A stretch of 64,000 nucleotides of DNA from positions 416,001 through 480,000 of the forward strand of contig JBIJDH010000003.1 in the NCBI GenBank assembly GCA_044344255.1, given 5' to 3'. Shown one piece after another: positions 1-64,000 of this stretch. The position numbers and the translations under genes are program-made. This stretch comes from Myxococcota bacterium. GTDB taxonomy: Bacteria; Myxococcota_A; UBA796; UBA2385. Position 1 is the stretch's first letter, and each line of letters starts with the position of its first letter. Below the pieces are notes generated by a model, which saw only the letters and a program-made list of their open reading frames with translations, searched no databases and was not told the DNA's origin.

Positions 1-2715
1 CTCCCCGCCCTCACGAAGGTGGGCGACCGAGCCACGGTGAAGACGGTCGCGCCCTACCGGGGCCGGATGCTCTTCACCGTCGAGACCGACCGTGTCATCG
101 AGCACTCGTGGAAGAAGGTGGACGCTGGCCCCGTCGAGTGGAGCTTCCGACTCGACGAATTCGAGCCCAACGTCTATGTCACCGCCTTCCTCGTCAAGGA
201 CCCTCACCTCGAGTCGATGGAGGCCTACCTCCCGGATCGGGCCTACGGCGTGGCGTCGGTCCCCGTTGAGCCCACGGACTTCACCGCGGCGGTCCGGCTC
301 ACCGTACCCGCCGAGATGAGGCCGTACAGCGGCCTGGACGTCGTCATCGAGGTGGAGCCGGGCGCCGGGCCGACCACCGCCACGGTCGCCGTGGTCGACG
401 AGGGCATCCTGCAGCTCACACGGTTCAAGAGCCCGAACCCGCATGACTCCATCTTCGCGCGTCGCGCCTTGGGGGTGGAGAGCTTCGAGACCATCGGTTG
501 GACGCTGCTCTCCGAGCCCGGTGGCACCAGCGCCCACAGCGGCGGCGACGCCGAAGGGGGCGGTGGACGGGTGCAGATGGTCAAGCCGGTGGCGCTCTTC
601 TCGGGCCCCATCTCCGTCCCCGCGAACGGCAAGGCCACGGTGCACTTTGACATCCCGGGCTACCGCGGGCAGCTCCGCGTGATGGCGGTGGTGGCCGGCA
701 AACAGCGGATGGGCCACGCCGAGGCCACGCTCCTGGTGCGGGACCCCCTCGTGCTACAGACTACGCTGCCGCGCTTCCTCGTCAGCGGCGACATCGCGGA
801 GCTGCCGGTCTTCGTCAGCAACCTGTCGGGCGGTGACCGAGAGGTGACCATCCAGCTCGAGGTCGAGGAGCTCCCCCGTAAGGGTGGCTCCAGCCCGGGC
901 GCCAAACCCTCGCCGGTCGCCTCCATCGTCGGCGGCAGCTCCGGGCGCCTCACCCTCGCCGAGGGACAGGGCGGGACGGTCGCCTTCCGGTTGAAGGCGC
1001 TCCGGGCCCCCGGTGGGCTCAAGCTGCGGGTCACCGCGACGGCGCCGGGGGGCTTCTCTTCCAAGGAGGAGCTCGAGCTCCCGATCGCGCCGGCCGGCAT
1101 GGAGGAGCGGCGCACCTCGCGGGTCGCGCTCACCAGCGCTCACCTCGACCTCGGCGCCGCGCTCCAGGCGGAGTCCTGGGTGCCGGGCTCCGAGCGCAGC
1201 ACCTACTGGATCACGGCCAACCCCTACGCTGATGTGCTGCAGCACCTCGACTTTGTCGTCCACTACCCCTACGGCTGCATCGAGCAGACGTCTTCGGGCA
1301 CGCGGGCCCTGCTCTACGTCTCCCGCGTGGTGGACGCGGTGGACCCCTCCCTCGTCGCCGAGGGGTCGGTCGACGACATGATCCGCAAGGGCGTGGAGCG
1401 CATCCTCTCGATGCAGACGCCGGAGGGCGGCTTCTCCTACTGGCCGGGGGACACCACGTCCTCGCTGTGGGGCACCGCCTACGCCACCGCCACGCTCCTC
1501 GACGCCCAGAAGGCCGGCCACCCCGTCCCCGCGGGCCCCCTGAAGGACGCGGTCGCGTACCTCGAGCGTGAGGTCGGAAATCGAGAGAGCCTCGACGACG
1601 CCCCCACCTTGGCCTTTGGCCACTATGTGGTCGCGCTCGCAGGCAAGCCCCAGGCGGCGCGGGCCCGGTCCCTCCACGACAAGGTGCTGGTGCAGCTCAA
1701 GGCGCCCGATCGCCGCTCCGGCTGGTGGTGGGAGGACGAGATGGCGGGCGCCGCCTACCTCCTCGAAGCCTCGGTCCACCTGTCCGGCGATCGGCGGTAT
1801 GAGGCCGAGCTCCGGAAGCTCGGCACCGGCCTCCTCCGCGTGCGCCGCGCCAACAACTGGGCCTTCTACTCGGACCTCCGCGATCGTTCTTTGCGCCTCG
1901 CGGTGTTCACCGAGCTCTTCGGCGCGGACAAGGGCGGAGAGGCGGCCGCAGCCTCGATCGCCGACTCCCTGCGCGGCCATCCGAGCTCGAGCTACACCAC
2001 GCAGGAGCTGGCGTGGGCCCTGACCGCGCTTGGAAAGCGCCTGTCCGAGGCGGCCTCGGACATCCCGTCCGGCTCCGTCACGCTGGACGGTCGGGCCCTC
2101 ACCCCCTCCGCGACGACGAGCTGGGGGGAGAAGAGCTGGTTGGTTCACCGGGGCTCCGAGGCCGGCAGCCTCGTGCTCGACGTCGACCGGCCCTCGGACA
2201 AGGTCTTCCTGGTGACCTCCACCCAGGGGGTGCGGCCGGACTCCGAGGTGAAGGTGGGCGGCGTGGGGCTGCGCGTCGAGCGGCAGTGGCTCGACGAGAA
2301 GGGCCAGCCACTCGATCTCGCCAAGATCGCGCTCGGTGACCGGGTCCACGTGCGGCTGTCGCTCGAGAACACGACCCCGGACCGGGTCCAGAACGTGGCC
2401 CTGGTCGACCGCATCCCCGCGGGCTGGGAGATCGAGAACGTGAACCTCGGCCGCGGCGCCTTGCCGGAGTGGGTCGACACCGACAGCCTCTGGTCTTCAG
2501 ACGCCTACAACCAGCGGGATGACCGGGTGGAGGTCTTTGGCTCCCTCGAGGGCCGGCAGACCCGCTCGGTGGTCTATGTGGTCCGCGCGGTCACCTCGGG
2601 CACCTTCACCGTCCCGGAGGTCTCGGCCGAGGCGATGTACGATCCAGGTGTCTGGTCTCGGAAGGCAGGAATTACGCTGAACATCGCTGGGCCTTGGGCG
2701 CAGTTCCTGCTCTGA
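1..2715 (+). CDS. Bacterial alpha-2-macroglobulin, C-terminal part (5' end lies outside the window)
   Basis: Thioester motif YPYGCIEQ; AVVDEGIL, PRFLVSGD and RAVTSGTF..P...AEAMY motifs typical of A2M; directly followed by PBP1C. Confidence 0.95.
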   Translation, partial: LPALTKVGDRATVKTVAPYRGRMLFTVETDRVIEHSWKKVDAGPVEWSFRLDEFEPNVYVTAFLVKDPHLESMEAYLPDRAYGVASVPVEPTDFTAAVRLTVPAEMRPYSGLDVVIEVEPGAGPTTATVAVVDEGILQLTRFKSPNPHDSIFARRALGVESFETIGWTLLSEPGGTSAHSGGDAEGGGGRVQMVKPVALFSGPISVPANGKATVHFDIPGYRGQLRVMAVVAGKQRMGHAEATLLVRDPLVLQTTLPRFLVSGDIAELPVFVSNLSGGDREVTIQLEVEELPRKGGSSPGAKPSPVASIVGGSSGRLTLAEGQGGTVAFRLKALRAPGGLKLRVTATAPGGFSSKEELELPIAPAGMEERRTSRVALTSAHLDLGAALQAESWVPGSERSTYWITANPYADVLQHLDFVVHYPYGCIEQTSSGTRALLYVSRVVDAVDPSLVAEGSVDDMIRKGVERILSMQTPEGGFSYWPGDTTSSLWGTAYATATLLDAQKAGHPVPAGPLKDAVAYLEREVGNRESLDDAPTLAFGHYVVALAGKPQAARARSLHDKVLVQLKAPDRRSGWWWEDEMAGAAYLLEASVHLSGDRRYEAELRKLGTGLLRVRRANNWAFYSDLRDRSLRLAVFTELFGADKGGEAAAASIADSLRGHPSSSYTTQELAWALTALGKRLSEAASDIPSGSVTLDGRALTPSATTSWGEKSWLVHRGSEAGSLVLDVDRPSDKVFLVTSTQGVRPDSEVKVGGVGLRVERQWLDEKGQPLDLAKIALGDRVHVRLSLENTTPDRVQNVALVDRIPAGWEIENVNLGRGALPEWVDTDSLWSSDAYNQRDDRVEVFGSLEGRQTRSVVYVVRAVTSGTFTVPEVSAEAMYDPGVWSRKAGITLNIAGPWAQFLL

Positions 2716-5045
2716 GGTGGATCGTGCTGCGCGCTCCTCGGCGGCGCCTGGGTCGCGCCGGCGGGCTCGGGTTCCTCCTCTTGTTCGGCCTGTGGTCGCT
2801 GCTCCGGTGGTGGCCGCTGCCGGAGCGCCTGGACCTCGGCGGTTCGACGACCGTCCTGTTCGGAGACGGCTCTGTAGCGCACGTCTTCCTGTCCCCGGAC
2901 GAGAAGTGGCGGGTGCCCGTGCGGGTCGAGGACGTCGATCCCGCCTACATAGACGCGCTGCTCAGCGTCGAGGACGCGCGCTTCCGCTGGCATCCGGGCG
3001 TCGACCCGATCGCGCTCGGCCGCGCGGCGCTGCAGAACCTCGTCGCGGGGCGAGTGGTCTCGGGGGCCTCCACCCTCTCGATGCAGCTCGCCCGCCTCTG
3101 CCACCCGCGGCCGCGTCGGCTGGCCTCGAAGGTGCTGGAGGCGGGGAGGGCGCTTCAGCTCGAGGTGCGCCTCTCCAAGGATGAGCTCCTCGGCGCATAC
3201 CTCACCCACGTGCCCTACGGTCGAAACCTGGAGGGGGTCGAAGCGGCGTCGCTCGCCTACTTCGGGCACTCCGCCGACGCGCTCCAGCCTGCAGAGATCG
3301 CCACCCTCATCGCCGTCCCCCAAGACCCGAACCACCGTTTTCCCTCGCCGGCCAACGCCGAGCGGCTGCGGCTTGCGCGGGACGAGGTCGCCACGCGCCT
3401 CGTCGCGGCGGGGATCTTCGAAGACAGACCGGCGCTCCTCGAGGAGATCCTGGCCACCCCCGTGCCGACCGCGCTCCGCCCCCAGCCCCGCCAGGCGGTG
3501 CACGCCGCCCGCTGGATGCGGGGCCGCTCCGGCGGCTGGACCATCGAGACCACGCTCGATCGGGGCGTTCAGTCCCTCGTCGAGCGCATCCTCGCCGAGC
3601 AACGCGGGAGGGCCCAGCGCCAAGGCATCGAGAACGCGGGCATCGTCGTCGCCGACTGGAGGACCGGGGAGCTCCGTGCCCTGGTGGGGGGCTTCGACTT
3701 CTGGGCGGACCGTGACGGCGCCCAGATCCCCTCCTTCATCGTGCCCCGTTCGCCCGGGTCCACCTTGAAGCCCCTGCTCTACGCGCGGGCCATCGAGCGG
3801 GGCCTCGTGTTGCCCGAGACCCTGGTCTCCGACGTGCCGATGGCCTGGGGCAACTACCGCCCCGTCAACTTCGATGGCCAGTGGAGCGGGCTCGTCCGCC
3901 TCGAAGAGGCGCTCTCCCGCTCGCTGAACATGCCCTTCGTGCGCCTGCTGGCCGCCATGGGCGTCGAGCGCTTCATCAGTGACCTCGACACCCTCGGCGT
4001 GCGCAGCCTGCGACGCGATCCCGGGCGGTACGGCCTGTCGCTCGTGGTGGGCGGGGTCGAGCTCAGCCCCTTGGAGCTCGCGGGGATCTACACGGCCATC
4101 GCCGACGGCGGGCGGAGCCGCCCCTTGCACTGGCGACCCGACGCCTCTCCCCCTCCCGCGGTCCAGGCCCTGGCCCCCGGGGCGGCCTGGCTCAGTCGTC
4201 GCGCCCTCCGCCTCCGCGATCGGCCGGACTTCCCCTCGCGGCAGAGCCTCGCGGCGATGCCCAGGAACATCCACTGGAAGACGGGGACGAGCTTCGGCTT
4301 CCGCGACGCTTGGGCCGTGGGCTCGGGAGGGCGGTACACCGTAGTCGTCTGGCTCGGCAACCTCAACAACCGAGGCACGGTGCACCTCGTCGGCGCGGAG
4401 GCGGCGGCGCCGCTCCTCTTCGACATCCTCGAGGGGCTCGACGATGGTCTGAAGGGGGAGGCCGATCCGATGCCCGACGATCTCGGCCTCGTCGAGGTCT
4501 GCGCGCTCTCGGGCCGTGTCCCGACCGAGGCCTGCCGCGAGCGGAGGCGGGCGCCGGCCCTGCGCTCCCGGGTGCCGACGGCGACCTGCCCGTACCATCG
4601 AGAGATCGAGGTCGATCGGGCCACCGGCCTCCGTGTGGGCCCGGGCTGCCGCGACGGTCGCGTGGTGGAGCGGCGGGTCGTGGTCGAGCTCCCCGCCGAG
4701 GTGCGGCGCTGGCTGCGGGCGCCCTGGTCCGCCGAGGGGCCACCGCCCTGGGCCCCCGGATGCGGGGGAGGGGAGGGGAGCGGCCCCAAGATCAGCTCCC
4801 CGGCGCCGGGAGCGGTGGCGTTGCTCATCCCGGGCCTGTCACCTACCGAGCAGGAGGTGCCGATGGAGGCGGACAGCGGCGCGTCCAGCGCGGCCCTGAG
4901 CTGGTTCGTGGACGGCGCCTTCCTCGGCACGGCGGCCTCTGCGGAGCGGGTCTGGTGGGCCCCGAGCGTGGGAGTTCACGAGATCGTCGTCATGGACGAG
5001 GCGGGCCGAAGTGACCACCGGAGCCTGGTGGTCCGGGCCCCTTGA
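2694..5045 (+). CDS. pbpC: Penicillin-binding protein 1C (true start probably ~2712-2724)
   Basis: Transglycosylase motifs EDARF.WHPGVD and GASTLSMQLAR; transpeptidase SxxK (STLK), SLN, KTG; canonical A2M-pbpC pairing. Confidence 0.93.
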   Translation: MGAVPALRWIVLRAPRRRLGRAGGLGFLLLFGLWSLLRWWPLPERLDLGGSTTVLFGDGSVAHVFLSPDEKWRVPVRVEDVDPAYIDALLSVEDARFRWHPGVDPIALGRAALQNLVAGRVVSGASTLSMQLARLCHPRPRRLASKVLEAGRALQLEVRLSKDELLGAYLTHVPYGRNLEGVEAASLAYFGHSADALQPAEIATLIAVPQDPNHRFPSPANAERLRLARDEVATRLVAAGIFEDRPALLEEILATPVPTALRPQPRQAVHAARWMRGRSGGWTIETTLDRGVQSLVERILAEQRGRAQRQGIENAGIVVADWRTGELRALVGGFDFWADRDGAQIPSFIVPRSPGSTLKPLLYARAIERGLVLPETLVSDVPMAWGNYRPVNFDGQWSGLVRLEEALSRSLNMPFVRLLAAMGVERFISDLDTLGVRSLRRDPGRYGLSLVVGGVELSPLELAGIYTAIADGGRSRPLHWRPDASPPPAVQALAPGAAWLSRRALRLRDRPDFPSRQSLAAMPRNIHWKTGTSFGFRDAWAVGSGGRYTVVVWLGNLNNRGTVHLVGAEAAAPLLFDILEGLDDGLKGEADPMPDDLGLVEVCALSGRVPTEACRERRRAPALRSRVPTATCPYHREIEVDRATGLRVGPGCRDGRVVERRVVVELPAEVRRWLRAPWSAEGPPPWAPGCGGGEGSGPKISSPAPGAVALLIPGLSPTEQEVPMEADSGASSAALSWFVDGAFLGTAASAERVWWAPSVGVHEIVVMDEAGRSDHRSLVVRAP

Positions 5046-5154
5046 TCGCGGCAGCCGGCATCCGCGACGAGGGGGCTCCGATGAGCGGGGCGAGGGATCG
5101 GGGCGGCGCAGCTCGGGGTTCACGTTTGCATCGTGATAAGGTGGTTTCGAACCT

Positions 5155-6786
5155 ATGAGCGAGAAGCTGCCAGGCGACCGCTTCCCGGACAGGCCCTTCG
5201 ATCGGCCCGGCGATGCGCATTCCCCGGCCCGAGGGGTCGCGGGCAACCTTGACCTCGCGGGCGAGGTGATCGCGGGCCGCTACCGGGTGGATCGCCTCAT
5301 CGCTCGCGGAGGGATGGGGGCGGTCTACCTCGCCCGCCACCTCGGCCTGCAGCGCATGGTGGCCCTCAAGATCCTGCACCCTGGCCCCGAGGTGGAGGAG
5401 GGCGGGGCCTTCGAGGAGCGGTTTCGCCTCGAGGCCGAGACGCTGGCCTCCCTCAACCACCCCCACATCGTCACCCTCTACGACTACGGGCAGACCGACG
5501 ACGGGCGCTACTTCCTCGCCCTTGAGTACATCGACGGGCCTCGGTTCACCGACGCGCTGCGGTCTGGGCCGATGGAGCCCCTCCGGGCGAGCCGCCTGAT
5601 CATCCAGGTCTGTCGGGCGCTGCGGTACGCACACAAGCGCGGGGTGGTTCACCGCGACCTAAAGCCCTCCAACCTGTTGATCGCCCAAGACGACGACGGG
5701 CAGGAGCACGTCAAGGTCGTGGACTTCGGCCTCGTCAAGGTGCTGGAGGACGATCAGAGCCTCACCCGCGCCGGTCTGATCCTGGGCTCGCCGCATTGTA
5801 TGGCGCCCGAGCAGATCCGCGGCCTCGACATCGATCACCGCGCAGACATCTACGCCATCGGCATCCTGCTCTTCCGCTCCCTCACCGGTCGCTGGCCTTT
5901 CCATGGGGACAGCAGCACAGCGACCATGATCTCGCACATCAACAACCTCACCCCTACCTTCGCCAGCGCGGCGCCTCAGCTTCGTTTCCCGACCGGCTTG
6001 GAGGCGGTGACCCGGCGATGTCTCGAGAAGGACCCCTGGGATCGGTTCCCCGACGTCAATCAGCTGATCGCTGAGCTTCAGGCCTGCTTCGACGAGCTCG
6101 GCGCCGAGACCTCTGTGAGCACCGCCGAGCCCTCCAGCATCGGTGGCGGCCGTGAGGCCTCGGGGTCCGCGGTGGACAACGAGCCCACCGCGCGCCTACC
6201 AGCGCCCGTGATCAGCCCGCCCGTCGGGGCGGAGCCCCCCAAAGTAGCGCCCGACGCGATGGGCGCCGACACGCTCCCGCCCACCCCCGCCAATGTGGTC
6301 GCAAACACACCGTTGGCCGCCCGCACGGAGCGATCCGACAACCCCTGGCGGATCGTCGCGATCCTCTCCTTGGTCGTCCTGTTGTTGTTCTTCGCGGTCA
6401 TGGGACTCTGGGTGGCCAGCGGGCTCCTGCACGGTGGCGGAGCGGACGCTCCGGAGGCCGGGCCGACCACCCGCGCGGACCCCCCGCCGCTCACACCGCC
6501 CCTGCCCACCCCGGAGACGGCCGGAGCGGCCACCGCCGATCCCGACGGCTCCGACGGCTCGGACGCGACCGAAGCCGCCCCGGTGAGCGCCGCAGGGTCG
6601 GGGGCCACCTCGGCGCCGCCCCCCGTTGACGAAACGGGGCCGAAGGCTGAGAAGAAGCCGCAGAACAAGGTCGAGAAGAAGGCGGAGAAGAAGGCCGAGA
6701 AGCCCACGGTCCCGGCGAAGGCGCCCGAGGAGAAGTCGGAGGGCGCACCGGCGGGCTACATGGGTGTCCCGGATTATGGCGGATAG
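5155..6786 (+). CDS. Hanks-type Ser/Thr protein kinase with one TM helix and a Pro/Ala/Lys-rich C-terminal tail
   Basis: GGMGAVY, VALK, HRDLKPSN, DFG and APE motifs; hydrophobic segment WRIVAILSLVVLLLFFAVMGLW. Confidence 0.95.
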   Translation: MSEKLPGDRFPDRPFDRPGDAHSPARGVAGNLDLAGEVIAGRYRVDRLIARGGMGAVYLARHLGLQRMVALKILHPGPEVEEGGAFEERFRLEAETLASLNHPHIVTLYDYGQTDDGRYFLALEYIDGPRFTDALRSGPMEPLRASRLIIQVCRALRYAHKRGVVHRDLKPSNLLIAQDDDGQEHVKVVDFGLVKVLEDDQSLTRAGLILGSPHCMAPEQIRGLDIDHRADIYAIGILLFRSLTGRWPFHGDSSTATMISHINNLTPTFASAAPQLRFPTGLEAVTRRCLEKDPWDRFPDVNQLIAELQACFDELGAETSVSTAEPSSIGGGREASGSAVDNEPTARLPAPVISPPVGAEPPKVAPDAMGADTLPPTPANVVANTPLAARTERSDNPWRIVAILSLVVLLLFFAVMGLWVASGLLHGGGADAPEAGPTTRADPPPLTPPLPTPETAGAATADPDGSDGSDATEAAPVSAAGSGATSAPPPVDETGPKAEKKPQNKVEKKAEKKAEKPTVPAKAPEEKSEGAPAGYMGVPDYGG

Positions 6787-6827
6787 TCGTGGTGGGCCAA
6801 CGTAGCCACGAAGCACAGGAGTGGGTG

Positions 6828-9389
6828 ATGAGCCGCCGTCGGTGGGGCCCGGGATGGGTGGGGCCGTTGGTCTTCTTCTGCTTGCTCGGCTTCAGCCGCT
6901 CGGCGTGGGCTGACCCCAAGGACGACGCCAAGCGCCACTTCGTGGCGGGCCTGCAAGCCGCCGCGGCGAAGGATTTTCCGTTGGCCTTGGAAGAATTCCT
7001 GGCCGCGCAAGACACCTACCCGCACCCCGCGAGCCTCTACAACATCGCTCGCGCCTACACAGACCTCGGCGAGCTCGACAAGGCCCTCGCGTATTACCGA
7101 CTCTTTCGAGACGCGGCCCCCGACAAGGCCGCGGACATCGACCCCGTCATCGCGGTGATGGAGGCGCGCATCCGGCAGCAGCAGGCCCCGCCGCCCGCGG
7201 TGGAGGCGACCGCGGCCCCGAGCGCTCGGGCCGCCGGCGCGGCCTCGGCCGAAGAGGTCGAGCGCCTGCGCTCCATCGCCGCCGAGTTGGAGCGGCTGAG
7301 CGTCGCGATCGCCGAGCGCGCCGCGGCCCCCGAAGCCCCCGTGGTCGACGGGAGCGGCCCCGCTTTGGTGCCGGAGGCTGGGCCCGCACATCCGGCCCCC
7401 GTGGACGTCGCTCCGATCCCCGCGGGTGACTTCGTCTCCGACGCCTACGAGCGCATCGTCGTCACCGCCTCCCGCTACGGCCAGGATCCCCTCGACTCCC
7501 CGTCCACGGTCTCGGTCCTGACGGCCGACGATATCCGTCAAAGCGGCGCGACCAACATCCCCGATCTCCTCCGGCAGGTGGTCGGTGTCGAGGTGATGGA
7601 GCTGGGCGCCGGGAAGCCGGACGTGTCGATCCGTGGCTTCAACCGAGAGCTCTCCAACAAGATCCTGGTGCTCGTCGACGGTCGGTCGATCAACCTCGAC
7701 GCGCTCGGCACGCCGATCTGGGTCACTCTGCCGATCTCGATGGAGGAGATCGAGCGGATCGAGGTGATCCGGGGTCCGGGCTCGGCCATCTATGGCGCAA
7801 ACGCCGTGACCGGCGTGATCAACCTCATCACCAAGGTGCCCGGCGAGGGGAAGAACACGGTGAAGGTGGAGGGGGGCGCCCCCGGATACAGCCAGGGCAA
7901 CGCGATGGTGACCGGGCGAGAGGGGCGGACGGCCTGGCGCTTCGGCGGCGGCTTCCAGAAGACGGGCCGCTGGTCCACCTCGGGGACCCCGGAGACGAAC
8001 TCCGCTGTCTACTCTCCGCTGATGGACGATCAGAGCGTCGCTCTCGACGTCGTACGCGCCGACGGCCGCATCGACCGCTCCTTCGGAGAGCAGGGGCTGC
8101 TCTCGGTCTCCGGCGGCTACTCCGAGGGCCTCTCGGAGGTCTACGTCATCGGCGCCCTCGGCGAGTACAGCTTCCCCTTCTCCCACGCCTTCGCCCGGGG
8201 AGACATCGCCTGGGGCCCGCTCCACCTGCGCAGCTTCTACGACACGGAGAACGCCGAGACGGGCGCCTGGGTCGGCAAGCAGGGAGGGACCGACACCAAC
8301 GTAGACATCGACAGCGACGTCTTCGACACCGAGCTCGAGTGGCACGGGAACTTCAAGACCGGTCGAGTCGAGCACCGCCTGAGCGCGGGCCTCGGGTACC
8401 GCTTCAAGTCCCTGTCCTGGGGCTACCTCGAGGGGGCGGGCGAGCCGATCACCGAGAATCACAGCTCTGTCTTTGTTCAAGAGGAGGCCCGCATCGGCCG
8501 CCTCGCCGCGGTGGGCAGCTTGCGCGTAGACAACCACCCGCTCGTGGCCCTGAAGGACACCATCTCGCCGCGCGCCTCCGCGATCGTGCGTGTGGCCGAT
8601 CGCACCAGCGTGCGCGCGACGGTCGGCACGGCCTTCCGCGCCCCCACCTTCCTCGAGAGTTACCTCGACCTCGCGCAGCTCTCCCCGGCCACCGGCATCT
8701 TCGTGTTGACCAAGGGCAACAAGGAGCTGCTCCCCGAGCGGGTCTTCACCGCCGAGGCGGGCGTTCACGACGAGAGCACCGCCTGGCACCGCGCCGACGT
8801 CGCGGTGTACCTAAATCGGGTCACCGATCTGATCTTCGTCTCGGCGCTCGAGCCGGAGTTGAACTTCTACGATCCCGACCGCAACGGCTTCTCCGCCGGC
8901 ACCACCACCTTCGAGAACCTGCCGCCCGTCTACACGGCCTACGGGCTTGAGGCCGACAGCCGCTTCTTCCCGGTGGACGGCCTCGACCTCTACCTGAACG
9001 CGAACCTCGAGCAGATCCGGGAAGACGATGCCGGCTCCGTCGTCGATGTCGGGGATGCCTCGACCTTGAAGGTGAACGGGGGCGTGCTCTACCGCTCCCC
9101 TTGGCGCCTCGATGGTTCGGTAAACCTGAACTACCTCTCGGCCCAGACCTGGCGCCTCCGCGAGTACGACGACCAGGGGCAGCTCCAGGTCACGGAGAAT
9201 GAGATCCCCGCGCGCCTCATCCCCTCTGCGCGCATCGCCCTCCGCCCCTTCTCGGACGACCGCGTCGAGCTCGCCGCCACCGCCTGGAACATCCCCGCCC
9301 TCGTGTCGGATGAGGCCCGCTTCCGAGAGCACCCGAAGGGTCAGCTCGTCGGTGGTCGCCTCTTCGGCTCCCTCCAGTACCGGTTCTGA
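6828..9389 (+). CDS. TonB-dependent receptor with N-terminal TPR-like domain
   Basis: Signal peptide; TPR-like LYNIARAYTDLGELDKALAYY; plug motifs VVTASR, LVLVDGR, IERIEVIRGPGSAIYGANAVTGVINLIT; C-terminal beta-signal LQYRF. Confidence 0.93.
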   Translation: MSRRRWGPGWVGPLVFFCLLGFSRSAWADPKDDAKRHFVAGLQAAAAKDFPLALEEFLAAQDTYPHPASLYNIARAYTDLGELDKALAYYRLFRDAAPDKAADIDPVIAVMEARIRQQQAPPPAVEATAAPSARAAGAASAEEVERLRSIAAELERLSVAIAERAAAPEAPVVDGSGPALVPEAGPAHPAPVDVAPIPAGDFVSDAYERIVVTASRYGQDPLDSPSTVSVLTADDIRQSGATNIPDLLRQVVGVEVMELGAGKPDVSIRGFNRELSNKILVLVDGRSINLDALGTPIWVTLPISMEEIERIEVIRGPGSAIYGANAVTGVINLITKVPGEGKNTVKVEGGAPGYSQGNAMVTGREGRTAWRFGGGFQKTGRWSTSGTPETNSAVYSPLMDDQSVALDVVRADGRIDRSFGEQGLLSVSGGYSEGLSEVYVIGALGEYSFPFSHAFARGDIAWGPLHLRSFYDTENAETGAWVGKQGGTDTNVDIDSDVFDTELEWHGNFKTGRVEHRLSAGLGYRFKSLSWGYLEGAGEPITENHSSVFVQEEARIGRLAAVGSLRVDNHPLVALKDTISPRASAIVRVADRTSVRATVGTAFRAPTFLESYLDLAQLSPATGIFVLTKGNKELLPERVFTAEAGVHDESTAWHRADVAVYLNRVTDLIFVSALEPELNFYDPDRNGFSAGTTTFENLPPVYTAYGLEADSRFFPVDGLDLYLNANLEQIREDDAGSVVDVGDASTLKVNGGVLYRSPWRLDGSVNLNYLSAQTWRLREYDDQGQLQVTENEIPARLIPSARIALRPFSDDRVELAATAWNIPALVSDEARFREHPKGQLVGGRLFGSLQYRF

Positions 9390-9392
9390 GCC

Positions 9393-10550
9393 ATGAACAG
9401 ACTCTCCCTTCCCCGCACCCTGGCGCTCCTCTGTCTCCCGCTGGGGGGCGGCTGTTCGTACTCCGTGCTCATCGACACCGCGGCCGAGCCCATCCTGAAC
9501 AGCGTCAAGGGGGAGGTCACCTTCGCGGGCGCGGTCGAGCCCGGCCCCGTGATGGTGCTGGTCTTCTCCGCTGACGATCCGCCGCCGCCGATGGGGACGG
9601 GCAAGCCCGTGACCTTCGCCACTGTCCCCGCCGAGTCCTTCACGGATGGGGCGCAGGGCCTGCGCTCGGCCCCCTTCGGAGTCTACGGCATCCCCGACGG
9701 CGACTGGCTCTTCGGCGCGCTGATGGACATGGACGGTGACTTCCAGCCCCTGCTCTCCAGCAACGCCGGCACCACCTGCGGCGACTGGTCCGGGGGTTAC
9801 CCGGCCGACCTCGCCGGCACCTCCGGCCTCATCTCGCTGTCCGGCGGGGAGCTCGTCGATCAAGTGCCGCTGCTCGTCACGCGAGAGGTCAGCACGGAGC
9901 GCCCCGCCTTCCGCTTCGTCGAGGGGGGTGACGTGGTGAAGCGGGAGTACGAGGCCACGACCGACCTCGTCTTCCAGCTCGAGTCCACGGGCGTCGCCTC
10001 GCCCCTCGTCACGCTCGAGGGCCCCTACGATCCGGCTACCGCCGACACCTGCGACACCATGTTCCTCGTCGAGCAGGTGGACGAGGACGGTGACGGCGTC
10101 GCCGATCCCCACTGGGTCGAAGACCTCGCCGTGAACGGACTCAAGAAGACCTGGCCGCGCGTCTATGTTCAGTACCTGGGCGACGGCGCGGTGAAGCTCG
10201 CAGAAGGGGAGAGATACGCCGCTGAGGCTGGGATCTACCCGCTCGGCCCGGATGTGCCCGAGGCGGCCGACGCCGAGATGAACGGCTCCCCGATCCTCCT
10301 CCTCCCGGTGAACACACCCACTCCGTATACACGCCTCGACGTCGCCTTCCTGCCGGGCGCCCGTCATTATCTCCCGGACGGTACCTTGGAGGTCGTGCTC
10401 GGCGCCGACGTCCCCGCGGGCTCCTGGTCGGTCACCGTGGTGGCGAAGTCGGGCCAGACCTGGACCCTGCCGAACGAGACGGCCGGCTACCCCTCGCTCG
10501 ACGCCGCCTTCGATCCGGCCGGACAGGCGGGGGTCGTCGTCGCCGAGTGA
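9393..10550 (+). CDS. Hypothetical lipoprotein, co-oriented with the TonB receptor
   Basis: N-terminal hydrophobic stretch ending in GGGC; acidic DxDxD motifs; 3 bp gap after the receptor. Confidence 0.7.
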   Translation: MNRLSLPRTLALLCLPLGGGCSYSVLIDTAAEPILNSVKGEVTFAGAVEPGPVMVLVFSADDPPPPMGTGKPVTFATVPAESFTDGAQGLRSAPFGVYGIPDGDWLFGALMDMDGDFQPLLSSNAGTTCGDWSGGYPADLAGTSGLISLSGGELVDQVPLLVTREVSTERPAFRFVEGGDVVKREYEATTDLVFQLESTGVASPLVTLEGPYDPATADTCDTMFLVEQVDEDGDGVADPHWVEDLAVNGLKKTWPRVYVQYLGDGAVKLAEGERYAAEAGIYPLGPDVPEAADAEMNGSPILLLPVNTPTPYTRLDVAFLPGARHYLPDGTLEVVLGADVPAGSWSVTVVAKSGQTWTLPNETAGYPSLDAAFDPAGQAGVVVAE

Positions 10551-10631
10551 GCCTGTCGCGGCGAGCGGGGCTGTCGAGACGAGCGGGGCGCAGGGGTAGG
10601 AGACACGAAGGGAGAGGTTAGGGGGAGGCCC

Positions 10632-13600
10632 ATGCACGCCGCCTCCGCCCTCCTCCGCTCCCGCCCCCAGAGCCTCTTCCTCGACGCCCTTGATGAGCAG
10701 GTGCTCATCTTCGACGGCGCGATGGGCACGATGCTCCACGCTTACGATCTGCCGCTCTCCGACTACTGGGAGCTGGAGAACTGCTCGGAGGTGCTCAACC
10801 TGAGCCGGCCCGATGTGGTGGCGGCCATCCACGCCGCCTACTTTGACGTGGGCGCTGACGTGGTCGAGACCAACAGCTTCGGCGGCTCCCCCCTCGTGTT
10901 GGCCGAGTTCGGCCTCGGCGATCGAGCCTACGAGATCAACCGTCGGGCGGCCGAGATCGGCCGTGAGGTGGCCGATCGGTACAAGGGCGGCCGGCCCCGC
11001 TTCGTCGCCGGCTCGATCGGCCCCGGCACGCGCCTGCCCACCCTCGGCCACACCGACTGGGGCAGCCTCGTAGACGCCTACACCGTCCAGGCGGAGGGCC
11101 TGATCGACGGCGGCGCTGACGTCCTGCTCGTCGAGACCTGCCAGGACATCCTCCAGACCAAGGCCGCCGTCGTCGCCATCGGAGACGCCTTCCTCCGAAA
11201 GGGTCGTCGGCTCCCCGTGATGGCCCAGGTGACGATGGAGACCACCGGCACGATGCTCGTCGGCACCGACATCGCCGCCGCCGCGACCGTGCTCGATGTC
11301 TACGACCACGTCGACATCATCGGCTTGAACTGCGCCACCGGGCCCCTCGAGATGGCCGGGCACGTGGCCTGGCTCGGCCGGCACAGCCGCAAGCGCATCA
11401 GCGTCCTGCCGAACGCAGGCCTCCCGCAGCTCGTGAACGGTCGCCCCTTCTACCCCTTGAGCCCGGGCGAGCTCGCCGACTGGCATGACCGCTTCACCCG
11501 CGATGACGGCGTGGCGATCGTCGGTGGCTGCTGCGGCACGAGCCCGGATCACATCCGAGCGGTGGTCGAGCGGGTGCGCGGCCGCAGGCCCAAGGCCCGC
11601 CACCCGGAGTGGGTGCCCTCGGTCACCTCGCTCTACGGCGCGGTCTCGCTCAAGCAGGACGCCGACATCCTCGCGATCGGCGAGCGGACCAACGCCAACG
11701 GCTCCCGCCAATTCAAGCAGTTCCTCGATCAGCAGAACTGGGACGGCACCGTTCAGATGGGCCGGAACCAGGCCCGCCACGGCTCCCACGCGATCGACGT
11801 CTGCACCGCCTTCGTCGGCCGCGACGAGGTGGCCGACATGGTCGAGGTGGTGAGCCGCTTCCGGGGGGCCGTCAACGCGCCGCTGGTGGTCGACTCCACC
11901 GAGACCCCGGTCATCCGCGCCGCCCTCGAGCTGATCGGCGGAAAGTCGATCATCAACTCCATCAACCTCGAGGACGGGGAGACGAAGGTCGATGAGCTCT
12001 GCCCGCTCGCCAAGCGCCACGCCGCCGCGGTGATCGCGCTGACGATCGATGAGGAGGGTATGGCCAAGACGGTGGAGCGTAAGCTTGAGGTGGCGTCTCG
12101 CCTGTACGACCTCGCCGTGAACCGACATGGGCTGGATCCGGCCGACATCCTCTTCGATCCGCTCACGTTCACCATCTGCACGGGCAACGACGACGACCGC
12201 AAGCTCGGTCTCTGGACCCTGGACGGAATCGAGGCCATCGCCCAGGCCTTCCCGCGCTGCGGCATCCTGCTCGGGCTGTCAAACATCAGCTTCGGCCTCA
12301 AGCCTGCGGCCAGAGAGGTGCTGAACTCGGTGTACCTGTTCCATGCGCGGCAGCGTGGCCTCACGGCCGCGATTGTCCACGCGAGCAAGATCGTCCCGCT
12401 CCACCAGATCGATCCGGCCCGCCGCGAGGCCGCCGAAGACCTCATCTTCGACCGGCGGCGGGAGGGCTACGATCCGCTCCAGGCCTTCATCGGCCTCTTC
12501 ACCGACGAGGACGAACGAAAGAAGGTCAAGGTGCGCGCCGCCGAGGTGGAGGAGCGACTCAAGAACCGCATCATCGACGGTGAGCGCCCCGGCATCGAGG
12601 CTGACCTCAACGAGGCCCTCGGCCGCTACGCGCCCCTCGACATCATCAACACGCTCTTGCTCGATGGCATGCGGGTGGTGGGGGAGCTCTTCGGGTCCGG
12701 CCAGATGCAGCTCCCCTTCGTGCTCCAGTCCGCCGAGACGATGAAGGCCGCGGTCGCCCACCTCGAGCCCCACATGGAGAAGATCGAGGGGCAGTCGAAG
12801 GGGCGGATGATCCTGGCGACCGTGCGCGGTGACGTACACGACATCGGGAAGAACCTCGTCGACATCATCCTCTCGAACAATGGCTACGAGGTGGTCAACC
12901 TCGGCATCAAGCAGCCCATCGACAATATCCTCCGTGCTTACAGAGAGAAGGGCGCAGACGCCATTGGGATGAGCGGGCTGCTCGTCAAGTCCACCGTGAT
13001 CATGAAGGAGAACATGGAGGAGATGCGGCGCCAGGGCATCCGCGTGCCCGTGGTGCTGGGCGGCGCGGCGCTCACCCGCGGCTTCGTGGAGGAGGACTGC
13101 TCGATCGCCTACGGTCAGCGGGTGGCCTATGGTCGCGACGCCTTCGCCGGCCTCGGCTTCATGGACGATCTCAACGAGGCCCGCCGGGGCGGTCGGCCGA
13201 GCCCCTGGACCGACATCGTGGATGGTCGTGCAGGGGGTGCGGCGGCCCCGGCGGTGCACGGTCGCCTCGAACGGCCGCTCCCCGAGCACGAGATCGATAC
13301 CCGACCGGTCGAGCGGCAGAACCCGCCCACTCCGCCCTTCTACGGGGCCCGCGTGGTCGAGAAGATGAGCGTGCGTGCGCTCGTGCCCTTCCTGAATGAG
13401 GACGTGCTCTTCAAGTTCCAGTGGGGCTTCTTGCGGAAGAACCTGAGCCAGGCCGAGCACCAGGAGCAGCTCCGCACGGTGGTCAAGCCGATCCTCGTCG
13501 ACCTGCTCCGGCGGGTGGAGCAGGAGGAGATCTTCCAGCCCCAGGCGGCCTATGGCTGGTTTCGCTGCCGCCCCGAGGGTGACGCCCTGTGGATCGAGCA

Positions 13601-14093
13601 CGAGGGCGAGCGAGTCCGGCTCGCCTTCCCCCGCCAGCGGGCGGTGAACGGGCGGTGTATCGCCGACTACTTCAACCCCGAGGGGGACGTCATCGGCTTG
13701 CTCGCCGTGACCGTCGGGCAGCGCGCCTCCGACGTGGCCCGGGAGTGGTTCGCCGCCAACGACTACCGAAACTATCTCTACCTGCACGGCCTCGGCGTGG
13801 AGCTGGCCGAGGCCCTCGCCGAGAGCATGCACCGCCAGATGCGGGTGGAGCTTGGCATCGCAGGCGATGACCCGCGCGACATCAGCGACCTCTTCCGGGC
13901 GCGTTATCGCGGCCTCCGCTACGCCTACGGCTACCCCGCCTGCCCCGAGATGGCTGACCAGCAGCACCTCCTCCGCCTCCTCGGCGCCGAGCGGATCGGC
14001 CTCAGCATGGACGCCGATGAGCAGCTCCACCCCGAGCAGTCCACGGCGGCCCTGGTCGTCCACCACCCCGCGGCGCGATACTTCCGCGTTTAG
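10632..14093 (+). CDS. metH: Cobalamin-dependent methionine synthase
   Basis: DGAMGT, GLNCATGP, GGCCGT (Zn site), IGERTNANGS, B12-binding GDVHDIGKNLV, C-terminal GYPACP. Confidence 0.97.
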   Translation: MHAASALLRSRPQSLFLDALDEQVLIFDGAMGTMLHAYDLPLSDYWELENCSEVLNLSRPDVVAAIHAAYFDVGADVVETNSFGGSPLVLAEFGLGDRAYEINRRAAEIGREVADRYKGGRPRFVAGSIGPGTRLPTLGHTDWGSLVDAYTVQAEGLIDGGADVLLVETCQDILQTKAAVVAIGDAFLRKGRRLPVMAQVTMETTGTMLVGTDIAAAATVLDVYDHVDIIGLNCATGPLEMAGHVAWLGRHSRKRISVLPNAGLPQLVNGRPFYPLSPGELADWHDRFTRDDGVAIVGGCCGTSPDHIRAVVERVRGRRPKARHPEWVPSVTSLYGAVSLKQDADILAIGERTNANGSRQFKQFLDQQNWDGTVQMGRNQARHGSHAIDVCTAFVGRDEVADMVEVVSRFRGAVNAPLVVDSTETPVIRAALELIGGKSIINSINLEDGETKVDELCPLAKRHAAAVIALTIDEEGMAKTVERKLEVASRLYDLAVNRHGLDPADILFDPLTFTICTGNDDDRKLGLWTLDGIEAIAQAFPRCGILLGLSNISFGLKPAAREVLNSVYLFHARQRGLTAAIVHASKIVPLHQIDPARREAAEDLIFDRRREGYDPLQAFIGLFTDEDERKKVKVRAAEVEERLKNRIIDGERPGIEADLNEALGRYAPLDIINTLLLDGMRVVGELFGSGQMQLPFVLQSAETMKAAVAHLEPHMEKIEGQSKGRMILATVRGDVHDIGKNLVDIILSNNGYEVVNLGIKQPIDNILRAYREKGADAIGMSGLLVKSTVIMKENMEEMRRQGIRVPVVLGGAALTRGFVEEDCSIAYGQRVAYGRDAFAGLGFMDDLNEARRGGRPSPWTDIVDGRAGGAAAPAVHGRLERPLPEHEIDTRPVERQNPPTPPFYGARVVEKMSVRALVPFLNEDVLFKFQWGFLRKNLSQAEHQEQLRTVVKPILVDLLRRVEQEEIFQPQAAYGWFRCRPEGDALWIEHEGERVRLAFPRQRAVNGRCIADYFNPEGDVIGLLAVTVGQRASDVAREWFAANDYRNYLYLHGLGVELAEALAESMHRQMRVELGIAGDDPRDISDLFRARYRGLRYAYGYPACPEMADQQHLLRLLGAERIGLSMDADEQLHPEQSTAALVVHHPAARYFRV

Positions 14094-14159
14094 GGGGGCG
14101 CCGAGGCGCGGTCACGCGGTATACTCCCGGCGGTCTCACGGGCCTGCTGTCGTGGAGTA

Positions 14160-15434
14160 TTGATGCGCGCGCTGAAGCTGCGGAAGCTGTTGTGGTCCCC
14201 TGTCCTCGCCCTGGTGGTGTCGGCGCCTGCGCTGGCGGCGGACGGCTCGATCAAGGTCGATCTCAGCAACCTGCCCGGGGAGATCGTGCTCGACGGCTTC
14301 CCGACGGGCCTCCAGTCCCCGGCCACCCTCACGGGCGTGGCGCCGGGCACCCACCGGGTGGAGATCTCCTACGGCTGCGTCACCGGCGGCGTCGATGTGG
14401 ACGTGAAGGAGAGCACCCTCGTCAAGGCCAACATCCAGGTGAAGAACCAAGGGGGAAACGGAACCATCCGCCTCCAGGGCGTCCCCGACTCCGCGACCGT
14501 CTTCATGGATGACGCTCCTATTGAGTCTTTTGAGAAGGGCATCCCGGCCAAGTGCGGCGGGCACCGCCTGATGGTGGAGGCCCCGGGCTACGACAGCTGG
14601 TCTGAGACCGTCACCGTGACCACGGGCAAGTGGACCACCGTGAAGCTGAAGCTGGCCCGAGGTGGGGACGACGAGGCCTCCCCGGTGGTCGCGAAGAAGC
14701 CCGCCGCGAAGCCCGCCGTCCGTCCGCCGCCGGAGCCGGTGGAGGAGGAGATCGAGGCAGAAGAGGAGGAGATCGCCCCCCCCGTCGTCGCCAAGAAGCC
14801 CGCCGCCCGACCGCCGCCCGTGGAGGAAGACCCCGACGCGGAGGAGGACGGCGGCGACGAGGAAGAAGACGTCGCCATCCCCGCTGTTCGCGGCAACTCG
14901 AAGCGGGACGCCGAGCCCGATCGAGCCGAAGACGAGGAGGACGAAGACTTCTCCGCCCCTTCGGTCGCGGCCAAGAAGCCGAGCAAGCCCGCCCGTGAAG
15001 AGCGGCCCGCCCGGGAAGAGGAAGACGAAGGCGACATGGAGGAGCGGCGCCCCGCGAAGGCGCCCCGTGAGAAGCGGGAGCGCCCGGACTGTGAGGGCTG
15101 GTTCTGCCTGGGCAACAGCCGCGCGGGCGCGATCACCGTGGTCACGATCGGCGGCCTCGCAGGCATCGGCGGCTTCACCTACGGCGCGGTCAACGGCCTC
15201 GCCTACCAGGACAAGGTGGGCGCTTACAACACCGCCGTGGCCGAAGAGGGCGCAGACCTCTCCGCGGAGGACGTCACCGCCCTCCAGTCCGCTTACGCCG
15301 GCCCTAAGAAGAAGATGATCGCCGGCTTCGTGATCGGCGGTCTCGGCACGGCCCTCACCGGCGGCTCGATCGGCATCATGCTCGCGACGAACGGCAGCGA
15401 CTCCGGCTCCTTCTCGATGAGCTGGCGCTTCTGA
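14160..15434 (+). CDS. PEGA-domain protein with acidic/Pro-rich linker and C-terminal hydrophobic helices
   Basis: Signal peptide; two PEGA-like units (IVLDG...PGTHRVEI; VFMDD...GGHRLMVEAPGY); VAKKP repeats; ends SWRF. Confidence 0.75.
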   Translation: MMRALKLRKLLWSPVLALVVSAPALAADGSIKVDLSNLPGEIVLDGFPTGLQSPATLTGVAPGTHRVEISYGCVTGGVDVDVKESTLVKANIQVKNQGGNGTIRLQGVPDSATVFMDDAPIESFEKGIPAKCGGHRLMVEAPGYDSWSETVTVTTGKWTTVKLKLARGGDDEASPVVAKKPAAKPAVRPPPEPVEEEIEAEEEEIAPPVVAKKPAARPPPVEEDPDAEEDGGDEEEDVAIPAVRGNSKRDAEPDRAEDEEDEDFSAPSVAAKKPSKPAREERPAREEEDEGDMEERRPAKAPREKRERPDCEGWFCLGNSRAGAITVVTIGGLAGIGGFTYGAVNGLAYQDKVGAYNTAVAEEGADLSAEDVTALQSAYAGPKKKMIAGFVIGGLGTALTGGSIGIMLATNGSDSGSFSMSWRF

Positions 15435-16578
15435 GGGCGAGGGCCAGCGGAAGCAGGAGCCAGGCCCCGCGCGCGTGGGGCGGTCGGCCTCCTCCGCAGC
15501 CGCATCCCTTTGGGGTGCGGTCGGCTGCGGCCGGCTCGTCGCCCGCTCCGGCTGGGGGCGTGGTGTCGTCTCCGTCCGCGCCCGGGGTCGCGCTGTCCGA
15601 GTCGCCCCCGCCGGAGTCTCCATCGGCCTCCCCGCCGTCGCCGCCTCCGTCGTCGACGCCCCCGGTGTCGTCGGGGCCGCAGTCGGACAGCGGGTGGTCG
15701 ACGTAGCCGACGCAGGTGAAGGTTGAGACCTGCAGGGGGGATCCCTCCGCGGTGGTCCAGAGATCACCGGCGAGGTCAAAGGCCACCGCCTCGCCGCCAG
15801 ACTCTCCCTCCCGCTGGGGCAGCACGAGCGGCGGCGTCTCCCAGTGGGCGTCGGGCGCGCAGGGATCGGTCTCCCAGACGAGGAGGGAGTCGTAGGTGCG
15901 GACGACGAGCCGCTCCCCCTCGGCGTCCCAGTCGGCGCCGGTGGTCATGAGGTTGCCGGTCAGCCAGTCGGAGAGGTGGAGCGACGCCACCGGCGCGAGC
16001 TCTCCCACCGTCTCCGCCTCGCTCCACGGGGGGAAGCGCCAGACGCCGGACTCGCCGTCCCCCTCCTTGGTGACGAGGTAGACGTCGGCGGTCAGCGGGT
16101 GGACGAAGAGCGACTCGGCGTCATGGGGCTCATCGGGGAAGCTGGCGCGGAGGATGCGCAGGACCGGGGCGCTCTCTCCCTCGGCTGGCTCGGCCACGAT
16201 GAAGACGGCGTCGTAGCCGCGGAGGAGGAAGTTGTCGCCGATGTCGCCGATGTAGAGGCAGCGTTCGCCTGCGGTGGCGATGAGGTCGGCGGGACAGGGG
16301 CCGGCCGCCATGTCCTCCCAGTCGAAGAAGAGCCCGTCCAGCACCGGCTGCTCCTCGAAGAGCGCGCCGTCGAGCGTGAAGGCGTAGACCGAGATCTCGC
16401 CCCCGGAGTCATCGTGGGTGAACCAGACCCCGGGCCGCGTGCGCGAGGCCGCGAGGCCCGAGGACTCGACGCTGAGCGGATCGACGAGCTCCGCCACCAG
16501 GGCGCCGCTCTCGTAGGCCTCGCAGGTGTCGGCCCGCGCGGTGGGCGCCGAGACGGCGATGAGGAGGAGCCCCAGCAC
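15376..16578 (-). CDS. Secreted beta-propeller-like protein with MYXO-CTERM-like tail
   Basis: GTG start overlaps upstream TAG; motifs ESSGLAAS, HDDSG, DWEDMA, YIGDIGDN, DAES; C-terminus GCGC, hydrophobic stretch, Arg-rich. Confidence 0.7.
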   Translation of the reverse strand: MLGLLLIAVSAPTARADTCEAYESGALVAELVDPLSVESSGLAASRTRPGVWFTHDDSGGEISVYAFTLDGALFEEQPVLDGLFFDWEDMAAGPCPADLIATAGERCLYIGDIGDNFLLRGYDAVFIVAEPAEGESAPVLRILRASFPDEPHDAESLFVHPLTADVYLVTKEGDGESGVWRFPPWSEAETVGELAPVASLHLSDWLTGNLMTTGADWDAEGERLVVRTYDSLLVWETDPCAPDAHWETPPLVLPQREGESGGEAVAFDLAGDLWTTAEGSPLQVSTFTCVGYVDHPLSDCGPDDTGGVDDGGGDGGEADGDSGGGDSDSATPGADGDDTTPPAGAGDEPAAADRTPKGCGCGGGRPPHARGAWLLLPLALALRSASSSRRSRSRCRSSRA

Positions 16579-17177
16579 TACTTCTTCCGCTGGAGGACGA
16601 TCGGCTCTTCGCCCACCGGGCCCATCAAGGCGGTCTGGGCGTCGGTGAGGATGAAGAGGAGCTCCTGGTCGGGGGCCCCGGCCTTGCTGGCCCGCACCCG
16701 CACCTGGTTCCCCGACTCGGAGATGAGCTTGTACGACAGCTTGTCGGTCGCGTCGCCGTATCGGGACTGGATGCTCGATGAGGTGATGGTGACGCCGAGA
16801 TCCTTCAGTTCCTCCCAGCTCTTCTTCATGCTCTGGAGCTCGGGGTCCTCCGGGTGCTCCTTCCATTGGCGACGGGTGTCGCCGACCCGCTCCTGGAGGT
16901 CGACGGTCAGCCCCACGGCCTCCATCTGCGACACCGTGGGCTCCTCCCGCTGAAAGGTGAAGTCCATCATCCAGATGAGGGGGGCGCGGGAGACGGGTCC
17001 GAGCAGTCGCCACTCCCCGATCAGGGAGACCGAGGGGCGGGGGGCGGCCGGGCGGAGGACGTCGGGCAGGGGCGCGGCGGGAGCCGGTGCGGCGGTCGCG
17101 CTCCCTGCGCCCAGGCCGAAGGCGACGAGGAGCCCGAACAGCAGGGGTCGGGCCGGGGCGGGCAGGGTGGGGCTCAT
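16578..17177 (-). CDS. Hypothetical exported protein
   Basis: Signal-peptide-like N-terminus; stop overlaps the next start. Confidence 0.65.
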   Translation of the reverse strand: MSPTLPAPARPLLFGLLVAFGLGAGSATAAPAPAAPLPDVLRPAAPRPSVSLIGEWRLLGPVSRAPLIWMMDFTFQREEPTVSQMEAVGLTVDLQERVGDTRRQWKEHPEDPELQSMKKSWEELKDLGVTITSSSIQSRYGDATDKLSYKLISESGNQVRVRASKAGAPDQELLFILTDAQTALMGPVGEEPIVLQRKK

Positions 17178-17217
17178 CGCGGGGGTTCCTCTGGCCGGTG
17201 CGTCGGCTCGGGCGGGT

Positions 17218-17769
17218 CTACTGGGGCAGCCGGCTCCCCACAAGCGACAGGTCGATCTCGCAGGGATCGGCGCGCAGGGCGGGGCAGGTGTCCGGGGTGG
17301 GGGCGGCGAGGGAGAGCGTGAGCGCGCCGTCGAGCGTGTCGGCGTCGGGGAAGGCCCAGGCGCCCTGCACGCTGACCTCGACGGAGCAGGCTGGGTACGA
17401 CTCGGCGTCGATCTCGACGTGGAGGGCCTCCGCGCCGCTGATCCCCATCTGCCCGTCCCCCCGATCCTCGAAGGTCACGGTCGACTCTCCGAGCGGATGG
17501 ACGAGCGAGATCGCGTAGCTCTGCGGGAGCACGGACCAGCTCGGCAGCACGACCGGCCGTGACCAGGTGATCGGGTTCCCCGGACCATTCGGCTGGAACA
17601 CGGAGTCGAAGTCGCCGCTCAGGCAGCCGTCGGACACGCCGACGGTCTGGATCTGAAACGAGCCTCCTTCGAAGGTCTCCGGGTCAAAGACATCGTTTGA
17701 TGTGTCTTTATCGGAACCGCAGGCCAAGAGGAGGGCGATCGGAGTCAGGGTGGATAGGAGGCGGGGCAT
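17218..17769 (-). CDS. Hypothetical lipoprotein
   Basis: Lipobox LLLAC; paired Cys residues. Confidence 0.7.
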   Translation of the reverse strand: MPRLLSTLTPIALLLACGSDKDTSNDVFDPETFEGGSFQIQTVGVSDGCLSGDFDSVFQPNGPGNPITWSRPVVLPSWSVLPQSYAISLVHPLGESTVTFEDRGDGQMGISGAEALHVEIDAESYPACSVEVSVQGAWAFPDADTLDGALTLSLAAPTPDTCPALRADPCEIDLSLVGSRLPQ

Positions 17770-17924
17770 AAAAAAAACTCCACATTCCAGCCTACCAGAG
17801 AAGGTGGTGCTGGTTGAATCTTCCATGGTGTGCGAGAATGTTTGACATGATGCCCACCGGTCAAGGCCGCTTCGGCGCGGCGAGTCCACTCCAACACCGG
17901 AAGGCCCGCTTTCCCGAGGCACCC

Positions 17925-18125
17925 ATGAGCAGCCCCGTCCCGGTTCGATCCGCCCTGCTCGCCCGCTTGCTCCGCGAGGAGGAGGGGACCACGACGATCG
18001 AGTACGGGCTCATCGCCTTTGTTGTGTCCCTCAGCGTGCTGGCCGGCGCCTCGGCCCTCGGCCTGAGCCTCGGTGACGTCTTTCAAGACGTGGACGACGT
18101 GATCCGCGCGGTCTTCTCCGGTTGA
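17925..18125 (+). CDS. flp: Flp/Fap (type IVc, Tad-type) pilin
   Basis: 66 aa; prepilin site EEG|TTTIEY with Glu+5/Tyr+6, followed by a hydrophobic helix. Confidence 0.85.
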   Translation: MSSPVPVRSALLARLLREEEGTTTIEYGLIAFVVSLSVLAGASALGLSLGDVFQDVDDVIRAVFSG

Positions 18126-19288
18126 GGAGCGAGGCTGGCCCATCGCTGCCGCCGATGCCGCCGCCCGCGCTCGTCAACCTGGAGAGCACGCTCGGCTGCA
18201 ACCTGGAGTGTGTGATGTGCGGCTCCCACCTGTCGGGGGTCACCAAGAAGCGGCAGGTGATGGCCCCAGCGCTCCTCGATCGGGTGGAGCAGCAGGTCCT
18301 GCCCGGCGCGCTCGATCTCTCGCTCACCGTCGCGGGTGAGCCCTGGATGACCCCGAAGCTCAGCAGCTTCGTCGCCCTCGCCGAGCGAGCCGGGGTGCAG
18401 CTCCAGATGAACAGCAACGCGACGCTCATCCGCGACGGGGAGCTCCTGCGGCGCATCCTTCGCGGGTCGAGCGCGCTGAAGTTCTCGGTCGACGGAGCCA
18501 CCGCCGAGACCTACCAGTCGATCCGCGGTCAGGGCGACTTCGCGCTGGTGATCCGCAACATCCGCGCGGTGGTGGCGGCGCGGGCGGCCCTGCCCGCTGG
18601 GGAGCAGCCCCGCCTCGCCCTCTGCATGGTGCTGATGCGGCGGAACGTGCATGAGCTCGTGGCGATGGTGGAGCTCGCCCGCGAGCTCGGCGTGGATCGC
18701 CTCGAGGTGGCCCACCTCACCGTGCTCGTCCCCGAGATGGACGCCGAGAGTCTCCGCCACTCCCCGGAGCTGGCCGACGAGCACCTCCGCGCGGCCCGCG
18801 CGCGGGCCGACGCCCTGGCCTTTCGGGTGCACCTCCCGCCGCTGATGAGCGGCGCGCCGCTGCCCGCGAAGGGCCTCGCCCGCCTCCGCCTCGCCGGGCA
18901 GGAGGCGCGGAGCGTCGGCCGGCGGCGGGTCAGTCGCCTCCTCCATCAGGCCCGCCACGAGGCGCGCCTCGCCCGGTGGTCCCTCTCCGCGGGCGGACGG
19001 GTGCCCTGCCCCTTCCTCCAGGGCGCGGTGTTTGTGACCATCGGCGGCGACGTCGCCCCCTGCCCGATGCCGGGGCGCCCGATCGTCGGGAACCTGCTCC
19101 AGCAGAGCTTCTCAGAGATCTGGAACGGGCCTGTGCTGACGGCGATGCGGCGCGGCTTCATCGAGGGCGCCCCCTTCGAGTGCTGCGCCCACTGCAGCCA
19201 GAACCCGAAGGGCTACCAGCCCGCCGATGAGGCCACCGCCCGACCGCGGGCCTACGACCTCTTCCGAGAGCGCTGGGCCCGGGGTTGA
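18122..19288 (+). CDS. Radical SAM protein with C-terminal SPASM/twitch-like domain (alternative start ATG 18155)
   Basis: CNLECVMC (CxxxCxxC); AGEP; SVDG; C-terminal CPFL...GDVAPC...IVGNL...CCAHC. Confidence 0.9.
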   Translation: MRSEAGPSLPPMPPPALVNLESTLGCNLECVMCGSHLSGVTKKRQVMAPALLDRVEQQVLPGALDLSLTVAGEPWMTPKLSSFVALAERAGVQLQMNSNATLIRDGELLRRILRGSSALKFSVDGATAETYQSIRGQGDFALVIRNIRAVVAARAALPAGEQPRLALCMVLMRRNVHELVAMVELARELGVDRLEVAHLTVLVPEMDAESLRHSPELADEHLRAARARADALAFRVHLPPLMSGAPLPAKGLARLRLAGQEARSVGRRRVSRLLHQARHEARLARWSLSAGGRVPCPFLQGAVFVTIGGDVAPCPMPGRPIVGNLLQQSFSEIWNGPVLTAMRRGFIEGAPFECCAHCSQNPKGYQPADEATARPRAYDLFRERWARG

Positions 19289-19295
19289 TCGAGGC

Positions 19296-20888
19296 TCAGC
19301 CGCGCACGACCTCGCCCGGTCGTTCGCCCATCCCGACCCCGTCCTTCACGACCAGCCGCCCGCCGACCATCACGTGGGGCATGCCGGTCGGGTACTGGCG
19401 GGGCTGGGCGTAGGTGGCGGTGTCGAGCACGGTCGCGGGGTCAAAGACGACGAGATCGGCAGGCGCTCCGACCACCACGCGGCCGCGACCGCGCAGCGTG
19501 AGGGCGTCCGCGGCCTGGGAGGTCATCTTGCGGACGGCCTCGGGCAGCACGAGGGCACCTTGTTGGCGCACATAGCGGCCGAGCACCCGGGGGAAGGTGC
19601 CATAGGCTCGCGGGTGGGGGTTGCCGCCGAGCAGGCCGTCGGTGCAGACGTTGACGTTCGGCTGCTGCATGAGCGTGCGGATGACGTCTTCGGACTGGGA
19701 GAAGGCGATCATCCCCACCCCCATCCGCTCCCGGAGGAGGAGATCCAGGGCGAACTCCAACGGGTCCTGGCCGATCGTTCGGGAGGCGTCCGCGAGGGAG
19801 AGCCCCTCGAGCCCCGGCGCCCCGCTCTCGACGCTGGAGATGAAGATCCCCTCGGGGCCGCCCCAGCTCCAGAAGTTGTCCCAGGTGTTCGGGCCGGGGC
19901 CGAGGATGTCGTCCCGCATCCGGCGCCGCGCCTCGGGATCGGCCAAGTGGTGGAGCGTGCGCTCAAAGCCGCCGGAGTGGGCCCAGGGCGGTAGTATCGC
20001 GCCCATCATCGTCGAGCCGGCGGTGTAGGGGTACTGGTCGGCGGTGAGGCGGACGCCGTCGCGCGCCGCCTGGGCGAAGGCGCCGAGCAGCCAGTCGAGC
20101 AGCCCCCAGTTGTCGCGGCCGGCGATCTTGAGGTGGGAGATGTGGACGCGACAGCCGCTCTCGCGGCCCACCTTCAGCATCTCCTCGACGCCTGCCTTGA
20201 GCGCGTCGGACTCGGAGCGCATGTGGACCACGATCGGCCGGTCGTGTCGCGTGAGGATGCGGCCGAGGGAGATGAGCTCGGCGGTGTCGCCGTAGCAGCA
20301 GGGTGGGTAGATGAGGCCGGTGCTGAGGCCCACCGCGCCGGCGTCGAGCCCGCGCTCGAGCTCATCGCACATGCCGGCCACCTCGGCCGCGCTCGCCAGG
20401 CGGTCGTCGGGCCCGACCACCTCGAGGCGGATGTTGCCGTGGGGGACGAGGTAGGCGGCGTGGATCGACCGCGGCGTGCGCTCGATGCGGCCGAGGTACT
20501 CCGACACCGTCTCCCAGTCCCAGGTGCCGCACTTCCCGTCGAGCCCCGACAGGGTGCGCTCCATCATCGGGCGCTTCAGCCGCGACAGGGGCGCGACGCT
20601 GACGCCGTCCTGGCCCAGCACGTCGAGCGCGATGCCCTGACGCACCTTCATCTGGAGGTCTGGCTCTTCGAGCACCGCGAGGTCGGAGTGGCTGTGCGTG
20701 TCGATGAAGGCCGGGCAGAGGATGAGGCCGGGGATGTCGAGGACGTCCCCCTCCGGCGGGAGCGTGCCGCGAGGCCCGATGGCCGACACCTTGCCGTCCC
20801 GCACCGCCACATCGACATCCTGGGCGACTGAGCCCGTGCCGTCGATGAGCTGCCCACCCCGAAAGAGCGTCGTCGTCCCCACTCTCAC
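19296..20888 (-). CDS. N-acyl-D-amino-acid deacylase (D-aminoacylase, amidohydrolase family)
   Basis: PAFIDTHSHSD, GLSTGLIYPP, DQYPYTAGST, HPRAYGTFPRVL, ADLVVFDP. Confidence 0.92.
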   Translation of the reverse strand: MRVGTTTLFRGGQLIDGTGSVAQDVDVAVRDGKVSAIGPRGTLPPEGDVLDIPGLILCPAFIDTHSHSDLAVLEEPDLQMKVRQGIALDVLGQDGVSVAPLSRLKRPMMERTLSGLDGKCGTWDWETVSEYLGRIERTPRSIHAAYLVPHGNIRLEVVGPDDRLASAAEVAGMCDELERGLDAGAVGLSTGLIYPPCCYGDTAELISLGRILTRHDRPIVVHMRSESDALKAGVEEMLKVGRESGCRVHISHLKIAGRDNWGLLDWLLGAFAQAARDGVRLTADQYPYTAGSTMMGAILPPWAHSGGFERTLHHLADPEARRRMRDDILGPGPNTWDNFWSWGGPEGIFISSVESGAPGLEGLSLADASRTIGQDPLEFALDLLLRERMGVGMIAFSQSEDVIRTLMQQPNVNVCTDGLLGGNPHPRAYGTFPRVLGRYVRQQGALVLPEAVRKMTSQAADALTLRGRGRVVVGAPADLVVFDPATVLDTATYAQPRQYPTGMPHVMVGGRLVVKDGVGMGERPGEVVRG

Positions 20889-21025
20889 CTCACGCGAATG
20901 GTTGTATCCAGGCGCTCCCCGCTCCGCCCGGGCTCGCGCCCTCCGCTCGCCGGCTCGACGTCGACGCGTCCCGAGACTGGGCTATGTTCCGAGTGGGCGC
21001 TTCTGTCCACGCGACGGGGTAGCCC

Positions 21026-23173
21026 TTGGATGAAACTGCGCAGGTCAATTCAGCCATGGGAGGGTCTGCCCGGACGGCCGCGCCGCCCGGACCGCCGCCC
21101 GGCTCTCCGGCCGTCACCGCCGAGCGACCTGAGCTCGACCTCCGGCTCACCCGCCTCGTGATGGCGGCCACCCTGGACGACCGAGTGGAGGCCTTGGAGG
21201 ACCTCGCCTCCTGGCTCCACCCTCCGCGGGGATGGGGCCCCTGGCGCCGCCTCCCCACCCGACCGGCGATCCGCCTGCGGTGGATGTTGGGCGCGGTGGA
21301 GGCCTCGCCGGACGGTGGTCAGTCGCTCCGAGCCCGCATCGGAGAGCTGGCGAGGGGCCTTCGGTACGAGAGACTGTTCACGGACACCGGGCTCCCTGGA
21401 GAGACGAGCTTCTTCGATGAGTGCCAGGATCGGCTCGCTCGGGGCCTGCTCCCGGAGCCGCCCGCTGGGTTGGACGCGGCGCGCCTGCTCTATCGCCTCT
21501 TCCCCGATCACCGTCGGAGCCGTTGGTTCTTCGCGTTGGACCCGGGCCTCCGTCGCCGCTTGCTGCGAACCTTGCTCCCGGAGCCCGTCCCCGCCGCCGG
21601 CCCGGCCGACGCCGCGCTTCGAGAGGCCGCGGTGCTCCTGTCCGTCCGGATCGCCGAGGCTGGCTCGGCCGACCTGCTGCGCGACCGTTGCCCTGCTTTG
21701 TCGGTTCGGAGCTCGGAATTCCTCCGCCTCCCGGGCGAGGTGCGCGCGCTTGTCTGGCCGCCCGCCGAGGGGCCCTGGCCGGTGGAAGGGGCGGCGGGCG
21801 GTGTCACGGCGACCCTCGAGGCCTGTGAGGCGCGCTTGCGAGAGGTGGAGGGGACGCTGGAGCACAGCGGTATCAGCCTGCGCCTCGTGCACCGCTTGCG
21901 GCACCTCCGCGACCTCCTCGCGCGCCTGCGCAGCCTCCTGCAGGTGCTCCGGTGGGGCGTCGGCGTGTCGGAGGCGGAGCGGACCTCAACGGTGGAGGGG
22001 GCCGATGACGACCGGCCGCCCTCCTTGGGGGAGAGCGCGCGGCTCGAGCTCTTGCACGACCTGGTGCGCGGCGGGCTCACCGACCGCAGCGCCTGGGACG
22101 CAGTTCGGGTCAGCAGCCGCCTGATCGCCCTGCGGGTGATCACCCGGTCGGGGCACAGCGGCGAACATTACATCGCCCGCGACCGGGCCGAGCAGCGCCA
22201 CCTCCTCGCCTCGGCCCTCGGCGGCGGCGCGGTGATCGCGCCGGCGGTGCTGATCAAGCTGCTCGTCTCGGGCGCACACCTGCCGCTCTTCTTCGAGGCG
22301 ATGGCCTGGGGCACGAACTACGCCGGTGCATTCGTCTGCATGCAGCTCGTCGGCTTCACCCTCGCCACGAAGCAGCCGTCCATGACCGCCGCCACCCTCG
22401 CCCACGCGATCCACCGCGAGGGCGGCACCCCCGACCTGGAGCCGCTGATCGATCAGGTGGTGAGCACGGTGCGGAGCCAGCTCATGGCGGTGCTCGGCAA
22501 CGTCGGGATGGTCGTCCCGGTGGCCCTCGGTCTCTCGGCCCTCTATCGGCTCCTCCACGGGAGCCCGCTGCTCAGCCCCGATTATGCGGACGCGCTCTTC
22601 GCCCGTCACCACCCGCTCGACAGCGGCACTCTCCTCTTCGCGGCCTTGAGCGGCCTGGCCCTCTGGCTGGGCGCGATGGTGGGCGGGACTGTCGAGAACT
22701 GGTTCGTCTTGCGGCGCCTCCCCGAGACCCTGCGCACCCACCGTCGGCTCCGTCACTGGCTCGGCGACAAGGGCGCCGCTCGCCTCGCCGCCTGGAGTGA
22801 ACAGAACATCTCCGCTCTCGCAGGCAGCCTCGGCCTCGCCGCGCTGCTCGTCTGCGCGCCGGTGCTGTCCGGCCTGTTCGGCGTGCCCACGGAGGTCCGG
22901 CACGTCACCTTCGTCACCGGCACCCTGGTCTTCGCCGCCGCGACGAGGGAGCCAGCTGGCTGGCTCGCCCCCGACGCCCTCTGGGCCTTCTCCAGCATCG
23001 GCCTCGTCGCGATCCTCAACTTCGGGGTCAGCTTCTCGCTCGCGCTCTTCGTGGCCCTCCGGGCGAAGGAGATCCGCCTCCAGGATCAAGCGCGACTCGG
23101 CCTCGCCGTGCTGCGCCGCTGCCTGTGCCACCCCTTCGACCTCCTCCGCTCGCCGGCGAGCTCAGCGCCGTAG
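21026..23173 (+). CDS. Gcr/'site-specific recombinase' family multi-pass membrane protein
   Basis: Family motifs GEHYIAR, FTLATKQPSMTAATLA, RSQLMAVLGNV, EVRHVT; several TM helices. Confidence 0.8.
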   Translation: MDETAQVNSAMGGSARTAAPPGPPPGSPAVTAERPELDLRLTRLVMAATLDDRVEALEDLASWLHPPRGWGPWRRLPTRPAIRLRWMLGAVEASPDGGQSLRARIGELARGLRYERLFTDTGLPGETSFFDECQDRLARGLLPEPPAGLDAARLLYRLFPDHRRSRWFFALDPGLRRRLLRTLLPEPVPAAGPADAALREAAVLLSVRIAEAGSADLLRDRCPALSVRSSEFLRLPGEVRALVWPPAEGPWPVEGAAGGVTATLEACEARLREVEGTLEHSGISLRLVHRLRHLRDLLARLRSLLQVLRWGVGVSEAERTSTVEGADDDRPPSLGESARLELLHDLVRGGLTDRSAWDAVRVSSRLIALRVITRSGHSGEHYIARDRAEQRHLLASALGGGAVIAPAVLIKLLVSGAHLPLFFEAMAWGTNYAGAFVCMQLVGFTLATKQPSMTAATLAHAIHREGGTPDLEPLIDQVVSTVRSQLMAVLGNVGMVVPVALGLSALYRLLHGSPLLSPDYADALFARHHPLDSGTLLFAALSGLALWLGAMVGGTVENWFVLRRLPETLRTHRRLRHWLGDKGAARLAAWSEQNISALAGSLGLAALLVCAPVLSGLFGVPTEVRHVTFVTGTLVFAAATREPAGWLAPDALWAFSSIGLVAILNFGVSFSLALFVALRAKEIRLQDQARLGLAVLRRCLCHPFDLLRSPASSAP

Positions 23174-23284
23174 GGTGGCCGCCGCTCCGCTCGCGCGAGG
23201 CGGAGTCGACGTAGGGCATCACCCGCCCGGGAGGCGGCGGACCCCGCGCGGAGATAGGCCGCCCCGCCCTGCCCGGAACCGAAC

Positions 23285-24001
23285 ATGGCCCGTGAACGAC
23301 TCGACAAGCGCCTCTCCGCCCGCAGCGGCTTCAGCCGCACAGAGGCCGGCAAGGTGATCCGCCGCGGCCGCGTGACCGTCAACGGCGAGGAGCAGGACGA
23401 CCCCGGCTACGTCCTCCCGGAGGGGGCCGTGGTGGCGCTCGACGGGGTCGCCTTCGAGGACCCGCTCCTGGTCGCCCTCTTCCACAAGCCCCTCGACATC
23501 CAGTGTACGGTGGGCGACCCCTGGGGCCGCCCCTCCCTCACCGAGGTGGCCGGCAAGCTGCTCGACATGGGCCTCCATCCGGTCGGCCGCCTCGACGCAG
23601 ACACCGATGGGCTGCTCATCTTCTCCGCCGACGGTACGCTCACGCAGCGGCTCCTCCACCCGCGGCACGGCGTGGTCAAGCTCTACCGGGCCGAGGTCGA
23701 GGGCAACCCCGACGAGCGCCTCACCGAGACCCTACGAATGGGGGTCGAGACGGCGGACGGCACCTTCTCGGGGGAGGTCCGGGGCATCGAGGGCAGCGTG
23801 GTGATGCTCGCCGTCCAGGAGGGCAAGCACCGGATGGTCCGCAAGATGCTGAACAACGCGGGCTTCCCCGTGAAGACCCTCCGGCGCGTCGCCTTTGGGC
23901 CCTTCACCCTGGGCGAGCTCGCCCCCGGGGCCTGGCGGGCGCCGACCCCGGAGGAGCTCGCCGCGCTCCAGCCGGTCAGGCCGGGAAGCTCCCCTCGTTG
24001 A
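23285..24001 (+). CDS. rRNA pseudouridine synthase, RsuA family
   Basis: S4 domain RLDKRLS...GRVTVNG; catalytic PVGRLD; EGKHRMVRKM. Confidence 0.92.
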   Translation: MARERLDKRLSARSGFSRTEAGKVIRRGRVTVNGEEQDDPGYVLPEGAVVALDGVAFEDPLLVALFHKPLDIQCTVGDPWGRPSLTEVAGKLLDMGLHPVGRLDADTDGLLIFSADGTLTQRLLHPRHGVVKLYRAEVEGNPDERLTETLRMGVETADGTFSGEVRGIEGSVVMLAVQEGKHRMVRKMLNNAGFPVKTLRRVAFGPFTLGELAPGAWRAPTPEELAALQPVRPGSSPR

Positions 24002-24602
24002 TGCGGAGGGTGTCGGCGGTGGAGAGGCGGGGCTTCTGGGCCATGTTGCCCGCGGCGAGGGGGCCGACCGCGATCATGATCGCGGGGAAGTAGCGGGCCG
24101 GGACGCCGAGCACCTGGCTCACTCCGGCGGGGTCGAAGCCGATCATCGGCCCGCTGCCGTAGCCCTTCTCCTCAGCGGCGAGCATCAGCGCCATGCCGGC
24201 GAGCCCGGCCGAGCGAACCGCCTCTTCACGGGCGGAGGCGGGGTTGCCGTAAAAGTTGCCCGACATGTTGGTCATGTAGTCGGCGGTGCCCTGGTCCATG
24301 AAGCCTGCGGCCACCGCGCCCTTGAGGCGCTCGGCGAAGACGATGTGCGCCGACATGTCGCCGAAGAGCACGAAGACCGCGGCCGCGTCGCCCACCTTGG
24401 CCTGGTTGTAGGCCACGGCCTTGAGCTTCGCCTTGAGCTCGGGGTTGGTCACGGCGACGAAGCGGATGTGCTGGATGTTGAAGGAGCTGGGCGCGAGGCC
24501 GGCGAGGGCGGCGAGCTCGGTCACCTCGGCGTCGCTGAGCGCGGCCGAGCTGTCGAAGTTGTTGGCGGAGATGCGGTGATGGAGGGCGTCAACGACGTTC
24601 AT
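23976..24602 (-). CDS. Nitroreductase family protein
   Basis: RISANNF, APSSFNIQ, YNQAKV, GPMIGFD. Confidence 0.9.
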   Translation of the reverse strand: MNVVDALHHRISANNFDSSAALSDAEVTELAALAGLAPSSFNIQHIRFVAVTNPELKAKLKAVAYNQAKVGDAAAVFVLFGDMSAHIVFAERLKGAVAAGFMDQGTADYMTNMSGNFYGNPASAREEAVRSAGLAGMALMLAAEEKGYGSGPMIGFDPAGVSQVLGVPARYFPAIMIAVGPLAAGNMAQKPRLSTADTLRINEGSFPA

Positions 24603-24732
24603 GGAGGCTCCTGGGGTTTTGCCCCGCCCATGTAGCGCGTCGCCTGATCGGAGACAGGGTTGGGTGGATGGGTCTCGCTGTTGCAGAGGTGGCAACAGAG
24701 GGCCGGCGGCGGAGGCCGGCGCCCGTCGGGCC

Positions 24733-25221
24733 TCACTCGATCGGCGGACAGTCCTGTTTGATCATGGTGTATCTTCCGGCTTTCTCCGCAGGGACGAACA
24801 TCTGCGGGACGTCGGGGGTCGGGCTCCCCTCTCGCTCCAGGAAGATGAGCTCGGTCTGGTATCTCTGCGACCATCGGAGCAGGAAGGCCGGCTGGGGCTC
24901 GCCGTCGTACTCCACCTCGAGGGTCAGCACGTCCCCTCGGCGCCGGGCCGAGGTGATCGTGTAGGTGACCACCTCCTGCCCCAGGTTCTCGAGGAGGGTG
25001 TCTCCACCGTCTCGGATCGAGAGGGCGCCGTTGGCCGCCTCGCAGGGCTGATCGATGACGAGCTGCTTGCCCTGGAGCTGGACCTCCACCCACTCGGTCG
25101 GCACCGCCAACAAGCCGGACTTCTGCCAGACGCCGCTGCAGGCGAGCATAGGGATCGCGATCGAGAGGACGGCGACGGAGAGGACCGCGAGTCGGAGAAG
25201 GGTCGATGCTCGTCGCTTCAT
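24733..25221 (-). CDS. Hypothetical lipoprotein
   Basis: Lipobox MLAC; 9 bp downstream of the YceI gene, same strand. Confidence 0.6.
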   Translation of the reverse strand: MKRRASTLLRLAVLSVAVLSIAIPMLACSGVWQKSGLLAVPTEWVEVQLQGKQLVIDQPCEAANGALSIRDGGDTLLENLGQEVVTYTITSARRRGDVLTLEVEYDGEPQPAFLLRWSQRYQTELIFLEREGSPTPDVPQMFVPAEKAGRYTMIKQDCPPIE

Positions 25222-25230
25222 GGGCCAGTC

Positions 25231-26226
25231 CTATCCGGCCTTTCCGGCGAGGTCGAAGCTGAACTTCAGCTTGTCCTGATTCTTCAGCGCCCCCATCATC
25301 GCCTTGAAGGGCGAGAGGCCCCAGTCGGAGCCTTGAATCGAGAAGCCTCCCTTCGCCGAGAAGGTCCCTTCGCCCAGCTTGACGGTGGCCTTGATGCTCA
25401 GCGGGCGGGTCTGTCCGAGCAGGTTCAGGTCGCCCTCGACGGTCACGGCGCCGCTCGTGGCCGAGCAGCTCCGGCTGGTGAACGAGATCGTGCTGTGCTC
25501 GTCGCCGTTGAGCTGGTCGCGGGCGAGCATGTTCTTGCGGACGTCGTCTCGTTGACCGCTGGAGAGCTCGGTGTCGTAGCCCACCTTCTTGCGCATGGCC
25601 GGGGGGTCGACCTCCAGCTTGGCGACCGGTACGGAGATCTTCACCGCGCACTGGCTCGGTTCGGTGGGGTGCCAGGTGGCGGTCCCGGTCCAATTCCGGG
25701 CGACCACCACGTGATCGTGGGAGAGGCCTGCCCCCATGGTGTCGGGGTCCTTGAAGACCTGCACGTAGAGCGCGCTGGCGCCGGTGTTGAACGTGTAGGT
25801 GACAGCGGAGGGGGCGGCTTCGGGGGCGGCGACCGCGGGGGCGGCCTCGGAGGCGGTCGTGGTCGCCGGGGCGGAGGCTGGCGATGCGGCGGGCGCAGCG
25901 ACGGCGGTGGCGGGCGCCGCCGGGGTGGAGGCCGTCGGGGTGGCGACCGTCGAGTTGGAGGCCGTCGGAGTGGGGCCCGTCGGCGAGGGCTCGGTCGCGG
26001 TCGTGGGTGTCGTTTCGGTCGCGGTCGCGGTCGGTGTTTCGGTGGCGGTCGTCGGTGCGGTTGAGGGGGGCGTAGTGTCGGGGGCGGCGGGCGCCTGCGC
26101 CGGGGCCTCCGGCGGTGGGGTGGGGGCGGCCTGTTCGCCGCTGCAGCCGATCAACAGCCAGAGGGCCCCGGTCTGGAGGGCGCTCCGGCGCGGCGAGGGG
26201 CGGATCGGAGGGGGGGACCATCGCAT
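25231..26226 (-). CDS. YceI-family lipid/polyisoprenoid-binding lipoprotein with Pro/Thr/Ala linker
   Basis: LLIGC lipobox; HDHVV, QLNGDEHSTISFTS, VEGDLNLLGQTR, GALKNQD. Confidence 0.8.
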   Translation of the reverse strand: MRWSPPPIRPSPRRSALQTGALWLLIGCSGEQAAPTPPPEAPAQAPAAPDTTPPSTAPTTATETPTATATETTPTTATEPSPTGPTPTASNSTVATPTASTPAAPATAVAAPAASPASAPATTTASEAAPAVAAPEAAPSAVTYTFNTGASALYVQVFKDPDTMGAGLSHDHVVVARNWTGTATWHPTEPSQCAVKISVPVAKLEVDPPAMRKKVGYDTELSSGQRDDVRKNMLARDQLNGDEHSTISFTSRSCSATSGAVTVEGDLNLLGQTRPLSIKATVKLGEGTFSAKGGFSIQGSDWGLSPFKAMMGALKNQDKLKFSFDLAGKAG

Positions 26227-26447
26227 CGGAGCTCCACAGGGGTGGCCGGGGCGCCCGGCGCGCCATGTTCGCCGAGCCCGCGCCGCTCCGCAAGGTGAAG
26301 GGAGCGGCCGGGCGACTCCCCGTGGCCCCCCCCCGCGTCACCCCGCGCGACAATCGGGCGACCTTGGGCCGTCGGCGGCCCCCCGTCGGTAGCGGGAGGG
26401 GTGGACGGTGGATAGCGGGGCGCCCCGTCCCAGCCCCGGAAGTCTCC

Positions 26448-27542
26448 ATGGCCCTGCAAGCCGGAATCGTCGGCCTCCCCAACGTCGGCAAGAGCACGCT
26501 CTTCAACGCGCTCACCGCCGCGGGCGCCGAGAGCGCCAACTACCCCTTCTGCACCATCGAGCCGAACACCGGCGTCGTCGCCGTGCCCGATCCCCGCCTC
26601 GCCCAGATCATGAACGTGATCGCCAGCAAGCAGATCATCCCGGCTGCGGTCGAGATCCTCGACATCGCCGGCCTCGTGCGCGGCGCCTCGAAGGGGGAGG
26701 GCCTGGGCAACCAGTTCCTCGGCCACATCCGCTCCGTGGACGCCGTGCTCCACGTCGTCCGCTGCTTCGAGGACGCCGACGTCGTTCACGTCGACGGCGG
26801 GGTCGATCCCGACCGCGACATCGACACCATCGACATGGAGCTCATCCTCGCAGACCTCGACAGCGCCTCCCGCCGCGTCGACCGCTTCACCAAGCTCGCC
26901 CGCGGCGGCGACAAGGAGTCCATCCTCCACAAGGCCGTCGCCGAGAAGCTCGTCGCCTTGTTGAACGACGGCAAGCCGGCCCGCGCCGGGGACTGGACGG
27001 AGGCCGAGCTCGCGAGCGTAAAGGAGGCCCAGCTCATCACGAGCAAGCCCTACCTCTACGTCTGCAACGCCGACGAAGCCGGCCTCCAGGGCGGCAACGC
27101 CTGGATCGACCGGGTCAAGGCCCGCGCCGCCGCCGAGAAGGCCCGCGTGGTCATCATCTGCGCCAAGGTGGAGGCCGAGCTCTCCGAGCTCGAAGAGGCA
27201 GACCGCAACGCCTTCCTCGAGGACCTCGGCATGTCCGAGTCCGGCCTCGCCCGCCTCGCCCGCGAGACCTACGCCCTGCTGGGCCTCCAGACCTACTTCA
27301 CCGCCGGCCCGAAGGAGATCCGCGCCTGGACCTTCCACAAGGGCTGGAAGGCCCCCCGCTGCGCCGGCGTCATCCACACCGACTTCGAGAAGGGCTTCAT
27401 CAAGGCGGAGGTCTACACCATCGCTGACCTCATCGAGTACCGCGGCGAGGCCGCGATGAAGGCCGCCGGGAAGCTGCGGTTGGAGGGGAAGGAGTATGTG
27501 GTGCAGGATGGGGATGTGATGCACTTCCGCTTCGCGAACTGA
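26448..27542 (+). CDS. ychF: Redox-regulated ATPase YchF
   Basis: [33 protein letters not shown]-terminal [16 protein letters not shown]. Confidence 0.98.
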
Positions 27543-27642
27543 GCCCGGGCGATCCGCATGGCAGATAGTGAAGTCGTCACGAGGTAGATCGAGGCCCGGT
27601 GTTCTGGCTCTCTTGGACCCCTGCTCGATGGTATCACTTCCC

Positions 27643-27667
27643 GAGACTAACGGAATGCGTTAGTCTC
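27643..27667. promoter_or_regulatory. Perfect 10-bp inverted repeat, putative AbiEi operator
   Basis: GAGACTAACG-gaatg-CGTTAGTCTC ending 5 bp before the abiEi start; AbiEi proteins autorepress via promoter inverted repeats. Confidence 0.7.
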
Positions 27668-27672
27668 AGGCA

Positions 27673-28470
27673 GTGATGCCACAGGACCGCGCCCGCACTT
27701 GGCTCGACTCCCTCCCCGCCCGCGGTCGGTGGTGGTTCACCTCCGATGACGGCGTCGCCGGGCTTGGCGGAACCCGAGAGGCCGCGTTCATGGCGCTCGG
27801 TCGCCTGCGGCGGAAGGGCCTGATCGCGAGCCCCTACCGGGGTTTCTACCTCGTGCTCCCGCCGGAGTACCGCGAGATGGGCGCCTGGCCGGCTGAGCAT
27901 TTCCTCGATCCGCTGATGCGCTGGCTCGGCGAGCCCTATTACCTGGGCCTGCTCACCGCCGCGGCGATGCACGGCGCCGCGCATCAGGCGCCCCAGTGCA
28001 CCCAGGTCATCGTGGCTCGGAGCCGTAAGCCGATCGTCCTTGGCCCGGTGCAGGTCGACTTTGTCGCCCGCCACGACATGGCCGGCACACCCACCGAGAC
28101 ACGCAACACCCGCATGGGCACCGTGCGCATCGCGACGCCCGCCTCCACCGCCCTCGAGCTGGTCGGCTACGCCGAGCGTTGCGCCGGGCTCTCCCACGTC
28201 GCCACGGTGCTCGTGGAGCTCGCCGAGGGGATCGAGGCCGGCGCCCTCTCTGCAGAGGCTCGGCGCGCTCCGGTCGCCTGGGTGCAACGCCTTGGCTGGC
28301 TGCTGGAGAAGGTGGGCCAGCCCGACCTCGCCGCCGCGCTGCTCCCCGACGTCTCCGCCCGTGGCGCCTCGCCGACGCCGCTCTGGCCCTCCGCCCCGAC
28401 CCGCGGCGCCTCACGGGACCCGCGCTGGCACCTGATCGTGAACGCCGACGTGGAGCTTGACGAGCTGTGA
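27673..28470 (+). CDS. abiEi: Type IV toxin-antitoxin antitoxin, AbiEi family
   Basis: N-terminal wHTH-like segment (LGRLRRKGLI..PYRGFYL); YYLGLLTAAAMHGAAHQ; QRLGWLLE; GTGA overlap with abiEii. Confidence 0.88.
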   Translation: MMPQDRARTWLDSLPARGRWWFTSDDGVAGLGGTREAAFMALGRLRRKGLIASPYRGFYLVLPPEYREMGAWPAEHFLDPLMRWLGEPYYLGLLTAAAMHGAAHQAPQCTQVIVARSRKPIVLGPVQVDFVARHDMAGTPTETRNTRMGTVRIATPASTALELVGYAERCAGLSHVATVLVELAEGIEAGALSAEARRAPVAWVQRLGWLLEKVGQPDLAAALLPDVSARGASPTPLWPSAPTRGASRDPRWHLIVNADVELDEL

Positions 28471-29297
28471 TCACCTTCCCCTACGTTCAGGCTTGGCGCG
28501 CCCAGGCTCCCTGGCGCGACGACGCGATGGTTGAGCAGGACCTCGTGCTCTCCCGCGTGCTGGTGGAAATCTTCCGCGTCCCCGAGCTCGGCCTTGCCCT
28601 CGCCTTCCGTGGCGGCACCGCCCTTCACAAGCTGCACCTCGCTCCAAGCGCGCGGTACTCCGAAGACATCGATCTGGTACAGACCTGCCCCGGGCCCATC
28701 GGCCCGACCCTCGACCGCCTTCGTGCGGCGCTCGACCCCTGGCTCGGCACGCCCAAGCGTGACATCAAGGAGGGAAGGGTAAACCTTACCTATCGATTCA
28801 CTTCCGAAGGCGAACCGTCGAGGCCGATGCGGGTGAAGATCGAGATCAACTCGCGCGAGCACTTCTCGGTGCTAGGCTGGGAGCGCCGCCCCTACGTCGT
28901 CCACACCGACTGGTTCACCGGCGAGGCTCTGCTCACCACCTTCGCCCTGGATGAGCTCATGGGGACCAAGCTCCGCGCGCTCTACCAGCGTAAGAAGGGC
29001 CGCGACCTCTTCGACCTCGTCCGCGCGCTCGACCGGGGCGCCGACCCTGGCCGCGTTGTCGCGTGCTTCGAGCACTATATGGCCGAGGGTGGGCACCGTG
29101 TCACCCGCGCGCTGTTTGAGCAGAACCTGCACGAGAAGCACCGCCAGGACATATTCCGGCAGGACATGGCTCCCTTGCTGCGTCCGGACGTCGTGTGGGA
29201 CCCCGGGGCCGCCCTCGACCGCGTCCTCACCACTCTCGTCGCCCTCCTCCCCGGCGAGCCATGGGCCGGCGATGGGGACTCACTCGACTGCGCCTGA
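28467..29297 (+). CDS. abiEii: Type IV toxin-antitoxin toxin, AbiEii nucleotidyltransferase
   Basis: VEQDL, FRGGTALHK, RYSEDIDL, KIEIN, KGRDLFD. Confidence 0.92.
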   Translation: MITFPYVQAWRAQAPWRDDAMVEQDLVLSRVLVEIFRVPELGLALAFRGGTALHKLHLAPSARYSEDIDLVQTCPGPIGPTLDRLRAALDPWLGTPKRDIKEGRVNLTYRFTSEGEPSRPMRVKIEINSREHFSVLGWERRPYVVHTDWFTGEALLTTFALDELMGTKLRALYQRKKGRDLFDLVRALDRGADPGRVVACFEHYMAEGGHRVTRALFEQNLHEKHRQDIFRQDMAPLLRPDVVWDPGAALDRVLTTLVALLPGEPWAGDGDSLDCA

Positions 29298-29443
29298 CCG
29301 CGCCTGTTCGGGAGGGGGCGGTCTACGGTCTGGCGAAGCTCCTGCCCGAGCAGCCCCACCTGCGGCGCCTCATCGAGGCCCACACCGACAGCCGCGAGAC
29401 GAGCCCGGGTGTTCGGCGGGCCGCCTGGAGCATTTTGGACTGA
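29298..29443 (+). pseudogene. Probable 3' remnant of a HEAT-repeat-like gene
   Basis: Frame reads VREGAVYGLAKLLPEQPHLRRLIEAHTDSRETSPGVRRAAWSILD*, with no independent start after the abiEii stop. Confidence 0.4.
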
Positions 29444-29595
29444 TCGCGCCCTGAAATTTACAGCAAAGGACGCAGAGAACGCAGAGGGAGACGGGAGAGG
29501 CTGCGGTGCTGCGGACGAATGGGGAGATTGGAGAGATGAGACAGGATGAAGTACCGAAAGAGCCGACGAAAGAGTGAGAGAGTCCCTCGATAAAC

Positions 29596-29819
29596 TCCAG
29601 CCTCCCCCATCCGATGGGGGAGGTGGCGCCGCATCGGCGCCGGAGGGGGACTGCTGGCGTTGGTAGCGCGATGACGGAGTCGCCGCGACCTCCCTTCCGG
29701 CAATACGGCGATACGAGTAGTCCTTCATCCCACCCTTGTGGCAACGCGAACAGTCCCCCTCCGGCGCCGGCCGCCCGGGTAGGGAGCGCCACTTCCCCCA
29801 TATGATGGGGGAGGCAGGA
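29596..29819. repeat. REP/MITE-like element: long imperfect inverted repeats, each arm with an internal palindrome
   Basis: Left arm TCCAGCCTCCCCCATCCGATGGGGGAGGTGGCGC...CGGCGCCGGAGGGGGACTGCTGGCGTTG (29596-29662) matches the reverse complement of 29742-29819. Confidence 0.8.
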
Positions 29820-29866
29820 CGCCATTCTGGCACAATGCGGCGCTACTCAAACAACTTCATCTTCTC

Positions 29867-31339
29867 CTATCCCCGACGCGCCTTCTTCGGTCCCAGGCCT
29901 GCACCTTCGGCCTTGATGCGGGCGAGGAGCTTCTCGGCGGGCTCATCGTTGGGGTCCTGGGGGACCAGCTCGCCGCGAAATGCCTTGGCGAGGATGGACT
30001 GGTCGAGCGATGCCAGCCCGTTTGCTTGTGCCGCCGCGTTTGCATGCAGCGAGTCGATGCTGGACAAAGCGCTACGGATCCGTCTGCAGATCTCAATCTG
30101 TTCGTCAGCGGGTGCGAGTACCACCGGTGCCGCACGAAGGTCTCCCAGGTGGAGGTGGAGGAGTCCCGAACCAGTTGCTACCGTTCGGTTTCGGGTCTCG
30201 GGAGCGGAGAGCGCCAACGCCAAATAGTCGCCGCCACCTCGGACAACAGGCTTGATAAGAGCGACGGAGACGAAGATCGAGAAAACGCGATCGGTATCGA
30301 CTACCCGGATGACGCCGAGTGTGCCGTCCTTCGTGATCAGGATGTCCCCCCGTTCCGGATTGGCCCGCTTGAAACACTCCTCATGGTCTGTCGGCGAAAG
30401 GAACTTGGTGGTCTCGAAACTAATCCCGGGGCCTGCCGTGAGATTTCTTACCGTAATGAACGGAACCCCCGACGAGACGTAGTTTGGCGTGTGATGCACC
30501 CCATCAACAAGCTTGAAGGAAAGCTCATCGGTGGTGGCCCAACACCAGCTCCCAGGAAGCTCCGGAAGGTCGCTCTCTACACGAGTGGGCTCGGCATACT
30601 TCTTCTTCGGGTTCGCCTGCTCCCACCGCCTCCGCCGCTCGGCCCGGATGCGGTTGAGGAGCACGGAGGCCGGCTCCACGTCGGGGTGGGCGGCCCGCCA
30701 CTCGGCGGTGAGGTCCCCCCGGAAGGCGGCGGCGAGCACCGACTGCTTGAGCTTGTCGAGGAGGGCGGGCACCTCGTCGAGGACCTCCCGTGCTTTCCGG
30801 CTCCGTGCGCGGAGCTCATCGAGCTTGGCGACGATGCGGAGCTGTTCTTTTTCAGGGGGAACGCGAATGGGTAACTGAGAGAGCTGCGAGAGATTGATGG
30901 AGGCGAGGTTCGTCGATTGCTTTCCATTGGCAGTGAAGTACCGTTGTGCCTCATCCGCGTTCCCGTATTGGGATAGAAATTCTGAGCTGATCGCCGAGTG
31001 AGGCCGGGCTCGGAAGACGTGGTTCTGGTGAATACAAAGAGGGACCTGACCTTCCCAGATCCATCCACGACCCAGCTTGTCCCGGTCCCCACCCTCGTTG
31101 AAGAGTACATCACCCGGAAGAAGGGCGAGCGCGGACACTTCGGCCTCGGTGGCATCAATGCTTCGGAGGTCCGACAGGTCCAGGCGCCCTCTCTGGACAT
31201 TCGCGACTCGGAGATAGGGGACCTGTATGATTTTGTCGGAGGCGTTGCGGAGCTTTCCTTTCGTTAATCCGCCCTTCAGCTCTGCGACTTCTCCCAATGG
31301 CGCCCAGGCCCACCCCGGCGGAAGCTCCCCACCGGTCAC
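29867..31339 (-). CDS. hsdS: Type I restriction-modification specificity subunit
   Basis: Two TRDs starting LPPGWAW and LPGSWCW; PPEKEQLRIV; repeated AFRGDLT/AFRGELV...EPA conserved regions; TRDs look lower in GC. Confidence 0.95.
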   Translation of the reverse strand: MTGGELPPGWAWAPLGEVAELKGGLTKGKLRNASDKIIQVPYLRVANVQRGRLDLSDLRSIDATEAEVSALALLPGDVLFNEGGDRDKLGRGWIWEGQVPLCIHQNHVFRARPHSAISSEFLSQYGNADEAQRYFTANGKQSTNLASINLSQLSQLPIRVPPEKEQLRIVAKLDELRARSRKAREVLDEVPALLDKLKQSVLAAAFRGDLTAEWRAAHPDVEPASVLLNRIRAERRRRWEQANPKKKYAEPTRVESDLPELPGSWCWATTDELSFKLVDGVHHTPNYVSSGVPFITVRNLTAGPGISFETTKFLSPTDHEECFKRANPERGDILITKDGTLGVIRVVDTDRVFSIFVSVALIKPVVRGGGDYLALALSAPETRNRTVATGSGLLHLHLGDLRAAPVVLAPADEQIEICRRIRSALSSIDSLHANAAAQANGLASLDQSILAKAFRGELVPQDPNDEPAEKLLARIKAEGAGLGPKKARRG

Positions 31340-32772
31340 TTTGCCGCCCCGTTGGCGCCCATGCCGAGGGCGGCTTTCAGGGCAGTGATCTCTGACATCG
31401 CCGTCGAGAGGCGTTCAAGGATGGTGTCCGCAAGCTCATCGGGCTCAGGCAGGTCCTCCACCCGGTCTGCGTTCTCATCGCGGAGCCAGGAGATGTCGAG
31501 GTTGTCACCACGCGCCTTGATCTGCTCCCGCGTCCACCGACGAAAACGACCCTCCTCCCCCTCGTCTTTACGAGGCGAGGACCCCCGAGGGTCTGTGCCG
31601 TAGGCAAGGATAAAAGGCGAAAAGTGGGCGGTGGTCAGCGGGGTGCGCTTGCCGAAGGAGGGCATATTCGCCCGAAGATCGTAGACCCAGGTGGCCTTTG
31701 TGTTGCCCTTGTCGGTGGCGCCCCGCGTGAAGAACAGCACGTTTGTCTTCACGCCCTGGGCGTAGAAGATGCCGGTGGGGAGCCGCAGGATGGTGTGCAG
31801 GTCGCACTTCTCCATCAAGTCCCGGCGGATGTCGACGCCGGTGTTCTCCTCGAAGAGCACGTTGTCCGGCAGCACCACCGCGGCCCGGCCGCCGGGCTTC
31901 AGGGCCCGGTAGATGTGCTGGAGGAAGGCGAGCTGCTTGTTGGAGGTGATGTAGGTGAAGTCGGTACGGGTGGGGGTGCCGCCGCCCTTCTTCGTGCCGA
32001 AGGGCGGGTTCGTGAGCACGAGATCGGCCCTCGGCAGCCGCTCGCCGTCGGGGGAGAGCGTGTCGCCGAGCACCACGTCGCAGTCGATGTCGTGGAGCAT
32101 CATGTTCATCAGCGCCAGGCGGTGCGCGTCCTGCACCAGCTCCACGCCGACGAAGGCCTTGCCCTTCTGGAACACCTGCAGCTGCTCGGGCAGGTCGAAG
32201 AGGCCGTGGGTCTGGGCCTTCACGAAGCGGTCGGCGGTGATGAGGAAGCCACCGGTCCCGCTGGCGGGGTCTTGCACGACCTCACCCGCGCGCGGCTGGG
32301 TGACCCGAACCATCGTCTCGATGAGCGGGCGCGGCGTGAAGTATTGGCCCGCGCCTGACTTCTTCTCGGCCGCGTTCTTCTCCAGCAAGCCCTCGTAAAG
32401 GTCGCCGAGCTGCTCTCGCTCGATGGAGTACCAGTCGAGCTCATGGATGCTCTTGACCAGGGTGCCCAGGTTCTTCGGCTGCTTGATCACCGTGTTGGCG
32501 TTGGCGAAGATGGCCTTCACCCGGGTCGATCCGTGGGAGCCGAGGTGAACGAGGAGCGCCCGGTAGAAGTTGAGCTGCGCGATGCCCTCCCGGCCCTCGA
32601 TGTCGGCCCAGCGATAGCCCTCGGGGATCTGGCTCTCGGTCCCGGTCTCCGCCGTCATCTTGAGGAAGAGGAGGTAGGTCAGCTCTGTGACGTACTGGTG
32701 GTAGGTCACTCCGTCGTCGCGGAGGACGTTGCAGAGGTTCCAGAGCTTGCTGACGATGTCGTTGGTGTTCAC
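31336..32772 (-). CDS. hsdM: Type I restriction-modification N6-adenine methyltransferase
   Basis: KLWNLCNVLRDDG, GQYFTPR, DPASGTGGF, NPPF. Confidence 0.97.
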   Translation of the reverse strand: MNTNDIVSKLWNLCNVLRDDGVTYHQYVTELTYLLFLKMTAETGTESQIPEGYRWADIEGREGIAQLNFYRALLVHLGSHGSTRVKAIFANANTVIKQPKNLGTLVKSIHELDWYSIEREQLGDLYEGLLEKNAAEKKSGAGQYFTPRPLIETMVRVTQPRAGEVVQDPASGTGGFLITADRFVKAQTHGLFDLPEQLQVFQKGKAFVGVELVQDAHRLALMNMMLHDIDCDVVLGDTLSPDGERLPRADLVLTNPPFGTKKGGGTPTRTDFTYITSNKQLAFLQHIYRALKPGGRAAVVLPDNVLFEENTGVDIRRDLMEKCDLHTILRLPTGIFYAQGVKTNVLFFTRGATDKGNTKATWVYDLRANMPSFGKRTPLTTAHFSPFILAYGTDPRGSSPRKDEGEEGRFRRWTREQIKARGDNLDISWLRDENADRVEDLPEPDELADTILERLSTAMSEITALKAALGMGANGAAK

Positions 32773-32805
32773 GGACTTCCTTCGGGATCGGTCTGGAGGA
32801 TCTTC

Positions 32806-35800
32806 TCAGCTCGCCTCGGCCCACACCGCTTCGTGGAGCTCGCCCAGCACCTCATCGAGCTTGCCGTCGAAGACCCGGTCGAGCCGCTGGTAACCGCCGT
32901 GGGACTTGAAGGCCCCGCTGTCCAGCGCCTCCCGGTCCACCACGAGCTCGATCCGGAGCTGCGCCCCGATGCGCTCCAGCCACTCCCGTTGTGGGCGGGA
33001 CCATGGGCGGGAGCCGAGGATGCGCGCGAGCGCCCGGTCTACCCGCTGGCCATAGGGGACGAGGGCGTCGCCCAGCGCCTGCTGGCGAATGAAGCCGATG
33101 ATCGAGGCCGCCACTTCGCGGTTGGTCTTCTTCGCCCAGGCCGTGCTGAGCGCCTTCTCCCCGTAGCCGGCGGCGTCGAGGGCGAGCTTCAGGTCGCGGA
33201 GCTGCTTGCGGGTGAGCTCTCGGGGGCGGGTCATCACGACGGTCAACGCGGGCAGGTCATTGCCGTGGGCGGCGAGGAAGGCCTTGAAGCCTTCGAGGTA
33301 GTCCTCGGGGGACTTGCCCTCGAAGTCCTGCTCGATGTCGAAGGCCTTGTCCTCTTGCTCCGAGATGAGCACCCAGCGGTCGCGGAAGACCTTCTCGTCC
33401 AACCAGGCAGGCAGCCCGGGCCGCTCGGTGAACCAGCGCGCGGCTTCTGCGGGGGTCGCGGATTTCAGCTTCTCCAGCACTTCGGCGGGGGAGGCACCGG
33501 CGAAGTGGGTGAAGGCGTCGAGCCGCGCGCCCTCGATCGTTCCCTTCTTGCGTTGGAGCCTGGCGATGAGCTGCTCCAGCACGAGCTTTCGACCCTCTTC
33601 CGTCGGGGCGGTTCCGAGCTCTTCCACCAGCCTGGCGAACGGAAAGCGGGGGTTCTCCACCACCGGCTTCATGTCGGTGAAGTCCTGCAGCGCGGCGAAC
33701 AGACCGACGGCGTCGTAGATGCGAAAGGCCTCCTTGCGGATCTCGGGGCAAAGGCGTGTCGCCCGCCCCCGCATCTGGTCGAAGAGGATGCGGGAATTCA
33801 CTCGGCGCAGGAAGATGAGGTTCACGATCTTCGGGATGTCGATGCCCGTGGTGAGCAGGTCGACTGTGACGGCGATGTTCGGGCTCCGTTCGTTTCGGTA
33901 CTCGCGGATCACCTGCAGGGGCCGGTCCACACTCGCGGTGATCTTGCGGACGAGGTCTTCGGTGAAGCTGTCGGGGAGGCGCTCGCGGTAGGCCTCGCGG
34001 AGCAGCTTCACAACGGTGTCGGCGTGGGCGTTGTCCACGGCGAAGATGAGGGTCTTTCCGGGCGAGAACGGGTCGATCTCCTCGACCAGCTTCGCGACGA
34101 CCGCCCGGTTCCACCCCTCCGTGATGACCTTCTTGTTGAACTCCTCGACCTCGAAGGTCACTGCGTCGGGCACGCGGAACAGTGCCAACTGCTGGGTGCG
34201 GGTGTTGTAGGCGGGGGTCTGCGAGTCGGCCGTAAAGGTGATGCCGTCGCGGGAGAGGCGAGTCTCGATGCGGTAGGGCGGCTCGTGGTCTACGAGGAAG
34301 CCGTCCACGACGGCTTCCCGGTAGGAGTATACATAGACGGGGTCGCCGAAGATCTGGACGGTGTGAAGCGCCGGAGTGGCGGTGAGGCCGACCTTGATCG
34401 CGTCGAAGTGGTCGAGCACGCGTCGGTACTTGCTGATGTAGTCCTCCTCCGATCGGAACCCGAGCTCGATCTCCGACATCTCCCGGTCGAGGTGGTAGCC
34501 CCGGTGGCTCTCGTCCACGACGATGCAGTCGTAGGTGTCCACGGGGAGGGCGTGCTCACCGGCCTCGGCGGCGAGCAAACGGCGCACCATCCCCTGTACG
34601 GTCGAAAAGTGCAGCTTCGTCTCGGCGTCGGGCTCCACATCGCCGAGCTTCTTCACGTTGTAGATCTCGGAGAAGCTCTGAAAGCCCTCCAGCTTCGCGT
34701 CCTCGAAGGCCTCCGCGGCCTGCTCTCCGAGGCTGGTGCGGTCCACCAGGAAGAGCACCCGGCGGAAGCGGCTGGTCTTGATGAGCCGGTAGACGAGGCC
34801 GATGCAGGTGCGGGTCTTGCCGGTCCCCGTCGCCATCGCGACGAGCATCTCCCGGTCACCCTGCTCGATGGCCGCCTCCACCGCCCGGATGGCCTTGATC
34901 TGGTAATCCCGCAACCCGAGATAGTCCGTGGGCTCGGCCTTGAGGGCCGCCTCGGCATCGTCCACCTGGATCTTGAGGGCCTCCACGAGCCCGTCGGGGG
35001 TCTTCCATCCGACGAGCGGCAGGGACGGGTTCTGGGGCCGTCGAGTGTCGCGGAACCAGACCCCCGAGCGGGTACGGAGCTGCTGTAGGAAGGGGCGGCC
35101 GTTTGTGGCGAAGATGAAGGGGACGCGGTCCTCGTCCCAGGGGCTTTCGGGGTGGAGGGCGTCGGCCTCGACCTTCACTCCCCGAGAGTACCGTCGGGCC
35201 TGGTCGAGAGTGGACATCACATCGACGGACCGCTTCTTGGCCTCCACGATCCCCACCAGGGTAGGTCCGACAAAGAGTGCGTAGTCGGCGGGACCCGACG
35301 TGGTGGGCCACTCCGCGATGGCGAGATTTCGGCCCTTGACCGGTCGGGCGCCCCGGGCATATCGAAGCGCCTGCGAGTCCGCCTCCCATCCGGCTTCTCG
35401 GAGCTGGGTGTCAATGAGGCCGCGCGTCGCGGCCTCGTCCAGGTCGACGGAAGCGGCGGCTACCTGCGCGGCCTGGACGACGGCTGCAGCGGCCTCGGGC
35501 GGCGCGGCGGCGGCGGCGGCTTGGACGGCCGCGAGCTTTGCCTCGAAGGAGGCGGTCTCCGTGGCGAGGCGGGTCGAGACCTCCTCGGCCAGGGCCATCG
35601 CGGCTTCAACATCGGCGTAGGCGGCGATCGCCTTGGCCTCGGCCTCCGCCCGGAGTCGGGCCTGCTCGGTCGCCGTGGCGTGGACCTCGGCGAGGCGGGT
35701 GACCTCCGCGCGGAGCCGCTCCAGCTCATCCAGAACCGTAGTGTCTACGGCACCCGGATCGGGAGGAGGAACAAAAGGGCCAGCCTTGAACAACGCACTC

Positions 35801-36201
35801 TTGAAGGACTTGTGGAACCAGACCGCCAGCTCTCGGGCGAGGCGGAGGAGCTTGAGCGCGTCCCCGTGGGTGAACGCTCGGGCTGGTCGGTCGGGGGTCC
35901 CCGCGTGGACGGCCTCGTTTCCGGCCTCTCGGAGCGCGCGGAACATGGCTCCGATCTGCCCGTCGATGACACCGCGGTCTCGCAGCCGGCCAAGCAGGAG
36001 CCCGAGCTCCTCCCGCTCAGCGACGTACACGGCCGAGTAGGCGGCGGCGTGTTTGGCGAGGGCTTCGGCGAGGGTGCGGAGGGTCGAGATGCACAGCCGC
36101 GGATGCTCGCGGAACAGGCCCTCTGCCTCGGCTGCATACTCGACCAGGATGGCGTCGTGGGCAGCCAGGAAGGCGAAGTTGACGGACGGTGCTGGGTTCA
36201 T
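32806..36201 (-). CDS. hsdR: Type I restriction endonuclease subunit R (EcoKI-like)
   Basis: Nuclease motif PADYALF...EAK; MATGTGKT; DESHR; GLTATP; LLTTGID; QMRGRATR. Confidence 0.96.
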   Translation of the reverse strand: MNPAPSVNFAFLAAHDAILVEYAAEAEGLFREHPRLCISTLRTLAEALAKHAAAYSAVYVAEREELGLLLGRLRDRGVIDGQIGAMFRALREAGNEAVHAGTPDRPARAFTHGDALKLLRLARELAVWFHKSFKSALFKAGPFVPPPDPGAVDTTVLDELERLRAEVTRLAEVHATATEQARLRAEAEAKAIAAYADVEAAMALAEEVSTRLATETASFEAKLAAVQAAAAAAPPEAAAAVVQAAQVAAASVDLDEAATRGLIDTQLREAGWEADSQALRYARGARPVKGRNLAIAEWPTTSGPADYALFVGPTLVGIVEAKKRSVDVMSTLDQARRYSRGVKVEADALHPESPWDEDRVPFIFATNGRPFLQQLRTRSGVWFRDTRRPQNPSLPLVGWKTPDGLVEALKIQVDDAEAALKAEPTDYLGLRDYQIKAIRAVEAAIEQGDREMLVAMATGTGKTRTCIGLVYRLIKTSRFRRVLFLVDRTSLGEQAAEAFEDAKLEGFQSFSEIYNVKKLGDVEPDAETKLHFSTVQGMVRRLLAAEAGEHALPVDTYDCIVVDESHRGYHLDREMSEIELGFRSEEDYISKYRRVLDHFDAIKVGLTATPALHTVQIFGDPVYVYSYREAVVDGFLVDHEPPYRIETRLSRDGITFTADSQTPAYNTRTQQLALFRVPDAVTFEVEEFNKKVITEGWNRAVVAKLVEEIDPFSPGKTLIFAVDNAHADTVVKLLREAYRERLPDSFTEDLVRKITASVDRPLQVIREYRNERSPNIAVTVDLLTTGIDIPKIVNLIFLRRVNSRILFDQMRGRATRLCPEIRKEAFRIYDAVGLFAALQDFTDMKPVVENPRFPFARLVEELGTAPTEEGRKLVLEQLIARLQRKKGTIEGARLDAFTHFAGASPAEVLEKLKSATPAEAARWFTERPGLPAWLDEKVFRDRWVLISEQEDKAFDIEQDFEGKSPEDYLEGFKAFLAAHGNDLPALTVVMTRPRELTRKQLRDLKLALDAAGYGEKALSTAWAKKTNREVAASIIGFIRQQALGDALVPYGQRVDRALARILGSRPWSRPQREWLERIGAQLRIELVVDREALDSGAFKSHGGYQRLDRVFDGKLDEVLGELHEAVWAEAS

Positions 36202-36553
36202 GACAGGCCCAAGCCCGCGGCTGCGAAACGGTGAGGACGGGAGGGTATCGGAGAGTTGGGCGACATGGCGAACCTGCGGTCGGGCGCGACGGTCGCCGCG
36301 ATGCACGACGGTAGTGCGTCGAGGGCACGAATACAATGAGCGGAGGAGCCGGAGGCGCAGTGAGCTTGCCCTGAATTGACAGACTCATCCTTGTCCCGTC
36401 GTCGTCGATCGCGATCCGGAGTGCCGCACCGGGGCGGCATGTGCCGGTCCATCGCCCACCGGCTGACCCTAGGCTCCACTGCGGTGATCAACCGGTCAGC
36501 GCCGACTAGATTTCTCAATGAGCATCTATAAAAGGCTGTAATCCGCGTTCTCT

Positions 36554-36583
36554 TGTCAGAAGATGCTGGCGTAATATCCTACA
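36554..36583. promoter_or_regulatory. Degenerate inverted repeat upstream of the DUF6088 gene, possible autoregulatory operator
   Basis: TGTCAGAAGAT...ATATCCTACA (imperfect) directly before the GGAGGAGG RBS. Confidence 0.35.
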
Positions 36584-36598
36584 GGAGGAGGTGGTGCC

Positions 36599-37195
36599 GT
36601 GGGGGTCGCCGACGACATGCTTCACCGGGTTCGCGGCAAGGGCCGAGGCTTCGTGTTCACTGTGCGTGACTTCGATGACCTGGGAACCCGTGCGGCTCTC
36701 GATCAGGCGCTCGCCCGCCTCACCCATGCGGGCACGATCCGTCGCCTGGACCGCGGTGTCTACGACTTCCCTCGCATTCACCCTGTAGTCGGCCCGATGT
36801 GGCCCTCGACGGACGCCGTCGCTCAAGCGGTGGCACGGCGAACCGGGTGTCACCTGAAGGGCTCCGGGCCATTGGCCGCGAACCTGCTTGGCTTGACCAC
36901 CCAGGTCCCCGCGCAGACGACCTACCTGACCGACGGGCCCTCCCGCAGCGTTCACGTCGGGAAGCTCGTCGTGGACATCCGGCACGCAGGTCGGGTGGAC
37001 ATGCTCTTGTCCGATACCCTCGCGGGGCTTGTGATCACCGCGTTGCGCTACCTGGGCCGGGACGCGGTCGACGCGGGCACGTTGAAGCGGCTGTCCGGCA
37101 CGCTCGACTCGAAGAACAAGAGAAAGCTCCGTTCGGTGAAACCGCAGCTCCCCGCTTGGCTCGCGGCAGCGGTCGACCAGATCGCGGCGGCCTGA
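36599..37195 (+). CDS. DUF6088-family (AbiEi-like) putative antitoxin
   Basis: FTVRDF.DLGTRAALDQALARL, IRRLDRGVY, AANLLGLTTQVPA, YLTDGPSR. Confidence 0.85.
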   Translation: MGVADDMLHRVRGKGRGFVFTVRDFDDLGTRAALDQALARLTHAGTIRRLDRGVYDFPRIHPVVGPMWPSTDAVAQAVARRTGCHLKGSGPLAANLLGLTTQVPAQTTYLTDGPSRSVHVGKLVVDIRHAGRVDMLLSDTLAGLVITALRYLGRDAVDAGTLKRLSGTLDSKNKRKLRSVKPQLPAWLAAAVDQIAAA

Positions 37196-37197
37196 CC

Positions 37198-37287
37198 ATG
37201 GCCGACCTCTTTGGCGACGCGGATGAACGCACGGTCCTGGTGGACGACGTGGCTGCCCGGATGGGTGCCGCGTCCCGGTCCAGGTAG
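37198..37287 (+). pseudogene. Truncated N-terminus of the DUF6088 partner gene (probably AbiEii-like toxin)
   Basis: ATG 2 bp after the DUF6088 stop; MADLFGDADERTVLVDDVAARMG then a stop after 29 codons; sits where the cognate toxin normally lies. Confidence 0.55.
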
Positions 37288-37461
37288 AAGTCGAGGTTGC
37301 GCTCCAGGTCCGCGAGGCGGGCGGCGAGCACGGCGCGCCCCACGGAGGAGCTGGCAGAGGGTGTAGGTGGTGGACACGGCGGCTCCAGAGCTGCCGGATG
37401 GGTCTGGTCACTCGCGAGGGGCTATGCCCCGCGCTTCTCCACTTTCATCGAAGGGTTATGG

Positions 37462-38574
37462 TCAGCCCGTGCTGGACGCGCAGACCGTGGCGACCGCGTT
37501 CCGGCCGCCTCGCTTGGCCAGATACAGGCCCTCATCGGCTAGGCGCATCATGCCGTCCACACCATCGGTGTCCGGCGCGCGGGCGGCCACGCCCACGCTG
37601 ACGCTCCCCTTCCATTGCCCCGCGCCGGTGGGGACCACCATCGCGGCGACCTTCTGGCGCACGGTCTCTGCCAGTTGGAGGGCGCCCGCGAGCGACGTGT
37701 GGGGGCAGATGATCAGGAATTCGTCGCCGCCCAGGCGACAGACATAGTCGTCTGTGCGCACTGCGCCGCGCAGGCAGCGAGAGAGCGCTCGCAAGACGTC
37801 GTCGCCAGCGTCGTGGCCGAAGGTGTCGTTCACCGTCTTGAACCCATCGGCGTCGATCATCATGCACGACAGCCCGCGGACGGACAGCGCTCGCCACTCC
37901 TCGTCGAAGCAGCGGAGGGCCTTCCGCCGGTTCGGGAGGCCGGTGAGCGCGTCGGTCATCGCCATGTCCTCGAGGCGCTGGTTGGCCACGAGCAGCTCGT
38001 GGGTGCGCTCCGCGACGCGGGCCTCCAGGTTCCGGTTGAGCTGGTACAGCTCCCGGTCTCGCTCGGAGACCTGTCGGAACAGCCCGTCGAGCGCCGTCAG
38101 CAGTGACGCTGTGGCGGGATCGCGCTGGGTCGCGACGGTACGCCACGCAGACTCCGCGGACTCGCCAGCGGCGATCGCGGCGACTTGCCGGGCCATGCCA
38201 TGGTCAGAGCCGAGGATGTGGTAGGCCAGCCAGTGGGAGAGGAACTGCAGCAGGAAGCTCGACGGGTCCTTCGTGGCCTTGTCCGCCCGCATCCGGAGCA
38301 CCTCGTCCAGGAAGCCCTGGTGTTCCCGATGATGCTGCTGGACGTAGCGCGGATCTACGCCGGCGAGCCCCATGATCGCCTCCTCCTCTCGGAAGTGCTG
38401 CTCCGCGTACACCTTTAGCTCCTCGAACACCGCGGAGACCTCCTCTTCGGTGGCCTCCGTACCGCGGGTGAGCACCTCTCCGAAACGGTTGATGACCTCG
38501 ACGAGGTGGCGATGTTGCCGGTCTACCTCGGGGATGCCCGTGACGTACACGTCATTCCAGATGAAGGCGTCCAC
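37462..38574 (-). CDS. Hemerythrin-domain diguanylate cyclase
   Basis: W..VYVTGIPEVDRQH, HFREEE, HHREH, WLAYHILGSD; TDALTGLPNRR; GGDEF. Confidence 0.93.
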   Translation of the reverse strand: MDAFIWNDVYVTGIPEVDRQHRHLVEVINRFGEVLTRGTEATEEEVSAVFEELKVYAEQHFREEEAIMGLAGVDPRYVQQHHREHQGFLDEVLRMRADKATKDPSSFLLQFLSHWLAYHILGSDHGMARQVAAIAAGESAESAWRTVATQRDPATASLLTALDGLFRQVSERDRELYQLNRNLEARVAERTHELLVANQRLEDMAMTDALTGLPNRRKALRCFDEEWRALSVRGLSCMMIDADGFKTVNDTFGHDAGDDVLRALSRCLRGAVRTDDYVCRLGGDEFLIICPHTSLAGALQLAETVRQKVAAMVVPTGAGQWKGSVSVGVAARAPDTDGVDGMMRLADEGLYLAKRGGRNAVATVCASSTG

Positions 38575-38829
38575 GGCGGTCGGTCCTGGGTGCTCGGGTT
38601 TCGGTCGTGGGGGGCTCGCCCTCCCGGGCGACTCGGGGGGGCCAGTGTGGACTCCTAACCCTCGGCGCCTCTGACTCCTCCGAAAGTTCTGCCGATCCCG
38701 TCCCTGCGACCCGGGCCGGCGGGCCCAAGCCGCGGAGATCCGCGCCGGATGCGGGTCTCCCGCGCCGGCACGGGGCCTCGTCTTTGTCGGTCCGCTCTCT
38801 GTGTCCGGCAGTTTGTGGTGCAAGCTCAG

Positions 38830-39738
38830 TCACCCGCCGCCGCCCCGCAGCCCCGCCCATCGAACGAGGCCCACGCCCTCGGGGTCGGGCTGGCAGGTGG
38901 CGCAGAAGAAGGCGTCGTGGCCGAGCACACCGGCGACGCGCACGGGGGCGCCGCAGCGGGGGCAGGGCTCACCCTTGCGGTTTCGCACAGAGAGGAAGTC
39001 GCGCACCTTCTCGTCGAGGGCCGGGCGGCGCGCCTCGAGCTCTGTCCGGGCAGCCGTGAGCGTCGAGACGATGGCCGTGTGCAGGCGACCGATCGCCGCA
39101 GCGTCGAGGGTGTTCATCCGAGTCTTCGGGTGGAGGCCGGCGGCCCACATCACCTCGTCGGCGTAGGCGTTGCCCATCGAGTCGAGGGCGTCTTTGTCCA
39201 TCAGGAAGACCTTGAGCTGGTCGCGACGTTTCTTCACGAGGCCGGCGAGGAGCGCGGGGGTGAAGGAGGGGGCGAGCACGTCGTGGCCGCGGGCGAGGAG
39301 GCCCGGCGCCTGCTCGGCGTCGGCGGGACGGAGGAGGTAGACCTTGCCCATCTCGCGGTCGTCGCGGAAGCGGAGCGAGCGGCCGTCGTCGAGGTCCAGC
39401 GTGAAGGCCGTGTCCTTGGTGACCTTCGCGCCGGCCCGGGTGATGGTGAAGCGGCCGGCCAGCATGCAGTGGATCGCCAGCCAGAGCTCGGGCTCGGCCT
39501 CAGGCTCGGCCTCAGGCTCGGCCTCAGATTCGGCGAGGGGGCCGAGGGTGAGGACGACGAAGGCCGACCGGCGCTCGACGGCGCGGAGCGCTCGGCCGGG
39601 GAGGAGGCGCCGGGGATCGCCTGCGAGGAGGTTGCGGAGGACGACGGGATCGTCGAGGCGGGCCGCCGTCACCCGACGGCCGACCAGGGCCGCGCGGAGG
39701 AGGGGGACCTGGTAGTCGAGGTCGGGGCGCTCGGGCAT
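38830..39738 (-). CDS. Fpg/Nei-family DNA glycosylase
   Basis: N-terminal MPE, H..LAGRF, LRFRDDREMG, GNAYADE, Zn finger CPRC...CATCQ. Confidence 0.9.
   Translation of the reverse strand: MPERPDLDYQVPLLRAALVGRRVTAARLDDPVVLRNLLAGDPRRLLPGRALRAVERRSAFVVLTLGPLAESEAEPEAEPEAEPELWLAIHCMLAGRFTITRAGAKVTKDTAFTLDLDDGRSLRFRDDREMGKVYLLRPADAEQAPGLLARGHDVLAPSFTPALLAGLVKKRRDQLKVFLMDKDALDSMGNAYADEVMWAAGLHPKTRMNTLDAAAIGRLHTAIVSTLTAARTELEARRPALDEKVRDFLSVRNRKGEPCPRCGAPVRVAGVLGHDAFFCATCQPDPEGVGLVRWAGLRGGGG
39491..39534. repeat. In-frame 12-bp tandem repeat, 3 perfect copies plus a partial copy
   Basis: (GGCTCGGCCTCA)x3 encodes EAEP repeats inside the Fpg/Nei gene. Confidence 0.9.
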
Positions 39739-39758
39739 CGGCTCCTCTCCGGTCGGGC

Positions 39759-40790
39759 TTACCCCGCCGTGGCCGCCTCCGAGGAGGCGAAGGGCCCGAG
39801 GCGGCGGCGCTCCAGCTCCTGCCGCAGGCGGCGGCGGGCCACGGAGTCTGCGAAGAGGGTGACCACGACAGTGCCAAAGTAGCCCCAGGGCAGCTTCGGG
39901 CTCTCCTCGAAGTGGCGGAGCTCCGGGTAGGGGCGGGCGGGGTTGGCGTGGTGGTCCGCGTGCCGGGAGAGGCCGATGAGGGAGTAGTAGGTGAACCAGG
40001 AGTCGGCGTCCCAGGAGTCGACGGTGGTGACCCGCCGCCCGGCCCGCTGCAGGCCCCAGTGCTCGATGTAGTTCACCGCCTCGAGGAGGAGGATGCCGAT
40101 CGCCGCCTGCGCGAGCCAGAGGCCGAGGCCGACCGGGCCGGTGAGGAGGCCGACCGCGGCGGCGAGGGTGAGGGCGGCGAGGAGGCCGTGCAGCACCCGG
40201 CTCTGCCACCACCGGGCGCCCACGCGGCGCCGCTCGAGGGCCCAGGCGCTGCCGAATTGGCCGGGGACCGTGCGGAGCAGGAAGGGGTGGAAGGCCTCGT
40301 CGAAGCGTGCGGTGGCGGGGTCGTCCGCGGTGGCCACCCGGACGTGGTGGCCCCGCAGGTGCTCGGTGTAGAAGTGCTCATAGTGGACCGTCACCAGCAG
40401 CAGGCGGCCGAGCAGCCGATGCAGCGGCGCCGGGCGGTGGATGAGCTCGTGGGCGGCGACGATGGCGGTGTAACCGGAAGAAGCGCCCATCAGGACGGCG
40501 GCGATCACGAGGTCAAGCGGGCCGGCGCCGAGGCCGGGCATCCGGAGGATGATGCCGAGGTTGATAAGGTGTAACGCGCAGAGACCGTAGATTGTGATGT
40601 TGAAGGGCCAGGCCGGGAGGGCCGCGGGGGGGCTGGGATCGGGGCTGGCGACGGCGTCGAGGCCGACGCTGAGGGCGAGCAGCAGGATGAAGCCGAGCGC
40701 GACCGCCACGCTGTGCGGCGCGGTGAGGCCGAAGGTGAGGACGGTGAGGGGCATGAACCAGGCGAGCTGGTGCTTGATCAGCCTCGACAT
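39759..40790 (-). CDS. alkB: Alkane 1-monooxygenase-like membrane di-iron enzyme
   Basis: His boxes AHELIHR, EHLRGHH, NYIEHWG, LSRHADHH; several TM helices. Confidence 0.85.
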   Translation of the reverse strand: MSRLIKHQLAWFMPLTVLTFGLTAPHSVAVALGFILLLALSVGLDAVASPDPSPPAALPAWPFNITIYGLCALHLINLGIILRMPGLGAGPLDLVIAAVLMGASSGYTAIVAAHELIHRPAPLHRLLGRLLLVTVHYEHFYTEHLRGHHVRVATADDPATARFDEAFHPFLLRTVPGQFGSAWALERRRVGARWWQSRVLHGLLAALTLAAAVGLLTGPVGLGLWLAQAAIGILLLEAVNYIEHWGLQRAGRRVTTVDSWDADSWFTYYSLIGLSRHADHHANPARPYPELRHFEESPKLPWGYFGTVVVTLFADSVARRRLRQELERRRLGPFASSEAATAG

Positions 40791-40825
40791 CGAAGACCTC
40801 GCAGGTGAGTCGGCGGCAGCGGACG

Positions 40826-40863
40826 GATACCAAACCGTATCTGAATACGAAGTGGTATGTCAA
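40826..40863 (-). promoter_or_regulatory. Sigma70-like promoter of alkB overlapped by two tandem palindromes (putative TetR operators)
   Basis: Minus strand TTGACA (40863-40858), N18, TACGGT (40839-40834); GATAC-N6-GTATC at 40826-40841 and ATAC-N6-GTAT at 40845-40858. Confidence 0.7.
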
Positions 40864-40949
40864 GCGCAGCGAGCCCCTGCGCGGACTGGCGCGGCCCCGG
40901 CGCGGATCACGGGCCGGCTCCTGGATAGGGGGCCTGCCGTGAGGGTGGC

Positions 40950-41570
40950 TTGAACCGACGGACCCGCGAGCAGAGCAAGACCGAGACCCGGGAGGCCCTC
41001 CTGCAGGCGGCCCTGGGCCTGTTCATCGAGCGGGGCATCGAGGGGCCGAGCCTCGACCTCATCTGTCAGCGGGCCGGCTTCTCGCGGGGGGCCTTCTACG
41101 TCCACTTCAAGGACCGCGCCGAGCTCCGAATGGCGGTGATGGAGCGGGTGATCGCGGCCTGGACCACGGTGATCGTGGACACCGCCGACGAGGCGGGCGG
41201 CGATCTCGAGCGCACCATCGACCGCTTCGTGGAGACCTTCCTCTCCATGGTCGGCGACCCCGGGGCCGACCTCTTCTTGCGAGAGGGGACCGCCAACATT
41301 CACCTCATGCTCTCGGCCGCCCAACGAGATCCAGCGGTGGGCGAGCGGCTCTCGACCCTGCTCGAGCAGGAGTCCGACCGCCTCGCCGGAGTGGTGGCCC
41401 TCGGTCAGCGGGCGGGCTCGGTGCGGGCCGATCAGCCCCCCCGCGCCCTCGCCGACGCCCTGATCACGCTCGTGCTCGGCGTGCTCGCGATGTCGCCCGT
41501 GCGCTTCCCGCGTGACCTGCTCGGCCTTCGGGCGGTGGTGGTGGAGCTCTTGCGGACGCGGCCGGGCTAA
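40950..41570 (+). CDS. TetR/AcrR family regulator, divergent from alkB
   Basis: TREALLQAALGLF..G...SLDLICQRAGFSRGAFYVHF. Confidence 0.95.
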   Translation: MNRRTREQSKTETREALLQAALGLFIERGIEGPSLDLICQRAGFSRGAFYVHFKDRAELRMAVMERVIAAWTTVIVDTADEAGGDLERTIDRFVETFLSMVGDPGADLFLREGTANIHLMLSAAQRDPAVGERLSTLLEQESDRLAGVVALGQRAGSVRADQPPRALADALITLVLGVLAMSPVRFPRDLLGLRAVVVELLRTRPG

Positions 41571-41593
41571 GCTCCGCGGCGGAGAGGCCCCCC

Positions 41594-42769
41594 ATGACCG
41601 AGCCTGGAGCCGCCTTGGATCCTGAACTGAACGCCGCCGCCCTCCACCGGCTGCGCGCCGCGGTGCGGGGGGCGGCCCAGGGGCTCGTCGGCCGGGAGGC
41701 CCTGGTCGAGCTGGTGCTGCTGGGCGCCGTCGCCGGGGAGCACCTGCTCGTCGTGGGGCCGCCGGGCACGGGCAAGAGCGAGGCCCTCCGGCGGGTGGGG
41801 GCCGCCTTCGGGGGGCGGCGCTTCGAGTACTTGCTCGGCCGCTTCACCGAGCCCGCTGAGCTCTACGGGCCGGTCGACCTCCGGCGGCTGCGGGAGGGCG
41901 CGCTCGAGGTGGACACGACCGGCATGCTGCCCGAGGCCGACTTCGTCTTCCTCGACGAGCTCTTCCTTGGTTCTACCGCCATCTTGAACACGTTGCTCAC
42001 GGTGCTGAACGAGGGCCGCTTCCGGAAGGGGCGGACCGACCTCGCTGTGCCCCTCCGCCTCTGCGTCGCGGCCTGCAACGAGCTCCCCGACGACCCTGCC
42101 CTCGCGGCGCTGGCCGATCGGTTCCTGCTCCGCGCCTTCGTCCACCCGCTCCCCGACGCGCGCTTGGAGGAGCTCCTCGAGAGCGCCGACACCCCGGTGC
42201 CCGTCGGCGGGGCCTCGCTCGCCGATCTCGACCGGCTGCGAGCGGCGGCGCGGGGGGTCGATTTGCGGTCTTGCCGCCCGACGATGGCCCTCATCCTCCG
42301 GGCGCTGCGGTCGGGGGGACTGACCCTCTCCGATCGCCGCGTCGTGCGGGCCCAGCGCCTCGTCGCCGCCGCTGCCGCGCTCGCCGGGCGTCAGGTGGCC
42401 TGTGGGTCCGATCTCTGGCCCCTTGTTGCGGTCGTTCCGACCGAGGCGGAGCAGCTCCGGGCGCGCAGCCTCCTCCGCGGTCTCCTCGCAGAAGCGGAGC
42501 ACCCCGTGTTGAGCGCCGCCGTGCTGGAGGCCTCGGACGGGCCCCTCGCCTGGGCGGGGCGGCTGATCGCGGAGCTTGACCCGCTGCTGGCCGGTGAGCC
42601 CGGGGGAGCGCGGGTCTCCGATCCGGCCCGGCGGGCGCGCCTCTTCGGCTGGCTCCGTGACGTCGACGTCGCCTTCGCGGCCGGGAGCAGGCCCGCGCGC
42701 CTCAGCGAGGCCCGGGCCCGTGCGGTGGCCGCCCTCGGGGAGACGCCCGGCCCGGCCCCCCAACCATGA
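41594..42769 (+). CDS. MoxR/RavA-type AAA+ ATPase
   Basis: Walker A GPPGTGKS; FEYLLGRFTEPAEL; Walker B FLDELF; ACNELP; DRFLLR. Confidence 0.93.
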   Translation: MTEPGAALDPELNAAALHRLRAAVRGAAQGLVGREALVELVLLGAVAGEHLLVVGPPGTGKSEALRRVGAAFGGRRFEYLLGRFTEPAELYGPVDLRRLREGALEVDTTGMLPEADFVFLDELFLGSTAILNTLLTVLNEGRFRKGRTDLAVPLRLCVAACNELPDDPALAALADRFLLRAFVHPLPDARLEELLESADTPVPVGGASLADLDRLRAAARGVDLRSCRPTMALILRALRSGGLTLSDRRVVRAQRLVAAAAALAGRQVACGSDLWPLVAVVPTEAEQLRARSLLRGLLAEAEHPVLSAAVLEASDGPLAWAGRLIAELDPLLAGEPGGARVSDPARRARLFGWLRDVDVAFAAGSRPARLSEARARAVAALGETPGPAPQP

Positions 42770-43203
42770 ACTTGCGCGCTTCGGCGGGCTGGGTGCCCGC
42801 GCTCCCGCCCCGGGAGCCGGAGCTGGTGCTGGGGGAGGGTGCCGCTGCCCTCGCGCTCGGCTGGGCGGCGGTCGCCGCGCTCGAGCAGGGGGCGCGCTTC
42901 GCGGTGTGGTGCGAGCCCGCCGCTCTCTTGTTGAAGGCGCTGCCGCTCGCGAAGGACGCCCCCTCCAGCGCGCTCCCCTGGGTGGAGGGGGCGCGCTACT
43001 TCGGGAGGGCCGAGGAGGGGCTCCACCTCCCCACCCACTCCACACCACGGCTCCCGATCGCCCTCCTCGCGGCGCGCTGCGCCGCGCTTGGCCTCGCCTC
43101 GCCGGTCCTCGTCCTGCCCGAGGGGCGCCTCCTGAGCCTCGCCGCGCCACGGGCTTGCGAGGCGGCCGAGCTGCGGGCCCTCCTCACGGGGGGGCGCCTT
43201 TGA
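42766..43203 (+). CDS. bpX5-like small protein of a MoxR ternary system
   Basis: LPWVEGARYFG...LHLPT..TP.LP motif recalled from bpX5; ATGA overlap with MoxR. Confidence 0.6.
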   Translation: MNLRASAGWVPALPPREPELVLGEGAAALALGWAAVAALEQGARFAVWCEPAALLLKALPLAKDAPSSALPWVEGARYFGRAEEGLHLPTHSTPRLPIALLAARCAALGLASPVLVLPEGRLLSLAAPRACEAAELRALLTGGRL

Positions 43204-44918
43204 GCGTCGTCGCGCGGATCCTGGAGCGCCACCTGCGGGCGCTCACTCCCCTCCAAGCGACGGTGCTGCGGCCGATCTGCCTGGCGCTGCTGGGCCCGCT
43301 CTGTCGTCTGGGCCGCGCGGCGGGGGCTGAGCGTGGCGCCCCGCAGGCCCTCGCCGGCCTCGGACGGCGTGGCTCGGTGGAGCGCCTCAGCCACGGTGAG
43401 TGGGCGTTACACGATGAGATCCCAGAGGAGTTTCTCCGCCGCTGGGGAGCCGACGAGCTGCTCTACCTCCGCTTGCTCGAAGAGGCGCCGCGCGCGCCGG
43501 GCCCGGTGGAGGTGTGGATCGACCAGGGCCCGGCCACGCTCGGAGGGGCACGGGTGGGGCTCGCCGCCGCCCTGCTCACCCTCGCTGCCGAAGCAGAGGC
43601 GACCGGCGCGGCCTTCGCCTGGGGCTCCCTCCAGGGGGGCCGGCTGCGCGTCGGGCTCTCCTGCGGCTGGTTGACCGAGCTCCTCGAGGAGCGCAGCTTG
43701 CGCGCTGCGCCGCACGAGGCTGGGGGTTCGGTGAGGGGGCACCCGTCCGTCGAGCGGGTCTGGCTCGGGGCGCCGCTCGCCCCGGGAGTGGGGGTGGCAA
43801 GCGGGGCCCGCCGGGTGGGCGCCACCTGCCTGACCGTCGGGGATGGGCGGGGACCCGACGCGGCGCTGCGCCTCGAGATCTCGAATGGCCAGCGGGGGAA
43901 GATAACCGTTACGGTTCCACTCTCGAGCGATACGGCACCCTTCCTGAGGGGGCACGCCAAGGGGCCGTCGGCGGTCGGCCCCGCTCGCGACACACGGTGG
44001 AAGATGACGGTGTTGCCGTTATTCTTCTTCAGTCCATCCGGAGCACGCCTCCTCCTCGTGGCGAGGGAGGGCGCTACGGCACAGGAGGCGGTGGCGTTGC
44101 CGGTGGGCGAGGAGCCCGGTGACGCCCGGAGGGTGCATCGCCGGAGCGTGGAGGGGGAGGTGCGGGCGCTCGGCTGGCTCCGCCAGCGGCTCGTGGTGCT
44201 CGTCGAGGGTGAGGACGGCATGCAGCACCTCGACGACGGTGGCAAGCTCCGCCTCGGGCTCGATCACCGGGCGCCGCGTCGTTCTCCCGTTGAGGCGCTC
44301 CACCGGGCGCCCGGGGAGGGTGGTGTCTTCTGCTCGCCGCCGCCGGGCGAGCTCCGCGACCTCACGCGCCCAGTCATGCCCACCTACACGCTGGCGATCG
44401 GGGGCCGGCCGGCGGTCGAGGTCGACCCAGGGGAGGTCCTCACGGCGACCGCCGATGGCCGGCGGATCACCCTCCGAGCCCAGGGAGACCGCCTGAGCCT
44501 CGGCCTGCCCGGCCTCAGCCCATCGCTCCGACCCGCTGCCCTCTCCCCCTCGGGCGATCCGCGGCCCATCCTGTTCTGCTGGCATGGGAGCGGTGAAGAG
44601 GGGCTGCGAGGGCGCTACGCGGTCGGCCCGGGCCGAGGTGCCGTGTCGTCCGGCAACCTGCCCTGGCCCGCTGGACCAGGTGTCCCGCGGGGCCTCGTCC
44701 GGATGGAGGGGGAGCCGCCGCGCGTCCTGGTCGACGGTCCGGACGGGCTCGTCTTGTGGGGGGAGGGGAGGGCGCCCATGCAGCTCAGCCACCGCGCCGT
44801 GCAGTCCTGCGCGGTCTCACCGCGGGGCGACTGTGTGGCGTGGCTCGAGGCCGATGGGGAGCTCATCCTCTACCATGTCCCCGAGCAGCGCATCATCGGT
44901 CGAACGGAGCGCGCCTGA
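43200..44918 (+). CDS. Degenerate vWA-like plus beta-propeller protein of a MoxR ternary system
   Basis: GLGRRGSVERL..EWAL...PEEFLRR....ELLYL motif; WIDQGP..LG; C-terminal FSPSG/VSPRG propeller-like strands; TTGA overlap. Confidence 0.6.
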   Translation: MSVVARILERHLRALTPLQATVLRPICLALLGPLCRLGRAAGAERGAPQALAGLGRRGSVERLSHGEWALHDEIPEEFLRRWGADELLYLRLLEEAPRAPGPVEVWIDQGPATLGGARVGLAAALLTLAAEAEATGAAFAWGSLQGGRLRVGLSCGWLTELLEERSLRAAPHEAGGSVRGHPSVERVWLGAPLAPGVGVASGARRVGATCLTVGDGRGPDAALRLEISNGQRGKITVTVPLSSDTAPFLRGHAKGPSAVGPARDTRWKMTVLPLFFFSPSGARLLLVAREGATAQEAVALPVGEEPGDARRVHRRSVEGEVRALGWLRQRLVVLVEGEDGMQHLDDGGKLRLGLDHRAPRRSPVEALHRAPGEGGVFCSPPPGELRDLTRPVMPTYTLAIGGRPAVEVDPGEVLTATADGRRITLRAQGDRLSLGLPGLSPSLRPAALSPSGDPRPILFCWHGSGEEGLRGRYAVGPGRGAVSSGNLPWPAGPGVPRGLVRMEGEPPRVLVDGPDGLVLWGEGRAPMQLSHRAVQSCAVSPRGDCVAWLEADGELILYHVPEQRIIGRTERA

Positions 44919-47611
44919 GCCCGCCTCGGCCGCTTCGAGGCAGTCATCGCTGCGAGGGCCTCCTCGCCGAGCGGGGGGCGGCCGCGACGCTGGCCGAGGC
45001 GGTCCGGTCGGGAGACCTGCTCTACCGCTTGTCTGGCGATGATGGCGGTTGGATTTTGATCTTCGCTGAGCCGCGCCAGGCCCGCTCCGGGCGCGTCGGC
45101 CTCTGGCTGGTTCGGCGGTCCGGGGCGGGCTGGTCCTGCCTCGCGGAGGACCCCGAGGGTGGTGCAGCGGTCGCGGCGGGCGCGCTCGAGCGGGGCTGGG
45201 CGGGGCGGCGCTGGGTGGAGCCCTTGCCGGTCGAGCCGAGCCCGCTGTCGGCGCTGCTCGACTGGGAGGGCTGGAGCGTGGGCCGGCTCGAGGCCGTGGG
45301 GGAGATCGTCCCCGAGGCCCCGCTGCTCCCGGAGGGTGCGCTGCTCGGGCTGCGGGGGCGCCTCGGCCTGGCGGCGGGCGGCCCGGAGGTCGATGATGCG
45401 GCGGGGGAGAGTGACGCCCAGCGGGCTCGGCTCGGAGAGCTGCTCGCGGCCCTCGGCGGAGCGCTGCTCGGGGCCCTGCTGCGTTGGCGGTCGCCCACGT
45501 TCGCACGGCCAACGCTGGGACGGTCGGCAGAGAGGGTTCCGGCGCGGGTGGGGCCTCGCCTGCCGGCCTGGCTGTCGGCCGCCCTCTCCGCCCTGGCGGC
45601 GCTCTCGGGCTCGATCCTCGCGCTGCTGCTCAGCCCGATCGCCCTCTTCGGGACCGCCCTCGCGACCCTCTGGCCGGGGCGCTGGTGGCCGTCGGGGGGC
45701 TGGCCCGCCACCCTCCTCACCCTCCTCTCCCTGCTGCGCGGCCTCGGTGTCGGCCCGGTGGCCGCCCTGGCCCTGCTGATGCGGCGCGTCGAGGGCAGCG
45801 CCCTCCTGCTGGCCCTCCAGAGGGCGGTGCCGCTCGGCGGGCCGGCGGGCGCGCCGCCGAAGGGATGGGTCTTTGGCCGACGGCCCCGGGATTCGGCCCG
45901 CAGAGCGGCGGAGCTGGGCCTCCTCGCTCGGGTCTACCTCGACACCCACCGCCGGCTTGATCAGCAGGGTGAGGTGCACCGTGCGGCCTGGGTGCTGGCG
46001 CACCTCCTCGAGCGGCCCGAGGAGGCGGTGGACTATCTGGCGCGGCGCGCCGGACCGGGGGAGGCGGCCCCGCTCGCTGAGCTGCTCGGCCGCCCGGGGC
46101 CCGAGCTCGTCCGCCGCTGGTCGGAGGCGGGAGACCCCGAGCGCGCCCTCCGGTTGGGGCTGCTGCGCGGCACCCTGACCGAGCTCCCACCGGCCGTCGC
46201 CCTCGGGTGGGCCGCCCACCGCATGGAGCTGGGGGACGGCGTGGGGGCCCTCGCGGTCGCCTGGCCTCACCGCGCCCTCTCTCCCGGCCTCCTCCTCGGC
46301 TGGTCCGAGGCGCTGGCGGCGAGTGAGGGGCCGGCGTCGGCGCATGGTTACTGCTGCGCCTTGTTGCTCGATCCCGAGGGTCCGCTTGCGGCGGAGGCCG
46401 AGCGGTCCGCGCGGCTGAAGGGTGGCCCCGTGGCGCGGCGCTCGCTGGCCGAGGCCGCGGTGGTGCGGCAGCCCCTGCCGATGCCGCTGGTCGAGCCGCT
46501 GCTGCGCGCCCTCCTCGTCGACCTCGGCGGAGGGGACCTGCTGGCGCGGCCGGCCCTTCAAGGCCTCCTCGCCGCGGCGCCTCCCGCGGCCTTCGACCTC
46601 CTGCGCCAGGATTTGCCCCCGCTCCGTCCGGAGCCAGGCGCAGCCCTCTTCCACCCGGCCGCGCAGAGGAGGCCGCTGGTGCGAGGTGCCCCCATCGCGG
46701 GGGCGGACGCGTGGGTCGCGCCGCCGGTGATGGGGCCGCTCGGCGTGCTGGACGCGGCGTGGACAGCGGGGGATGGCCTCTTCGAGGCGCTCGGCCACAG
46801 CCTCCGCGTCCGGCGACCCGGCGCGGGGCCGCGGCTCATCGTCGTCCCAGCCGACAAGCTGCTCACGGGCAGTGGGTTCTCCCTGCTGCTCGGGCCCGCG
46901 GGCCGAGGCGGGGGTGTCGCCGTGTCCACCTTCGGCGCCGACGGCCGCTTACGGCCCCGGGGGGCGCTGCCGTGGGCCACGCTGGGGGAAGGGCCCGTGG
47001 GGCTGATCCTGGCCGAGGGGCTCTGGCTCGCCGCGGCCCCGGACGGGCTGATGCTGCTCGTGCCCGAGGGCGATCGGCTCCGCAGCCTGTGGCGGAGCGG
47101 TCCGCTGCACGTGGGCGGCGCGCCGGCCTCCGTCCGCGCGCTCGAGGCCCGAGGCGCGCTCGTCCGCGCGCTCTTGGTAGACGGGCGGGGTCGGCAGAGC
47201 CGATGGACCTGGGACCGCGCCGCCGGGCTCCGCGTCCTCGAACGGCTCCGACTCGAACCTGCGCTCCCGCACAGCTTGGCGGGGCTCGACGGTGATGTGG
47301 TTTGGGAGTCCGCCCCCTCCGGAGAGCGGGTCAGTCACAGCGGGTTGGTCGAGCGGCTGCCGGCGCGGCCCGGTCGCCTCCTGCTCCGTCGGGGAGACCG
47401 ACAACATCGCTGGGCGAGCGACGAGCAGGCGCTCCTGGTCTCCGACCGGAAGAAGACCCATCGCCTGCGCTTTCCGGGGGTGAGCGAGCCGCCGCGGCTC
47501 CGCGAGGCACCCGACGGCGCCGTGCTCCTGCTCGATGCCTTCGGGAGGAGCTTTCGCCTGCTGCCCGAGCGAGGCGCGGCCGAGCTGCTCTCCGGGGACG
47601 GCACCGTCTGA
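44915..47611 (+). CDS. bpX6-like large protein (helical repeats plus C-terminal beta-rich region); probable CTG start
   Basis: Y...[29 protein letters not shown]...AAPLAE...VRRW.EAG motif recalled from bpX6 proteins; CTGA overlap with GGAG upstream. Confidence 0.6.
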
Positions 47612-47663
47612 CCCTCCGCCCAGCCCCGGTCGCCGTGGGCTACGCTCGCCCACGGGAGCGCCG

Positions 47664-47918
47664 ATGACCCTGGAACAGCCCAAGAACCCGCTGCACGGAC
47701 TGACCCTCGCCACCATCGTGGAGACCCTGGTGGCCCACTACGGATGGGAGGAGCTCGGCCGGCAGGTGCGGATCCAGTGCTTCACGAACGAGCCGAGCGT
47801 CACTTCCAGCTTGAAGTTCTTACGAAAGACCCCATGGGCGCGGGAGAAGGTGGAGAGCTTCTACCTCTGGCACACCCGTGAGCAGCGGCGGCTGGCGCGC
47901 GCGCAGCCGGCGGAGTGA
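47664..47918 (+). CDS. VF530/DUF2132 family DNA-binding protein
   Basis: [22 protein letters not shown]...[23 protein letters not shown]. Confidence 0.92.
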
Positions 47919-47921
47919 CCC

Positions 47922-48578
47922 GTGCTGGGTGATCCGCTCGCCGCCTCCCCGAGGGACGTGGAGGAGACCCTCCCCCCTCGCCTGATCCGCATGGCCGTGG
48001 CCTTCACGGTCACGATGAGCGCCTGTAACGCCATCGGCACGGCGCTCTCTCCCTGGCTGCTCGTCGAGCACCCCCTCGTGCTGGTGGCGCTGGCCCCCGA
48101 GATCCGCCACATGGTGCTCGCGGTGGGGACGGTCGACTTCTGGGTGCTCCTCGTCGTCGGCGCGGCGCGGCGCGTGCTGAGCATGTTGTCCTCCTACGGC
48201 ATCGCCGCCGTCTATGGCGTCGTGGCGATCCGCTGGCTCGAGGGGCGGTGGCCGCGGGTGGGCCGCGTCGCGCGCTGGCTGGATCGGGCGATGCGGCGGC
48301 GCGGTCCGCTGCTCCTGCTGATCGTGCCCTCCTACACGATGTCGGTGATGGCCGGCTTCTCCCGCTACCCGCTCCGCAACTTCCTCGCGGTCACCGCGGT
48401 GGGCCAGCTCTGGATGGTGGCGGTCTACCTGCTCGTCGGCGAGTCGATCCTCGGCTGGACCGCGCCCCTCCTCGGCTGGCTCCGGGGCCACGTCTGGGAG
48501 TGCACCGCCGCCACCGTCACGGTGGTGGGCATCCAGCAGGGCGTGAGCCAGTGGCGCAAGCGCCGCCGGGCAGGCTGA
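47922..48578 (+). CDS. DedA/VTT-like membrane protein
   Basis: Multiple TM helices; AG.SRYPLRNFLAVTAVG segment. Confidence 0.6.
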   Translation: MLGDPLAASPRDVEETLPPRLIRMAVAFTVTMSACNAIGTALSPWLLVEHPLVLVALAPEIRHMVLAVGTVDFWVLLVVGAARRVLSMLSSYGIAAVYGVVAIRWLEGRWPRVGRVARWLDRAMRRRGPLLLLIVPSYTMSVMAGFSRYPLRNFLAVTAVGQLWMVAVYLLVGESILGWTAPLLGWLRGHVWECTAATVTVVGIQQGVSQWRKRRRAG

Positions 48579-48605
48579 CCGCGGTCCGTCACTCCCCGGT
48601 GAGCC

Positions 48606-50240
48606 TCAGTCCCAGGAGAGGGTCAGGGTCTCGCCGGGCGCGGCGGCCTCCGCCTCGGCCACGCTCCCGTCGGGCCAGGTGACGGTGAAGCTGTCGATCT
48701 GTTGGGCGGCGCCCACGCCGAAGTAGAGCTCGGGGGCGTTGGAGCCGAAGGTCACCGAGGGCAGCATCCACTGGGTCACCCGCCGCTCGCCGATCTGGGC
48801 CTCGACCTTGGCGCCGATCGCCGTCCGGTTCAAGCCCTTCCCCTCGAGGAGCACGCGCACGCCGGCGCCGCAGCCGCCCCCGGTGCGCCACTGGCGCATG
48901 AAGTACTTGCCGGCGGTGAGGAGGTCGGGGGTGCCGTCTCGGTCAAAGTCGCCGACCGCGAGGCCGCGCTTACGCTCGCCGTCGTTCCAGCCCACTTCCG
49001 GCCGCTCGAAGGTGCCCGAGGCGGTGCCGGTGAGCAGGACGTCGTACTGGACCTCACCGTCCTCCATGCCCGCCGTGCCGTCCACTGAGCCGATGAGCTC
49101 GGGCTGGCCGAGCTGGCCGTAGACGGTGGCGATGTCCATGTAGCTGTCCTGGTTGATGTCGAGGAAGGTGGTCGACCAGGAGGTGAGGCTCGTGGGCTCC
49201 GGCGGGATGTCGGCGCCGAGCGCGAGGGTGGCGTCGGCGAAGGTGCCGTCACCGAGGTTGATCTGGAGCTTCGCGCCTCCGATGTTCGTGCTGTAGAGGT
49301 CTGGCAGGCCGTCTTCGTTGGCGTCGCCCACCGCGGCGCCCATCGCGTACTGCACGAGCTCACAGGCGCAGTCGGCGTCGCGGGTGAAGTGGGCGGTCCC
49401 GTCGTTGCGCAGCATGCGGTTGGGCTGGATGTACGGCCCCCAGTCATGGGCGAGGTAGATGTCGAGGTCGCCATCGAGATCGTAGTCGATGGGGGAGCCC
49501 TGGAAGGTCCAGCCGAACATGTCCTCGGGCGGAGCCTGGTCGGTGGCGTCGGCGTAGGCGCCGTCGGGCTGGCGGAGGAAGAGCTGGTCTCCCTCGCCGC
49601 TCGTGACCGTGCCGTCGGCCACCGCGGCGCCATCGGAGTCGGTGACCGTGGCGCCCACGAAGAGGTCGAGGTCGAGGTCACCGTCGAAGTCCGCGAAGGC
49701 GCCCGTCATGGTGGCCTTGGTCGCGTTCGGCAGGGTGACGCTCGTGAAGTGGCCGTCGCCGTCGTTCGTGAGGATCTCGGCCAACCACCCGCGGTCGCGG
49801 CCGAGGTAGAGGTCGAGGTCTCCGTCCGCGTCGAGGTCGGCCAAGGCGGCGCTCTGCGCGCTCGGCAGGGGGCCTCCGTTGTCGGTCATCGAGGGGTCGA
49901 GGATGAGGTCGCCGTCGCCGTCGTTGCGGAGGCCGATGGCGCCTCCGCCGTAGGCGAGGACGGCGTCGAGCCAGCCGTCGCCGTCCACGTCGCCCACCGC
50001 GATGCCCTGCTGCGTGTGGCGGTGGTCGTACAGGATCGGCAGCACCTCCTGCGGGAAGTCGTTCTGCAGGGTCATCGTGGTGGGGGTGCAGACGCGCGGT
50101 TCGCCTACGCTGGTGTCGCTGCCGCCGCCGTCTTCACCGCCGGAGTCTGGCGGGCCGTCGCCGCCATCGGCGCCCTTGCCGAGGTCGGAGGGGCCGGCGC
50201 AGGCGAGCAGCAGGAGGGTGACCGGGGTGAGGCGGGCCAT
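48606..50240 (-). CDS. CRTAC1-like lipoprotein (FG-GAP repeats plus ASPIC/UnbV domain), copy 1
   Basis: LLLLAC lipobox; repeated GD[VLF]DGDG.LD; C-terminal NRTAIGAKV...LYFG...VTWPDG. Confidence 0.88.
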   Translation of the reverse strand: MARLTPVTLLLLACAGPSDLGKGADGGDGPPDSGGEDGGGSDTSVGEPRVCTPTTMTLQNDFPQEVLPILYDHRHTQQGIAVGDVDGDGWLDAVLAYGGGAIGLRNDGDGDLILDPSMTDNGGPLPSAQSAALADLDADGDLDLYLGRDRGWLAEILTNDGDGHFTSVTLPNATKATMTGAFADFDGDLDLDLFVGATVTDSDGAAVADGTVTSGEGDQLFLRQPDGAYADATDQAPPEDMFGWTFQGSPIDYDLDGDLDIYLAHDWGPYIQPNRMLRNDGTAHFTRDADCACELVQYAMGAAVGDANEDGLPDLYSTNIGGAKLQINLGDGTFADATLALGADIPPEPTSLTSWSTTFLDINQDSYMDIATVYGQLGQPELIGSVDGTAGMEDGEVQYDVLLTGTASGTFERPEVGWNDGERKRGLAVGDFDRDGTPDLLTAGKYFMRQWRTGGGCGAGVRVLLEGKGLNRTAIGAKVEAQIGERRVTQWMLPSVTFGSNAPELYFGVGAAQQIDSFTVTWPDGSVAEAEAAAPGETLTLSWD

Positions 50241-50247
50241 GGGGGGG

Positions 50248-50347
50248 ACAATACCCGAGTCGAGGGCGGGTTGGACCTCGTCCCGCTGGGTCAAGCCGAT
50301 TGTCATGTGAAGGTCAAGTTCGGGTCAAGTCGAGGTACTATCCCCCG
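50248..50347. promoter_or_regulatory. Divergent promoter region with -10-like hexamers next to both start codons and three GGTCAAG direct repeats
   Basis: TATTGT-C7-ATG (minus) and TACTAT-CCCCCG-ATG (plus); GGTCAAG at 50289, 50312 and 50323. Confidence 0.55.
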
Positions 50348-52006
50348 ATGTGGACCGACCTCCGCGCCTCGCTTCGCCGTTATCCCCTCGGGCTGGGCTG
50401 GCTGTGCCTCGGATGTGCACCCGAGGCGGTGGGGGTGGCCCCTACGGCGGGGGACTCTGGGGGGCCTGACTCCGCCGTCGAGGCGACCTGTGGGGAGGTG
50501 CGCTTCTCCGTCGTACAGGCCTGGGAAGAGGCTGACTTGCCGACCTGGGACCCCGGTGATCGGATCTCTCCGGGCGTCGCCATCGCCGACCTGGACGGCG
50601 ACGGGTGGCCCGACCTCCTCATGGCCTACGGTCGCGGGTCGATGATCCTCCTCAATGACGGGACGGGCCGCTTCGTCCCGGGCCCCACCGACGTGCTCTC
50701 GGGCGGCCCCTTGCCGGGGGCGGGCTCTGTGGCCACCGCCGACCTCGACGGCGACGGGGATGAGGACGCCTGGCTCGGCCGCCGAGACGGGCCTGACCTC
50801 CTCCTCTTCAACGAGGGCCCGAACAGCTGCGGCGGCGGCGAAAGTGGAAGAGACAGCAACAGCGGCCTCCGCTTCCGCGCGGTGGAGGTCGAGGAGAGCG
50901 ATCACAAGCCTTGGACGGGCAGCTTCGGCGATCTCGACCTCGACGGCGATCTCGACCTCATCGTCGGCACCTTTGCCGCAGACTTTGATCCCGCCGCCAT
51001 CATCACCACCGGTGCCACCGGCGCCGGCATGGCGGTCCACCTCCAGACCGAGCCGGGCGTGCTGCACAAGCTCCCCGGTGCCATCCCGGAGGAGGCCCTG
51101 GCCTCCCTCAACCTCCAGCCCACCCTGCTCGACGCCGACCAGGACGGCGACCTCGACGTCTACCTCGCCAATGACTTCGGCCCCTACGTGGTGCCCAACC
51201 GGCTGCTGCTCAACGACGGCACGGGGCGCTTTACCCGCGCGCCCGACTGTGCCTGTGAGCTCTCGATGTTCGCGATGGGCGCCGGCACGGGCGACGCGAA
51301 CGGGGATGGCCTCCCCGACCTCTTCATCTCCAACGTCGGCATGCCCGCCCTGCTGCTCGGCCTCGGAGACGGCAGCTTCTACGACGCCACGCTGGCCTCC
51401 GGCGCCGCGATCCCGCCCACCGCGTCGAACATGACCTCCTGGGGCACCGCCTTCGCCGACATGACGCTCGACGGCTGCGAAGACCTGCTCATCGGCTACG
51501 GCAACCTCAGCGAGTCCTTTGACGTCTCGACCTTGGAGACCGCGGGGGCGGACTGGGAGGACGGGCCGGCCCAGAACGACGTGCTGCTCCGCGGCGACTG
51601 CGAGGGCGGCTTCGAGCGGTGGGATGAGGCCGGCTTCACCGAGCCGGGCCGCTCCCGGGCCCTCGCGGTGGGTGACCTCAACCGAGATGGGCGCCCCGAC
51701 ATCGTCACCGTGGGCAAACACTTCCTCCATGTCTGGATGGCCGAGGGGGGCTGCCCCGCCTTGCGCCTCCGCCTCGACGGGGGGCCCGGCAACCGCCCCG
51801 GCATCGGGGCGAGGGTGCAGGCCTGGTCGGAGGGGAGGCCACAGACCAAGTGGATGCTGCCCGCCACCACCGCCTCCTCCTCCCAGGCCGAGCTCTACTT
51901 CTCGAGCCGGAGCGTCTTCGAGCGAATCGAGGTGACCTGGCCGGGTGGCGCGGTGAGCGAGGTGTCGGATGTGCCGCCAGGCGACGAGCTGCGGATGGTT
52001 CGGTGA
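50348..52006 (+). CDS. CRTAC1-like lipoprotein (FG-GAP repeats plus ASPIC/UnbV domain), copy 2
   Basis: LCLGC lipobox; repeated DLDGDG; NRPGIGARV...ELYF...VTWPGG; clear paralog of copy 1. Confidence 0.88.
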   Translation: MWTDLRASLRRYPLGLGWLCLGCAPEAVGVAPTAGDSGGPDSAVEATCGEVRFSVVQAWEEADLPTWDPGDRISPGVAIADLDGDGWPDLLMAYGRGSMILLNDGTGRFVPGPTDVLSGGPLPGAGSVATADLDGDGDEDAWLGRRDGPDLLLFNEGPNSCGGGESGRDSNSGLRFRAVEVEESDHKPWTGSFGDLDLDGDLDLIVGTFAADFDPAAIITTGATGAGMAVHLQTEPGVLHKLPGAIPEEALASLNLQPTLLDADQDGDLDVYLANDFGPYVVPNRLLLNDGTGRFTRAPDCACELSMFAMGAGTGDANGDGLPDLFISNVGMPALLLGLGDGSFYDATLASGAAIPPTASNMTSWGTAFADMTLDGCEDLLIGYGNLSESFDVSTLETAGADWEDGPAQNDVLLRGDCEGGFERWDEAGFTEPGRSRALAVGDLNRDGRPDIVTVGKHFLHVWMAEGGCPALRLRLDGGPGNRPGIGARVQAWSEGRPQTKWMLPATTASSSQAELYFSSRSVFERIEVTWPGGAVSEVSDVPPGDELRMVR

Positions 52007-52036
52007 GCCCCTCCGCTGAGGACCGAGCCACGGCCC

Positions 52037-52057
52037 GGGGTCAGGGGTCAGGGGTCA
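52037..52057. repeat. 7-bp tandem repeat, 3 copies
   Basis: (GGGGTCA)x3; gives TGA in all three minus-strand frames. Confidence 0.85.
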
Positions 52058-52270
52058 GGGCTGAGCCCGGTCGAGCAGGACCTGGCCGCGGAGGCGTGAC
52101 CAGTCGGGCGTGGGCCAGCGGTCCAGGAGGCCCAACAGCAGGAGCTGCCCGACGAAGAGGACGATCGCGGCGGTGAACAGCAAATCGGGGGCGCTCCAGT
52201 CGCTGCCGACCTCGCCGCTGGAGCGGGCGCTCTGGGCGCGGGGCGGGCGTGGGCGCTTGGCGCGGCTCAT
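52055..52270 (-). CDS. Single-TM microprotein X (module A)
   Basis: 71 aa; DLLFTAAIVLFVGQLLLLGLL; resembles 58689-58844. Confidence 0.55.
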   Translation of the reverse strand: MSRAKRPRPPRAQSARSSGEVGSDWSAPDLLFTAAIVLFVGQLLLLGLLDRWPTPDWSRLRGQVLLDRAQP

Positions 52271-52304
52271 GGGGGTCCTCCAACGAGCGGTTATCCTACC
52301 CCCG

Positions 52305-52631
52305 ATGGCGCTCCGTAGTCGCTCCGCCCCTGACCACGCCCGGACGCTGCTCCTGCTCTGCAGCGCCGTGTTGTTGGGCCTCACCGCGGCCCGGCTCCTC
52401 TACCGGCCCGCGGCGAGCGAGGGCGCAGAGGACCTCCTCCGCCTGCTCGACCAGGACGGTGACGGGGGCCTCAGCCCGGCCGAGTACGCGCGGGTGGCGG
52501 GGGATGAGCTGCCCTTCCAGATCCTCGACCTTGACCGCAGCGGCGCCCTCGAGGCGCAGGAGGTCGACGCCGCGGTCGAGTGGATCTCACCGCTCCGGGC
52601 CTCGCTCTCCTTCGTCGCCCGGGTGCGCTGA
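52305..52631 (+). CDS. Membrane-anchored two-EF-hand protein (module A)
   Basis: N-terminal TM; DQDGDGGLSPAE and DLDRSGALEAQE loops. Confidence 0.8.
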   Translation: MALRSRSAPDHARTLLLLCSAVLLGLTAARLLYRPAASEGAEDLLRLLDQDGDGGLSPAEYARVAGDELPFQILDLDRSGALEAQEVDAAVEWISPLRASLSFVARVR

Positions 52632-52840
52632 TGGCCCTGTCCGCCTCGTCCTCCCGCTGGGCCCTGCCCCTGCTCCTGCTCGCCAACGCGCTCCTGTCGG
52701 GGATGCTCGTCGATCGGACGCTGCGCCTCCGAGATGGCTGGGCGGTCTATCGGATGCGCGTGCAGGCCGCCGAGGCCCTCCGCCGGCTGCCTCCCGCGCC
52801 CGGCGGCCCCGGAGCGGCGCCGCAAGGAGCGAGGCGGTGA
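52631..52840 (+). CDS. Single-TM microprotein Y (module A)
   Basis: 69 aa; TGATG and GTGA overlaps with both neighbours; resembles 58474-58692. Confidence 0.6.
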   Translation: MALSASSSRWALPLLLLANALLSGMLVDRTLRLRDGWAVYRMRVQAAEALRRLPPAPGGPGAAPQGARR

Positions 52841-54297
52841 CCGGCGCCCTGCTGCTGCTCCTCGTGTCGGCGGCCTCGGCGAGCACAGTGGCCTCGGCGG
52901 CCCCCAACCTCGTGCTCATCAGCGTCGACGGCCTCCGCGCCGACCGGGTGGGGCCGCGGGGAGGCCGGCCGAGCGTCACCCCCGCGATCGACCGCCTCGC
53001 CGCGCAGGGCCTCGTCTGCGAGGTCGCCCTCAGCCAGTCGAACGAGAGCCTGTTCTCTCACGCCGCCCTGTTGACCGGGCGGCCGGTCTCCGAGCTCGGC
53101 CGCCCCGACTATCGGCGCTTCACCGTACCCCCGAGCGCGATGCTGCTGCCGGAGATCCTGGCCCTCTACGGATATTCGAGTGGCGCGTTCGTCGCCGGCG
53201 GGCACGTCAAGGGGGTGTATGGCTTCGACCAGGGCTTCTCGGTCTACGCCGATGAGGACGACTTCGGTAGCTTCTTTCACACCGTCCCGCCGGCCCTGGA
53301 GTGGCTCCGGCGTACGGCGCGGGCCCCCTTCTTCCTCTTCTTACACGGCTACGACACTCACCGGCCCTATCAGCACGCCGGCTTCTTCGATCATGTCTGG
53401 GACGCCGACTACACAGGCGACATCGACACCCTGTCGGGGCGCTCCGAGGTGGAGCGGATCTTCGACGGGGTTTATTACCCCGATTTCCCAGTCGAATATT
53501 TTTGGCATGGCGGCGCCGCTGAGCAGATCCTCGATCCCAGCGGCTACGCGCGCCTCGCCGCCTGGGCCGCCGAGCACCCCGGTAGGCCGCTCAGCGACGC
53601 CGATCAGGCCCACCTGCTCGCCCACTACGACACCGGCGCGCTTTCGGCCGACGTTCATGTCGGGCGCTTCGTCGAGGCCCTGAAGGCCCGGGGCCTCTGG
53701 CAGGACACGCTCCTCCTGCTCACGGCCGATCACGGCGAGGACCTCGGTGAGCACGGCTTCTTCAACCACCGCTCCGCCCTCCTCGACAGCACCACCCGGG
53801 TGCCCCTGATCCTCGCCGGCGGCGCCCTCCCGGCGGCCCTCCGCGGTCAGCGGCTCCCGGGACCCTGCTCGGCCCTCGACGTCGTCCCCACCTTGCTCGC
53901 CGCGGCCGGGGCCACGCCCCCCGCCGGTCTTGCAGGGCAGGACCTCCTTCACGATCCGGTGCCCACGGCGGTGATCGTGCAGGAGGGCGTGCTGCCGATG
54001 ATGGCCGTCCGCACCCCCACCCACCGCCTTGTCGTGCAGGGGATCCCCCTCGACACCCCCCTGCTCGAGACCCTCGTGCGCGCCGCCCCGATCGAGGCGC
54101 CTACCTTCCGCCTCTATGACCTGCGGACCGACCCCGAGGAGCAGGTTGATCAGCTCTCCGCGCAGCGCCCCGTGGCCCTCGAGCTCCGAGCGGCGCTGCT
54201 CCGATGGCTGGCGGCCCGCGCGCGCTCGAGCCACGAGGGCGGCCAGCCGGTCGATGCGGCCTTCCAGGAGGTCCTCCGCTCGCGGGGCTACTGGTAG
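52837..54297 (+). CDS. Sulfatase-like (alkaline phosphatase superfamily) exported enzyme (module A)
   Basis: PNLVLISVDGLRAD, SNESLFSHAALLTG, PFFLFLHGYDTH.PY, ADHGE, RVPLI, LYDLRTDPEE. Confidence 0.88.
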   Translation: MTGALLLLLVSAASASTVASAAPNLVLISVDGLRADRVGPRGGRPSVTPAIDRLAAQGLVCEVALSQSNESLFSHAALLTGRPVSELGRPDYRRFTVPPSAMLLPEILALYGYSSGAFVAGGHVKGVYGFDQGFSVYADEDDFGSFFHTVPPALEWLRRTARAPFFLFLHGYDTHRPYQHAGFFDHVWDADYTGDIDTLSGRSEVERIFDGVYYPDFPVEYFWHGGAAEQILDPSGYARLAAWAAEHPGRPLSDADQAHLLAHYDTGALSADVHVGRFVEALKARGLWQDTLLLLTADHGEDLGEHGFFNHRSALLDSTTRVPLILAGGALPAALRGQRLPGPCSALDVVPTLLAAAGATPPAGLAGQDLLHDPVPTAVIVQEGVLPMMAVRTPTHRLVVQGIPLDTPLLETLVRAAPIEAPTFRLYDLRTDPEEQVDQLSAQRPVALELRAALLRWLAARARSSHEGGQPVDAAFQEVLRSRGYW

Positions 54298-54438
54298 TTC
54301 GCGAGGGGGGGAGCGGCCGGCCTCGCGCGGGGTGTCCGGAAACGGTCACCGGGCCGCCGGAATTGACCATCGGCCCGGGCCTTCGCGACCGATAGGCTTG
54401 GAGGGACACCCGCTCCGTCGCCCTGTCTGGAGGCGCCC

Positions 54439-55275
54439 GTGACGTCCCTTCGAAGCTGGCGCCTCGTCGGTCGGGGACAGCCCCCGCTGCCCGGCGGGCT
54501 CGCCGCCCTCGCCCTCTCCGGGGCGCTGCTGGCCGTCTCGCGCCCGGCGGCCGCCGCCGAGGGGCCGCTCACCCGCTCTCTCGACCTCGCGGTCCGCACC
54601 GACGTGCCCGTGCTGGTGGGCGCCGCGGTCACCTGGGAGGGGCCGGCGCGCCTGCGGGGTAGGCTGACGGCGGGCACGATGCCGGGCCCCTATGTAGACC
54701 TCACCAACGCCGCGATGACCGGCTTCGACATCTACAGCGACACGGTGGCCGACATCATCGATCACGCGCTCCGGCGCTCGATCGTGCTCCGGGTCGAGGG
54801 TGGCTTTCGGCCGCTCCCCCGGCGAGGGCTCACCCTCGGCGTGGGCTATCAGCTCCTCACGCTCGGCGGCGACTCGGCCGATCTGAGCCTCTTTGGTGAG
54901 GCCTCGGACCCTGTGCTCGTCGAGCGGGCGCGCTCGCTCACCGGTGACCTCGAGGTGGGCATCACTGATCACATGCTCACCGGAGAGGTCGGCTACGAGT
55001 GGCCGATCCGCGAACACCTGCTCATCGGGACCTCCCTCGGCTTCGCCTACACCGTGTCGGCGGACAGCCGGGTGAGCCCGACGCGGGAGGCGGACGGGCC
55101 GCTCGAGCAGGAGGTCATCGACGCCGCCACGGCCTCCACCGCGGACTATCTCACCTATGTCTTTGAGGAGTGGGTCCACCTGCCGATGATCGGTGTGTCC
55201 GTGGGCTGGCGCTTCAAGCCCCATAGGTCTACGGATGAACAGTCTTTGTCTGAACAGAAGGGGGGCGGACGATGA
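54439..55275 (+). CDS. Hypothetical exported protein, possible outer-membrane beta-barrel
   Basis: Signal peptide; alternating beta-strands; GVSVGWRF near the C-terminus. Confidence 0.55.
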   Translation: MTSLRSWRLVGRGQPPLPGGLAALALSGALLAVSRPAAAAEGPLTRSLDLAVRTDVPVLVGAAVTWEGPARLRGRLTAGTMPGPYVDLTNAAMTGFDIYSDTVADIIDHALRRSIVLRVEGGFRPLPRRGLTLGVGYQLLTLGGDSADLSLFGEASDPVLVERARSLTGDLEVGITDHMLTGEVGYEWPIREHLLIGTSLGFAYTVSADSRVSPTREADGPLEQEVIDAATASTADYLTYVFEEWVHLPMIGVSVGWRFKPHRSTDEQSLSEQKGGGR

Positions 55276-55688
55276 CTCGCGCACGGTTCTTCGACCGAGG
55301 TCGAACGGCCCCGCCTCAGCGGAGGAGCCTCGGGCTGGGGGGGGCGCTCTGGGCGCTCTCCGGCCTGTGGGCGGGCTGCGACAAGCCCGCTCCCGACGAG
55401 TTCGCCGAGGAGTTCCCCGCCCACCTCTGCGACTGGGTCGAGACCTGCGCCACCGGTGGGGAGGGCGACCTCGGCCCGGCCGAGGATGCCTATGACTGTG
55501 AGGGGGAGGCTCTGGACTTCGTTGAGCAGGCCGAGGGCGACACGCGCTGCGCCTACGACGCGGGGCAGGCGCGGCAGTGTCTCGAGGCCTTGGAGGGGGC
55601 CTGTGAGGAGCGGACGGCCATTTATTATGAGTGCAAGCGAGTGTATCGGGGCGACGAGTGCCCGAACGACCTCTCGACGCTCCTCTGA
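55272..55688 (+). CDS. Cys-rich lipoprotein
   Basis: WAGC lipobox; eight further Cys; ATGA overlap. Confidence 0.65.
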   Translation: MTRARFFDRGRTAPPQRRSLGLGGALWALSGLWAGCDKPAPDEFAEEFPAHLCDWVETCATGGEGDLGPAEDAYDCEGEALDFVEQAEGDTRCAYDAGQARQCLEALEGACEERTAIYYECKRVYRGDECPNDLSTLL

Positions 55689-55703
55689 GCGGTGGGTGCC
55701 TGA

Positions 55704-57233
55704 ATGACGGAGCGAATGACCGAGCCCGTCGGGACCGCCCCCGCGGCCCCGCTCTTGAAGGGCCCCGTGCCGGAGCTCCCACCGGGGCCGACGTCTCTCC
55801 CCGTCCCGACCCCAGCCCGGGTTGGCGCGGCGATCCTCGGCCGGCTGCTCGTCTTGCTGGTTCTGCTCGCCGTCACTGCGCCCTTATGGCCGATCTACCT
55901 GCTCTGTCGGCTTGTGCTCGCGCGACCCGCGCAGATCCCGCCGACCTCCTACTTCGCGCGCTGCCTCGGGTCGCTGCTCTTCACGCCGGTGGAGGCCCCC
56001 GCAGGGGCGCCGCAGCTCCGGCCTTGGCATCGCCTCGGCCTCGCCCTGACGCTGCTCCACCGCTGGACGGTCGTGCCGATCGGCGGGCTCGCGCACGCCC
56101 TCGATCGGCTGCTCTACGGGCGGGCCCTCGACGCGGTCCGGGTCGAGGCGCCCCTCTTCGAGCTCAGCGCAGCCCGGAGCGGGAGCACCCAGATCGCGCG
56201 GTATCTCGAGGACGATCCGAGCATCGTTGCGCCCACGGTCCTCCAGATGACCGTCCCCTTCCTGTGGTTCTGGCGGCTCTGGCCGCACACGGTTGGGCGC
56301 TTTGTCTCGATGGAGCGCCTGTCGGCTGTGGTGATGGGCACCTTCTCCGACGGATTTCGGGAGCGACACGAGCTCGACCCGCTCCGCACAGACACCTACG
56401 AGGTCGTCTTTGGCATGGGATACCACATGGATCTGCTCCGCTGCCTCGGCGTGCGGCCCTTCGTCGAGGGCTTCTCCCCGGCCCAGATCCACGCGGCGGG
56501 GCGATGTATGTGGCTGGAGGGGGCCTTGCCCTTCATCGACCAGGTCGGTCGGCTCGCCCTGCTCCAGGCCACCCTCGAGGGCCGAGCGGGCGGTGCGCCG
56601 CTCCAACTGATGGTGAAGGGGCACTTCCTGGCGATCGCCGACCCGCTCGAGGCCCGCTACCCGGACGCGCGCTTCCTCACCGTGCTCCGGGCGCCGGCGC
56701 CCCGCCTCCAGAGCCTGATCAACTTTCATTATTTTAATGCGACAGACTCCATCTTTCCTCGCCTCCCCTGGGCCTGGCTCGTGGGCGCCGCGCTCGAGAC
56801 GGAGGTGGACTACTGCGACCGGGAGCTGGCCTGGTTCAGCCGGGCGGGCGGCGCTCGCCGCGTCGTGGTGCGCTTCGAGGACTATGTGCGGGACTTGCCG
56901 GGGACCCTCCGCAGGGTGCATCAGGAGTGCCTCGATCGGTCGGGTGCGCCCACCCACCTCGCGCAAGCGCACAGCGCGCGGCACCGGAGCGGGTATTCGG
57001 TCAACCGCTCGCTGGAGGAGCTTCACATCGACACCGACGCCCTCGCGCTCCGCCTCTCGGCCTATCGGGCGTGGTGTAAGGACCCGCACCCGGGCCGGGG
57101 GCGCGCTTCAGCCGCTGCGAGGGTCGAGGGCGGCGAGCACGCTCTCTTGAATGGCGCGGACCCTCGGGGAGCGCGCCAGGGCCTCCGGGATGACCACCCG
57201 GAGCGGACAGTCCCTGCCGATCAGCTCGGGTAG
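55704..57233 (+). CDS. Membrane-anchored sulfotransferase
   Basis: 5'-PSB-like AARSGSTQIA; VKGHF; YPDARFLTVLR.P...LQS (3'-PB); VRFEDYVRD. Confidence 0.75.
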   Translation: MTERMTEPVGTAPAAPLLKGPVPELPPGPTSLPVPTPARVGAAILGRLLVLLVLLAVTAPLWPIYLLCRLVLARPAQIPPTSYFARCLGSLLFTPVEAPAGAPQLRPWHRLGLALTLLHRWTVVPIGGLAHALDRLLYGRALDAVRVEAPLFELSAARSGSTQIARYLEDDPSIVAPTVLQMTVPFLWFWRLWPHTVGRFVSMERLSAVVMGTFSDGFRERHELDPLRTDTYEVVFGMGYHMDLLRCLGVRPFVEGFSPAQIHAAGRCMWLEGALPFIDQVGRLALLQATLEGRAGGAPLQLMVKGHFLAIADPLEARYPDARFLTVLRAPAPRLQSLINFHYFNATDSIFPRLPWAWLVGAALETEVDYCDRELAWFSRAGGARRVVVRFEDYVRDLPGTLRRVHQECLDRSGAPTHLAQAHSARHRSGYSVNRSLEELHIDTDALALRLSAYRAWCKDPHPGRGRASAAARVEGGEHALLNGADPRGARQGLRDDHPERTVPADQLG

Positions 57234-57998
57234 GACGGCGACGACGGCGTCGTCGGGGTGTCCGGGGTCAGGGAGCAGGGCGTCGGGGACGAAGGCCAGG
57301 CCCAGATCGGCGAGCACGAGCTGGCGCAGCATGTGCACGTCCGGCGAGACCGCGACCGGCCGCACCTCGACGCCGTGGCCGTCGAGGGTGGGCCAGCGAT
57401 GCGGATCCACGCCGGGGCCGGACCAGGAGAAGAGCTCGTGTTGGTGCAGATCGGCGAGGGAGCTCGGGCAGCCCCGCGCTTGGAGATAGGCGGCGGAGCC
57501 GATGAGCCGCTCGCGCATCGGGAGGACCACCCGGGTCACGTAGGGGCCGAGCGGCGCCTTCGCTCCAAAAAGGAAGGCGATGTCACTGCCATCCTCGAGG
57601 GCCTCCGTGGGATCGGCGAAGGTGCGCGCCTCGATCTTCACCTCCGGGAAGCTGCTCCGCATGGCGATGAAGACCGGCAGCATGGCGTGCGGCGCCAGCC
57701 CCGCCGGCAGGGCCACCCGGAGCAGCCCGCCGCGCCCGCCGCCCACCTCGCGGGCGGTGGCGATCAGGGCCTGGCTCTCCTGGAGGATGCGCCGTCCGCG
57801 GGACTCGATGAGCTGGCCCGCCTCGGTGAGGGTGGCGCCCTGGGCACCTCGGACCAGCAGGGGCGCGCCGATTCGCCCCTCAAGGTCGTCCAACCGGCGG
57901 CGGAGCGTGCTGCGGGGGAGGCCGAGGGTGTCGGCGGCGGCGAGGAGCGAGCCGGTGTCGGCCACCGCCAGGAAGGCGCGGAGCTCATTCATGTCCAT
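57108..57998 (-). CDS. LysR family transcriptional regulator
   Basis: LRAFLAVADTGSLLAAA..LG...STL.RRL..LE..IGAPLL.R...LTEAG. Confidence 0.93.
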   Translation of the reverse strand: MDMNELRAFLAVADTGSLLAAADTLGLPRSTLRRRLDDLEGRIGAPLLVRGAQGATLTEAGQLIESRGRRILQESQALIATAREVGGGRGGLLRVALPAGLAPHAMLPVFIAMRSSFPEVKIEARTFADPTEALEDGSDIAFLFGAKAPLGPYVTRVVLPMRERLIGSAAYLQARGCPSSLADLHQHELFSWSGPGVDPHRWPTLDGHGVEVRPVAVSPDVHMLRQLVLADLGLAFVPDALLPDPGHPDDAVVAVLPELIGRDCPLRVVIPEALARSPRVRAIQESVLAALDPRSG

Positions 57999-58431
57999 TC
58001 GGCGTCTCCGATTTTCCCTCACCGGGAGGTGGGGCTGGGGCGCTCTCTCCGTCCAGGGTCTCGCCCAGGACGGAGAGCGTGCGGGCATAGGCTTCGATCA
58101 ATGCCTGGACCGCGGCGCCGTCGGGGCGGGGATCGGAGGAGGCGGCGCGGCGCAGGGCGTCGTCGGGGAGCTCGGGGGCGCGGCCGAGGCGCTCGGCGGC
58201 CCGTCGGACCCTTCGTTCGAGGAGGGTGTCCAGCGCGATGACCGCGCGGACATCGGCGTCATCGGGGGGAGGCTCCCCGGCCTGGAGCACCACGGCGGCG
58301 GGGCCGGGCAGGGGAGGCAGCGCCTCGGGCGGGCCCGGGAGGTGCCAAAGCCAGAGGAGCAGTCCGGTCTGCACGAGCAGCAGCGCGGCGGCGATGAGGC
58401 TGAGCCGGTGTTCCCGCTGGCGCGTCCGCAT
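57985..58431 (-). CDS. Hypothetical single-TM protein
   Basis: LSLIAAALLLVQTGLLLWLW followed by a helical domain; overlaps the LysR start. Confidence 0.55.
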   Translation of the reverse strand: MRTRQREHRLSLIAAALLLVQTGLLLWLWHLPGPPEALPPLPGPAAVVLQAGEPPPDDADVRAVIALDTLLERRVRRAAERLGRAPELPDDALRRAASSDPRPDGAAVQALIEAYARTLSVLGETLDGESAPAPPPGEGKSETPNGHE

Positions 58432-58473
58432 CCAGATTGGATACCATGGTCGTCCCCCCCTCGGGAGCCCCCC

Positions 58474-58692
58474 TTGTCCCAGCCCCTGCCGGAGTCGAGG
58501 CGGCGCGTCCTGGCCCTCCTCCTGGTCTGTGACGCCGTCCTCGCGCTGATGATCGCCGTTCGGTTCGTCGAGCTCCGGGCGGAGTGGACCGCCTGGAACA
58601 CCGTGGTGACGGCCCAAGCCACCCTGATCCAGAGGGCGGACACCTCGGTCGACCCGACGAGCCGCCCGCCGCCCAGGGGGCTCGGCCGATGA
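58474..58692 (+). CDS. Single-TM microprotein Y' (module B)
   Basis: TTG start with GGGAG RBS; LALLLVCDAVLALMIAVRFVELRAEW aligns with microprotein Y. Confidence 0.6.
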   Translation: MSQPLPESRRRVLALLLVCDAVLALMIAVRFVELRAEWTAWNTVVTAQATLIQRADTSVDPTSRPPPRGLGR

Positions 58693-58844
58693 GCCGCGCG
58701 GAGCTGCTCTTCGCCACCGCCCTGCTGGTGATCAACCTGATCGTGGTGGAGTGGGTCGTCTATGCGCTCGCCACCGGGCAGCTGGGCTCCCAGGTCGATG
58801 AGCGGGACCTCGATCCCGCCCGGGTTGTGGATCGCCAGCCTTAA
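58689..58844 (+). CDS. Single-TM microprotein X' (module B)
   Basis: 51 aa; ATGA overlap; ELLFATALLVINLIVV aligns with microprotein X. Confidence 0.6.
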   Translation: MSRAELLFATALLVINLIVVEWVVYALATGQLGSQVDERDLDPARVVDRQP

Positions 58845-58877
58845 ACGGCGCCCCCTCGACGCCGCCCCTTCGTGCGC

Positions 58878-59171
58878 TCAGGCCGGTGGGGTCTCGACCC
58901 ACTCGGGGTCGACGCGGGTGAGCAGCACCTCGAGCTCGAACGGGCTGAGGAGACCGTCCCGGTCGGCGTCAAAGAGCTCAAAGTCGCTGGGGTAACGCGC
59001 GCTCCGGGCGAACTCCGTGGGGGAGATCTGCCCGTCGCCGTCCTGGTCGAAGCGCTGCACCCAGGGAGCCACGAGCGCGGGCTCGCGGGGTTCGGGATCC
59101 CAGGCGAGGCGCGCGAGGGCCGACAGCAGCAGGGCGAGCGCGAGCCCGTAGAGGAGGCGGCTCAGCTTCAT
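58878..59171 (-). CDS. Membrane-anchored two-EF-hand protein (module B)
   Basis: N-terminal TM; DQDGDGQISPTE and DADRDGLLSPFE loops. Confidence 0.85.
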   Translation of the reverse strand: MKLSRLLYGLALALLLSALARLAWDPEPREPALVAPWVQRFDQDGDGQISPTEFARSARYPSDFELFDADRDGLLSPFELEVLLTRVDPEWVETPPA

Positions 59172-60544
59172 GGGGCGCGCTCTCGCGGCGGATGGGCGGG
59201 CCGGAGGGCCTCCCAGAGCCCCTCCCCGCGCGGGTCATCCCAGGCGATGGGCTGTCCGGCGGCGTCGAGGAGCTCCATCCCGGCACCGGCCTCGACTGGG
59301 CGAGGGCCGAGGAGGGCGACGTCTGGCGCGCGGAGGCGGGCCGACGGCGTGCGGACGCTCCGCTCACCCAGCATCGACTCCGAGCGGACACGCTCTCGCC
59401 CGAGGGCCTCGAGCCCCGGCCCCTGGGTGGCCCCGACCAGGGAGAGCAAGGCGGGGCTCAGATCGGCGAGGCTCACGAGCTCACTTCGCTGGACGGGGGC
59501 CGCGCCGGGCAGCCGGATGACCAGGGGGACGTGGACGTTCTCGTCGTGCAGCGAGACGCGGTGGTTCACCGCTCCGTGGGTGAGCAGGTCTTCTCCGTGG
59601 TCGGAGAGGAGCACGACGACCGTGTCCTCGTCGAGGTCGAGCCGATCGATCTCGCGGAGCACGCGGCCGACGTGGAAGTCGGCGTAGGCCACCGCGCTGT
59701 CGTACACCCCGCGGACGAAGGCCCGATCGGCGTCATCGATGGGGATGCGGGCCGAGCGGGGGTCCGCCGCGTGGAGCTCGAGGGCGTGAAACATCGCCGG
59801 GTTGAGGAAGTGGGCGTCGGTGGACTGGAGCGGGGGCGGGTTGAAGCCGGGGAACCAGGCGTCGTTCGTCAGGCGCTCCCAGAAGAGGGGGTTCTCGGCC
59901 TCCTCCTTTAAGGGGCCGCTGTAGTCCGGGGCGGCGAAGTGGCGGAGGGGCCCCGGCTTGGCGTAGGGAGAGTGGCAGTCGTAGCCGTGGATGAAGAGGA
60001 AGAAGGGGCGATCGTCGTCGGCGAGGTCTCTCAGGCGGTCGATGGCCGCAGGTGCGGTCTCTTGAAAGCTGGCGAAGGGGCGCTGGCTCGTCTGATAGCG
60101 CTGAAAGCCGGCGTCAATGCCAAAGACCGGCGAGAGGTGCCCGCCGGCGACCACCCCCTCGGTTCGCCAACCGGCGCGGGCGAGGCGGGCGGCGAGGGTC
60201 GGGGCGTCACGGCTCAGCCGGAAGGTGCGGTAGTCGAGGGGGCCCCAGGTGGAGGGCAAGGCGCCGAGGAAGAGGCCCGCGTGGCTGAACAGGGTCTCAT
60301 TGGCGGCGCTGTAGGCCTGGGACCACATGATCGACTCGGCGGCGAAGGCGTCCATCTCCGGGGTGAGCGAGCGACCGTCGGGGCCCGCCTTGCCGAGGCG
60401 GTCCGCCCGCATCGTGTCGACCGAGATCATCACGAGGTTGAGCCCTGGCCCGCCGTCGCCGGCTCCGGGTTGGGCGCAGGCGGCCGCGAGTCCGGCGAGG
60501 AGGGCGGGCAGGAGGGGCGCCCCTCGAGGCGGGAGGCCGCGCAC
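59168..60544 (-). CDS. Sulfatase-like (alkaline phosphatase superfamily) lipoprotein (module B)
   Basis: LAAAC lipobox; NLVMISVDTMRAD, ANETLFSHAGLFLG, PFFLFIHGYDCH.PY, SDHGE, HVPLV. Confidence 0.88.
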   Translation of the reverse strand: MRGLPPRGAPLLPALLAGLAAACAQPGAGDGGPGLNLVMISVDTMRADRLGKAGPDGRSLTPEMDAFAAESIMWSQAYSAANETLFSHAGLFLGALPSTWGPLDYRTFRLSRDAPTLAARLARAGWRTEGVVAGGHLSPVFGIDAGFQRYQTSQRPFASFQETAPAAIDRLRDLADDDRPFFLFIHGYDCHSPYAKPGPLRHFAAPDYSGPLKEEAENPLFWERLTNDAWFPGFNPPPLQSTDAHFLNPAMFHALELHAADPRSARIPIDDADRAFVRGVYDSAVAYADFHVGRVLREIDRLDLDEDTVVVLLSDHGEDLLTHGAVNHRVSLHDENVHVPLVIRLPGAAPVQRSELVSLADLSPALLSLVGATQGPGLEALGRERVRSESMLGERSVRTPSARLRAPDVALLGPRPVEAGAGMELLDAAGQPIAWDDPRGEGLWEALRPAHPPRERAP

Positions 60545-60561
60545 GCCGGGGGCGCCGCGCT

Positions 60562-62070
60562 CTACTTGGCGGCCATCGCTTGATCTTCAGCAGAGCCCTT
60601 GCTGAGCAGGTCCTTCAGCATCCACAAGGTCGGCTTCTTCTCGTTGAAGAAGAGGAAGCTGAACAGGCTGCCGGCCTGGACATACTTCGCGACGTCGCGC
60701 CAGGTCTTGATCTGCTCGGCGTGGCGGGCCAGCGTGACCGGCCGGAAGTAGAACTCGCGGTAGAACTGACGGTGGAGCTGGATGAGGTCGTCCGGCTCCA
60801 GGCCCCAGGGCACGAAGGTGGGCTCCCAGAAGCTCTTCTCGTTGTTCGTCTGGTTGACGAGCCGGCCCCACTTGCTGCCCTCGCGCAGCCAGGTCTCCAT
60901 CTGCGGGGTCTCGGGCAGGATGGTGTTGATCTGCACGGTCACGTCATGCAGCGGCAGGGACTTGGCGAACTCCATCGTCTCGAGGATGGTCTCGCGGGTG
61001 TCGGGCATGTGGCCGACCATGAAGAAGGCCTTCGGGCGCAGGCCGACCTCGTGCGCCGCGGTGATGGCGGCGCGGATCTTCTCCTTGGTGATGCCCTTGG
61101 AGATGAAGTCGAGCACCTGATCGGAGCCGGACTCGACGCCGAAGCGGGTGCGCCAACAGCCGGCGTCCTTCATCCGCTGAAGGAGCTCGCGATCGACGAC
61201 CTCGACGCGGGAGGAGCAGGTCCAGCTTATCTTGTTCTGGATGCCGCGACGGATGAACTCGTCGCAGATCGCCTGGACGCGCTTCTTGTTGGCGCAGAAG
61301 AGGGAGTCTACGAACGCGATGTCCTTGGCGCCGAAGTCGCGGATGAGGTGCTCGACCTCGTCAGCGATGTACTGCGGCGAGTGGCTGCGGTAGCCCGAGC
61401 GTGACTTCTGGCAGAAGGCGCAGGCGTGGGGGCAGCCACGGCTCGTGATCATCGCGAACTTGGGGAAGGCGTGCTCGTCGACCGGGACCGGCCGGTAGAT
61501 GTTCGGCGGGAGGAGGTGCCGGGCGGGGAAGGGCAGCTCGTCGAGCTCGCGGAACTTCTTGCGCTTCTCGGTGTAGTGGAAGCCGCCCTCCGGCTTACGG
61601 AAGACGATCCCCGGTACGTCCTCGAGTGCCTGGCGGCCTGCGGCCCACTCGACGAGCTCGAGCATCGTGTGTTCGCCTTCACCGAGCACGCCGACATCGA
61701 AGGCCGGGTGGGCCATCGCCTCTTCGGGGACCAGCGTGACGTGGTAGCTCCCGAGCACGATCTGCACGTCGGGCAGCGCGGCCTTGAGGCCGGTCGCCAG
61801 CTTCTTGCAGGTCTCGAAGGTCACCGTGAAGGAGCCGAGGCCGATGAGGTCTGGCTTCCAGGCCTCCACCCGAGCGACGGTCTTCTGCACGTTGAGCTGC
61901 TCGGCTGCGGCGTCGATGACGGCGACCTCGTGGCCCTCCCGCTCGAGCATGGCGGCGATGTAGAGGATGCCGAGCGGCGCCGAGTTGTAGAAGAGGAAGG
62001 AGGTGACCGGGTTGGCGTGCCCCTCTTCGAGGACCTGGTCGATGGGGGGATTGATCAGGATGACGCGCAT
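60562..62070 (-). CDS. Cobalamin-dependent radical SAM enzyme
   Basis: N-terminal B12-binding domain (PLGILYIAA, VLGEGE); SRGCPHACAFC; FGVESG. Confidence 0.93.
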   Translation of the reverse strand: MRVILINPPIDQVLEEGHANPVTSFLFYNSAPLGILYIAAMLEREGHEVAVIDAAAEQLNVQKTVARVEAWKPDLIGLGSFTVTFETCKKLATGLKAALPDVQIVLGSYHVTLVPEEAMAHPAFDVGVLGEGEHTMLELVEWAAGRQALEDVPGIVFRKPEGGFHYTEKRKKFRELDELPFPARHLLPPNIYRPVPVDEHAFPKFAMITSRGCPHACAFCQKSRSGYRSHSPQYIADEVEHLIRDFGAKDIAFVDSLFCANKKRVQAICDEFIRRGIQNKISWTCSSRVEVVDRELLQRMKDAGCWRTRFGVESGSDQVLDFISKGITKEKIRAAITAAHEVGLRPKAFFMVGHMPDTRETILETMEFAKSLPLHDVTVQINTILPETPQMETWLREGSKWGRLVNQTNNEKSFWEPTFVPWGLEPDDLIQLHRQFYREFYFRPVTLARHAEQIKTWRDVAKYVQAGSLFSFLFFNEKKPTLWMLKDLLSKGSAEDQAMAAK

Positions 62071-62190
62071 CGGGGCCGCTCCGGAGCTGATGGGGCAGAG
62101 GTTACCCCAGTCTCGGCGGTGTGCCCACGGATCGCCGCCGCCCCGGTGGAGGGGGTTAGCGGGGTCGCCCACCCCTCGACTGGAGCCCAG

Positions 62191-63003
62191 ATGCCGCCCC
62201 GCACTCCGCCTTCAAGCGTCCTCCCGCCTCGTCAGCGCGGGAGGCACCACCTCATCACCGGTGCCGGCTCGGGCATCGGGCGCGCGGTCGCGCTCCGCCT
62301 TGCGGCCGAGGGGGCCAGCGTGAGCCTGCTCGGGCGCAACCGCGACAAGCTCGACGCTGTCGCCATCGAGGCCATCGACGCCGGGGCCGCCCTCGCGCAC
62401 GTCGTCGTCGCCGATCTCACCGACGCCCGCGCGGTCGGCGAGGCCGTGGCAGAGGCCGCCGACGCCCTTGGTCCCTTGGACGGCCTCGTGGCCAACGCGG
62501 GCCAGGGTGGGCCGAATTTCCCGGGCGAGGGAGACCGCTTCTTCGAGATCGTGCAGACCAACCTCGTCGGCACCTACAACAGCCTTCGGGCGGCCCAGCG
62601 GCACTTCGCCCCGGGCCCGGAGGCCCGCCACATGGTCGTCGTGGCCAGCATCCTCGGGCGCTTCGGCGTGCCGTGGTACACCGGCTACTGCGCCTCCAAG
62701 GCGGCCCTGCTCGGCCTCGTGCGGGCGATGGCCCTCGAGCTCGCTCGCGAGAACGTGGCCGTCAACGCCATCTGCCCCGGCTGGGTGGAGACGGACATGG
62801 CGTGGGAGGGCATCGACGGTATGGCCGCCGCCATGAAGACCGACCGGGCGACCGCGCTGCAGGCGGCGATGAGCCAGGTGCCCCTGGGTCGGATGAGCCA
62901 GCCCGAAGACATCGGCGGCCTCGTGGCCTGGCTCCTCTCGAACGACGCCCGCGGCGTGACTGGCCAGGGCATCGACATGAACAACGGCGCGTGGATGGGC
63001 TGA
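62191..63003 (+). CDS. Short-chain dehydrogenase/reductase
   Basis: TGAGSGIG, ANAG, YCASK, NAICPG. Confidence 0.95.
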   Translation: MPPRTPPSSVLPPRQRGRHHLITGAGSGIGRAVALRLAAEGASVSLLGRNRDKLDAVAIEAIDAGAALAHVVVADLTDARAVGEAVAEAADALGPLDGLVANAGQGGPNFPGEGDRFFEIVQTNLVGTYNSLRAAQRHFAPGPEARHMVVVASILGRFGVPWYTGYCASKAALLGLVRAMALELARENVAVNAICPGWVETDMAWEGIDGMAAAMKTDRATALQAAMSQVPLGRMSQPEDIGGLVAWLLSNDARGVTGQGIDMNNGAWMG

Positions 63004-63047
63004 GGGTCGGGGCTCGCCCACCCTCCGGCTCGGCGGCCGCGCCCGGG

Positions 63048-63842
63048 TCAGGCGGAGAAGTGGGCGGCCTCTTCTAGCTGCTTCGGATCGCGGATGACCA
63101 GCCCCTCACGCTGGGTCTCGACGAGGCCCTCGCGCTGCCAGCGGGTCATGACGCGGATGGTCGTCTCGACGCGGCAGCCGACCATCTCGGAGAGATCCGA
63201 GCGGGAGAGCCGCACGGGGACGAAGGTGCCGCGCGCGTCCTTGAGGCCGACCTCATCGCCGATGCGCAGGATGACGCGGGCCAGACGGTTCTCCACCGGG
63301 CCGTGGGACATCTCGTTGATGCGCTGGCTGAAGGTGTCGAAGCGGCGGCAAGCCTGCTCGAACAGCGTGGCGCATAGCTCAGGATGTTCTTGGATCAAGA
63401 TCCGAAGCCGGTCTGCGGGGAGGCGGATGCCCTTGCCCGAAGAGAGCGCCGTGCAGGTCGCGAACCGGAACGCGTGGTCAGGGCTCCGGGCAGCCTCCTC
63501 TCCGGCGAGCCCGCCGCGGAAGACGATCTCCAAGATGGTGTCGCGGTTGTCCGCGCCCGCGCGGGAGAGCTTCACGACCCCGGTGCAGACGGTGATGAGC
63601 TCGGTCGCCGCCGCGCCCTCCGCCCACAAGACATCGCCGCGTGCGAAGCGGAAGGGTTCACCGTGGTGCATCAGGGCGCTGTTCACGGACGCCGACGAGC
63701 AGGGGCGGGAGCAGGCGCAGCCCACTTGCGTCGCCGCGGGGCCCGCCTGCACGGGACAGATGGTGGAGATGGTGCAGGTCTGGGAGGGGGATTGAAGGGT
63801 CATCGTGGCGTCCGGCTCCGAGCGGGGTGGAGTGTCCGTCAC
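63048..63842 (-). CDS. Crp/Fnr family regulator with Cys-rich N-terminus (alternative start ATG 63803)
   Basis: cNMP-fold GVVKL...GEE; HTH LSRSDLSEMVGCRVETTIR; N-terminal C..C..CAC..C. Confidence 0.9.
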   Translation of the reverse strand: MTDTPPRSEPDATMTLQSPSQTCTISTICPVQAGPAATQVGCACSRPCSSASVNSALMHHGEPFRFARGDVLWAEGAAATELITVCTGVVKLSRAGADNRDTILEIVFRGGLAGEEAARSPDHAFRFATCTALSSGKGIRLPADRLRILIQEHPELCATLFEQACRRFDTFSQRINEMSHGPVENRLARVILRIGDEVGLKDARGTFVPVRLSRSDLSEMVGCRVETTIRVMTRWQREGLVETQREGLVIRDPKQLEEAAHFSA

Positions 63843-63861
63843 TGCAAACTGCGTGCCAGGA

Positions 63862-63873
63862 TGACCAAGGTCA
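63862..63873. promoter_or_regulatory. Palindrome with Crp/Fnr core TGA-N6-TCA just upstream of the Crp/Fnr gene
   Basis: TGACC-AA-GGTCA. Confidence 0.4.
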
Positions 63874-64000
63874 GGATGGCCCGATCGACCGGGGCCGGGA
63901 ATTGCGTGCGGCTGGGTTCCCGGGGCGCCTGCGCCCAGCTTACGTGTGAGATGCCACAGGGCCGAGGAGCTGCAAGATGAAAGAGCGTGCCACCATTTTG

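Follow-up and report, generated by a model that had tools for sequence, protein, structure and literature searches.

EptA, MCR-1, BcsG and LtaS carry a fused polytopic N-terminal membrane domain, and structures 5fgn and 9nww are listed as integral membrane. Unmodified Ser/Thr nucleophiles are known in the alkaline phosphatase superfamily for phosphoryl transfer. The two enzymes described here (ENZa and ENZb) are encoded by a gene cluster in a 64,000-nt stretch of a Myxococcota genome (hereafter the window) and share with these four proteins the superfamily fold (fold Z-scores 21–29), a predicted unmodified Ser/Thr nucleophile, an extracytoplasmic location and a D-H-G-E-x9-H metal/His motif that matches MCR-1 465–478 by ungapped mapping. 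In contrast, they have only a signal peptide or lipobox before the domain, their first metal ligand is Asp instead of Glu, their scaffold is closer to that of sulfatases, and the cluster adds EF-hand and single-pass partners. S1 sulfatases and phosphonate monoester hydrolases are the best fold and sequence matches, with the first Asp, the D-[NH]-G motif and the P-H histidine kept; however, the cluster enzymes lack the [CS]-x-[PA]-x-R signature and the Lys of G-K-x-W-H, replace the late Lys by His and have a predicted Thr nucleophile in 26 of 56 sequences.

In YejM/PbgA (LapC), too, a sulfatase-like domain in the periplasm is tethered to the inner membrane. In the excerpt of PMC7018646, PbgA has five TM helices in cis and is missing the usual catalytic residues, whereas here the predicted site is complete and separate genes encode the helices, with neither the five-helix architecture nor the degenerate site; the NCBIfam LapC profile scored 31.6 bits against a cut-off of 825. 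By features, the nearest clusters (0.97) are “sulfatase-like hydrolase/transferase” proteins with T-x-P-S-H from Acidobacteriota, Planctomycetota and Myxococcota. The host genome holds 40 more ORFs of this type, none of which (0/40) has the N-E-[ST]-x-x-S-H motif and EF-hand partner of the subfamily. LanM and EfhP are likewise small exported periplasmic EF-hand proteins, whereas the EF proteins here have only two loops, are membrane-anchored and lie beside, or are fused to, an enzyme; the match to the LanM profile is weak (23 bits, cut-off 135). No description of the cluster was found in titles and the opening parts of abstracts of openly accessible papers. Ser/Thr-x-x-S-H sulfatase-like proteins are abundant (46 in the host genome), usually mis-named arylsulfatases and uncharacterised. 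The subfamily described here, with its near-obligate EF partner, a clear set of residues and two accompanying unnamed families (Y and the Z domain), therefore gives a defined way into the chemistry of such proteins and into how calcium may control envelope enzymes of uncultured Myxococcota; its reach is narrow, as nearly all positives are confined to one order.

A single conserved cluster of nine genes

The first-pass annotation had described two modules built from four gene types in differing order. The coordinates and strands of its eight ORFs were confirmed, including their stop/start overlaps, but the two modules proved to be one cluster and a fifth gene type, Z, had been overlooked. X (52055..52270, minus strand, 71 aa) encodes a single TM helix with a central Gln followed by a Pro-rich stub; EFa (52305..52631, plus) has an N-terminal TM helix and two canonical EF-hand loops (D49–E60 and D75–E86); Ya (52631..52840, plus, 69 aa) is a single-TM protein of an unnamed family; and ENZa (52837..54297, plus) is a sulfatase-fold member of the alkaline phosphatase superfamily with a signal peptide and a predicted Ser71 nucleophile in N-E-[ST]-x-x-S-H. 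These are followed by Z (57985..58431, minus, 148 aa), which combines a single TM, a Pro-rich linker and a three-helix domain (~65 aa) belonging to an unnamed family; Yb (Y'; 58474..58692, plus), a second Y-family protein whose TTG start is uncertain; X' (58689..58844, plus, 51 aa), a single-TM protein conserved in the relatives G003, G011 and G018; EFb (EF'; 58878..59171, minus), with an N-terminal TM and two EF-hands; and ENZb (enzyme'; 59168..60544, minus), with a lipobox-like N-terminus, a predicted Thr nucleophile and the same His/Asp set as ENZa.

G011 carries the nine genes in identical order, contiguous and without insert (locus L038), and Z is directly convergent on ENZa in relatives. 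The window copy is split by a four-gene insert (54439..57998; two unnamed ORFs, a Sulfotransfer_3 protein and a LysR regulator) that is missing at the corresponding position in G011 and G018. The host genome encodes four further enzymes of the subfamily, three of which adjoin an EF gene and none a Y gene. A promoter and terminator scan of the cluster gave no signal above shuffled sequence, and three RNA runs compared with positions 47000–64000 yielded a few short pieces, uninformative for the cluster genes.

All four gene pairs had been claimed to align. Homology was confirmed for the enzymes (37% identity over 393 aa; tblastn E = 3e-52), the EF proteins (z = 16.3 in a shuffling test) and the Y proteins (z = 7.0; 0/2000 shuffles as high), although the last score is partly transmembrane background because the unrelated control pair EFa/Yb already scored z = 3.6. 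For X and X' the same test was not significant (z = 1.2, p = 0.13) and the X profile hit the X' ORF at only E = 0.32; paralogy of the two is thus unsupported, although a remote relationship may exist. ENZa and ENZb fell into deep, separate clades of a quick tree (with SH-aLRT as its sole support measure), and the pairing is therefore old and not a recent duplication. Recent tandem duplication was also rejected on the low identity of the enzymes and on the DNA, which has no long repeat beyond conserved coding motifs.

Fold and predicted active site of the enzymes

The enzyme model (pLDDT 94.2) has sulfatases as its nearest folds (Z-scores 30–37; best 37.3, rmsd 2.2, 335 aligned). YejM/PbgA ranks 8th and 11th (Z-scores 32.5 and 32.3; rmsd 2.8 and 318 aligned for the former), and LtaS (27.2), EptA (26.3) and MCR-1 (25.4) come behind both groups. 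D31, H123, D173, H175, D298, H299 and H311 are invariant in the enzyme, and over 56 sequences nine residues with a putative metal-binding or catalytic role vary little or not at all. This conservation, set against the loss of typical catalytic residues described for PbgA in the excerpt cited above, makes it improbable that the enzymes are non-catalytic or secondary ligand-binding domains of a Ca2+/envelope-sensing membrane complex, YejM/PbgA-like with small partners, despite the high rank of the YejM/PbgA periplasmic domain, the fusion of EF to NMT1-type binding proteins and the SPFH (HflK/C-like) genes that adjoin some Y loci.

The predicted nucleophile (Ser in 30/56, Thr in the others) lies in S/T-x-(F,Y,L,T,W)-S-H, with His at +4 in 54/56 and Phe in 2/56. 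The formylglycine-sulfatase pattern [CS]-x-[PA]-x-R, one of the S1 sulfatase signatures given in the excerpt of PMC5066984, was not found in the 56 sequences; no Arg occurs at +4, and Pro is not among the five commonest residues listed at +2. The catalytic Lys motif G-K-x-[WMYNLF]-H is likewise absent, with G-G-H in its place (G122 in 55/56), and H311 (56/56) aligns to the late Lys position of sulfatases; where sulfatase sites have two Lys and one Arg, the subfamily has Gly, His and His. The sulfatase fold and metal ligands are present (D31, D298 and H299 invariant), with Thr/Gly in place of the second Asp. Database names imply ordinary Ser-type formylglycine sulfatases that scavenge sulfate, and the Pfam Sulfatase match over cut-off (E = 6e-31), the source annotation “arylsulfatase A-like” and the FGE-sulfatase-domain genes near four loci agree with them. 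However, this reading is very improbable given the missing signature, the His at +4 and the frequent Thr, which according to the excerpt of PMC5066984 would give no formylglycine; moreover, no anaerobic maturase scored over cut-off in the host genome. The “sulfatase” naming of both enzymes is a mis-annotation.

Enzyme residues 248–311 match MCR-1 profile positions 415–478 (E 3e-4 to 0.016, far under the cut-off). By its spacing, H175 would correspond to MCR-1 H395. If the profile match is ungapped, D298, H299, E301 and H311 map to MCR-1 D465, H466, E468 and H478, which are listed as active-site residues in the excerpt of PMC6030107. On the same assumption, the enzymes have the Ser/Thr nucleophile, the D-H-x-E-x9-H motif and the further His of EptA/MCR/LtaS/BcsG, and the predicted site (Ser/Thr, Asp, His-rich) resembles that of phosphoethanolamine transferases. 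The EptA/MCR/LtaS/BcsG family profiles scored at best 24.8 bits against a cut-off of 500. ENZb lacks the C-terminal GYW helix.

Pairing of the enzyme with an EF-hand protein

The EF-hand assignment made on first pass was borne out: EF matches Pfam EF-hand_5/EF-hand_1 over cut-off and contains two loops of 12 residues (D-x-[DN]-x-[DNS]-G-x-[ILV]-x-x-x-E) whose end residues are near-invariant in 50 homologues (D49 50/50, E60 48/50, D75 49/50, E86 50/50). Among 154 genomes of the order, EF was matched in 57/57 enzyme-positive and 1/97 enzyme-negative genomes (profiles built from enzyme-adjacent genes, thresholds chosen by us, related genomes not independent), and in the single exception a truncated match to the enzyme lies at the end of a contig. 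Copy numbers of enzyme and EF per genome are correlated (Spearman rho 0.92). EF adjoins 5/6 subfamily enzymes in the host genome versus 0/40 other sulfatase-like ORFs; a generic EF-hand Pfam search of this genome gave 1 match, too insensitive as a control. Homologous enzymes do not usually lack an EF neighbour, as 75/87 have one within 2.2 kb, and the two are fused in L053, L055 and P0252. By crude patterns, EF is anchored by a TM helix in 41/47 cases near Y, and by a lipobox-type N-terminus in 24/41 away from Y.

Complex prediction for enzyme plus EF scored 0.57 (best control 0.00), with a partner pLDDT of at least 70 and runs agreeing in at least 86% of contacts. The mark is reached by 116/157 solved and 2/215 mismatched pairs, and at 0.60 or lower by only 18 of the 157 solved pairs and by both mismatches. 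Of the membrane complex proposed on first pass, enzyme plus EF stands as a predicted association that we rate weak. The core unit is, on genomic evidence, the enzyme with its EF-hand pair.

Small membrane proteins

X, X', Y, Y' and Z belong to no named Pfam/NCBIfam family. The small ORFs had been described as microproteins; they are kept in relatives and, judging from dN/dS of 0.11–0.51 for Y, X, X' and Z in 12/12 same-genus comparisons (two enzymes, 0.12–0.17; EF, 0.25–0.28), are under purifying selection. The three pairs of window and G003 genes gave 0.64, 0.69 and 1.20, the last belonging to X, which lacks conservation in its N-terminal half. X is a TM-only short form of Z. X' forms a small family of its own (4 members among the first loci) and, compared by eye, appears to be the TM-only form of “W” proteins (TM plus Z-type domain). 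Within the Y family, Arg29 is invariant and Leu16, Leu33 and Trp37 are nearly so; 18 clusters occur at similar length, and a weak search scored no match among 8000 longer candidates. No usable Atlas match was obtained for Z. Its domain is modelled as three helices (pLDDT 88), the best fold match (Z-score 5.9, rmsd 3.6, 71 aligned) not rising above unrelated entries, and it also occurs in 7 enzyme-negative genomes among 48 and in stand-alone proteins of 2–3 repeats.

Distribution

The enzyme is present in 57/154 genomes of the order. A sample of 301 genomes from the phylum contained 18 positives, 17 in this order and 1 in the same class. The partners stay together in five families of the order, although not uniformly: Y was matched in 26/57 enzyme-positive genomes and had no match in 31/57. 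The notion of a fixed four-gene module, duplicated and rearranged, was abandoned on these absences, the deep separation of the enzymes and the unsupported X/X' paralogy. Another cluster gene lies within 300 nt of 31/33 Y matches (loci fetched for Y), but no enzyme of the subfamily lies within 4 kb of 10/33, and just 2 of these 10 are at contig ends. In G002, small genes and enzymes are on separate contigs.

The functional unit might comprise enzyme and EF only, with EF as a split domain that binds Ca2+ and lends stability to a periplasmic hydrolase; Y, X, X' and Z would then be envelope proteins that are co-inherited in the same surface-modification island and have a separate job. The genomes without Y, several loci with Y, Z and EF but no enzyme nearby, Z domains elsewhere and the divergent and convergent gene layout all agree with such a unit. 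However, Y occurs in 0/97 enzyme-negative genomes and within 1.5 kb of 35/46 ENZa/ENZb-clade enzymes versus 0/41 others (in a sample enriched for Y loci), and Y–EF, Y–Z/W and EF–Z-domain fusions exist; we consider this smaller unit possible but rather unlikely.

Proposed function and gene neighbourhood

The explanation we favour, though tentatively and somewhat short of an even chance, is a Ca2+-dependent assembly on the periplasmic side of the inner membrane, where it would transfer a phosphate-ester substituent to, or remove one from, a glycan or glycolipid of the cell surface. It likely comprises two exported enzymes, two anchored EF proteins and five small single-pass proteins. Each enzyme would bind an EF-hand pair as a subunit, with Ca2+ folding or activating the enzyme. 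Metal held by D31, D298 and H299 would activate Ser71 (Thr in ENZb) for attack on a phosphoester, and the resulting covalent intermediate would be released to an acceptor or water with the aid of H123, H175 and H311, as in EptA/MCR/LtaS-type enzymes. In the ENZa/ENZb clades, the TM helix of EF would take the place of a lipid anchor, and the helices of Y and X/Z/X' may bundle with EF and thereby keep the enzymes at the membrane, where ENZa and ENZb could act paired or sequentially. The subunit genes lie on both strands, an arrangement that is unusual for a stoichiometric complex and speaks against this assembly. A more specific and unlikely version is a “deconstructed” EptA/LtaS-type transferase, with a membrane domain formed in trans by EF, Y, X/Z and X'/W, polar residues (Y Arg29/Trp37, central Asn/Gln) presenting a lipid-linked donor or acceptor to the ENZa/ENZb pair, and EF switching on Ca2+. 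If true, it would add a new mode of bacterial envelope decoration, multi-subunit and calcium-gated.

The envelope link suggested on first pass agrees with the neighbouring genes, which are envelope-modifying: sulfotransferases, arylsulfotransferase-like propellers, MBOAT, SGNH/GDSL and GT2/GT9/GT41 proteins, a WbuX-like amidotransferase and polytopic proteins with a weak PMT_2 match. Recurrence of the commonest neighbour family is weak evidence because the host genome has 21 copies; no solved relative of this family was found. An enzyme–EF assembly might instead perform sulfate chemistry, as a formylglycine-independent sulfate-ester hydrolase or sulfotransferase with a Ser/Thr-O-sulfate intermediate that edits sulfated surface glycans. 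Besides the sulfatase-like fold, the recurrence of PAPS-type sulfotransferases and arylsulfotransferase-like genes near the cluster speaks for it, as does a 45%-identical homologue of the inserted sulfotransferase near the cluster in G003. Against it stand the replaced Lys, Lys and Arg of the sulfatase site and the phosphoryl transfer carried out by unmodified Ser/Thr nucleophiles in the superfamily, and we regard sulfate chemistry as a minority possibility. Counter to the favoured phosphate-ester reading, the closest folds are those of sulfatases and YejM/PbgA, and several neighbours handle sulfate, not phosphate.

Gene order and small proteins of the cluster

The first-pass annotation had read eight ORFs as two duplicated and rearranged four-gene modules, A (52055-54297) and B (58474-60544), each encoding a sulfatase-fold enzyme (ENZa, ENZb), an EF-hand protein (EF, EF') and two small proteins (Y and X, Y' and X'). 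All eight ORFs were recovered as described, and locus mapping revealed a fifth gene, Z (57985-58431, minus strand). The two modules proved to be one nine-gene cluster, which is contiguous in the relative G011 (X< EF> Y> ENZa> <Z Y'> X'> <EF' <ENZb; arrowheads give transcription direction). The window has the G011 order plus four extra genes at 54439-57998, and G018 shares the gene order over two contigs that both end within the cluster; in other genomes the cluster parts are rearranged. In a quick tree of 87 enzymes (SH-aLRT support only, midpoint root), ENZa and ENZb formed separate, well-supported clades of 23 members, each covering several families, and by this sequence evidence their pairing is old.

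The paired likeness held for the enzymes (37% identity), EF/EF' (z=16.3 against shuffled sequences) and Y/Y' (z=7.0), and failed for X/X', which was at chance level in the shuffle test (z=1.2, p=0.13). Profile and locus comparison showed X to be Z reduced to its TM part. X', with three relatives among the first loci, resembles on visual inspection alone the TM portion of "W" proteins, which likewise end in a Z-type domain. Both enzymes matched Pfam Sulfatase and both EF proteins matched Pfam EF-hands; the Pfam search gave no named family for the small proteins. Given one hydrophobic 19-mer in each and same-genus dN/dS values that stayed within 0.11-0.51 in 12/12 pairs (Y, X, X' and Z; three pairs of greater distance gave 0.64, 0.69 and 1.20), the small ORFs are most likely real genes.

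Distribution of the enzyme and its partners

The enzyme was present in 20/41 genomes of the first search, the window's own genome (G000) included. With profiles built from genes first met beside the enzyme, cut-offs of our own choice and sampled genomes that are incomplete and interrelated, the enzyme matched 57 of 154 genomes of the order and EF 58, namely all 57 enzyme-positive genomes and G015, which carries a truncated enzyme match. Per-genome counts of both tracked each other (237 vs 233 and Spearman 0.92, both with enzyme counts limited to 10 per genome), and EF lay within 2.2 kb of 75/87 enzymes. In G000, EF adjoins 5/6 subfamily enzymes and 0/40 other sulfatase-like ORFs; the sixth enzyme has a downstream partner that looks degenerate by eye. 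A functional unit of enzyme and EF alone is an alternative reading that we consider unlikely. Y occurred in 26/154 genomes, every one enzyme-positive, and the Z domain in 48/154, 41 of them enzyme-positive. In an enzyme-independent test of 25 regions around previously unseen Y matches, another cluster gene lay within 300 nt of 31/33 Y genes (the enzyme itself for 18), and ten of the 33 had no subfamily enzyme within 4 kb. Y stood beside 35/46 enzymes of the ENZa and ENZb clades and 0/41 others in a sample enriched for Y.

Phylum-wide sampling of 301 genomes gave 18 positives, of which 17 belong to this order and the remaining one to the same class; relatives carry the label Myxococcota from their sources. 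The cluster is real, conserved and restricted to its lineage, and no description of it was found in the open-licence literature, judged by listings.

Fold and active site of the enzyme

The enzyme model (pLDDT 94.2) matched S1 sulfatases best (Z 37.3), followed by YejM/PbgA (32.5), LtaP (28.9) and LtaS (27.2), with EptC (27.5), EptA (26.3), MCR-1 (25.4) and NPPs among further matches. Sulfate instead of phosphate chemistry would agree with the top match and is, in our judgement, rather improbable: the Pro/Ala, Arg and two Lys of the sulfatase pattern, as outlined in an excerpt of PMC5066984, are all missing from the subfamily. Alignment to choline sulfatase placed the nucleophile at Ser71, a position held by Ser in 30 and Thr in 26 of 56 sequences, with N-E before and x-x-S-H after it. 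According to the same excerpt, Thr would give no formylglycine; no anaerobic maturase scored over the cut-off in G000. Invariant in the 56 sequences were D31, H123, Y172, D173, H175, D298, H299 and H311.

Enzyme residues 248-311 matched MCR-1 profile positions 415-478 and, provided that this match is ungapped, D298/H299/E301/H311 correspond to MCR-1 D465/H466/E468/H478, listed as active-site residues in an extract of PMC6030107. BcsG, MCR-1, EptA, LtaS and PbgA are grouped by fold in a portion of PMC8892547; PbgA has five TM helices and is described without typical catalytic residues in part of PMC7018646. The enzymes most likely act like phosphoform transferases. They are not members of that group, because unlike it they have no fused membrane domain and they score far under the family cut-offs. 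Overall, we tentatively read the assembly as a Ca2+-dependent, membrane-tethered phosphoester transferase/hydrolase.

Fusions, anchoring and complex prediction

EF is fused N-terminally to the enzyme in two loci (L053, L055) and one library protein (P0252), and seven loci as well as seven library proteins have it fused ahead of a Z domain. L048 carries a fusion of Y and EF, and in L128 and L130 Y is joined to a Z/W-type domain. The EF pair also forms the C-terminal end of an NMT1-type binding protein, and such substrate-binding lipoproteins stand beside a subfamily enzyme at L040:4048-5442, L046:2579-4015 and L050:9202-10542. By crude patterns, EF was a lipoprotein in 24/41 cases away from Y and TM-anchored in 41/47 near Y. 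From these fusions and anchoring patterns, the simplest form would be an enzyme with a lipoprotein EF(-Z), and the window form one whose parts were split and re-anchored on single helices.

Complex prediction for enzyme and soluble EF scored 0.57, and none of the three controls exceeded 0.00; partner pLDDT was 70 or more, and the runs agreed in 86% or more of contacts. The mark used was reached by 116/157 solved and 2/215 mismatched pairs, and scores reaching it at or below 0.60 came from 18/157 solved pairs and both mismatches, so that the prediction lends weak support to binding of EF by the enzyme. A 337-aa lipoprotein-like ORF (G000:C58:36123-37136), which follows a subfamily enzyme and EF gene, comprises the C-terminal enzyme half and a GYW end without the active site, and is possibly a dead paralogue subunit.

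The Z domain was modeled as a three-helix unit (pLDDT 88), for which fold comparison gave no match above background. It is carried by 164 library representatives, many TM-anchored with 2-3 repeats; P0022, P0027, P0039, P0041, P0067 and P0074 are single-pass proteins with 2-3 tandem Z domains and Pro/Gly-rich linkers, for which there was no Pfam family.

Genomic neighbourhood

Scans of 81, 65 and 30 selected neighbours, many without any family, identified sulfotransferases, arylsulfotransferase-like propellers, MBOAT, SGNH/GDSL proteins, GT2/GT9/GT41, WbuX-like amidotransferases with cysteine desulfurase, B12 radical SAM enzymes, and FG-GAP/ASPIC and SPFH proteins. These genes point to envelope glycan decoration and do not choose between phosphate and sulfate. 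The commonest neighbour was an unnamed polytopic family of ~580 aa in 13/41 Y loci (some overlapping), possibly GT-C, with a weak PMT_2 match in 2/14 members; G000 has 21 copies, several beside generic sulfatase-like genes.

In the window, two divergent FG-GAP/ASPIC (CRTAC1-like) genes (48606-52006) directly adjoin X, and three copies of a short GGGGTCA tandem repeat (52037-52061) lie at the convergent ends of FG-GAP gene and X. Homologues of the two FG-GAP/ASPIC genes lie beside or within the cluster in L043, L059, L074, L123, L128 and L130. The insert holds two ORFs (54439-55688) that matched nothing in Pfam or NCBIfam, one of 278 aa whose end resembles an outer-membrane barrel by eye and one of 138 aa, Cys-rich and probably a lipoprotein. 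It also encodes a Sulfotransfer_3 protein (55704-57233); G003 has a homologue of this protein at 45% identity (L074:1-606), ~2 kb away from X. ENZb adjoins a B12-binding radical SAM gene (60562-62070), whose homologue in G047 (L124), at 68% identity, is close to Y and Z.

A second conserved block combines EamA/SPFH (HflK/C-like) genes with one gene for a sulfatase-like protein of the T-L-P-S-H type and one for a B12 radical SAM protein (G000:C52:122872-128784; L048:8904-14521; L121:6016-11669); its sulfatase-like gene is followed by a Y gene in G039 and G050. A recurrent operon of X, Y, cysteine desulfurase and WbuX-like amidotransferases (L106:2912-6463; L107, L110, L127), with an arylsulfotransferase-like propeller upstream, suggests that sulfur is put into a surface sugar. 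A fusion of gyrase-B-like ATPase/DNA_gyraseB and methyltransferase domains recurs near EF, Y or Z genes (L123:9468-11417; L125:7349-9265; L124, L129).
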